DNA of 53,619 bases, filler included, from Circinaria calcarea (GCA_051942165.1; 2 parts of 2 records of this genome joined end to end with filler, not necessarily neighbours in it), one strand, 5' to 3'; positions 1 through 53,619 are shown, numbered from the whole stretch's first letter. The notes: a model not told the origin generated them from the letters alone. Program-made: numbers and translations.

Positions 1-24
1 ATACACCCACCATCATCCTCATCC

Positions 25-1985
25 TTACTCCACGATAATCTCCACGCTGGAAGACTGTCGTAACTCGTCGCTACCTCGCCCCTGGTGGCCATTTTGCCTT
101 CCCCTCGAGAAACCGGTGCCTCGATCCATTACCGGTCCACGAGGTTGTCTCATTGGCATACTCTGACCCCGATCTCTCGACTGATCATCATAATTCATAC
201 TGAAAGTGCGGTTGCTTCCAATGGGTCCGGTTGGTGGTCCCGGAGTATCTTGATCCCAAGAAAACATACCGCGAAGGCGTCGAGGGCTACCGCTGTTGGG
301 ACCGAGATTACTGCCGAGTGACATGGCCCCTAATCCGTTGACCAGTAAACTTTCCTCACGATGCTGACCTAAAGCTGAACCGGATGCAGTAGGCGTCAAG
401 GTCGGCGTGGTAGATGCCGCACTGCCAGGACCGTAATCTTGAAATCTTGCAATATTCGACGGTAGCGGGAAACTGGCCGAGGACGGTACGGGTGACGGAG
501 TGTAAGATCGCAAGTCTGCAAAAGACTTGGCGGCACGTAGGTTTTGTTGCGTACCAAACCCACCAGGTGAATCTGGTATGCCGAGGAACCCAGTCGACTG
601 CTGACCCCGGAGAGTATTGTACATGCCAGGATCTGAGCACCTGGCTTCACTGAATTCGGTCGTAGCTGCCCGATTAAGTGCACGACGTGACGCATCTCCC
701 TGTAAAGTAGGGAGTTGTGGTATCGGAGGGCTAATGTTACTGCCATGAGGAGAACGGAAAACGTGAACCTGTCGTTGCTCTCCATTACCGCGCGACATGT
801 GCTGGAGATGCATATGATGAGCCAAGGTATGTACAATCCGGCGTTGTTGCGGGGATAAATTGGATGGGAAAATCAAGGCCTCCCGGGATACGTCGTCGCG
901 AAATAAGAGAATTTGAGAATAGAATTGCAGTGTTTGAGGGTCGTTTAAATCTATCGGCGAGAGTGAGTTAGTTGTAGGTTCTATGGCGATGAAATCTTGC
1001 CAGTCTGCTTACCTGGCTTAGCACCTCGTGCCGAAACCGGCGACGGTGATGCTGCGGGAATATGTGAAGACAAAGATGACATGGATGGTTGACTGTGTAA
1101 CTGAGGTGTTGTGAGCGGTCGATGTTGTTCTTCGAGCTGTCCACGCCTCTCTCGCTTTTCCCGTTCGATGCGCTCCCTCTCCTGTAAAGGAAGCATCTTT
1201 TTGTACTCTACACGAAGTTTTCGACCATGCAACTCAAAATGATTGAGATTGTCAATGACCGCAGCCGTCTCATCTGCGGATGTAAAGTTGGCAAACGCAA
1301 GCCCACGAAATACTCCATTATCAAAATGGTAGTTGAAGGCGTATGGGAGTGGTAGATTCATCTGTGTCATTAGCTCCACCAGCTGTTCTTTCTTCACAGC
1401 GAAGGGTATATTCTTGATAACAATTGCAGTAGGTATCAGCTCTTCGTCTGGGTCCGGGATATAAGGTTCTGTACGAAGCTGCGGTCCTCCCAGAGGAGAT
1501 GGACCGAGGCCACCAAAAGCGTTCATGGTAGGCATGGGCGGCTGATGTTGATCGAGCCAAGTCTATAATCAACATTAGCCAATGGTAAGCAAACTTTGGA
1601 TGGTAGTGCACTGCATTAGGGTAAGACCAACCGTAGGTAGGGCACTTCGGCCGCGAGACGTAGACTTCATCCTCCCCGTCGCACCAAAATTATGGAAATT
1701 GTTCCCTCCTCCAAAAGCACCGGGATTCCAAGACTGAGATCCTGACAAATCATATCCGTAGCCGCCTCCCTGTACAGCGGCAGTCATCCTATCGAATCTA
1801 TTCGCGTCGTATCTGGCCCCATGGTCATCCGGTGTGTAGAGCGTGCTCGGCATCTGGCCGTAAGCGTCGAACTGGCGAGAAGGCTGCCGGTGGAGGGTCT
1901 GCTGCTGATGCCGATGAGAGCCCGGAGAACGGGAGGAGGTCTGGTCGTAATACATGTCTTGTTGATGATGATGATGATTATTCAT
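25..1985 (-). CDS. PIN4: RNA-binding protein with RRM and R3H domains (Pin4/Cip2-like), ~609 aa; exons 1985-1632, 1562-1013, 950-25
   Basis: RRM 'TAIVIKNIPFAVKKEQL...FRGLAFANF' and R3H 'LSPQQRRIVHTLAHHMHLQHMSRG'. Introns 1563-1631 (GTTGGT..CTAAT..TAG) and 951-1012 (GTAAGC..CTAAC..TAG) join the three ORFs in frame (1830 nt). Confidence 0.88.
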
Positions 1986-2659
1986 ATCGTTGACGGAACT
2001 GCTTTCTAATGCCAAGGAATGCAGCGCAAGTGGTGTCGGCACCGCGGCTGCAGAACCTCAAGGACCTTGGACGGTATAGTATCGAGTATTTATACACCGG
2101 GTCTATCCAGGCAGATGTATGGTTTGGTAACCCGTACGGCAAACTAAATATACAAGTGGGCCTACTCTGGCTCTTCTTCGGGGAGTGTACTTTGTAAGCG
2201 CACGGATGCAGAAGTTTCCTTTGGACCGGGTCGCGCAAGGTCGGCAGTGTCGGTCGATGTCTGTAATCTCTTCGTGAACGTGTCTTTCGTACTCGTCAAT
2301 CGTGTCTTGCGTAGGAGTCGTTACGAACCACCTTGGCGTGATGGTAGTTGGAAAGGAATGACGACCAAGAGGGAGCTGTAGCTGGTGCTGGTGCTGGTAC
2401 TGGTAGGGCAGTCCAGGTCGACGAGAGAGTGATCTGTTGAGGAAACCAAGGAGGTGCTTTGCCTTGGGAAGACGCAGCTTTTGGAGCTAAGACCGAGGCC
2501 CTTCTTGGCACGAAACGAGTCCTCTCTGGCTCCTGAGACGAAAGGCCGCCGGTCTTTACGATGACAGCTTCAGGCGCAAAGATGGAGCGGCGACACGGCC
2601 CATGATATGGATGATAGAGGATGCTCCAAGAAAGTGGACGGAAGGTTGTTGGAGGGCGT

Positions 2660-2686
2660 GGGAGTTGGGGAGTTGGGGAGTTGGGG
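2660..2686 (+). repeat. (GGGGAGTT)n short tandem repeat, G-quadruplex-type motif
   Basis: GGG-AGTT-GGGG-AGTT-GGGG-AGTT-GGGG read directly. Confidence 0.7.
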
Positions 2687-3558
2687 AGATGGAGATTCGA
2701 GGCACAACGTGGGAAGGGGAAGGCCTGCAGCTCTAAAGGTCGAATAGTATCGACGGGGCCACGCTAGTGCGACGAGCCCGGCGCGGGTCCAAGCAATCAG
2801 AAATTCGGGTCGTTAGGCCCAAAGGGGAAATGGGGGGAAATGAGCCAATGGAGAAGTATGACTATAGAGACTGGGATTTACTACGTATGGATGGGCTGGA
2901 TGGGCAGGATGGGCAGCATCAAATGGCATCGAGGATTTATTTTACCACCGTAGAACATGGGCCCAATAGCTTCCGACTCAACTGTCCCATCCGGAGCATT
3001 TACTCGTCGTTGGCTGACTCGATTGGTCTCAGGCCAAGTGAAAAGCGGCACGACTGGTCCTCCGGCCTTCGTTTGTGTGCTGCAGGCCATAGCACGGAAT
3101 GCACCTCGACGTCTAGCGGAGAGGGGGGCGAACCTGTGGATTCTCTGCAATCGTCCAATCCGATCCGGGGGCATCTGGCCGAAGTGCAATTGTTCGAGAA
3201 AACATCTCATTCACGGGGTCCAACGGTGGCTTTAGTCACGATATCTCAGCTGCTGTCGTCTAGATCCGGCCGGGGAAGATGGGCGGTACCATCCCCTTCC
3301 TTCCCTTTGGTTGGCGGAAGGGCCCGACTGTCTGTGACTGTCGAGAACTCTAGTTGTCGAGTCCTGGCCAATGATGCCGTTGGTGGTAGACAGTGAGGGA
3401 TCTGGGTCGCGATATCATTGTCTCATCACTGCAGCCGTGACAATCATCTGACTTGTAGTCGTCGTCGCTTCCCTCCTCACTCCAAGTGCCACGGTCCGAG
3501 CATTGCCTGTAAGGACAGGAAGCTACTCGGCAGACACATCACCCCTCTTTTCTCGCGC

Positions 3559-3653
3559 TTCTCACCCTTCTCACCCTTCTCACCCTTCTCCCGCCGTAAT
3601 GCTGGGCGCCGTGTTGCTGTTGCTGTTGCCGTTCCTGTTCCTGCTCCTGCTCC
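3559..3653. repeat. Low-complexity microsatellites: (TTCTCACCC)x3 and degenerate hexamers (GTTGCT/GTTCCT/GCTCCT)
   Basis: Read directly in the PIN4-HSF1 intergenic region. Confidence 0.7.
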
Positions 3654-4303
3654 TTGCGAGCACGGCGCTGCAGTCGCAATCACATCGACTCGGCTCCGTC
3701 AGCCTCTGTTTGTCCCGCATCGCAGCACGTCAAAGATGCACGGCGTGTGACGGGGACGCAGGAAAAAAGGATGTCAGGTTAGCATAAGTGTCGTCCGACT
3801 GCACGGCTGTTCCGTCGCCGTGGCCTTCTAGCGAACTTCTACCCGGACTCTAGCCGCCCCTCGACAGTCGACCAAAGGCCCTACCCCACCATCTGACTGG
3901 CTGTGCTCGTTCCTTCCCAGCTATCCCGATGCAGAGGTTCGTGCATGGGATACATGCGCCATCAAATCGACTCGGGGGAGATCGACCGGGGACCTTTTCG
4001 GTCATGTGACTTTATGGAGGGTGCGGGTGCAAGCGGAGGATCAATACGACACCCGGTGGTTGAACAGAATCCTCGGGGGAAAATGGAATGATTAATGATC
4101 GTTCCTGAATAGGAGCCTTTTCCTGCAATTGACTCACTGACAGCTCGATCGCGCCATGGTATGTTTCAATATGCCCTAAGCCCCCCATATCCATACCCCA
4201 AAATCATCGCTGCGTTCCACATGACCTGAATCATTATGTTCATCACCAACCAAAACAAAGCCTTTCTACACATGCGCCTGCGCAACCCGAGCCCCTGGAC
4301 CCC

Positions 4304-6658
4304 TTAATTCCGCCGCCTTTTCTTCCGCGGACTCCTCCCGTCCTCCCCCCCGCCGCCATCGATGACAGTATTGGCGGGACTGGTGGCTTCGCTACTGTTG
4401 CCCGTCTCCACTATCCTCACCCCTGTCCTAGCGTGATCGGTGACATCGAACCCGTTGGAGAACCCAGGGTTGTCGTAACTGTCAAAGTTGAAGTCGGTTC
4501 CGCCGCCAAAGTCCACGCTTCCGTTACCGAAGTCGAGATCAGCCACGCTGGCGGTTTCGTTGAAGTAGTCGCCGCTATTGAATATCTGGTCGAGGTCCAA
4601 GGGATCGGAATTACCTTGTCCGCCGTATCCCTGGGGATCCGTCAGACCCGGGATCGATCCCGAGGGACTGAGTGGTTGCACCATGCTTGAAAGATTGGCT
4701 ACTTTGGATTCCTGTTCTCTCAGTGTCTTTTCGAGGAAGTCCAGCTCTTCTTTTGTAGCGTTCCAGTGGGAAATACCAGGCATGGGTATCTCAGGCGGGC
4801 TTGGGGATGTAAGAGCGTCCTGGTTGTTGGTGATGTTGTTGTTGCCATTGACATTTGTGCCTGCACCTCCATTTGCAATCAGTTGAAGCACGTTGTTACG
4901 TTGATCCTGGGTCAAGGGAGATTTTCCATCCGCTGTCTGGATGTGTGAAAGTGCCTGTGGAAAGTCCATTCGATTGTTGAGGAAAGTGGTGTCGCTAGCA
5001 TTCGCAGAGTTGATGATTGACAGTATGTCTCTCTCTGGTGGTTGAGTGCCTCCATCATCCCTCCCAGTAAATTGTGGGCTCTGAGAGGCACCATCCAAAG
5101 GACCTTGGTCCAGTTTGTTTCGTTCGGGTTCGTATGTGTTAGATGAGGATGACTCTACAGGACGGTACCCATTGGACGGCTCTCGAGTAATCGATGGTCT
5201 GTTCTGGGACTGTTCCGAAAAACCGGAAGCAGCTGGCGAAGTAGTTGTGTCTCTGCTCGCAGGATCGTTCGGTGGTGGAGCTTGCAGAAGCAGTGGTTGC
5301 CTTCGGATTGGTCTCCGTGGTTGGCCATTCGGAGTACCAACATCCGAATTGGGATAATCGCCTATGTCTACGACATTGCCCTGGTTCTGGATCCCATGTG
5401 GGATTGCACCCGTAAACATGTCTGCCAGATTTTGCGCGTTGTGTCCTTCTAGGCTGCGATTGTAGATCGTTGCTAGGAAGGTCAATATAGCGTTGATCGA
5501 GTTTTCATGCCGATTATGTAGCTCCTGGAACGCAGCAGCTTGGTGTTCGTGATCCCGTTTCAGCTTCTGGATTGCACCTTGAATCATCTGTTGATGTTGT
5601 CTTACCGCCTGAAGCTCTCGTTGTACAGCAGCAAGCTCCTCGGCAGGTAAGTTTCCCCCTCCTCCTTGACCTATCATTAAAGGATGTCGTCCGGCGCGCA
5701 AATTGGGTACGTTCTCCTCGACTCCCTGATTCATGGGTCCAGGACTATCGACATCGTATAGCTCCTCGGCACCGTCATCAAGGATAACCTCATCTTGCTT
5801 TGGTCTAGATCCTCCCTTGCCTTTTCCTTGCGTACCCTTTGGCTTTTGTATGAGCCATAACAAATTCGGCCGGCCACGTTTGAAATAAGGATTATAATAT
5901 TCGCTCGGACTTTTGTTCTTTTTCTCGCTGGCTCGCATGGAATTGTCAGATAAGCCAACCTTCTTGTGGAATCCGTACATGTTGAGCTGCCGTACAAAAG
6001 ACGCATAATTGTTATGCTTGAAGAGTTCTGGGATGAGAGTCTTAGCAAATTCGTCTTCGTCCACCACGATGAACGAATCGCCGCTAGAAGACCAGCGGAT
6101 AAGTTCAGTATTCCGCGATTCATCAAGAAAGCTGTAAAGGTCTCCTATTAGCTAAACCTAACAGAGCGGATTCAGGCGCACTTACCTGCTTAGCTTTTGT
6201 ACAAATGGAGGAATCAATTTTCGCCTGGTCTGGGCATCGCGCTTTGCGGCCATAGCCTTTTGCTCCAAGTTGTCATCATCTTTGACCCAATTCTCTTCTC
6301 TTGGCGGTTGAAGCGCACCATTTGTATAGCCCGGCCAAGTCTCGCTCTCACCATTGGTGAAAGGGCTCCCACGGGTAAGTATACGCTGGCTTGCGGGCCT
6401 TCGGGTGAGCTGGTTGGATGGTTCGGAGGGCCTCACCTGGGCTTGGGCGAATGTGTTGTAAATATTAGGATTGAAGCTGCCGGATGGGTCGGGATAGGTG
6501 GATGTACCATTACTCCCACTGTCTGCGCCCCATTGCATTGCTTGCTCATTTGAAACTGCCGGCGAGTTCATGCTGTAATGTGATGATGGTTGTGCCTGCG
6601 GCTTGGCTATTGGTGAAGTCCCCGGTGCAGGACGTTTTCGAGAGCCTCCTTGGGGCAT
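4304..6658 (-). CDS. HSF1: Heat shock transcription factor, ~766 aa; exons 6658-6186, 6131-4304
   Basis: HSF DNA-binding domain 'PPFVQKLSS|FLDESRNTELIRWS...FKHNNYASFVRQLNMYGFHKK', restored by a 54-nt intron 6132-6185. It is followed by a coiled-coil trimerisation region and a C-terminal KKRRR basic signal. Confidence 0.92.
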
Positions 6659-7445
6659 TGCAAACGCAAAGGCTCCTCGGGATATGCAGAGTGCCTAGTT
6701 TCCCATTTGCTATCACTGCAAGTGGAGAACCGCTGTGGCATCCGATCCCAAGCCTCATGCAACTCTCCAGTGCGCCGCAAGTTCTCGAGCTTCAGCCGTA
6801 GTAACAGAGATGATGTTGGAAGCGCCGGAGTAGATGGTGGTAACAACCTAAAAAGAGAAATCGATCGTAAATCAGCTATCTATTGCTCAACAAGGCGTTA
6901 ATGTAGTGAACATGGTCCGGCGCGTTGAAAGGGAAGGCTGTCGTCAATGTTTGGCGAACTGGGCTCTTCCTGATGGATCTATTGTTCTAGACACCTATCG
7001 ACCTGAGACATGTAGCTTTGAAGCGGCCTATTGTCTATATGCAAGATAGGCGGTGGCTCGGAAAGGTGCAGAAAGAAAGGTCATTCAGGTAGCTGGAAGA
7101 TGGCTGAACGAGACAGGCTGCTCTAGACGCAGTCGTCAAGACGTAATTATCAAAGGCGTAGGAAGTATCAACAAGGGCTGAGGGGTATGTCAATGTTTAA
7201 GCTAAAGGGCTTTGCTGAGGTGCGATGGTAAAAATATAGGTAACCTTTCACAGGACGTTCCGGTGATATCAGACCTCTATCCTCGCTATGTAATTCGGTA
7301 CCTCTGAGAGACAGCGTTTTGATTGGTCGGATTTGGTAGATAAATGTACAAATGTTCCGAACGTCTAGATTGCATTGCAAGCGTTAGGAAAAATGGAGCA
7401 GTCTAAGCGGCTGCTATAAGATTTGTGGCCAACTGTTCTACGGAA

Positions 7446-9035
7446 TTATCCACGCTCAGCAATCCTCCTATCCGGCGCCTGGCCCCTGTCACGATCCCAT
7501 GCTCTAGTGCTGGTTAACCCCTTTGCCAACCGTTTTGCTTTCTGGTCCTCTTTGATGTCCTTGGCTTTCTCCCGCGGATCTATAACGACGAGCTCCTCTT
7601 CGTTTTTCCTCTTCCAGGTCAGATCCTTACCCAAGCGATCCTTTTCAAACGTCAAGACATGTGACATCCATCCTTTTCCGTCCTCATCTTCGGGTTCGAC
7701 ATTGTCATTCATGTGCTGGTCCCACGATTGACATGACTGACAGTTTGCGATGAAATGCAGATCACATAGATGGGCTTCTTCGTCGTCCTCGATAGCTCCA
7801 TCTCCGTTAGTATCACCGCTAATCATAGGTCGTTCATCCCTTGGCTCCTGAATCGGAGAGTCTTGCGAAGGAGCTTCTGGTGGCGCCTTATCGAGCTTTT
7901 CCCGAAATGCAGCCAAGATCTCTAAAGCTCGTGTGTCCCCTGATGAGTTACCATTGGCTCCGTGTTTACGCTTCCGGCCGCGTATTGATGTTTCCGGCAT
8001 CATTTGCTCAAGAGCTGATTTCTTACGTCGGGATTCAGGAGGTGCAGACGGAACACTCCGCTTCATAGAAGCCTTCAACTCGACGATTTGAGCATTGGTA
8101 TGGTCTAGTAGTGAGGATACTTTCTTAACCTCCGTGGGCTCTGGGGAAGTCGAGGGATCCCGAGATGGGTTCTCGTAATTGGGTAAGGGTAATTGCGTTT
8201 CTGGGTGTGAATTTAGCTTTGGTGGCGGAGAAGCTGATTTGGTATATTCTCTTCGTATAGCTTTCCGTAGGTTCTCCTGAGGTGCCATAACCTCCTTGGT
8301 AATATCAATTGTGTCAGTAGACCCAGGTGCCGCAACAATGAGTTTCGTATTGAACTTGACTTTAGTTGTAACGGACGGCACTAAGTCCTCCGCTTCCTCT
8401 CCAAAACTCAAAAGCGTCTTCGGCGCTTTCTTTGGTTTCTTCTTGTCATGCCGCTTCTCCTTGACCAATTTAGCCGCAGATGGTACTTCTCTAGCAACCA
8501 TGCCCTCGAACGGGTTCACCAAGACCTCCGCTCCTGTAATTGTTGTAGGGTACAATGGTCTTTCGCTGCCCTCTGTGCCTACTAAGCCAGATTCTCCCAT
8601 TTTAATCAAGTTATAGATCGTATCTCCAACAACACGGCCAAACATGGTATTCTTCCCGTTAAGCTCCTCCGTTTTTCCCAGAGTCAGAAAGAATTGACTC
8701 CCATTATCGTCTTTCTTTCCACTGTTGGCCATGCCCAGTAAACCTCTCCGATTAAACTTGAGCCGACTGTGAAACTCGTCCGCAAAGAGTCCGCCATCGT
8801 AAATGGCTTCGCCCCCTTCCCCTGTTCCGGTCGGATCACCTCCCTGGATAATAAAGCCAGGAACCAGTCGATGAAAGACTGTGCCGTTGTAGTAGCCATC
8901 GAGACAGAGCTGCAGAAAATTCCGCGATGCAAGAGGAGTCTGCTTTCCGAAAAGCTCAAGGAGAATATCGCCGGAGGTGGTTTGTAGGAAAACTTTGGCA
9001 GTTGGTTGTGGTTCGAGATTGTAGAGAGCGCTCAT
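7446..9035 (-). CDS. CWC27: Spliceosomal cyclophilin-type peptidyl-prolyl isomerase Cwc27, 529 aa, single exon
   Basis: N-terminus 'MSALYNLEPQPTAKV', cyclophilin motif 'FHRLVPGFIIQGGDPTGTG', fungal 'CDLHFIANCQSC' and 'WMSHVLTF...VVIDPREK' C-terminal motifs. Confidence 0.92.
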   Translation of the reverse strand: MSALYNLEPQPTAKVFLQTTSGDILLELFGKQTPLASRNFLQLCLDGYYNGTVFHRLVPGFIIQGGDPTGTGEGGEAIYDGGLFADEFHSRLKFNRRGLLGMANSGKKDDNGSQFFLTLGKTEELNGKNTMFGRVVGDTIYNLIKMGESGLVGTEGSERPLYPTTITGAEVLVNPFEGMVAREVPSAAKLVKEKRHDKKKPKKAPKTLLSFGEEAEDLVPSVTTKVKFNTKLIVAAPGSTDTIDITKEVMAPQENLRKAIRREYTKSASPPPKLNSHPETQLPLPNYENPSRDPSTSPEPTEVKKVSSLLDHTNAQIVELKASMKRSVPSAPPESRRKKSALEQMMPETSIRGRKRKHGANGNSSGDTRALEILAAFREKLDKAPPEAPSQDSPIQEPRDERPMISGDTNGDGAIEDDEEAHLCDLHFIANCQSCQSWDQHMNDNVEPEDEDGKGWMSHVLTFEKDRLGKDLTWKRKNEEELVVIDPREKAKDIKEDQKAKRLAKGLTSTRAWDRDRGQAPDRRIAERG

Positions 9036-9308
9036 TTTGACTTGATGGATTTCGATCTACGCTCTAAGATCGTAGCCAATGGTACTCACTATAAAATCCT
9101 TAGAGAAGCTTTCCTTCCGACAGAACAAGAAGAGCGTCAGCCCTACGAGGTAATCTGGATCCCTGCAGTTCCACCCCGCGGCAGGTCCTCTGACGTTCTC
9201 GGCAGGGAAATTAGGACTGATACGTCTACTCCGTACATGCACTCGATTTGTATATACATCTATCAATCTTACATAAATCTATCGGATTAAAGGCACCTGA
9301 ACTTGCTG

Positions 9309-10078
9309 ATGACGGAACTCTCTTTCGCAAAGTCCTTCCTCGCCATTCTTGACTCCCGGCCCATCAAGCTACAATCCGACTATGCGGCCGATCCCAAGAT
9401 CTTTGAGCCGAAAGGCCCTGTCAGTATCCTTCAATTACCTTCCAAGATGAACGGCCTTCATGAGTGCCTCTGCTGTCAAACTAACATTGGCAGTACACTC
9501 TCCCCCGCATGCCCCACCCCATGCGCCGGCCTTCCAAACCCGCTGCTCCTGGCTCAGCGCCTACTCTTACGGTCTCACTCAGATCGATACGAAATCCCCC
9601 ATTGGACATATCGCTGCGCTCACAGCCCTTAACGACTAGCGTCCTAGATCTCAAGCAGGCGGTGGTAGAGAACATTGGTAACACCAGCACCGAAAAGATC
9701 AAATTACTATACAAGAAGAAACCATGCTCTGATTCAAAGTCGCTGAAAGATGTTGTGGGAGATGAGGTGCCTCCGGGCGGAGAGGCAGAGTTCAGCGTTA
9801 TGATCATGGGAGGGGCGGCGAGCGGAGAGAAGCCGGATCCCAGTGCTGGAACATCGCCGGATGTAGTGATGGGAGGTACGGGATCAGCAGGAGAACAGAC
9901 AAAGGATGATGCGCCTATCGCTCAGGGTATGAGTGGAAAAAGGGTACTGGATACGGAAGAGTTTTGGAATGACCTGCAGGGATTTTTGACGCAGCGGATA
10001 AGGGACCAAGAAGTGGCAGAAGAGGCACTGAAGTTGTTTAGGAGTGCTTGGAGCTTTGCTGACGGTGGCCAAGTATAG
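9309..10078 (+). CDS. GET5: Get5/Mdy2-like ubiquitin-fold protein, ~231 aa; exons 9309-9419, 9494-10078
   Basis: Get4-binding-type N-terminus 'ELSFAKSFLAILDSRPIKLQSDY', ubiquitin-like core 'SVLDLKQAV..EKIKLLYKKKP', C-terminal 'EEFWNDLQGFL..R' dimerisation motif. Intron GTCAGT..CTAAC..CAG at 9420-9493. Confidence 0.8.
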
Positions 10079-10273
10079 TATCAACCTCTCCGGTAGGCTG
10101 GAGATTCTTGAGATAAACATGTATGAAGCCACGATAATCCAGTACATTCGTCGAAATCATAAAACTCTCCTAAGCAGTGGGACAGGTCTATGTAGCGATC
10201 TGGACTCGCCCATAAGGCATTTCAACCTTTCAAAATTCCCTCAGACTATGAATGCATCACTCGTTCCCTTAGC

Positions 10274-11037
10274 TCACCGTCGGCCCTTTATGATATCCTT
10301 GAGTATTGTAGCATATTCGATCTCATCGTCACGATTTGCTTGTACTTCGGCGGCGATACCATTCAGTGCACTTTTTAGCGCTTCCTTGGAGGATGCATAT
10401 GTCATTCGCGGCTGTGCAAGAATCAGCTCCATCTAAGTATTTTTCTCGAGAGGATAATTACTCACAAAAACCAGAGTGCCCTCATCGGGAGACCAGGAGA
10501 TGAATGCGATTTTGTTCCTATTCCAATGTTAGCTTCAAGGCTTTTTTGTGTAAGGTTGAGCTTGGTAAGAATACCGCTTGCCCTCGCTTGCATCGAGCTC
10601 ATACTCGAGATCATAGACCGCATATCTTGGTCCTTTACCTTCTTTTCCTTTGTAGCTCGCTTTGGCATTCATGAGCTTCGATTGGAAAGTTTCCCAGTCG
10701 CCATCTCCTGATGTCTCTTCCACAACGATTTCCTTGTAGTCATCTGAGAGCTTGTAGATGATGTACTTGATTTTGTCTTTGCCTTTGCCGCTGCCGAGTT
10801 TGAGCTCATTGAAGGCAGTTATGCACTCTGGCGCTACGGATATCCTAGATAGGATTCTGTTAGCAAATCTGTCGAAGGCACTTCTTTGTCTGATTTTGGC
10901 CGCGGCGGGATCCCCAGCAAGGTAGTGAGCAAGGGTAGATAGATTGAATGGGTCTGACGTACCCGGATTTACTCTATCACGACGAATACTATGTTAGACA
11001 ATAGATAGCACAGCACGGAAAGAAGAAGACATACCAT
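10274..11037 (-). CDS. COF1: Cofilin/ADF, 157 aa; exons 11037-11035, 10973-10963, 10844-10575, 10517-10466, 10411-10274
   Basis: Spliced product 'MSKSGISVAPECITAFNELKL...KYIIYKLSDDYKEIVVE...PRYAVYDLEY...RNKIAFISWSPD...RMTYASSKEALKSALNG'. Four canonical introns, total 474 nt. Confidence 0.92.
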
Positions 11038-11675
11038 GATGATAGCCTAAAGGAAGTTAAGGGAGAGCGCAAATGTTAAAAGAAGCCCTCTGGGTGGGGT
11101 GCCTTTATTAGCGCAGGGAGAGATAGGCTCCAGCGTAAGGGATGACGAGTACCCTCGAGAGAGGCGAGAGAGTGAAGTTCTTGGAGGCAATCTCAACGAT
11201 TGATGAAGCCTTGTGATTTGATTTTCGGATTTTGATTGATGGGTAGGAAACAACTGATACCGTTGTGGCTTAGTGAGCGAGTGATCCCCGGTACTACGAG
11301 AAGGTGTGAAGTGGTGGGGCTTTGCGGTTTAGCCCCGGCAAAGCATGTCAAGCACGAAGCTACGGGGAAAGAAGCTGATCCCATTGGACTGTATCCCAGA
11401 AGATGGGAGAATGTATCAAAACCTCATGGCTATAAACATATTGACTCCATTACAAAGGCTTTGCTAATTATCTTATTACTACACGATCTAGTACAGGTGT
11501 ATAAATACATGTTGCAACGCTTTTGCCACGCTAGGTAGAAAGACAAACTAAGAAGGGAGGTTGAGTAGAGTTGCTTGGTGGGAATGCAGCATCGCTCACA
11601 AATCCAGAGGTATTGACTCGACGCCATAACGCATAGAGAACATTGGAGTATCGACGACCGAGTGGGGGTAAGATC

Positions 11676-13617
<1,942 letters not shown>

Positions 13618-15480
13618 TCTGCTTTGATAAGAAGATGTGGGAATATATGGAACAGACCAGAGGTGTCGGTGTTACGAAGGATATCAAAGTCACAATCCTC
13701 GAATCAACAATAAATTTTTGTCCAGCAGAATCACCTAGAAGCTATCTCGTTTATTTGATTCGGATCGGATAAACTGTCTGGAGCGGTCAGCGGAAAAACA
13801 GATCGGAAGAGGCTTGGCAGGGGATGGGCCTTGGTAGACTAATAAGGGATGGACGGATACAACTTTGGGACAGCAGAAAGTCTAGATATATCTCCATCAC
13901 TCAGGTTGAAATATTCATATGCATTTCAATCTTAGGCCTCTGCATCCTCAAACCTCCTCATACATTGAACTATGTTCACATTCCCCGTCCGCGAGCAGAG
14001 ATTCGGAATCTGGGAATGTCGATGTCTGCATGCCAATCGACTCAGGGGTGATAGGGTAACTGCGGGTTCGAGCGCGGTGAGAGGCGGAAAGGGTTTGGGA
14101 AGCTCATCCACCGCGCACTTTTTTTCGGATGTTTGGGAAAGCTGAGTTTGGACGTGGTGCTTAAGGCGTTTATACCATGCAATCGCTGCTGTGAAGGCTG
14201 CGGTAATAGTTGTGGTGAAGGACACTAGCATTATACATCATTGGCAAGTGAATGCGTTCCTAGACAATCCCCTCCCAGCAGTCAAGTGCGATCGGTCATC
14301 TGAGAATCTTCCCTAAACCTGCGCCATCTTCCCAAGTGAAATCTGATTAACAAACACCGCTCCATCCTAGAATACCTATTCGACATGTAATAAGCTCGAT
14401 AGAAATCGTAGGCGGGCAGATTTCGGGGAATCAAACCAGACAACCAGTCGACCATAGCCTAGTCCGACAACGTCTTCTCATGATCATTCCTTCCTCTTAA
14501 TATCGGCCATTGCCAACTTTGAACTTTGCTGATTATCAAGTTGCTGTGGTAGTGGGTGCATCCTGTGCCGACACGCAACTGTGAGCTCTTTTTTGCTTTC
14601 CCGTCACGAATGTGAAATGATGGCTCCATCCCGTCAAGTACGCTACGATTCATCAATCGTCTATCGTCATACATATACTTAAAGTCGAAGATGCTTCCCT
14701 TACTCTCCCGTGTCGAAACAACCTTCCTGCAACATAACGTTGTGTGATGGTCGAGGGACTGGCTCTCAAGTACAGCCTGTGGATTCTCAGTAACAGTTTT
14801 GTCTTTTAACCTGACAGAGTCAGCGAACGCTAGCTAATGACATTCAACTCTTACTTCACGTACCGGAAACAATACGCTCCTCACTGAGCACCGTCTCTGC
14901 TTGCGGACTTGCTCAGATCTATATTATTCCACGCAGAGCGTAGGACATAGCTGTTTCTCCTATCCTTAATAGAGCAGACAAGGTCAGCATCAACATCCTT
15001 CAGCTGCATCTCATGTTAGCTGCACCAGGAGTCTACGTGTTGGTAAATTCTGAGTTTGAACCTTTTTCATAGCTCATAAGCTGACTAGTCTATCTAGGCT
15101 AATTGGGAAATGCAAGAAGCCCGCAGTATGTTAACGATAGCAAATTTCCTTCAAATAGCAAAACTAGAGAGCCTCCACGAGTAGAACATAGTCCCGGTTC
15201 AATAAAGAGCTTAGATGCGAAGAGATTGCAAACATCTTTGGGAACCAGCAGAGCAATTTCTGATGCAAGAGCTATAAAGTTATTCAGGGAATAAAGAATG
15301 GAAAATAAGCATAGTCGTGCTCCGAGGACTGCTAGTGTGCCACGCGCTGCAAAAAATAAAAGAGCCCAGTGGCAAAGATCGGAACGGTGCCAGGTACATC
15401 ACCAAGCCTAAGCACATAACAAGAAGCAGATCGACAGAAGATGGTAACCCGGGAACCTGGTAGTGATACCAGCTAGAGCC

Positions 15481-18221
15481 CTAAAGGCCGAATTCAGGGT
15501 TCTCGGCTGAGAGTGTTTCCCAACTGATAGCTCCAAAGTCTCCGCCAAACACGTCGTCGCCATTGGTGAAGAAATCAAGATCAATGTCACTGGGGAAGAT
15601 GACGGTCCCCATTTCATCACTGAGCTGGCTTGCGGAATTTTCGACGGTTTGAACGTTCAGCAGGCGCTGAGGCACGGCGGAGGCAGTCTCGTCGCCGTCT
15701 GTAGGGCCCTCATCGAACAACCCCTCGGATGACTCCAGGCGAGAGTCGGCTTCCCCCGTGTCTTCATTGAACAACTCGGCAAATTCGTCATTCATGGGAC
15801 CTTTCGTCGAGTCATTTTGAATGCTAGCGGTTGCCGGCCCGCCATTAATCAAGCCCGGAGAACCTCCATTAGACGTATTGGACGACGACTCACTCGGGAG
15901 GCTAGAGGGTGCCACGCGAGCGTTACCCATTGGCTCTGTGTCGTTGTTCTTTTGAGCTTTCGGCACATACTGAATTATTTGAAGCTCATCGCTCACGGGA
16001 CTGTGACCTTGGGGAACAGAAGTATCCTGGGAAGGTTGGTACGTGGGTTGTGACTGACTATGACCTTGGGGAACCAAAGTATCCTGGAAAGGTTGGTACA
16101 TGGGTTGTGACTGACTATAGCCGAGGGCCAATGGCTGGCTGACAGGACCGAAGCCCCCATAGCCATATGGATTACTTCCATTGGGATCAAAATTGACAGC
16201 TGGCATAGCGAATGGATCCATTTGATAGGGCTGTTGATACGAGGCTTGACCATACTCGACTGTACCCAACGACGGAAGTGGGTTGAACGGAATAGGGGTG
16301 AAATCATAGTTGTTGAACGTCGAGGAAGAATCAGTGTTTGCATAATCAACTTGGCCATATGCAGACCCTTGCAAACGTGGTCGTTTTGAAGTCGGTGGGG
16401 GCATGTCATATGAGGTACCGGTATACTGACGAAGCGGCTCTGAGGCATAAAACTGTGACAACCCTTGTGGCAGGAAGAACTGATTCGGTACCGCCTGGCT
16501 TGAAATGCTGCTGGATTCTCTAAAAGTGGCTGCGCTGGACATCCCAGTGCTGTAAGGACTGCTGGTCATAGCATATGGTGAAGGAATACCTAATCCTGCT
16601 CCCAATGCACCAGGGACAGACGATGTTCCCTTCAACACTGCCACAGAATGTTCGCTCTTGCCAACCTTGAGTACAGCAATCTTACTTAAAGAGCCGGCGG
16701 GCCCATTCCCAGAGCCCTTCCTCGTCATCTCAATAACTTCGTCCTCATCAGTCAGATCAATTACTCCTGTGGACCTTGACATGGGCGTCTGGCTTCCAGA
16801 TTGGGAAGGGTCCATGAAGCCGGCGCCTGCCGCCACATGCCCGCCCATGGCACTCTTGAAGCCTGATCCATTAGAAACTGATTGATCAACGCTGGAACGG
16901 CTTGAACTTTGCCCTGTAGCATTGAAATTGGATAAAGCCGGGGAAGATTCTGTGAAGCCACGTCTGCGCTTGAGCTGACCTTGCACGCTTGGACCAATGT
17001 CATTTTCGGTTCCCGTGTTTGTGGGAGTGTTCCACATAGCATTACTGGCCATGTTCGATACTACTGCATTGGCTTTGCCCTTGTTGCTTGTACGAGCCGG
17101 TTGCGTACTCGTTTGTGTCTCTCCATACAACCCGTCTGGGTCTGATGTTAAGTCGACCTGGCGGTTGCCAGATGAAGTACCCTTTGCTTTGGAGTTTGTG
17201 GTTCTTTTAGCGGCGGCTCCACTGGCTTTCTTAGACGTTGTTCCAGAGCTGCGAGAATTTGTCGATGGAGCGGTACCGCCACCCCTTTTCATGGGCCCAG
17301 GCACAGGAATACCCGCTTCAGCGGCACGAATACGAAGTTTTGCGACATGTTGCTGTACTGCACCGCCTGTGACCGTGGGCCCTATCATAGAACCGACCTC
17401 GTCCCAAGGGAGCTTGATACCCACCTCGCTGCAGGCCTTTTGCAAGCATAGCAGAATGCGGACGTTGTCTTCTTCTATACGAGATATTAGCAGAGTAATC
17501 GCAACTGATCTGTGTTTATGAAGGTGGGATTGGAAGCTGAAGTCTGCAGAAGTGTCTCGAGCTAGGTGCCCTCGTGGCAAACGAAGACCACTACGGTATC
17601 CATAGGGCAACTTGTACTTTGGGATATAGTATGGTATTTTTGGCCGGTGAACTCCTTTGAGAGGGGATCTAATGAAGAATTCTTGAAGGAAAGGTGAGAG
17701 AAGTATCAAGCACGTACCGGTCCAACGATGCAGTTCACGGGTTTCCGGGCGTATTCTGCGCGCCATGATATCTTCCTGAAGGATGGCCAGGTCGCATTTG
17801 AGGTGGTCGACGCGGAACTCCTCGACTGATTGTGAAATGTCAGCAAAGAATCAATGTCTGCGAGCAAAAGCTTTGCAGTAGCTTCAAGCCCACATTGAAC
17901 TCTTGAAGGTGGTGCTTCCAGGAGTCTGATGGACTTGGTACGGCCTGGGTGAGGTGAAGGAGTTCATGGGTACCAAGTGAATCATTGTTACGGTCGTGGT
18001 GAGCTTGCTTTTTCATAGGGGACCGTTGACAATGGTAATGTCGGCGATCTCGCTAATAAGGCAACTGAAGGAAGGAGTATAGGCTGGTGCGTACGATCAT
18101 TCACTCGAAGGTGAAGCTTCAAGGTTGACGGAAGAGGTAAGGGATAGCATAGTGAATACGACAACGTACTGCTGATATCGGTAGGCAGTATGAACCTCCA
18201 ACGGCTCATATCCATTGCCAT
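15481..18221 (-). CDS. Myb/SANT-like domain protein A, ~717 aa with long disordered tail; exons 18221-18170, 17825-17718, 17474-15481 (alternative start ATG at 17766)
   Basis: Spliced domain 'ELHRWT|EEDNVRILLCLQKACSEVGIKLPWDEVGSMIGPTVTGGAVQQHVAKLR'. Introns GTACGT..CTGAC..CAG (17826-18169) and GTACGT..CTAAT..TAG (17475-17717) preserve frame. The first exon is less certain. Confidence 0.75.
16004..16118. repeat. 57-bp tandem duplication (2 copies) inside gene A coding sequence
   Basis: TGACCTTGGGGAAC...GGGTTGTGACTGACTA begins at 16004 and again at 16061. Encodes SQSQPMYQPFQDTLVPQGH / SQSQPTYQPSQDTSVPQGH. Confidence 0.9.
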
Positions 18222-19110
18222 GTCTTCGTGCTGGTCGGTGGAAGGAGTGCCTTACAGAAGTTTGCAGTGAGTGCTGATATGAATCGAGACCGGAGATTCC
18301 TTCACAGAGTGTTCATCATGGCTGTGGGCGGCTGTGGGAAATTGTGGGATCTACCCTTCGCGAGGGATTTATAGGAGGGGATCAGGTCAAAATTACATGA
18401 GAGTCGCCGTATCATACGATCAGGAAAGCCAGTCATTACGGCTCTCCGTCCTTCGCTTAGCCCAAGGATTACACCAGGGGATTTGCCGGATTCACCATCC
18501 CGGTCTGCTTCCCCTACAGCTCAACGCTTACCTAGCTGTGTATATAGAGAGCTTACCGCCTTGTGCTATGGATGCTATGGCGTCGAGGTGGGTGATGCTG
18601 GAAGTGAACTTCTGGGAAAGGTTGTTGCCTCTGGACCTAACCTACAGCTCGTTTCCCAAGGTCCTTAGACACTCCTAAGGGTTACAGAGCCAAGGCACAG
18701 TGAACTTCCAGACCTCCTCAACCACCGTCATCTACTCTCCTAATAAGCAGCTTCAAGATAGTGCCTCCTGTTGTGTAAGTTATCTCCACTCTTCTCCTAT
18801 AAGAACTCTTGTTTAACACATGCTCATTGCCTGTATAGTGCAGTGTTGGAGAAAGGGGAAATCGGGTTAGTCGAGAACCTCGCACGGGCCATGGATCCAA
18901 AAGGGGCAAGGACACTCCTGTTTACCAGCTGACGGTAGGCTGCAATGTTTCCAATATTTCCATACGATGCGTATCAACGTATCTGTGGCGGACTTTGTGC
19001 GGTTGGTCAAGGACAACCAAGGGACACACGTACTACTTGGGGTCATACAAGCGATCGAGAAAGCTCACAGACTTAGCACGAGACTCAGGCTATCATATTG
19101 ATGCTTTGAT

Positions 19111-19167
19111 TGCATGCTATCAAGAATTGCACACTATCGAGAATTTCATGCTGTCAAGAATTGCATG
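19111..19167. repeat. 17-bp imperfect tandem repeat (~3.3 copies)
   Basis: TGCATGCTATCAAGAAT / TGCACACTATCGAGAAT / TTCATGCTGTCAAGAAT / TGCATG. Confidence 0.8.
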
Positions 19168-19373
19168 ACTAGATGCTCGCACTGAAGACTATCCCAGTGG
19201 ACCCGGCAGCAACCTGATCAAGTCCCATGAGTCGATTCGCCTTGCCGGTGCACGTAGAAGTCCAAATATCCCAGCAGCGACTACAGCCCACGCTCATAAC
19301 GAAGACCCCTTCCTAGCACACACAGGTCGTCACGCGCTGGCCATGCAATGCAGACACTTCCGAGCAGCTTCGC

Positions 19374-20141
19374 TTAGTCGGAAATCAGGATACTTTCGTG
19401 AGTGCCGTTTTCGTAACTGCTGTTCTCGTAAGTATTGTTCTCATGACCGCTGCTGGGCTCGTCCCCAATCCCACTGCCATCAGTCTGAATCATGTCGCCA
19501 GTAAGGGCTGACGGAGTGTTGAGCTGAGCAAAGTCTTCAGAGTGGGTGAAGTTGTTGAAAACGTCATGCTCGTCATGCTCGTCAAGTCTCAAGCTTGTGC
19601 TGCTTTCGCGAGGCCTGTAGTAAGCCCAGGGATACTGAAGATTGGCCATCTCCTCTGTACTGGCCGTTGTCTCATTCTTGATCACCGGACCTGTAACTTC
19701 CTCTTTGACCTTTCCTAAGCCCTCATCGTCGTCTGCAGCCTGATTAGTATCTTCGTCGAACTGATCAAGCTTGCGCTTCTTGCCACCGGTGCAAGCCGAG
19801 CCTTCTTTACGGCGGCGGGATGGTATGGGAGTATCGCGGATTGTCGTCTGTGTCTGATGGATCCCATGTGCCTTCATCATTCTCTCATAACGCTTGGCGC
19901 TGTGCGTAAGCAGTGATCGTCAGTTTGCATCCGTCCGAAAAGCCCCTATGAGAGGTAACAATCTTACGCTGCCCCTTTGCTGACAATGTTGCATTCTCTT
20001 GCAACTTCGCTAAAGTCGACCTACTGATCTCAGCTGGCGACAGGCAAGATGTGAAGTCATTATAGCTACCTTGCCATTGTTGGAGTACCGAATGCATGAG
20101 ATGAGAAATCTGAACTGTCCTTCAGGACCTGCAGGAGGCAT
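19374..20141 (-). CDS. Myb-like DNA-binding domain protein B, 216 aa; exons 20141-20070, 20020-19968, 19899-19374
   Basis: Spliced N-terminus 'MPPAGPEGQFRFLISCIRYSNNGK|VDFSEVARECNIVSKGAA|AKRYERMMKAHGI'. Introns 20021-20069 and 19900-19967; total 651 nt in frame; KKRK basic patch and acidic tail. Confidence 0.85.
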
Positions 20142-20888
20142 GGTGAGATGGGAAAGGGGTTGGTGGTAGACTGAGTGAGATCGTATTGGATGAGTGGGTC
20201 AAACGCGTGAGAGTTGTGATATTGACGAAGCAAGAGGCCAAGATGATCGGAGCTGTCTGATGGTACGGTAAGTAAGGACAAGAAAAGAATGTGAGCGGAA
20301 GTGGGAACGTCTGGATTATAGAGAAGTGCGACCAGTCGAAAGGAACGACTTACAAGCTTGTCAGCTAAGGTCTTGTTAAAGATGCATGGCAAAGGGCCGA
20401 AGTAGCATTTGCAGGTACAGGTAGGGTAGGCGAAGATGGCAACTAGCGTGTTGATTGTGTGGACTACATCAAAGGTCTTTGCGTGCTCGGCTCACAGTGC
20501 GGCAACACACATGCATATATTGTCGAACTTGAAACTCAGAAATATTCCGGGAAACCATTCTTCTTCTTTTTCACGCACCGAGCCATCACAGGAGGCTAAG
20601 TACAACTATGAGGTTATGGAAAGCGTGTTTGAAATATCAAGTCCTCGTTGATAAGCATATGGATACAAAGACGCATCGCAGGCAAGCCTTTCTTAGCAGG
20701 CAAATATCCTTGTTTTCGATATCGATCCCTGGACTAACTGCTAAGTACCATTGCCTTCTCCTTGGTGCTCACATAGCTAAGACACAAAGCTGAGTGTCAT
20801 CTGAAGAGAAATTCTGCAACCAACGGCCCCCTCCGGGTTGAAAGTAAAAGCATTTAACTGGCTTGGGCATTCGATGGCCTGAAAAACG

Positions 20889-21553
20889 CTACGGGTAGAT
20901 CGGACCTTTGTACAATCTGAGTGCCATCTCCTCCTCCTTGGTTAATGACCTGCTTTCATCAGCGAACGGCATCACAATCTCGGCGTCCATCGTTGCGGGC
21001 GTCTTTTTTTCTCGCTTGACCTTAGGACGCGGTTTCCTCTCTCGCTTAACCTTGGGAACTGGTTTCTCGTCCCTGAGAGGAGGTATTAGCGGACGTGGCC
21101 GTCAGACACAGAAGCTTCGCTCACCCTCCATTAAGGCCATCTACAATCGTACTTTCGTCACCGTCAGACAGTTCTCGCTTGATACCAGCAGAAACCGCGG
21201 CGGGGACAGAAGTAGTGGAGGACGAAGCAGTGTCGAGCCCGGACTGCGCCACAAGTTTCTTTTTGATCTGATAGAAACGTGTCGAGGCTGTAGAAGCGTT
21301 CTTGTGGCCCGTCGCCTGGGCCACTGCCTCCCAGTCCGTCTAGCAAGAGCGTTAGCCACAGTCGAAAGGTAGGGACCAGACAGCCGTCCAGCAACCCAAG
21401 ATGTTTAATCCGTCTCGTCAGGTGAAGCAGGATTGGGGTGATGCTAACCTTCAGCTTGTCCTGCTGGTTCAGTAGGACATGGAGCAAGAAAAGAGCATCT
21501 TTGGTGGTGGGTTCTACCAACTTTGATGACGAACTGATGTTTTGTTCGGCCAT
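20889..21553 (-). CDS. Myb-like DNA-binding domain protein C, 167 aa; exons 21553-21449, 21339-21125, 21072-20889
   Basis: 'TTKDALFLLHVLLNQQDKLK|TDWEAVAQATGHKNASTASTRFYQIKKKL'. Introns GTTAGC..CTAAC..TAG and GTGAGC..CTAAT..CAG; total 504 nt; basic tail 'PKVKRERKPRPKVKREKK'. Confidence 0.82.
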
Positions 21554-22540
21554 GTTTGAGGATGAGCGATACTTTGCTTCGCGGATGAGGCGATGTTTGG
21601 TGTCGACGATGAAGTGATGCTGTTGTTCAGCGATAAGGCGATGTATTCAAGGAAGTGGTCATGGGGGTCCAGATGATGTTAGAATCAGAGCGGTTGATGT
21701 GAAGGGATCTGTTGGTATTTGAGGTCAGTGGTATACTCCTGAGGTAAGTGATAAACTCCTAGGAAGTCCATGATATGCTCACTTACTTCGGACTATGTTC
21801 CATACGTGCGCATGATCGATGAGATGGGACGTTGACGTTGGATTGGGTGAAGAATGAGATGGAGGACCCGAGCATGTGACTCTCAGATTGGTACAGAGTC
21901 TTCGGGCATCGATACGCCGAGGACCGATCGCTAGGAGTCAGGCTCTATGACTGACTGAAGGTCGTGGACTTTTCACAAAAGCTGGGGTGCAAATGCCGGG
22001 GATGTTTGGGCGCAGATAACTCGGGCATCTTTAACCGTGCCGTGAGCTACGCAACGGGCCCTGGGAATCCAAGCGACAATTCCAAGCGATATCGGACCTC
22101 GGGACTTATAACTATGTGTATATGCTTCGTTTTTACTGCCTTTACAACAATGATGTGTACGGCTCTGCTCATAGATCCTTTGCTATTCATAGGATGTATA
22201 GAATATCATAATTCTGTCATGCTCTACGCTTAGCGTTACCTCGCTTAACTGGCGTCTTGGCGTATAGTGAAACCCTTTCACGTACACACTTCTTCTTCTG
22301 TGACGATTAGTTCTCGTATACAATGCGTATAGCCATCGTATTGCTCGTGCCTCACAATACTATATACCTTAGCTTTAGATACTTATCAAGTAAAGTACTC
22401 TACGGCTTCACAAATTCATACATTTACTTAACCGTACCCATTTATTCATCTGTCATACATATATTCCAGCATGATAGAGAGGAATTACAAAAAGTACTCC
22501 TTTCATCTCCGCAAATCTTTGCCGCAGCCAAAGCCCTGCA

Positions 22541-23173
22541 TCACTTCTCCCATCTTGGCTCCATTTTCACCATAGGCTCGCGCTTCACCGTTGGCGCTGG
22601 CAATAACCATGAGCCATTCATACAAGCCGAATCCTCCAAATAGGTCACGGAGGATACATCTTCCTTCGCCATATGCAGCGGTATCTCCATCTGATCCGTA
22701 GGCGCCAAAGATGCAAAACCTCCCAGAGAAAGCTCTTCAACCCCAACATGGTCGACGGCCTCCTTCTTCACAAAGCACTCTGACTTTACCGCCGTCGTCA
22801 TTTCTGGCATGTCAATCTGTATCTCCATGGGATCCGGTTTGATATGCTGCTGGAGTTCGGTTTTGGGCTTCTTTTCATCGTCGGTCCGCTTCTCGCTCTT
22901 CGCCTTCTTCTGACGGTAGCTTCCGCTGGCTCTGGGTTTGCGAGGTGTAGGCGGTACGCCTTCCATGTGTTGTTTGAACCGAGAGAATCTCATGCGTGCC
23001 GCATGCCCATTGGTAATGTCTAGATCTCCCGCTACGATGTTCCAATCGATCTGAGAGAATCAACTCAGCAACCATCGCGGAGGTTAGGAGGATAGCTTCC
23101 TTACAGACTTGTGATCCAATTGCTTCAAGATTGTATAGAGAAATCTAGCGGTGGCCCCATCTGTGGGCATCAT
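22541..23173 (-). CDS. Myb-like DNA-binding domain protein D, 192 aa; exons 23173-23105, 23050-22541
   Basis: 'MMPTDGATARFLYTILKQLDHKS|IDWNIVAGDLDITNGHAARMRFSRFKQHMEG'. 54-nt intron GTAAGG..CTGAG..CAG; total 579 nt. Confidence 0.87.
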
Positions 23174-24245
23174 CTTGCTTCTTCGAAGGCTCGCCAGCTT
23201 GACCCCTTGGACGATTAAGCGAAACAAGAGATAGAAGCGAGCTATGGGTGTGAAGGGGGTATCCACTGGGATTGTCTGGCAAGAAAGATTGCACAAGCTA
23301 CAGTATCTTTACTGGTATTGGGGGCGTTCTGTAGATTCTTGCTAGGAGTGAAGCTGGGTGATTGAAGGATAGAAATATACAGCCTCTGAACGAGATGATT
23401 TCACTCTTCTCGGCCTGTTTATTGTGATTACCTATCATCCTGCCAACACGCATAAAGGATACTGGTAGACAGCACAAGGATATCATATGCGCAACTGTGG
23501 TAAGCCTTATCCCCATGAAAGTAAGGGACAGACAGTATTAGGGCATTGCGCTTTTGCGGGCCGACACGGAGCGAGAGGCTCTAAGGCTTGTCGGCTTCAA
23601 CGACATGCCCTCTTGCGTCAAGCCAGCCTCTGTCCATATTGTCAATCGTCAAAGAACTTGGCATATCATATGTTCTTGTGCGCCTCTCGCCTTTCCGCCT
23701 GCCTGCCTGCACCTAAAGCTGCAGGGTGTTTCCGTGGCTTTGTATTGTGCATGGCTAGATATGCTGGTAATCCCGGGGGGCGCAGGTCGTGTTTGCCGGT
23801 TCAGGGATGCTCGACGGCTTCGTGATCCATCTGTCGCTGCGGTGGTTGGATGACTCGCCCAGTACGGGCAAGCAGCAGGGTTGGGAGTACCATGGAGAAT
23901 CTTCATGTTGCCTTGGTATGATATGAGTCAAATCGAAGTTTTGCTGCCCTTGTCTATTATTTCTTTTCGATGTATCACCCGTAGCTTCGGCATACAATCA
24001 TACTCTCATACTCGACGGGATCTCTTCCGGCGTTAGAATCTCTAGGGTTTGCGTGAAGGGGCAGACTCATCGTGGTGCGGTTGTGGTACTGCTGATGCGG
24101 TTTTCATACTGGGCCCCAATAAAATCTATCCTCACCAAGATTTGTTGATCACGCACAATCTCACCATTACCCACCTCTCCTCATCAACCCAACTTCCAAG
24201 TTATCCTTTTCTCACCTCTCGCACCATCACTCAAATACCATCAGC

Positions 24246-24972
24246 ATGTCTAAATGGGATTTGGCTACTGATCGTAAGCTCCTGCTTACCATCATCGAGG
24301 TGACCAGCCCCTCAGCGCTGCCATGGGCCGAGATTACTGCAAAGATGGGTGAAGGATTTACCAAAGAAGCTGTTCGGTATGTAGACCCATGTCATATCTC
24401 CTTTGTCTGAACGCTCCATCACGTCATGCCGCCTTGCCATCTGCATTCTTCTTACTCTTTTAGCACACTCCTTTGCTCTTCATACTCTCCTTTGTATACG
24501 CACCTCATCGGTACCTGTTAGACCCACGTCGTTCTCACACCTGTCCCCAATTCTTACCAGTCCTAGCTCTCAGTTAAAGCCCTTTTCTAAAGCTATCATG
24601 TACTAATAATAAAACTAGCCAGCATTTTGCGAAACTGAAGCGAGGAGGCGAATCCAACCCAACGACCCCTGTTGCTCCCAAGGCCGTCAAGAAAGCCGCA
24701 AAGTCAAAGCAGACCGACGACTCACCTAGCGCCGGGCGTAAGCGCAAGAGGTCTGTTGCTGTCGTCACCCCCGACAACGAAGACGACGACTCGGAGGCGG
24801 AAGTTGGGGTTAAAAAGGCAAAAAAGGAGGAATTTGAAGGTCGTCGTGGCTCAATCATCAAGGTCGAGGAGGTCCTTGACAATGGGACTGTCAACCTTGA
24901 CGAAGATTCGTGAGTAATCACGGCCGCTCATAGCAGACTATGAAACTAACATTGATCAGCCTTTACGATTGA
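24246..24972 (+). CDS. Myb/SANT-like domain protein E, ~144 aa; exons 24246-24376, 24619-24909, 24960-24972
   Basis: 'MSKWDLATDRKLLLTIIEVTSPSALPWAEITAKMGEGFTKEAVR|QHFAKLKR'. Introns GTATGT..CTAAT..TAG (242 nt) and GTGAGT..CTAAC..CAG (50 nt); RKRKR plus acidic tail. Absent from the supplied ORF track. Confidence 0.83.
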
Positions 24973-25864
24973 CTTGGGCATGGGAGCAGTGTCACTGCTG
25001 CCTAGTACTGCTTGATGTCATGGGACGTTCTCGTTCATCTATCCTACATTGCAACTCAACAGGATAGTCGCGTCAATCATACTTGTCTAACTCGATGGTC
25101 TCTGGTTTTACTGTCGAAGCTCAGATGAAAGGGTTCTGATAACTTCTCCGGTCGTTGCTCTTTGACGCACAGCAGAAATTGCAATCAATGCAAAGGTTAC
25201 AACAATCGGTTCCATGGACTTCTAGTATGCGGTAGTGACTTGCCATACGTAAGGGCCATGTCTACTCGTGATAAGGTGCTAGAGCACCCAAATGGAAGTA
25301 GTAGAATATTGTACTCTGCTACAATGAGAAATCTGTAACCAAGCGAGGATTGGGTATCTCGATCAAACCAACGCTCGCGTACCAGGTCATTCCATCCCTC
25401 AAAGGTACTGTCCGACAGCTTTCATTACGTCCATGGCTCTTGGTGCCACCGCAGACTGATCCCGCATTCATCCTCGCCATTTAACACCCGTGTCCAAACT
25501 TCCTTGACTTTACATGGACGATAGTACAAGTTTTCCAGCCCATCCATGCCCTGTTGATCCTGAGTTTCACCCCAGCCTGTTGACCAGGGCAACCTCTACG
25601 CGTTCACGTCTATCTGTCCAACCCGAACCCCAAGCCTACATCCAAGGGCCCCGAAGCCAATCTTAAACTCCAGTGATCTGCCCTTCAGTTTACCTTCGAT
25701 TTTCCATCTTCTTCCAGCTCACACGATCAACGTACTTCACCTTGACCTTCCATCTTGGCCATTACTTTACCGTTCTTTCACCATCAACAACCATCGTCAA
25801 ACTTTACAACTTAAACACTCCACCTCAACTCAATCTCACGCTATACCACTTCAAAATCGTCAAA

Positions 25865-26630
25865 ATGGTCCACTGGAACGATCAAGCCGACGCAAAGGTA
25901 TGTACCCTGTCTCATCTCGTTCAACCTCACTTACCTCCTTAACATCATCACACTCCCTTCCCCTCCCCTCCGCTGTACACATCCCGAAGACTGACCTCCC
26001 ACTTCCTCCCTCCTCCAGCTCTTCGCTTGCGTCCTGAAAACCCATGGCGTGAAACTCGATATGCCGCGCCTTGCCGCCGCAATGACCGAAGCCCTAGGTG
26101 AAGGTAAGTAGATCTCACCTTCCCTTCCCCTCTACCCACCATTCTCCAACCAAAAAAACTAACGCTCCAAACCAGAAGTCACCGCAAAAGCTCTCACCCA
26201 CCGTTTCGCCAAACTCCGTTCCGTCGCCTCCTCCGCCGACTCCAGCACCCCCAAATCCTCTCCCACCAAGCCTTCCACCACCGGCACCAACGGGTCCGCG
26301 AGTGCCAAATCCACGCCCCGCAAGCGTAAAGCGGCCGCGCCCAAGAATGCCTCCGCTTCTGTCGGCGCGCAGTACGACGCAGATGGCGATGAGGATGATG
26401 ACGATGAAGAATATGGGCCGGTGAAGGTGGAGAAGGGGACGGGAAGGAAGCGGGGGACGAGAGGTGGTGCTGCGGCGGCGAAGAAGGTCAAGAGTCAGAG
26501 TCAGGGGTTTGAGCAAGGGTACGGGGAAACGGACGAGGGAGGGGAGGACAAGAAGATGGGGATTAAGGTTGAGGTTGAGGGGGACGGATATGAAGAGGGG
26601 GAAGGGGAGGAGTTTGATGAGGAAGGGTGA
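25865..26630 (+). CDS. Myb/SANT-like domain protein F, 190 aa; exons 25865-25897, 26019-26103, 26176-26630
   Basis: 'MVHWNDQADAK|LFACVLKTHGVKLDMPRLAAAMTEALGE|EVTAKALTHRFAKLRS'. Introns GTATGT..CTGAC..CAG and GTAAGT..CTAAC..CAG; total 573 nt; TPRKRK and DEDDDDEE tail. Confidence 0.83.
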
Positions 26631-26867
26631 ATGGTCGGAGTGGACGAGGGAGCGGGGTATGGGAACTTATCTAGCAGGCAAGGTGGAATCAGGGCCGTTC
26701 GGAAAAGGAAAGGGAAGTACGTAGGGCAGGTGGTGCAAAGAGGGCAAAATCCAAAGCCAAAATTCAAGCGAAGCAAAATGATCCGTCCCTGCTCATTAAC
26801 CCTCTCATCCAATACAATCCATTTTCCCTCTTGACTCTGTTTGTTCATCAAACGAAGCCTCCCCCCC

Positions 26868-26967
26868 NNNNNNNNNNNNNNNNNNNNNNNNNNNNNNNNN
26901 NNNNNNNNNNNTTAATTAATTAANNNNNNNNNNNNNNNNNNNNNNNNNNNNNNNNNNNNNNNNNNNN
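26868..26967. other. Assembly gap / artificial contig spacer (N44 + TTAATTAATTAA + N44)
   Basis: Exactly 100 nt with a central 12-mer that gives stop codons in all six frames. Confidence 0.97.
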
Positions 26968-27308
26968 GGGGATACAAAGTGCCAAGTGAAGGTACGAGGA
27001 TTTAAACCGGTCTTTGCAATGGGCTGCTGCCTCAGCAACAGTTGTCTCATCTGGAAATGCGACAGCTGTTAGCAGGATGCCATTCTGTTATCCCCAGCAT
27101 GTCTGGTGGTACCTGTAACATCGACCTTCAGGACTTGAAGTCTTTGTTTGTCTACGTCTAATCCGTCGAGGATACGGGCCTTCGTTCCTTCGACGTCTGA
27201 TCGCGCAGTGGCCACAACAGGGAGTTTTGTAGAAGCAAGGAGGCGGCGGGTTAATTGAAGACCCACCCCTTTAGATGCTGGAGAGGTGAAGATCCAAGAT
27301 TGAACCAT
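26968..27308 (-). CDS. Short-chain dehydrogenase/reductase (Rossmann fold), 5' part only, truncated by the gap; exons 27308-27113, 27050-(26968)
   Basis: 'MVQSWIFTSPASKGVGLQLTRRLL...VVATAR...LQVLKVDVT|DETTVAEAAAHC' matches an SDR glycine-rich loop variant and the 'DVTD' motif. Intron GTACCA..CTAAC..CAG. Confidence 0.8.
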
Positions 27309-27957
27309 GATGAGCAGAGCTCGAAGAAGCAGAAAGCCTGCGGCGACGAGATGTAAAGAGACGGCATTGTTATTTTGAGAAATTTCCATCTCCTCCCTGA
27401 GGTAATCTTACCCGCATGTTTACTGCCCTGGCGGAATCGATGACACTTACCGCATCTGGATCCACTTAAACAACCTTAAATCTCGGCAATCTCTTGGCTG
27501 AGCTGAGCCTCAGGAGGGAAGTGATCAAGTGTAATATTGACAGTAGTTATACGTTGCTATGGACATGGAACACTATGGGTAAGCTACCTTCTTGATTGTC
27601 GATACGATGCTCTAAAGTAGCCAATGATACTAGTCCCACCACCCATTCACTCACTCATTGTTCCCAACCACTTTGAGGAGCTCTCGATTGAATCCATGGT
27701 GGTGGATGGGGTAACGACAATGTTACCTTTTCGTTGCCACATTCAGAAATCACCATAAAGTATTTCTAAATGACCTCTATCTTATGACAGAGCGTACGTT
27801 TTCTTGGCCAACACAGATCAAGGCTAGAGGGGACCATCAAAGGGTCTTCCATTAAGTGACGAGCATTCTGCATTTAGCTGAGAATTAGTTCTCCTAACTC
27901 ATACTCACTAAACAGACCAGTCTGGTGTCATTCACTAACAAAGCCTGCCGGTTCGAA

Positions 27958-30368
27958 TTATTGGTTGGAGCAATCTAAACAGTGTAGCTTCAAGCCAAAC
28001 GGTCTTTCTCTCGAAAAAGACAATCGTTCCTCAAATCGCGCCTCTAGAGCTGCAAATATCCGATGTGTCCTGCTTATTTCCTCTTCACCGGGAGGATCCG
28101 TCGATCGAGAACCACGCATGCTCGAGTTGCGGACTATACTCGTGGGGCGTCGTAACCCTTGTTGAGCCATTACATCGTCGGTCTCGCAAGGTAAAGTGGG
28201 GGAACTGGATAGCTGCGGGTGCTCCTGTCTTCAGTAGATTCCACCGGATGCCACAAGCTCTGATTTTTCCGGAGTTGCTCAAGGTTGCTGGAACTCGAGT
28301 AGCCTACCTAGCCTGTATCTTAAGCCCCGGGGCTAGCTCAGCCAACACGATGATCGGGCATAACCGATTGTGATGCGTTAAACACTTTTTTGTCGTTACA
28401 ACCCCGCTTGGTTCATGGAACCTACGGTCAGCCAAGGTGGATGGTGGAGTGTAAGAATTCTCCCCGTCAGAAGGCAGTACTGCCTCTCCGTCATCACTGC
28501 CGCCAATAGCATCGTGACTAGTCCGATTAAAATCCCACGCTTTTTATTGGGATCGAGCGTGCTCGATGTCGTACTTTTTCCTTTCCTTGTTGATTTAATT
28601 CGTTGCCTTGACCATTGCGATACATTCTCAGTTTCCACAGCAGCCAATGACACTAGGTCGTGTGATTTGCTTAATCCTGATGTTGCAATTGTGGTGGTCT
28701 CTAGCCGAGCTGACTGCTCAATAGGGGCGGTCCTGCTTCGTTGAGGCGATTCAGCACGTGTCAAATTGATATCCAGCTTCATTGAAAGATTTTACCTTCG
28801 TGCCGGAGACTTAGCTGGTGCTTTAACTGACGTGGCGTCAAAGGTTTCCCGCTCATCAATTGATATGGATGGATTGTGTTGTGCTCCACCTAAGCCGTCA
28901 TTACGGCTTCCTGGTCGTGGAGGAAGTGCCGTTGTAGGGGCATGACCAGAGTTTGCTGACCTTTCGAAACAGTAATTTGCGCACCTTGTACTCTCACTAT
29001 AGAAGTCGGATACGTATCCGGATGTATGTCCTCGGTGGTAGATGTAACGGGTAAACTTAAAGATGATAAAGATTCTGATAAGTTACCTCGTAGCACAAGA
29101 GAACGTATTCCATGTGAATCTGATTTCGGCATTGATAAATTCGAAGGAATCCTAGAGGCCCTCTCAAGCTAAATCTTCGTACGCATGGGCCCTTCGGGTA
29201 CTGGGTTATTCAGTTCCCATTTACTCCAAGGCTTGGTAGTTCTCTTAAGGCGGACGGCACCAGGGCAGCGTCAGAGCCCCGCCATCACTGTTTTGAGAGG
29301 TGTTAGGACACCGCCAACATGTCCTGCTGCTCTGGGATAGTGTAGGATCGTCGAGGCCCAGAACGGTTGGGTCGCAAAGTCGTTAATACTAGGTTCGACA
29401 ACTTGTCTCAGGATCGAAGCTGGGGGTCCGTTATTGAGTTGATTTTCGTCCACTTTAGCCTGCTGCGGTAAAGAGAGACCGGTGCTACTCTCTAAGTAAC
29501 ATTGAAACTGTTTGGAGAATTCAACGGTATCAGGAGTGAGTTTAAGCAGCGGAGATCTTATGTTTGGTGACATGGGGCGTTCGGTGGTAGCCTTATTAGA
29601 TTTACCGCTTCGACTTTGCCTTCGTGCCTTACGCTTGGCCTACCCGTCGACGAATTTGCTGGGAGCTCTGTCTGGCAGTTGACTTGGGTTGAAGATAAGT
29701 TGCCAGAGTTGACGACTTTGTTTGTGTCCAGAACGATATGGCGATAAGAGGTACCCGAGGATGTTCCTTGTTGCTTGACAGAGCACAATGGCTTGCGCTT
29801 GAGATATTTGTGACGGGATAGCGACCGATCTAGGAAATTCTTGGTAGGGAGATATCCACTTTTAAAGAAGCTCTGCAAAGGCAATCTCCTGTCTTTGAGA
29901 TGGTTGGGAACCTCAGTCTCCGAGAGTTTGATAATCGTGCGACAATCCGATTGAATTGTTAATACCCCTAAACCTCCGTTCTGTCGGCACAGAAGCAGAT
30001 GGAAGCCTTTTTGATTCCTCCGATAGATCGATGTCGTACAAGCTATAGCCTATCTCTTCGATAGCATCGAAATGGACACCGCAAGAATATATGTCCTGTG
30101 AAATATGACTGTCTGTCAAACAAGCTACGAGAACGGTCGTGGTAAAACGTTCATCAATGCAGGCAGAATACACGTAAGAAAGTATAATAGGTGAAGGGTT
30201 GGAGCAAAGATTACATCTCCAAACCTTTTGTGCACACCATCTAGCAGAAACTGCGCATTGCATGGGAGAGGAACATTGAGGCAAGGGAGAATTCCCTTGC
30301 GTTTTCGCCCAGCAAGACGATTCGTCTGGAAACAACCATGGGACGTTACAATGCAATGCAGAATTCAT
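27958..30368 (-). pseudogene. Possible decayed gene: chain of abutting minus-strand ORF fragments broken by stops and frameshifts
   Basis: Seven same-strand 65-150 aa ORFs tile the interval, with S/T/P/K-rich composition and a Cys-rich first fragment. No family is recognised. Confidence 0.25.
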
Positions 30369-30832
30369 GAGGAGATCTCACAATCTCATTGCGCGAACCG
30401 CATCAACATCTCTTACTAATTCGACTCTTCCGTTCCATAAGACGGATAGACGATGAATAATATCTATTATTATTCTTGCTGTTGCGCAAGAGGCGTTGAA
30501 AATGCCGGGTTTTCTTGGGTATCACCGGGTGCTGCCAGGAGAGTAACTTGATACTTGATAATCCACTACACTGACTCCTCACCTGCCCTCCCAAAAGCCT
30601 CGGTATGGCAACCTGGCTTGCACCAACGTCGGCCTTTTCTAGACATGGTAGAAGATCTACCATGAACTCCTTGTAATGCATGGTTGAGATCCCTCTGGAC
30701 AAAACGCCACCGCTATGCTAATCATGGTCCTCTAGCTGAACACCAAAGCTCGTGCAACGATACAAAATCTATAAAATCCAACGGGAAAACGATTGCAGGA
30801 AATATAAAAATGGTAGCCCATGAGCACGGCTG

Positions 30833-33800
30833 TCAAGGTCTGGGCTTTCTGCTTTTTGGAATTATGAAAGGATTCACCTCCTTCTTCTTCCTTAACGGAG
30901 CAGGGTTCGTAACATTAGGAGATGCAAAATCTGGTTTGGTGGGAGGAGGCGCCTAAAATAGGTCAGTGTACACGAGACACGAGGGCTCTGAAAGACTGGC
31001 TAGTACTGAAAACTTACCTTGAGGCCTGACAAGTTATCTTTTGTACCGTCCTTGATGGATACCGCAAGTTGATTCATCTTATCGAACTGGGGATCCCTTC
31101 TTATGTCGAATCGGCTTTCATCCTGTTGAGGATTCTCCGCGCGAGAGGGACGGTATTGTGCGTGAGTTGTAAATGCCCCATTTGCTATGGTCGGTGCAAC
31201 ATCACGGAAGGAGGCATTACCAGAATAAGATGAATAGGGTTCAGGTCGTTTAGGGAGATTGTGACCAACATTAAGGTTTGGACCGACTGCTCCAGATCCG
31301 AGGATTGCTTTATATGCTATTCTAGGACCCTTGGGAACATTCAAAGGGGGTGAGGGCTCACGCTTCCTCTTCTGTACAGCCACTGTACTGTCTTTTGTAC
31401 CTGCCCTAGGAGGATCCGGAGGTGGCGGAGATTTACGTGTAACCTTGATCTTTGGCACAGCTCTATCATGATCCCCAATCTGTCTTTTCCGTTGGATTTC
31501 TGGCATTCTTTGCAGAGCAGCCTTATGCCTTGCTTCTTCACCACGGACCTTTTCTTTGTCTCGCTTCGTAAGGATATCAGTACTCGTGCAGACCTTTGCT
31601 AAGTGTCCAATTCTGCCGCATTCGAGGCAGCGCTCGGCGGTGCAACGATTTGCTGAATGATTGATGTCACCGCAACGTTTGCAGCTTCCATAACTGAGGG
31701 TCTTGGCTATGGTATTATCACAAAACGGTGTTGTATGTTGGAAGCTACCACAAACATCACAATATGCGTTGGTGTTCAATCCGTTGCCCCCAGAAGGGAA
31801 ATAGGCGTGGTCCTTGGAGTCAGCAAAGTGAGTATCGATGGAGGTTTGGTCTTTGGGGCTCGATGCATCTGGCATCTCTATATCTGGGCGTGGCACACTC
31901 ATCTTGCGAGTTCCAGCTACCGCCTTTTGTAAAGCAGATTCACTTATGAGTAAGGGCTTCCGTAGTAGTTCTAGAATGTTACCATCGGTGTATCGGTCTC
32001 GGCTTCTGGCATCCTTGATCAAATTACTCCAGAACTCTCCCTTCATCAGTGACTGCGAATTGCCCAAGACCCACAGGGAGGACTTTGCCCGCGTAATGCC
32101 AACATTCATCCTGCGAATATCCGACAAAAAGCCTATGCCACTGCCGACGGAGGCGCGAACACAAGAAAAAATAATGATCTCGCTTTCGCGCCCTTGGAAC
32201 GCGTCGGTGGTGTTGAATTCTATAGTATTAAATATAGCGTCGCCATACTTTTGCGCAAAGCGAGATCTTAGCTCCCTAAGCTGGCTCTTGTAAGGCGTGA
32301 TGATGCCAACCTTCCGTGCAAAGTCATAGCCCTTACAGTCAGTAATAAGGCGTTCGAAGAGTTGTAGCGCAACCTCGAGTTCCGTGACGTTAATAAGTGA
32401 ATGGCCTCTAGTAGAACTTTGATGAGTGCCTTCGACATTGAAGAATCGATACGGTCCAAGGATTTTACTCTCGTGCCACGGCTGTGCTCGCAAGCTCGCC
32501 ATATCGGGTCCGTCCAGCAGCCGACCATCGTAAAAGGCTTGACTAGGAAAGTAGCTGATCTCCGGGTGCATTCGATACTGGGTATCAAGCAGATGAACGT
32601 CATTAGGTTGGTTGATTTGCATGCGAACGAACAAGCTCTGTTCATATTGAAAACGAGCAGCTTCCCGAGAAAGCACAGTGGGTGGCAACTGTTTTGGATC
32701 ACCAACCATAATGCATTTAGCGCAACCGTATTTGAGAGGAATCAAAGCACTGAGCTCAATTGACTGCGCTGCTTCATCGATGATCACGGTCTCGAATTCG
32801 ATATTAAGATTCTGGAACATCTCGTGGCCGCTACCGCTTAGGGTCGCGCAGATGACATGTGAGCTATCGAGTATCTCCTGTTGAGTTTTGCGTCGACTTA
32901 TGTCTGCGTCTCTGGCGGCGGTGTGCCCACTATCACGAGCAAGATCGATTCTATTACTGAGTTCCTGCTTCTTTCTCTTGAGAATCTCGATGTCCCGATT
33001 CATGTCTGACGGGACAGAACCGCCTTTTGACTTAATCTCCTCCAATCTTGCGAAAATTGCATGAAGTTCATCCGAGGTTGCTTTATGGTCCGAAAAGACT
33101 TTTGATGTATCATCGCCTACACTTGTTTTCTTCTCGCCAGCCATGTTCAGCCTCGCGTTTACCAATTCTTCAAGTGTCACATCCAAGACGTTGGCATTGA
33201 TTGCGTCGCTTCGCCCTAGCCTGACTACCATCAATTTATGGAACACCCCATCAGTTGTCTTGACGCCCTGCTTGAGCCTCATTACTAACTCATCCACGGC
33301 CGCGTTACTCGGCGCGCAGACTAGCAGCTTCTTGGAGATCGAAGTTGGCGGTTTAGGAAGGCCAGTGCCATTCGCCGGCTGCGGACGGGAGACGGTCACG
33401 CCTTTATCACGCAGAGTACTGGTCAGAAGCGCCCCAATGATAGCAATTATAGTCTTCGTCTTCCCTGAGCCTGGAGGACTGTCTCTCTATTAGTAGTCGG
33501 ACACCCCGCCATTGCTGTGAAAAGCTACATACCCTTGAATCAATGTAAATGCGTCATTGTCGATTGCAGATCGTACAGCCTTTGCCTGAGCAGCGTTGAC
33601 CTTGTAATTGCTAACAATTGGCTCTATTTGCTTCTCTGTGTAATCCAATAACGGGGAGGCTTTGGCTCTCACGATCTCATCACAAAGGTCGTAGTACTTG
33701 AGGCCCAGCAAGGCACCGCATTCTCGCTCCAGTGGAGTGATTGACGAGACTTTCACGCCATGAAGCGTCACATTCGGTACCATGGCACTAACCAAGCCGT

Positions 33801-36800
33801 TGCCTAGATTGACCCGATAAGTTATCTCCATAACAGCTTTCTTTCGTGTGATCTTGCAGACTCGAGCCAAACAATGAGGTTGTCTCGCATCTGTAACCGG
33901 AGACTCGGCTTTAGACATCAGGATGATGTCTGCTTCGCTGATACCTGTCTCCTTACCATCCGCCATCGTCATCGTGGTACCCACCTCAATAAAAGAATCT
34001 ACTGTCAAACGATTCACAACTTTGATCTCAAAAGCTTTGTAGTTGCTGTCCTCCTTCGATTTGAGAAAACCCTGCCAGGCTTCCAAGATGAGAAGGGGCT
34101 CGAAGGTGTTTTGATACTCTACAGGAGTCCGAAAGGTACTCGTCACCAGGCTGTAGTTGTCCCTATCCGAGTTGGGAGGGAAGTCGCCATTGTGGAAAAA
34201 GTCCCACCCGAGAATGATTCTATGCAGAGTAGAAAGATCCGGAGCTAGACGAGCGCGCATGTCTTTTGCCGAGCGAACTTGCCTCGTCTTCTTGATCGGT
34301 CCTTGTGTCTTCATTTGTTTGAGCTTGCTGGCATTATATTCTTTCACGGCCGCGGATACCTTGACGTCTTTACTAGCCCCGCCAAAGAGCTCCTGATCAA
34401 GCTCGTTATCCGAGTCGGTATCTGATCCGGAGGAAACCATCATCCCTGAACCTTTCGGCGCATGATCTTTACCTTTGATACCAAGCTCACCCAGTACAGA
34501 ACCCTCTCCGGATGTTTGTTCCGCCACGCCTCGAGCGGGGAGATTACCCTTGACTCTTGCTAAGGCCTCTGCATCCCGCTTTATCTTGGCTTGCTTTTCT
34601 TTATCACGCTTCGCCTTGAATAATGATTGAGCGGCATGCTTCTGGATTTGGCTCTGAGACTCTTTGGCTGTCTTGCGGAGTGGATTTCGATTTGCCAGCG
34701 TGGATTGCGAAGCCTTGGAGCCTATCGCTGTGGTCCTAGAGGACTGTCCAAGTTGGTGTTGCTTCAGTAGCTCGACGGAGCGGCTGACAGATAATATATC
34801 CTCATCTAGTAAATCACTATCACCAAACTCATCGTCGTCAGGAACGTTAATAACATCACTTGGCTTTCTCGCCTTCGAACTCCAAGCTTCCAGATCGATA
34901 ATACCAGGTCTGAATTTCTTTCCAGTATCCTTCTGACCGTGACCGGTACGCGCGCGAGGAGTTGCGTGAACGGATGACTGAGACCGGGAAGTATCTGAAT
35001 GATCTGGGTCAGTATCGGTAGTTATGATAGGTCGGCCTAGATTAGCCTCGAGTGCCCTTGCCAGCTCGGCTTTCTCCTGCAAAGTCAAGATCGTCCTTGT
35101 TTTAGTGGAAGCAACCTGTTCGAGGTAATCGCTCGAGACCTTTGAGGGGCCCAATTTCCATTCGCTCAGTCGATTCAGCACCTTCGTGATAAGCTTCACT
35201 GAAGTTGATGCTAGATACTCGTCTCGAAGTCTCAGCCATTTGACCATCGATTCCATGGTTTGAGCAGGATGAGTAAGTAGAGCTTTTCCAGCCTCATCAT
35301 CTTGGACATACGGTAGGCCATCTTTATCCTTGACAAGGACTGCTGAGTTGATGGCACTGGCGAGTATGCTATACTGGTCGAAGAAGTGCTCGGAGAACTG
35401 CATAGTATCTCTGCAAAAGTCCTTCATGCCAGCAGAATCTCCTACGCGACGATGCCATTCTTCGGTCATCTCATAGATAACCCGGAGCGCCTCCCATTGG
35501 TGCTCCCAGAAGTTTTCAATGGCCTTAACTTCCGAGAGGCCCGAAAGCTGACGGATTCTGAGCAGGCCCTCTTGTGAATCGCAAAGTATGTCCAGTACAT
35601 CGGTACACGTTTTGAGCATCCGAGGGCAAGAGGCGAAGGTCCTTTTCCGAGCAATTCGGCGGACGGACCACGAAAAGCTATTGAGTGTATTCTCAAAGAA
35701 CGGCAACAATAGATGCCTAATAGCTTCTTTCCGGGCGAACTGCCCGCTAATACTCTTGGTGAGGTTTACCCCAGCCTCGTAGGTGCTAGGATCTGCTGCA
35801 AACAAGGACGCGACGAGCGCAATTGCTGTTTCCGGTGAATTGAAGAGCTTATCGAGGTCCTCAGGCCTAAAGTCGTTGATCCGCTCAAGCATCTGGCACA
35901 CCAAGTGCGTAAGGTGTCCATAGATGACGTTGAATTCGCTCTTCTCTTTCAAATGATCGATGTTGCCCTTGGTCACGAACTTCTCGAGCCCTGCTAATTC
36001 AACAATGCCAGCTAGCGCCGCTTTAGCCAGCATGACATTCCCGCGATCCAGATGACGAACAACGGCATCCCACATTGCTGGGGTGTAAGAGCTGAACCCA
36101 TGGGGTAAAGTCTTGTGACGCTGGAGAGCTTCCTGGTCGGTTCTCAAGGACTTGCATTCCAAGGCCAGTGCGGATTTAATCACCCTAAGTCCAGGTTCTG
36201 TGAGTGCTATGTATTTTTCGCTTTGGGGCGAAAGAGAAGAGATGGATAATATCTCTTTGATGTAACTGCTCGTTATCTCTAACGTATCCGCAGCAACGAC
36301 TCGTCCCACAGCGTCAAAGACCTTGTCTTCTCGGTTGCAGTTTGTCAGGGTCCATGTTAGTACAGCAAGACCAACGTGGTAGCATTCGATCTGTGCATTG
36401 ATTGGAAATCTTTCCGCTTGCAATCTCTCCATCAGCTGAAAGGTGAGGGCTCGACATGCCGCTGGCTGGTGTGAAGTTTGCAGAGACGACATGAACGGTT
36501 GGATCCAAGAAAGCATGTCTTTCAAAGCCGAAAATTCGTAGTTGTCCCCTTTCTTGGCATCCATCATAAAGCGGTCATAGCGTGGGTTGTTGAAGACTTG
36601 CTCTATGAAAGTGGTAGGTGATATTGCACCCATAGCATCCCAAAAGTCTCTCGGGGCCTTACTTAGCAGCTTCTGGATTGTTTGCAGCAGAAATCGTAAT
36701 CCAGCAGTGTCGAACTGCAAATGCTCGAGGGCGAGCCTGAAGACGTCGAATTCCATTGCACGCAGCGAATGCGTGATAAGGTTACTGTCAAGCTTCTCCA

Positions 36801-37732
36801 CGATCAATCTTAAGCCACACCACAGCCGTTGCACGAAGTTCGCATCGGCATTAGGACCAGATGCAAGTGCAAGGTTTCGAGACAACGGGTCTCGAACAGC
36901 AAAGTCGAAATCTTCTTTCGACAGATGGATACGGTACCGCGACCATGTTTGCATGGCCCAAAGGCAACGAGATTGATCAGGATCGAAAAGGAAAACTGTG
37001 GCCGCTGGGATGTAATGTGCCACCTTGAGTCGTGTGTTGGTCTGGACTAAATTGAAGGGTTCTTCAAAGACCTCACGTACCAGTACATAATCAGTAAGGA
37101 AGGCTTCACAGCTCATTGCTTCAAAGATCGACATCAAAGCCGGGAGCTCCAGGACTTCTTGACCGCGGTCTTCGGGGGCGGTAGCTCTCAATGTAGAATT
37201 TGCTGCATGCAAGCCCCGTTTGATACGATCAAGGTCACGTTGATCAAAGGTTTTGGAGAAAAGCTCAACTTCCTGTTCCTCATGTTCACTATAGCCGTAA
37301 GCATCACGTTCAGTCTTCCCGAATGATCCGATCTCGGTTTGAGTACTCACTCCCTCAGTCTCACCAACATCTGCCGCTTGGCTTTGTAGTACTCCACAAT
37401 ACAAGTATGGCATCTTTCCAGTTGCTGATCCGTCTTCTGACCCAGCCACTTTGTTTGTTCAAGGTTCTCGTAGGCGAAGAGCATGAAACATTCGAGGACC
37501 AGCCCGCGGCGGGCTTCGGTTGATAAGTCATATTTGGTAGGTTTACTATCTTCCGTTGCCGAGCCCTCAAGGCCTCCTGCGTGAGCTGCATTATCGTTCC
37601 AATCGCAGAACCAGTGAAGTGACGGTCTTAAACGTTGAAGCTCTCTAGAGTGATAGAGACATCAGCGTCTATCTCTTTCGGCAGGTGATGGCAGGTGTGA
37701 TCTTACTCCAATTTACCCAGTATCTCAGCCAT
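30833..37732 (-). CDS. SEN1: Sen1/senataxin SF1 RNA/DNA helicase, ~2218 aa; exons 37732-37707, 37644-37351, 37288-33533, 33478-31018, 30952-30833
   Basis: N-terminal 'HWFC...CHTCIVEYY' Sen1_N region. Walker A 'LIQG|PPGSGKT' is split by intron 33479-33532. Also 'LVCAPSNAAVDE', 'IIDEAAQ', 'VGDPKQLPP', 'QYRMHP' and 'RRMNVGITRAK'. Total 6657 nt in frame. Confidence 0.95.
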
Positions 37733-38816
37733 GATAGCCTCTTTTACTCGGCGGGCGGACTTGGGTCAGGCCGTGAAGCGCCCTCCAGGAGGAAATGTTG
37801 ACACAGGCTAGGGGGCTTGAGGCTAGAAGTTCGCATACTCGTAGTGAGTGCAAAGTGTACTCCTGAGAAGCAGACAGATCACTGGAGGATGAAGTCTCTG
37901 GAGGATAGATCAGCCCGCTCGAGAAGCGTGTAAAGGAAGAAGATCAGTCATAGGCGAGTTCTCTATGCCCCCGACACAGGTGGAAGACCATGTTCGGAGT
38001 GAGCAAAGTGATCCCAATCAAAAGACCACAAAAGGACGCTCTACTGATTCAGGTGTGAAGTGCGTGTACGGACCACTTGTTAGCGTAGCAGTAGAGTCCA
38101 AGCATGTTGCATGTTTAGAAAGCATCTACGGTACCTGCTTCCACTCGCAGCGAGTGACGCGAATAGTTAGTTTCATGGCACGTCAAAATTCATTATAAAC
38201 ATGGGCGACCTCGCTAAGCTAAAGCAGCCGCCCTTTGCGACAAAAGGATCCTTCTTCGAATACAAGACAGCGTGACGGGCTCCATCAACCATCACCGGCG
38301 GATCTATTGCATCCTCACGCCTTGAAGCCTATTCGAACCTTACCGGTGGCCATCAACTAATCTGTGCTATTGCACTCGAATTGAAAACTACTGCAGCGAC
38401 AGCCGCTTGATGCAAAACCCTGATATACAAAGGTGAGGCTGGAGCTTCGATGATGTTTAAAACCCGAGTCTACTCGCCTGCGATTACTGAGCACCAAACC
38501 CTGGATGGTGGGAACGGCCCGGATCGCCAGCCCGCTGTATGAATGAGTAACGCCAAACCTCATGAATTCGTCGCCCTAGCTATATGCCCCTTTGCAAGAA
38601 AACTCCCGTACCAAGCCAGATTCCATCGACCCGATGATGGCCCCTTATGACCTACCGCCCAAAACCATGAGCCATACCGTAGTAGAACCCAGACGCCGAT
38701 GGCTAATGCTTAGAAAACGAGAATGCGTAGATCAAACGTGCGCAAAGAGGAGGCTTAATTGGTTTATATCCGGGTGGAGAGGACCATGTAGATGTTAGAG
38801 AACGAGTAACATATCG

Positions 38817-41800
38817 TTATCGGAGTGAAGACGTCCCGTGGAGTCCTCGCTGATTAGGTGCTTGCGAATGACTTGATTCTACGCGCGTTAAGAGAGCGGC
38901 AGACGTAAAATCGTTACTAGCTTCAAAGCTTGGCCGGATTTCGCCCATGGACAGTCTCATTCTATCAAAGGACGGCCGTGCTCGGTCAACAGATGCCCGA
39001 TGCGGTGGCTCCAACGAGAGCCGGTGACCTATATAGTCTGTACCGTCGCTGCCGTTATGACTTCGGGGATTGGAGGTGGTACCCGTCTGGGCTAGCGATG
39101 GTGGATAGATAGGCCTGGCGTCTTCGTCTACCAGATCACCCATCGTTTCCTTATCCGGTTTGACAGCGTTCGAGGAACTTGAGGCATTTGCAGAAGAGGT
39201 CTTTAAAGGCGGATCAATGGCACCATCGTACTCGTCCAAGTATTTAAATCTCCCTTGACGAATCTGCTCCCGTATGATGTCAATGTCTCGAGGTAAGAAC
39301 ATTTTTTGAGCGGCTTTCGATGCGAATCGAGGAAGGAGACATATTGCCACCGTCAGAAGTGACAAAGCCCAGAAGGTAAGTTGCCCGTAGACCTGAGCTG
39401 CACCTCTATAGAACTGTACGGAAGACGCGAAAGACGTGTATACCCCTGTCCAGAACCAGATGAGTAGTATGCTGATAGTGACCAGGAGCAGCATCAGCCA
39501 GTCCCATCTGTAAGTATTTAAAAGCACATAGACATTGACAACGACGATAGTGGCGCAAGCGACATAAACTCCGAAGCGGTCTCGGTCGTTGACATTCAAG
39601 CCATTACTTGTCACAAAGGTTGCCGGTGCGAAGAGCAGGTAAGCCATAAAGAAACATATCAAAGATTGATAGATGCCGTCGGACATGTAAATCCTAGCCA
39701 TTGTTAGTAGGGGTATTATGGATGACCGTCACCACATACCAGAATTTCATCCGCGTCCATTCCTTTCGTTCAATACCTCGGCGGTAGAGTTGAGGGACGG
39801 CGAGTGATACTTTGTCACTGATATCCTGATCAAGGATGCCCATGAAAGCTACAGGGAGCGACGTGAAGACCGTATTATAAAGCAGGATATAGCTGTAGTC
39901 GAAGAGGTATGTTCCATCGAAGTTAGTATATATTTGATACCAGAATAGGGCGAAAGTCCAGACAATGTTCTATTACCGCGTTAGACATGTCAACCATGGG
40001 CGCAGCTGAAAGAGAGGTACAGACCTTGTAGAAGAAGTTGGCAATGGTCTCTCCAAGCCGTCGATACGACCATCGACCATGGACGAGTACCAATCTCTGT
40101 AGAAACCTAAACTGCCCAATGGCATAGTCTGAGGTCATGACAGCTTGTCTTCCCTCTTCCCCCGCAATGCCAACACCTACGTCGGCTTCCTGTATCATGG
40201 CAACATCATTGGCTCCATCCCCTATAGCTAGTGTCATCACATCCAGACCCGTCTTTACCAACTGTACCACCGCTGCCTTCTGGCTTGGACTCACCCTGCA
40301 GCATAGCACAGATTTACACTGCTTGCACAACAGCAGGAATTTTTGGCGTAATACGTCGTCTAGAACCAACTGCAACGAGTCTCCGTCAATGACAATCGCG
40401 TGATGAGGCCCAGGAGGTTCGTGATTCTTGCGAGCTGCTTTTAGTTCTTCATCGGAGCCAGTGATTTTCAGCGTAGCCAGATGTTTGTCGAGCTCAACTT
40501 TGGCGCCTTCAACATCGTCGCTCGCCACCTTGAAGACGATTAAATCCATGTCGTTGTTGAGCAGATTGCATGAGAACCCAATGTTGATAGCCGTCTCGAC
40601 TTTATCGCCAGTTAAAACCCAGAGTTTGATACCAGCGTCTCCTAGAAGGGCGATCGTATCAGGAACACCTTCTTGTAAACGATCCTCTATTGCGGTGCCT
40701 CCAAGGAGTGTCAAGTCCCTCTCAATCGCATCCGAGACCCTCTCGAGCTTTTGTTCACGTTCTTGAACTGCCGCTGCCGCAATGTCATGCCCCCTATTCC
40801 ACACCTGGTACTCTTCCTCGCTAAGCTCTTTTTGAGCTATGCAGAGCGTCCTTAACCCTTCGCGAGCAAAGATCTCTAGATGCTCTGCTGTATCCTTTCT
40901 TAGCTGAGCTTGTTCGCCACGCCGTAAGCGGGAGTAAATCACACTATCGGCACCCTTGCAGAACAGAACTATCTTTCCGTCTGGCATACGAATTATTGCA
41001 CTCATGCGCTTCCTCGTGGAATTGAATTCTAGGGTGTTGAGAACCTGATACTCAACGTCCTTGCCGAGCACATTCAGGACAATTCCATCATTTGATCTGC
41101 CAAGGACGGTAAATCCACAATCGCGCGCTGTTGCGACAAGGGCGGCTTCGTCCGGCGATTGAGCCTTAAATTCGATCTTTGGAGGATCACCAGGGGTTCT
41201 TTCAGTGATGACTGTATGACAAAGAGCAAGGGCAAGCATGAACTGCTCGGTTGCTCTCTGCTGTTCAACCCCAGAAGCGCCATTGAGATCGCTGACGAAG
41301 TCCGGGGCAATAAATGTCAACTGATCATCGTGAAGGTACGGGTTCGGGTGAGTCCTATGCAGCTCCTCAAGCATCTTAACCCGATCCTCAGCGATCTGCC
41401 GATGAGCCCTAGCACCTTCTTTATCAATATCGATTCCCAGACGCTTTTGCGCACCGGCTTGGGCTTCTGTGAAGGCCTCGCCGTATGGGATACCATTGAT
41501 TGTGCATTTCTTAAACTCCATACAATTCTGAGTCAGAGTCCCGGTCTTATCTGAGAAGATATATTCAATCTGGCCCAAATCATCGGATATATTCCATGAC
41601 TTTGGAGTGCATGGGTAGTCGAGCTTCTCGTAGTACATGGATGTGTCGCTATAGATGAAGAATGCTTGAGCCGTTTTGATGATCTCGAGCGTGATGTATA
41701 GTGAGATGGGAACTAGATTTTGAAACAGGATCACAGCTCCCCAGAAAGTGATGAAACCATCCAACGACGGCCTCCCTCCGACCGATCCGAACTCGAAATA

Positions 41801-43549
41801 GTCTAGAGAGTTGTCGCCTTGCGACCAAGTGACTCCTTGAACTATTCCGGAAACCAGGCACATGAAGAAGAGGATGACGAAATTATAGATAACGTTCCAA
41901 TTTAGATCCCTCGTAATCCTGGAACGTTTGCTGGGAGTTATGCCGGAGTTAAGCATTATCTTGGTTTCTTGCCCTGTAAAGATCACGACCCCTAACACCC
42001 ATTCTGTATTTCGGAGAGCGCAGCCTCTAAGCAATAAATTATTGATAGAAAGGGGCTCCACCATCTCTTTTCCTGGCTCCTGAAGATTTTTCGCGTCCCT
42101 CTGGGTCCATCGAACTATTCCGCTGTATTGATACAGATTACCATGAGGTGGCTCGCTCTCAATAACAAATTCCGTCCTCTCACAGTCCCGCGCATGCTTT
42201 ACCCTCCGTCCGCAATGTAAAGCTTGTCGAACCTTAAGATTAGTTTCGCCATCAAGATTTGCTGTCTCGACGTAGCAAGCACCGTCCGGATCTGAAGTAG
42301 ATAGGATAGCTATATCTGCAGGTATCTGGTCATCATTGTAGATACGGACGAAGTCCCCCACTTCAACACTCTTCCAATAATCCTTTTTAAATCTAGCCTT
42401 TTCAGACACGTGTTTCGACGGATTTATAAGATTGCCATAGAGTTTAACGTTGGGTACAAATGGCTTTTGGCTAGCATCATAGAAAAGCTGAGGCCCTTCA
42501 CTCGCCTCGTTCAGTGTCTGGTCGCTGTCCTCGTAGGGTACTCCACTCTCTTCCCGGCTGTCCGCGAGCTCACCTTTGAAAGGGTCTCGGCCGTCCCTGT
42601 GCTGAGGTGATGGTACAGGGGTCATTTGAATGCCGTCTTCTTCCATCTCAGGTCCCGCCGAACTGATGGAATGGCGCGAGGAGACCATAGAAGCTCGTGC
42701 TGTACGTCTGGTCTCAAACGAGGGTCGAGGTGCATGCATGGCTCGCTCAGTATAGCCTTTTCCACCGCCTTGTTTGCCCTGCTTCTTAGCCTGCCACTTC
42801 CTGAACACTGATAGCAAGGTCCTCGTGGATGCTTTCTTGAACCTTCGCCAAATTGAAATGTCATGCCCGGATACGTTGACGTTGTTCCAGTCTACTAGTC
42901 GATGTACGGGGGAGTTGTTTAGCTCATTATCGAGCGCTGTTCGCCGCCAATCCTCGATGGCGTCCTTTACAGCAGTGATGAATAGGATGATGATCAAAGG
43001 GGCAGAATTCAGACCAGGATTGGCAGCACCGAATATTGGGAAGATCTGGTAAAAGGCGAGTGAGCAAAGAAATCATGAGGAAGGCAGAAAGAGAGAGCAT
43101 ACCGCGAGGATGACCAGGAACAGAAAGTAGATATTCGCTATGTTGTGGAATTGATACCAGAGATTTTTTGGCACAAATGTCAATGGTGTATATTTCGCGG
43201 TCCTGATTTTATTGCGGCTGAAATTCGCATGGTTGTGTCCATCCTCGTCCGTGGCATCCTCAGGTAATGGTATATTGAAGAAAATCCTTCGGTTGCTCTC
43301 ATTACCCTCACCACCCTCATTCCGAATCCTCTCGTCTTGCTGCCGACCAGCCTCGTTAGATTCTCCCAACGAATCTGTTCCAGCCGATTCCCTCTTTTTC
43401 TCGCCCGCACCAGTGCCCTTTTGGAATCTGCTGGCGATACCGCGACGTTTGTTGCGACCACTCAAGCTGGCAACTCTCTGCGTCGCCCATCGTATGCGCT
43501 TGATAGGCATCGAGACGTTGCTGTCCTCGGGAGATGGCCGAAGCGCCAT
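38817..43549 (-). CDS. DNF1: P4-type ATPase phospholipid flippase (Dnf1/Dnf2-like), ~1524 aa; exons 43549-43103, 43045-40025, 39969-39740, 39693-38817
   Basis: '[11 protein letters not shown]', 'LDGETNLK', 'PISLY', phosphorylation site 'DKTGTLT', 'TGDKVETA', 'GDGANDVAM'. Confidence 0.93.
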
Positions 43550-44709
43550 GGCGATGAAAGAAGGGCTAGGGCGTGTTCATGAAGGGAGGGGGGTTGTTTG
43601 CAGATTCACTGGTTAAAGGTTTTTGAATAACTCGTAGCCCGTGGTCGTGCTTCCCGTCAGGTCAAAACGTCCACGATGTCTCTTGTATCTCCCGGCAAAT
43701 ACGGTCGGTGGCTCAATTCCTTGGCGGAGGGCAACAGAATGTCAGTCCCGGGTATTGCGGGTCAGCTCTCCACGAGATTGGAAAGGGGAACGGACAGCGT
43801 TTTCGTAGAAGCTTGGATAAACTGTAGTCTCTGGCATCTCAGTCAAGCGCATTTGGTTAATAGATGGAGATGATGGAGGAAGTGCACGGGGTGATGTGGA
43901 GCAGGACGATGCAGACGGCAGACCACTCGTCTGACAAATATCGGGGTCCGAGATCCAGGAGGCGGGATGATGCAAGGTAGATTCCTTATATGCAACGGTC
44001 AACTGGAACCGCAGCGATGAAATTCGCAGTTTTGTCAGCGGTCAATGTGACTTGACACTGCACACCGTCATGTCCTGGGTCAAACGGGGGGGGAGCGCTG
44101 AAAAGGAAATACCGGAAGAATGCCTCGAAATGCTAGATGAGGCTATCCTTCGGCGTAATCATGTTCCCTCAGCCCACCACCTGAAACTCTCGCCGCAGTG
44201 CTTACCTTACTGTACGTGCTTACCAAACAAATAATGCTGGTTAGGTGGCATTCTCGGTTGGCCGAATACCGAGGGGATTATTATGCTGCCATTGCACAAG
44301 TTTTTATTTTAGATCTACGGAGTACCACCATGTATGTACTTATGCGGCCATGTCGTATTGCATCTGATCCACCTGCCATTCATCAATGATAATACCCCCT
44401 TTGACACATACTCGACCATCCATCACACAGATGGACGGACTACAGTCATGTTAACCACTACTGCCTATGATGGGGAGTACTGCTGCTTGTCCTGTGCTGC
44501 GGTACTCCTCTACTTTCAGGTTAAATAGGTATCTGTTGGTTTTCGGTGCACAGGGTTAACCGTTGGCCGCTCGCCTACTCCGTACTCCGGTAACGCGATA
44601 GGGTTGTTTCCGTAGGGCTGCCCAATGAACGGAATCATGAACGACGCGTTCAATCCGTTCACGTCTCCGGGCCCGCTCTAGTCGATACAGCCCTGAGGCG
44701 GGAGGAATC

Positions 44710-47139
44710 ATGTACAAGACTCGCAACATTACCGACTTCTTCAAGCCCTTTGCGCAACCTCCCTCCAAGAAGCGCGTCCGAGAAAATGATAGAACTAGCC
44801 CGGACAAGGTCTTGGCATGCGAACGCCCACGCTCAAAGAGCCCCAGGATTATAAAGGCGGAAACAGCAGCAAGCATACCGTTCATCCTACCCTCGTCCTC
44901 CTTAACTTCCAGTCTCACCTCTTTGGATAGCGATGCGCGCTCGGAAGAGGAAAAGGAGGAAAAGGAGCAGAAGGAGAAAGGGCGGGCCAACAGTGTCCTA
45001 CGCGAAACAGATGGGATGCCAGTGACTGCAGGCTTTGGGACTAATGGCTCGCAAGGACCAGTCCTCACAAGCAGTCAACGCGTCATGAGAAAAGGCCAAG
45101 TCATGATAACGAACTCCGACGACGAGTCAGACTCGGGGACTTCATCGGATGACCTTGACGAGCTATTAAATCTGACCCGCCACAATGTCCACTCATCTCC
45201 TTCTACGGAGGCTGATCTCTTACCGTCGACCTCGATGAAAAGAAAGCGGTCCAGTGAAGAACGCCGTGTCGGTCGAAGAAGAAGTGGAAAATGCAAAAAC
45301 ATTGCTCAGCCTCCGGATGCTCTCCCCGTTATGCCGAAGTACAGGTTCTCCCTACAGTCCCTAATAGCTCAGGCCGAGGAAGATGAAGCAGCGGAAACTA
45401 GCGCAATGCAGGCGAAAGAGATCGTTGATGCGTTAGATGAGCATAGGGCGGCTCGTGAAGCTAAGCATGGCCCGGTCGGGAGAAACCATGGCAAGGAAAG
45501 TGCTAGTGAAGGCCTTCTAGTTTCCATGATGGAGAAGAAAGGAGAGGGCGAGAGCATTGATAGACTTGTACAGGCTATACAGCGAACAGAAGCTTTGCAC
45601 CAGGAAAAGTCCTGGTCGTTCTTCACTTCTGCGGAACCCACCAGTCCACATGAGATCGCGGAATTCCCTCGCTCCAATTCGCTAGGGATATGGCATGATA
45701 TACTCAACGGTCCGTTATAAGCTAGCTTTTCCTGTGCTTTGCTAAGAAGCAACAGATGGAGTGGATCGACAGCGAGCTTTCCTAGATGGTTATGTCGGGG
45801 AGGTGGCTGAGAAGGGCAGGCTTCCAGACGAAATCCTGTCCTGGATCATCGATGCTAGTTAGTCGCCCCTCGCATGCAAGTGATGGATCGCTCTAAGTCA
45901 AAGTTCTAGCATGCATCGAAGGCTCAGAGGTACTTCGAGATGCCTATGTCTCGACACTGGTGGTATGATCCAATGGTTCCTTGAACTGAGGGGAAATTCT
46001 GAGACACGCATAGACCGCAGCAGACCAAGTTAAATCCTTGTTAACTCCATATCGTATTGACTTGCTCTTTCGAAGGCTTACAGCACCTGATGAGGCTGTT
46101 GACCTGGACCGCCTGGTAACCCCTGTGATACAGCCGTCAAAAAAAAGTGAGTAACAGTGTGATGTACTTAAGAACTTCATGCTGAGCTCTCTTCAAGGCA
46201 ATAGTCTACCTCAAGAGTGGTCAAGACTAATATCTGTTCTTAATTTGCTTGCAGGCATAGCGGAGAGGTGAACATTGAGTCAATCTATCTTATCGCATTT
46301 GGCTAACACTACTTCACAGTATGACCGCAGATGCTCGTACCCACGCTCTATGTCTTCTATGTCGCCTTGCCCTAGATGCTACTGCTATCAATAACGGCCA
46401 CGTTACGATAGCATTTGAGGATGCCTTTGCTAATCTAATTGACTCGGTAAATTCTACACAGTACGATCACGAGGTGAGTATAGCTTCATCACTCAAGAAA
46501 TAGCGATTTGACAAAGTTAAGGTACTGGTGGTCTTAAGCACAATTTATCCACAAGTTGCGGATGCGCAGCTCCGCTTGCAATTGCTCCGCAGCGTCCCGG
46601 CTTCGTCAACCCGACTGAACTGCTTTCGCCAACGGTTGGCCATGGCATTCTTCTATGAAGATTCATCCTTTTTAACGAAACAGCCTGTAGACCTTATCAT
46701 CCTGTCAGATGTTGCCAAACATCTCCGACAGCCTCAATTCACGATCGGACAGGACACTGATTACTCAAATTTAGCAGCGTCCGTTGCCATTCTCGACATT
46801 GGTCTAGACAATGGTAACCCTCCAAGGTCAATAGTAGCTATCCAGTCAGAGGATGGGTTCAACAAGGAGGTCGACAGCTTAGCTAAGGCGGTGAAAGGCA
46901 GGTTCATGCGGATCATAGACAGTGGGGCTTCGCACATGCTGAGGACGGAGGCTAAGGATGTGCTTGAGGCATTGCACTGCCGACTGACATTTGCAGTGAG
47001 GACGAAACAGAAGCCAAAGGCGAATCCATTTGCAGATCCAGGGGTGGAGACTAGCCAACTGGCGGATTCCGGAGCATTCATGAAAGCCTTTCTTGCCAGG
47101 CAGAAAGAGAATGTTCAGTCAGATGTGAGGCAGGCGTAA
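44710..47139 (+). CDS. Conserved fungal hypothetical protein (disordered N-half, helical C-half), tentatively Nse6/SLF2-like; about 7 exons
   Basis: ORF 44710-45709 links through canonical introns (donors 45710, 45858, 45963, 46148 and two more) to the terminal exon ending 47139. Motifs include 'NITDFFKPF', 'NSDDESDS', 'LPDEILSWIID' and 'IIDSGASHMLRTEAKDVLE'. The family call is from recollection only. Confidence 0.7.
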
Positions 47140-47387
47140 AACAGGGACATCATTCCACGGGGCTCTCTAGAGGCATTGTAAGGTATGAAGCCTCGAGTTA
47201 CTGGGGCTCTCAAATTATCTTTCGTACAAGACAAGTGTCACTTCTAGTTCTCCGCATAGCCTCCCCAATAATGCATGCAAGAATTAGAAACGACACGAAG
47301 CAATATGCATATACCATTTGCAGACATCTTAAAGTATACCGAACCCGCCAAAGGTCTTTCGCTAGCTGTACACAAGTGAGGAAAAGC

Positions 47388-48180
47388 TTAATCGTAGAAT
47401 TTCCGATTCTCGTTTTTGCCAAATAAACTCGTCCGGATCATGGGCAATGCGTCTGTTTCGAGAAGTCTCAGTCGCTCTTCAAAGGTATTGTTGATGTCAA
47501 TCTTGCCATTCCCTCCAACAATCGAGATGCCGCCAGAGCTATAACCTATCAGTCTACCTACAACCACAGCGCGTTTGAGAAGATTGGACATACGATCCTT
47601 CGGGTTGAGGGTTCTTTTCGTCTAGCTCAATGGTGATTTCCTTTGATATTTTCTGCTTGTATTCCTTTTTCGCATCTTCGATGGACTCCTTCACCACGCC
47701 GTAGTCCTCTTTCCTAGCCCTCACCGCCACTTTATCCTCGTTCAGCGCATAGAGGCCCTCGAGTATGAGGTTCTTGCAGATTTCCCGATATTTGCCCTTG
47801 TCCTCGGTGTACCCCCTTAACTTCTCACTTGCTTTCTCAAACAGGTTATCCAGAAGCTCTTGCCTTGCACTGAGTACCTTCAATCGGGTCTTGTTGGCGA
47901 GGGTAGAGCGAGTTATCTGCTGAGACATCGAGGCTTGCTTGAATTTCTTCTCGTACTGGGAGTCAATGGACGAAGTCTCTTGGCGGACCAGCTTGGATTT
48001 CTCGATTGCGAACTCTTCGTCGGCTTTGATCTTGATCTCTTTGGACTTTTCTAGGGCTTCTTGCCGGATAAACATTGTCATCTTCTTGAGCTCCGAAGAG
48101 ACCTACAGCATGTGAGTCGTGTAAACAATTCCGGTTGTCGAACACTACCCTACCTGGTCGTCCGACATTGCGTGTGACAT
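47388..48180 (-). CDS. VMA4: V-type ATPase subunit E, 228 aa; exons 48180-48154, 48102-47594, 47538-47388
   Basis: 'MSHAMSDDQ|VSSELKKMTMFIRQEALEK..EIKIKADEEFAIEK...SGGI..GKIDINNTFEERL..LFGKNENRKFYD'. Confidence 0.96.
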
Positions 48181-48762
48181 CTTGCCAGCCAGAAGCTGAA
48201 CACTGACAAGATTCTAGTGGCTTGACTGCACAACACTACTTTCTAGATGTTGCGCTGTTGTTTAACGACTTGAAAAGATGGAACGTTGGTGGATGAGGTT
48301 TGGAGGACCAGGCGACGGGGCTGTATCAATTAGTTATTGGACAGCCAGCAAGAGAGGAAGTGATCTCAAGTCTTGCCGGAGGTGAACAAAGCTACCCTGC
48401 TACCTATACCTGAACCACAATTAGATAGACGTTATCGACGGGATGCAGTACTTTTACTATTACGTAGAGCCAGAGGTGGAAATCCAATTGATTAGTACAG
48501 TATGTACTTCGTAGATGCGGTAGGGTCCAAGCTTCGCTGTGCAATTGCAGATCTCGGCCGACGGCCGATATTCGGGCTTGGCTAGAGGACCAGCCCTTGG
48601 GAACTTCATCACGTTGCTAATACTGCAATTATATGGATCTACTACTATTGCCAAAAACAAAAGCACTTCCCAAAAGACATCATGTCGGCAGTTCGGTAGT
48701 ATTCCTGGCTGTCTGAAGCGAAGGAACAGGAGCAATCTCATCAATGAACGTCGAATGTCCAG

Positions 48763-50579
48763 ATGGGGCAATTGGGTGACCTATCGCACCAGGGCAGTGT
48801 CGCTGTATGTAACCAGTGCCGTCGTTGTCTATCTTAGGAATTCGGTTACTGATGTTCAAATTCTGCGCAGGTTGGTGTCTTCGTCGGACTCGTATCAACT
48901 AGCATACAGAGTCTTGGTCTGACGTTACAGCGAAAGTCGCATATCCTTGAAGACGAGAAAGATCTCCAAGATGCGCGGCGGCCTCCGTACAGGCGACGGA
49001 GGTGGCAAGTGAGAATGAAAGACGTTCTGGGTCGAGAGGGTAGCTAATACGGATACTATAGCTGGGCATGCTCATGTTTATTGTAGCCAATTTAGTTGGT
49101 AGCACCATCCAAATTACGACCCTACCTTTGCCGGTTCTCTCTACACTTCAAGCGGTACGCTCAAGTATCTAGAATTAATCATGGAGCTACACACTAATAC
49201 ATTTCAGTCTGGCCTGGTCTTCAATTCTATTTGCGCAACGTTGATACTCGGGGAGCCCTTTACCAGGTGGTCATTTGGAGGGACCGTGCTAGTCTGTGGA
49301 GGAGCGGTACTCATTGCAATCTTTGGAGCAATCGCAGAACCAGCGCATAATCTAAACCAGCTTCTCATGTTACTTGGCCGAAGACAATTCGTATTATGGA
49401 TGATAGGGCAGGCCGCCTTGGTGTTGGCGATCATCATGGGGATCCAGGCTTTCAAGTTCTTGAACCCTAGGATCAGCAATACTCCTCAGATACGGCTCCT
49501 GCGTGGTATGGCTTATGGCTGTATCAGCGGCATACTGTCGGCCCATTCTCTGTTAGTTGCAAAGTCTGCTGTTGAGCTGCTCGTCCGCACACTGGTGGAT
49601 CGCAAAAATCAGTTCAATCGATGGCAATCTTGGATTATCTTACTTGGCCTTCTTGCACTGGCCCTTTCACAGCTCTACTACCTCCACCGGGGTTTGAAAC
49701 TTTGTTCTACCAGCATATTATACCCATTTGTTTTTTGCGTGTACAATATAATAGCTATTCTCGACGGTCTGATATACTTCCACCAAACTTCTAGACTTTC
49801 CGTCCTAGCTGCCCTTATGGTAATCAACGACTAATCTTAGTTGCTGAATATGTGAGCTAACATACGTGAAATAGATCGCACTCGGCACTGTAATTCTCTT
49901 GGCTGGCGTTCTCGCCCTCTCTTGGCGCCTCAGCAACGACCCGATCACCCGACCTTCCATCCCTCAAACGCCCCTAACACCTGGAATGGGGTTTGTCTCC
50001 GACGATAGCGATTCCGAAGCCGAGACCAGCCTTCTCCCCAACGATGAGCCGGCGGACGATGAAGAATCACAATTCCCATCGGAAAGCTCCCCACTTTTCC
50101 TTTCAGGACACCAATCTGCCACCGCCAATGGTAAAGCGTATGATGGCTTAACAGCCACCATTAAAACCAGCCTTAACCAAAGCCGACTCCACCGGAGAGC
50201 CCTCGCCGAAGCGGATGAGATATTTAGGGAACTCGAAGAAAACGATTCTCCCACGTCTCAGTCCCCATTTTCAAATCGGAGGTCCAGCGCGAGAAGCACG
50301 CCTTCCAGACTTCGACCCCACAGCGCTATAGAAAACGATAACCCTAACCCTCCACCTCCACCGGATGAAACTACAGGTCTGCTGGCTCGGTCGAGTAGGG
50401 GAAGGAGTTACAGGGAGAAGAGAAGGAGGCGGTCGATGCCGTTAGGGGACAGTGAAGGCTGTAAAAGGCGAGGCGACGGCGCGCAGGATGCCCTTGGTGG
50501 ATGGTGGAAGATGAGGTGGTGGAGAGGAGAAGGGAAGGGAAATGGCAAAGATGACGACGGTAGAGATGCTGGGGCATGA
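48763..50579 (+). CDS. NIPA-family (DMT superfamily) putative Mg2+ transporter; exons 48763-48804, 48871-49008, 49062-49154, 49208-49819, 49875-50579
   Basis: 'STSIQSLGLTLQRKSH...RRRRWQ|LGMLMFIVANLVGS..LPLPVLSTLQA|SGLVFNSICATLILGE', multiple hydrophobic helices, 'QLYYLHRGL'; four canonical introns. Confidence 0.85.
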
Positions 50580-51605
50580 CGTGGTGTGAGTCTACTTTTG
50601 TGGTATAGCATTGCGATGGCGCGGATGATCATGGGATGAAGGACACATGGGTACGGTGTCGGGACGGCGGCATCTAGGTACAATAGATCACTAGAGAACC
50701 CTACAGGTGCACCAAATTTTAGACCATTCAGGGTGGTTCCAGCGAACGGACAGTGGATTGATGATAGGGTTTGATAAAACCTCAGGAGAAGAGTCGAGTT
50801 TTACTTGGCCCTACATCGATCAGCGGCGTTCCTAGGGGAATGTCGACATATACTGCTTGTATAGGAAGCTGCCCTTCGATCATCGCGGGCGTAGTGAGTA
50901 GGGATGGCGAACGTGGGGTCAGCTCCCTACGGCAATATCGGAGTGTCTCATCTTTCATGATTTCTCTGTTACCATGTTTTGGGGGCCGGGGAAGCATTTC
51001 CACCAAGGGGGGAGAATGGGACATGAGAACAGTAGAATGACCCGACAAGTTGGGTAACTCCAAGGACCTTGGGATCTCTTCACCGTGACAATGGACCAGT
51101 ATCGTTGCTGAGTACACCTTCCGCTGACTTGTCCGTTGCCAGTTTCAAACATAATAAGCAGGGGGCGGATAAGCTACGAGGAGTTTACTCTCTTTGCGGA
51201 TCCTCACATTGCAGACAGGCAAGCAAGCCAAACGTACATATTATTTCTTTTAGAGCCATGCCAGTAGCCATCCATCTCTACACATGTCAACATTATGTTG
51301 AGTCAGCAAAGCACCTTCCCTACGCTTTACAACTGTTTCGACCTTCCAACGCAAGAAGTTTCACAGACATTTTCATCATGAATATGATGGAACCGTACAC
51401 GGAGCAAAGACGACTCCTCATGATGACCAGAGAGAAGGTCCAGATCATTGACAATCAGGCCGTTTTAACGCCATGTCGTAACATGCCGACGCCTAGAGTC
51501 ACTAACCAAAAGCAATTCAAACAACCCGGCAATTTCGGAGTATTTGGTATTGGGTATCAATGAATAACAGAGTCGCGTCTGTTTTCCCTGTGTCTTCCCC
51601 TCTTC

Positions 51606-52460
51606 TTACTATGCACCTCATCAGCGACTTAGAACTACAGCATGCGAGTGCAACGCTCTTACCTGTGGTGGCATTGGGTATTGCCCTACCCCCCCTTGCT
51701 GCTGCTGGATGTACTGCTGGTATGCCATTTGATGCTGTTGCTCAGGCGTAAGACTGTACTGTGGCTGCATACCACCACTCCGCGGCATGTTGGCTTGTTG
51801 TGTAGGGACTTGGGCCGGACCGACGTCTTCGGGAGAATTATCTGGCTCATCTCCCTCAACGCCATTCTGGTTATCCTGTGTAGGTTCTGGTGCATTCAAG
51901 CAGGCCTGCCGATGTTAGCAGGGCACAAAGCGAGTACTGATGTTGTTTACCTGGATAAGGTTTTTGCCTTCTGGTTTAGTGACAAGAGGCTGCAACTTTG
52001 GCGTTGTGAAAGTGTAGACTAGGCCAGTCTCGGAGACGACGAGGAGAAGGACTTGAGTGCCGGTGAGTACTGAAAGTTCGTAGGCCTGGCAACACACAGT
52101 TAGCACCGGCGCACCCGACTTGCAGGCCATGGTAGGATGCAGGCACAATGCCATGCGACGAGAACGACGGTTGACCAGGTGGGAAATGGGTCTCACCTTC
52201 TTCATGATACCTGCCTTGCGCTTCGAAAAGGTGATGTGTCGACGGGACTTATCCTGGATAAACTTGATGTCGATCTTCCTGCGCTCGCGACCCGGCTTAT
52301 CGTCGTCGTCGTCATCATCATCACCGGCTGCGGTGCTGACACGAGCACGCTTCACGCCGCGGTTCTCTGCGCCGGTTGCGCCATTGCCATTGCCGGTCGC
52401 AAGCGCGTCATCGCCGGCCGAGGGCGAGTGTTGTTCATTAGGATCGGTGATGTCGCCCAT
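51606..52460 (-). CDS. MCM1: SRF-type MADS-box transcription factor Mcm1, ~214 aa; exons 52460-52197, 52085-51951, 51905-51663, 51608-51606
   Basis: 'RERRKIDIKFIQDKSRRHITFSKRKAGIMKK|AYELSVLTGTQVLLLVVSETGLVYTFTTPKLQPLV...NLIQ|ACLNA' and a Q-rich tail. The last exon is uncertain. Confidence 0.94.
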
Positions 52461-53619
52461 GTTGCTTGATGGTTGACGATCGTCTTTTTGGTTATGGGTG
52501 AAATGTCCGAAAGAGGTATGTTGTTGTCGTACCTACTGCTTGAGGTTAGAGATGGATGGGGGAGTCGTCAAAAGCTCCTCATCGAGGATGGTGTTTGAGG
52601 GAAAGCGGCCTTTGCCCTTTGCGAGTCCGACCGCTTACTGCGTACGGCGCGAGTGAAGCATGCAGCATGAGCGACTTACAAGAACCACCACCACCACTAA
52701 CTCTCGATAATCGATGAAAGGGGACCTGTTTGCTGTCTTACTCGATCCGGGTCAGCTTGGGGTCGAACGGGTCACGAAGCAATTGGATTCCAGGGGAAGA
52801 CCTTGCTGCAATTAGAAAATCGCCCGTCTTTTAGCGATGAAAGCGGAAGGGAGTCGAATCATAAAGAGATTGGCGCTGCAACACCAAGGGGCGCTAGCGG
52901 GCCTTAGCGCGAGGGGCGAGCCTTCACCATCATTGACCCCGCCGAGAGTCGGCCCTTCGAAGCTGTGGGATGGGATGGGAAGGAAAGAATGTGGGTTATG
53001 TATGACCGGTGAGTCGGGCACATCGTGATGCAGGAGAGTGACAATATTCAAACCCACGCTAGGCACCGAGTAGGTCCCTCGTACGAGATACAGAGAGTGC
53101 GACAGGGACTCGGTAGTGACCGGAAATGGAGGTCGGCGACTCTGAAACGAGATGATTGAGGCGTGACCCAGAATGGGCCGGTTGACCGGAAAAGGTCGTG
53201 GTGGAAGCCATCCGAGCGACATTGGGACGGTCGGGGCTGGGGGTGCTCTGCATTCGTGTGTGCAAAGGCCAAAGATGTTGGGAGTTTGGATACAGAGTTG
53301 AAGGTAACAAAGGTGAAGGAGAGGAGTGCGAGTGGGAGTGGGAGTGACAGTGGCTTGATCACTCGACGTGTGAAGAGTAACCCAAACCAGGCAAGCAAGT
53401 GGTGGTTGAGCGTCGAGCTTACCTGCTTTGATCGATGCGCGTTTCGTGCCACGGCAGTTCACTGCTCCTGTCCAACGACAAACAGACTCGACAACTTCGC
53501 TGGCTGGCCTTTCGATTTCGTGTGGGATTATTCCCGAAACGGTGCAAGTGCGAGGGCGGTCTCAGAAGGGCAAAGTGCTGGTTGGAAAAGGCAAAGGCGA
53601 AAAGTGAAAAGGAGTAGGC

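Follow-up and report, generated by a model that had tools for sequence, protein, structure and literature searches.

In Aspergillus nidulans, 21 IPR001005 MYB-like genes have been catalogued, including those for MylA, FlbD, CicD and AdaB, and fungal 1R-MYB proteins are described as largely unstudied; the sections of that catalogue consulted here make no mention of clustering among MYB-like genes (PMC11199622). A domain found in small fungal proteins, PF22980 (Myb_DNA-bind_8), is known from Pfam, and its members carry the UniRef name 'Myb-like DNA-binding domain-containing protein'. Our literature search found no functional study of any PF22980 member and no description of a conserved array such as the one reported here. 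The domain family as such is known; it is the conserved array that appears to be undescribed. Conserved non-metabolic gene clusters are rare in filamentous fungi, in which gene order usually decays fast, and in Pezizomycotina it typically scrambles quickly between classes.

The window (the whole 53.6-kb stretch of DNA analysed here, from a Circinaria calcarea MAG) holds six consecutive intron-split genes, A to F, at positions 15481-26630 (Table 1). Their NCBI tags run from Q9187_000849 to about Q9187_000854. We read them, with a probability of about 0.6 and on the strength of sequence analysis, as an ancient ordered array of paralogous, small, nuclear-type Myb/SANT-like genes found in many Pezizomycotina, whose products would be DNA- or chromatin-binding regulators with regulatory motifs in their tails. 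The gene models were built by hand from canonical GT..AG introns and branch-point-like CTRAY sites, and gave six open coding sequences with canonical splice sites (A, 680 aa; B, 216; C, 167; D, 192; E, 141-144; F, 190). Model D agrees with Q9187_000852 at every residue (100% identical), the three-exon model of E is Q9187_000853, and the A model is Q9187_000849 minus 37 N-terminal residues, with the 243-nt intron identical in both. As the tags of A, D and E end in 849, 852 and 853, there is room for exactly two annotated genes, B and C, between A and D. The splice junctions of all six genes are predictions based on comparative evidence, and the donor of F intron 2 is ambiguous between two candidates (26098 or 26104). 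Furthermore, B, C and D have in common a phase-0 intron directly before the xDW motif. The contig stops at 26867, 237 nt past F, where runs of N begin (26868), and the array may therefore extend further.

Table 1. Positions of the six genes and associated features in the window.
Feature	Position	Strand	Details
Gene A (Q9187_000849)	15481..17766	-	Model, E-type HMM, A-clade HMM
Gene A Myb/SANT-like domain, W-type, N-terminal	about 17332-17474	-	'RWT' in exon ending 17718
Gene A intron, 243 nt	17475-17717	-	
Gene A extra upstream exon in NCBI model	18171-18221	-	
Gene B, PF22980-type	19374..20141	-	Exons 20070-20141, 19968-20020, 19374-19899
Gene C, PF22980-type	20889..21553	-	Exons 21449-21553, 21125-21339, 20889-21072
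Gene D (Q9187_000852)	22541..23173	-	Exons 23105-23173, 22541-23050
D-E spacer, 1.07 kb	23174..24245	.	Candidate bidirectional promoter, divergent D/E
Gene E (Q9187_000853), W-type SANT/Myb-like	24246..24972	+	Exons 24246-24376, 24619-24909, 24960-24972
Gene F, W-type	25865..26630	+	Exons 25865-25897, 26019-26103 (or -26097), 26176-26630

All six proteins begin with a three-helix domain of about 50 residues and continue as a disordered tail. An E-type HMM made from 43 proteins (E itself and 42 from other species) matches each of the six spliced domains from end to end, with per-sequence E-values (Z = 1) of 4e-12 for F, 5e-12 for A, 3e-7 for both C and D, and 3e-4 for B. Similarly, clade HMMs built solely from loci other than that of the window match each of A to F, with the matches to B, C, D and F falling at the junctions that the models predict, and they find no further match elsewhere in the 53.6 kb. 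The scores of the respective clade HMMs are 54.6-60.2 bits on gene A, 77.7 bits on gene B (at intron 20021-20069), 64.0 bits on gene C (at intron 21340-21448) and 50.5 bits on gene F. Judged from the sequences, this agreement across six genes exceeds chance by far.

The six domains fall into two groups. D passes the PF22980 gathering cut-off (27 bits) with exon 2 alone (39.3 bits, E = 3.8e-10 in hmmscan), and the full protein is annotated PF22980.3. Exon 2 of C alone gives 26.5 bits (E = 4.1e-6) over profile positions 21-47 of 50, half a domain, and the D-type HMM finds spliced C at 2e-7. Exon 3 of B alone gives 11.7 bits (E = 0.16), and a B orthologue with a near-identical domain (L009:5527-5694) reaches 45.8 bits. 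For the other three genes, full-length E (Q9187_000853) yields no Pfam family at E <= 1 and no match to the canonical Myb repeat, PF00249; the A exon with nearly the whole domain yields no Pfam family, nor do A-type orthologues; and the exon pieces of F have no Pfam match. F-like relatives at two loci (L012 and L034) do pass PF22980, at 36.6 and 31.3 bits, and a single E-type protein among 55 scanned reaches PF00249 (24.5 bits, for a cut-off of 24.4). E-type proteins conserve W4 and W27 and have F or Y at the third aromatic position, and B/C/D-type proteins are without the first W of the Myb repeat. On profile evidence, D belongs to PF22980 and B and C very probably do so too, and A, E and F are a W-type sister group that lies below Pfam cut-offs and closer to SANT. 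The tie between A, E, F and the PF22980 family is a profile-level comparison only, with the E-type and D-type profiles aligned by hhalign at 92% (E = 6e-7, 52 columns). Thus, the original prediction of six consecutive genes with a common N-terminal domain and a disordered tail is borne out by the gene models, the NCBI proteins and the HMMs. The peptide strings quoted for it lie at the window positions given, with the exception of one B string, which spans an intron. Its description of the cluster as 'hidden' was only partly right, because at least A, D and E already have annotations, as hypothetical proteins, and Pfam includes the D-type domain.

The AF2 model of E has helices at residues 6-19, 27-34 and 40-53 (pLDDT 89-96), and that of D has helices at residues 5-19, 26-32 and 38-52 (pLDDT 78-88). 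Nearly all of the best structural matches of the E model are Myb/SANT domains (Z 6.0-7.9 over 44-66 residues), led by SNAPc4 (Z 7.9) and Reb1 (7.4) and also including ARR1, RADIALIS, c-Myb, DMAP1 and TRF1. As modelled, therefore, E has the three-helix Myb/SANT fold. For the D model, the structural matches are weak, the best at Z 5.2, and generic HTH folds occur among them. Taken with the PF22980 scores and the hhalign result, the models uphold the expectation that the domains would prove Myb/SANT-like.

Binding to proteins or histone tails instead of DNA is common among SANT-like domains, so DNA binding by A to F is not a given. A possible but on the whole unlikely alternative is that the domains act as SANT-type modules for interaction with proteins or histones, which would make the six proteins small adaptors in, or subunits of, one or more chromatin-modifying complexes, possibly with E-D heterodimers. 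The E-type profile has as its only significant solved relatives the SANT domains of Ada2 (2elk_A, E = 0.002; 1x41_A, E = 0.0096), and the top matches of the E model include SANT domains from complex subunits (Rsc8/SWI3, DMAP1, MTA1 and CoREST). In addition, 15 of 24 locus groups have an E-type gene head-to-head with D, on the opposite strand and no more than 4 kb upstream of it. If E and D were partners in complexes, this would explain why stoichiometric head-to-head expression has been kept; divergent histone gene pairs, by analogy, encode dimer partners. However, the DNA-binding Myb domains of SNAPc4, Reb1, ARR1, TRF1 and c-Myb match the E model equally well, and helix 3 is R/K-rich in D, B and E.

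The duplications that gave rise to the array are old. A blastn search among the six genes found no DNA-level similarity, with every cross match at E > 0.03, and in the tree every window gene groups with its positional counterparts from other fungi. Support is 99/97 for {E,F,A} and likewise for {D,B,C}, and the A clade (99/96), B clade (97/97), D (94/88) and F clade (95/71, seven rows) are recovered under labels that were taken from the best tblastn query and are thus partly circular. D is the most conserved member, with a domain near-invariant across orthologues, and the B domain is nearly identical among its orthologues, which places D and B among the most conserved parts of the array; within the B/C/D group, conservation is lowest in C. 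The lack of DNA similarity, the clustering with counterparts and the recurring order and orientation described below all argue for an ancient, retained set of paralogues and against a recent amplification, as had been proposed.

The 80 metagenome loci that we compared form 47 distinct groups. Of the 23 representative metagenome loci with a D orthologue and a length of at least 8 kb, 19 contain other members of the family. In the usual layout, which also occurs on a Thermoascus-like contig, E (and F) occupy the opposite strand upstream of D, and C, B and A follow downstream on D's own strand. A B-type gene is found downstream of D and on its strand in 11 of the 19 loci with at least 5 kb of downstream sequence, and two B intron positions are kept in orthologues at L021, L028, L037 and L038. 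The D protein of L021 is 69% identical to that of Thermoascus crustaceus. The array is not universal, since D has no family neighbour within 10 kb in four of the 23 long loci (L014, L016, L036 and L042), of which the first two look Onygenales-like. A few low-scoring matches break the orientation rule. In Sarea resinae, the only named genome with both, the D orthologue (M1819_006502) is far from the E-type match (M1819_000463), which may be a paralogue.

A second alternative is that the array is what remains of old tandem duplications and is slowly decaying, with members that are independent of one another and a neighbourhood kept by chance or low rearrangement without selection. Membership does vary between lineages, with extra F-like or C-like copies at L010, L012 and L034 and tandem E-type copies at L051 and L063; D stands alone in the four loci named above; and in three loci of one lineage (L048, L067 and L073) the C-type gene lies upstream of D on the other strand. 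We nevertheless consider this reading quite improbable, as E, D, B and A have the same order and strand on lichen-type contigs as on a Thermoascus-like one, and the other window neighbours (HSP60, Get5, PPIase and HSF) were found near D in none of the related loci. The original prediction had the array linked to HSP60. That linkage is not supported: no related locus showed HSP60 within 10 kb of D, although HSP60 lies at the edge of that range. The orthologues stay clustered in the 19 loci with further members but not in the four with D alone. Finally, it is very improbable that some models, most plausibly those of C or F, are mis-spliced or decaying and that there are fewer functional members, because, although C and F are the least conserved, with an ambiguous donor in F and only half a domain of C just short of the PF22980 cut-off, all six coding sequences are open with canonical splice sites, HMMs from other species match C and F at the predicted junctions, and both genes fall in clades with counterparts.

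The tail of A is roughly 600 aa long, disordered and Q/P/S/Y-rich; it carries two motifs of the [VI]DLT-acidic type, and its C-terminus is acidic-hydrophobic. That of F is K/R-rich and very acidic. The D tail has repeated VKxEP-type motifs, two of them conserved in orthologues. In alignments of these otherwise variable tails, both K118 and K185 are invariant, and at least 90% of the sequences keep E120 and E187. In the E tail, a basic patch (KRK) and an acidic one are accompanied by an IKVE motif and, at the C-terminus, by ..NLDEDSLYD, a motif common to the family; the 43 E-type proteins carry FKxE and the C-terminal consensus vDLexDD-LYD. The motif psi-K-x-E is the consensus for SUMO acceptors, and a hydrophobic-acidic stretch is that of SUMO-interaction motifs (SIMs). 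The psi-K-x-E(P) motifs, present in B to F, fit the former, and the [VI]DL(T)-acidic motifs resemble the latter, with conservation of the SIM-like motif of A checked among close relatives only. The KRK-type patches of A, B, C, E and F look like candidate nuclear localisation signals. As a general point, psi-K-x-E easily arises by itself in K/E-rich tails.

In our preferred reading, that of an ancient tandem array of DNA- or chromatin-binding regulators, the array radiates from the head-to-head pair, with E and F in one direction and D, C, B and A in the other. The proteins would be nuclear, the three-helix domain would serve to bind DNA or chromatin, and the NLS-like, SUMO-acceptor-like and SIM-like motifs of the tails would be regulatory. 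A, given its long Q/P-rich tail and its acidic-hydrophobic end, may be an activator-type member. The conserved head-to-head layout suggests that E and D share regulation, and the spacer between them has a single TGA[CG]TCA site (at 23924), which as motif evidence is weak. A further proposal, which we hold to be rather doubtful, is that of a non-metabolic 'paralogue cluster', selectively maintained throughout Pezizomycotina, with members co-expressed from shared control regions and assembling on chromatin via SUMO-SIM contacts (for example, an E-D pair with activator-like A); this would be a previously unrecognised chromatin or transcription module. From lichen-forming fungi to a Thermoascus-like mould, five to eight Myb-like paralogues have kept their order, their strand and even intron positions, which suggests that the locus itself is constrained, for instance by shared regulation or balanced dosage. 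Most of the family is missed by the usual SANT/Myb catalogues. A testable handle (SUMO) is provided by the conserved lysine motifs, and the array offers an accessible way into an unstudied set of fungal nuclear proteins.

How, then, do these genes compare with the systems described in other organisms? The A. nidulans catalogue, in the sections consulted, is drawn by IPR001005 and covers the same broad superfamily as A to F (PMC11199622). Plant RADIALIS (2cjj, a 1R MYB) is likewise short with a single Myb-like domain and is the top Foldseek match of the E model (probability 0.99, TM-target 0.63), but the E-value of 0.11 is not significant, sequence identity is 15-22%, and there is no sign of common descent beyond the fold. 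We know of no conserved array of plant RAD genes. The SANT domains of Ada2/TADA2 (2elk and 1x41) align with the E-type profile over helices 1-3, including the helix 3 motif T-x-E-(E/A)-C-R-x-H-(Y/F); however, Ada2 is a large multi-domain subunit of SAGA, whereas E-type proteins, at 120-220 aa, consist of a single domain plus a disordered tail. The PF22980 entry describes a domain, not an array, and A, E and F fall below its cut-off, but its proteins are like those of the window in being small, mostly ascomycete and with the domain at the N-terminus.

The six neighbouring genes A to F encode a shared domain for which the original prediction of a Myb/SANT fold was right, as seen from similarity of B, C and D to Pfam family PF22980 (Myb_DNA-bind_8), from profile links to A, E and F, and from the structural matches of E. 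In a Pfam scan of exon pieces, D scored 39.3 bits against PF22980 (cut-off 27), C scored 26.5 bits over positions 21-47 of 50, and B gave a weak 11.7 bits over the last 12 profile positions; a B orthologue in which the first intron reads through in frame scored 45.8 bits. No Pfam family was found for A, E or F in the same scan. The Pfam matches that had been expected were obtained for the B, C and D types but not for A, E and F, which reached no cut-off. D belongs to a known Pfam family, B and C probably do so too, and A, E and F form a sister group that no Pfam cut-off takes in.

With E as the query, 104 representatives, mostly of 120-170 aa, were recovered at E <= 1e-3 among 1.84 billion proteins. 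When the NCBI protein of E (P0121) and 54 of its matches were compared with Pfam, these 55 proteins gave only sub-threshold similarity of Myb type (PF00249, PF22980, PF13837, PF13921 and MADF), save for a single one that barely attained the cut-off of PF00249, the canonical Myb repeat family. An alignment of 43 E-type proteins has the consensus W..LLL..I...W..VA..MG.GFT.EACRQHFQKI, and its profile aligned with that of the D orthologues across the entire domain (hhalign 92%, E 6e-7). The same profile matched all six spliced window domains over their full length (at Z=1, F 4e-12, A 5e-12, C and D 3e-7 each, and B 3e-4), which rules out a chance pattern. Furthermore, pairwise phmmer connected A-E, E-F, A-F, D-E, D-B and D-C, and the matches in the ESM Atlas were only 'Myb-like' ascomycete clusters. 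Among PDB sequences, the E-type profile found the Ada2 SANT domains 2elk_A (E 0.002) and 1x41_A (E 0.0096); nothing relevant was found there with the D profile.

AF2 predicts three helices followed by a disordered tail in both proteins that were modelled, at residues 5-19, 26-32 and 38-52 of D (pLDDT 78-88) and at 6-19, 27-34 and 40-53 of E (pLDDT 89-96). Structure searches were expected to return Myb/SANT domains, and for E this was borne out, with nearly all of the best matches being of this type (up to Z 7.9), whereas the matches of D were weak and mixed (top Z 5.2). Neither model had a Foldseek match in the PDB at E <= 0.001. The pLDDT climbs again at conserved C-terminal motifs (62-71 at residues 171-192 of D, 71-81 at 121-140 of E), where AF2 predicts no secondary structure. 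This rise may mean that the motif docks either on a partner or on the domain itself.

The six hand-built models, at 15481-26630, have canonical GT..AG introns and branch sites of CTRAY type, with A, B, C and D on the minus strand and E and F on the plus strand; for the second intron of F, the donor may be at 26098 or 26104. The DNA is of fungal origin, and the D model matches exactly, at 100% identity, the entry 'MAG: hypothetical protein Q9187_000852 [Circinaria calcarea]' (P0001). The three-exon model of E is likewise an exact match to P0121 (Q9187_000853), and that of A differs from P0226 (Q9187_000849) only in an additional upstream exon of the NCBI model. Locus tags 849, 852 and 853 for A, D and E leave room between A and D for two annotated genes and no more, which fits B and C alone in that interval and is consistent with the claim that no unrelated gene separates the members. 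A phase-0 intron directly ahead of the xDW motif is common to B, C and D, and both B introns are retained in B orthologues. The array sits at the end of the first contig (window 1-26867, the length of the NCBI record of P0001) and may be truncated just past gene F. Two N runs (26868-26911 and 26924-26967), 12 bases apart, follow this contig, so that the window consists of separate contigs joined together.

Elsewhere in the window, proteostasis genes stand in a row at 4307-13205, adjoining the array, and the HSF gene lies about 5.5 kb from HSP60, which is perhaps of note. The R3H/RRM, SEN1, flippase and NIPA genes are ordinary.

Other genes of the window identified by Pfam
Feature	Position	Strand	Source
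R3H plus RRM protein	28-1562		Pfam
HSF-type heat-shock factor	4307-6151	minus	Pfam
Cyclophilin-type PPIase	7449-9056	minus	Pfam
Get5	9485-10075	plus	Pfam
HSP60/Cpn60	11679-13205	minus	Pfam
SEN1 helicase (N-terminal, barrel, AAA_11/12 domains)	31003-37458		Pfam
P4-type phospholipid flippase	38820-43072		Pfam
NIPA magnesium transporter	49103-49831		Pfam

Narrow D-type and E-type HMMs run on plain six-frame ORFs overlooked B, C and F, whose domains are interrupted by introns, and virtual splicing was used instead, together with clade HMMs built from the positional counterparts at other loci. The clade HMMs matched each of the six genes and nothing else in 53.6 kb, and their matches coincided with the predicted splice junctions of B, C, D and F. 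By blastn, no DNA similarity was found among the six genes, every cross match having E > 0.03. In a tree of 62 domain rows, {E,F,A} was separated from {D,B,C}, each with support of 99/97, and every window gene grouped with its positional counterparts (A 99/96, B 97/97, D 94/88, F 95/71 and C 91/81, the last not starred). The lack of blastn similarity and this placement in the tree rule out recent amplification; together with the recurring layout, they support the view of an ancient retained paralogue array. An origin from a transposon (Harbinger Myb-like) was also considered, and no transposase or repeats were seen nearby.

That layout was followed in metagenome contigs scanned with the D alignment, which gave 80 loci in 47 distinct groups, with at most 10 kb on each side. 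By tblastn with the six proteins, the arrangement of the window recurs: D, C, B and A share a strand, and E and/or F lie upstream on the other. Of the 24 groups with 3 kb or more of upstream sequence, 15 have an E-type ORF on the opposite strand less than 4 kb upstream of D; among the 19 loci that extend 5 kb or more downstream, a B-type gene follows D on the same strand in 11 (A-type in five). In one locus (L021), the order E, D, B and the introns of B are both preserved, its D being 69% identical over 262 aa to that of Thermoascus crustaceus. Clustering of the orthologues in other fungi was found in part: clade HMMs and virtual splicing detected further members in 19/23 representative loci of at least 8 kb, but D stood without family neighbours in the other four (L014, L016, L036 and L042, of which the first two look Onygenales-like).

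These solitary D genes speak against a universal array, as do a C-type gene that occupies the upstream side and the opposite strand (L048, L067 and L073), the tags of the named D orthologue and the E-type match in Sarea resinae, which are far apart, and extra members. Among the latter is an F-like gene of PF22980 type between B and A, absent from the window (L010:15267-15452, L012:8579-8764 and L034:19180-19371), which passes the PF22980 cut-off in L012 and L034 (36.6 and 31.3 bits; 18.8 bits in the third) and makes up a separate subclade (99/96) next to that of the true F genes. In L051 and L063, the strand of the E counterpart bears three more ORFs with E-type domains in tandem, 5-7 kb upstream of D; this lineage has thus enlarged the E side of its array. 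The proposed nearness to HSP60 went unsupported: HSP60, Get5, PPIase, HSF and the ORF after the gap had no tblastn match (E <= 1e-10) in the 80 loci, although this says little for HSP60, whose distance from D, about 10 kb, puts it at the limit of the flanks that were scanned.

Named D orthologues occur in Lecanoromycetes, Eurotiomycetes, Geoglossum, Xylona and Sarea, and named E-type proteins include those of Morchella, Choiromyces, Zasmidium, Cryomyces, Chlorociboria, Letharia and Chaenotheca; except in Sarea resinae, the two sets come from different genomes. From this spread across classes, the family is probably about as old as Pezizomycotina. Searches with the A protein and with E exon 1 returned only five close relatives and only the E protein itself, respectively.

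The tails of all six proteins are disordered, and KRK-type patches are present in A, B, C, E and F. Two lysine motifs stand out as conserved in the otherwise variable D tails (K118 and K185 are invariant, and E120 and E187 reach at least 90%). In E-type tails, FKxE is conserved and so is vDLexDD-LYD at the C-terminus, which confirms the short last exon of E; psi-K-x-E motifs occur in each of B-F, and A has two [VI]DLT-acidic motifs. We take these to match the SUMO-acceptor consensus and SUMO-interaction motifs, and at the level of sequence they offer a lead to a SUMO link. In Trapelia (P0018) and some other D orthologues, the tails carry runs of VKPEP, IKPEP or VKAEP repeats, which resemble proline-flanked SUMO sites ('synergy control' motifs). 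The A tail is rich in Q, P, S and Y with an acidic-hydrophobic end, a composition like that of activation domains. In the D-E spacer, a TGACTCA-type (Gcn4/AP-1-like) site is present at window position 23924. The 8-mer GTGACTCA occurs in 10/19 D-E spacers, where shuffled sequences gave 8 at most; the count is inflated by related loci that are not independent, and the 8-mer is a weak lead to a shared promoter motif.

The disordered tails, KRK patches, SUMO-like motifs and A tail lead us to favour a reading in which the six proteins would be nuclear DNA- or chromatin-binding regulators controlled by SUMO; E and D would share one control region. The main rival is that the six proteins would instead serve chromatin complexes as adaptors of SANT type.

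In the literature searched, no description of the family or of the array was found. In PMC11199622, 21 IPR001005 genes are listed for MYB-like proteins of Aspergillus nidulans and a comprehensive study of fungal MYB-like proteins is said to be missing; 'myb-like' occurs once in PMC8396895. In summary, the six-gene Myb/SANT-like array is confirmed; its domain family is already known, but neither the array as a conserved unit nor the sister group of A, E and F appears to have been described.
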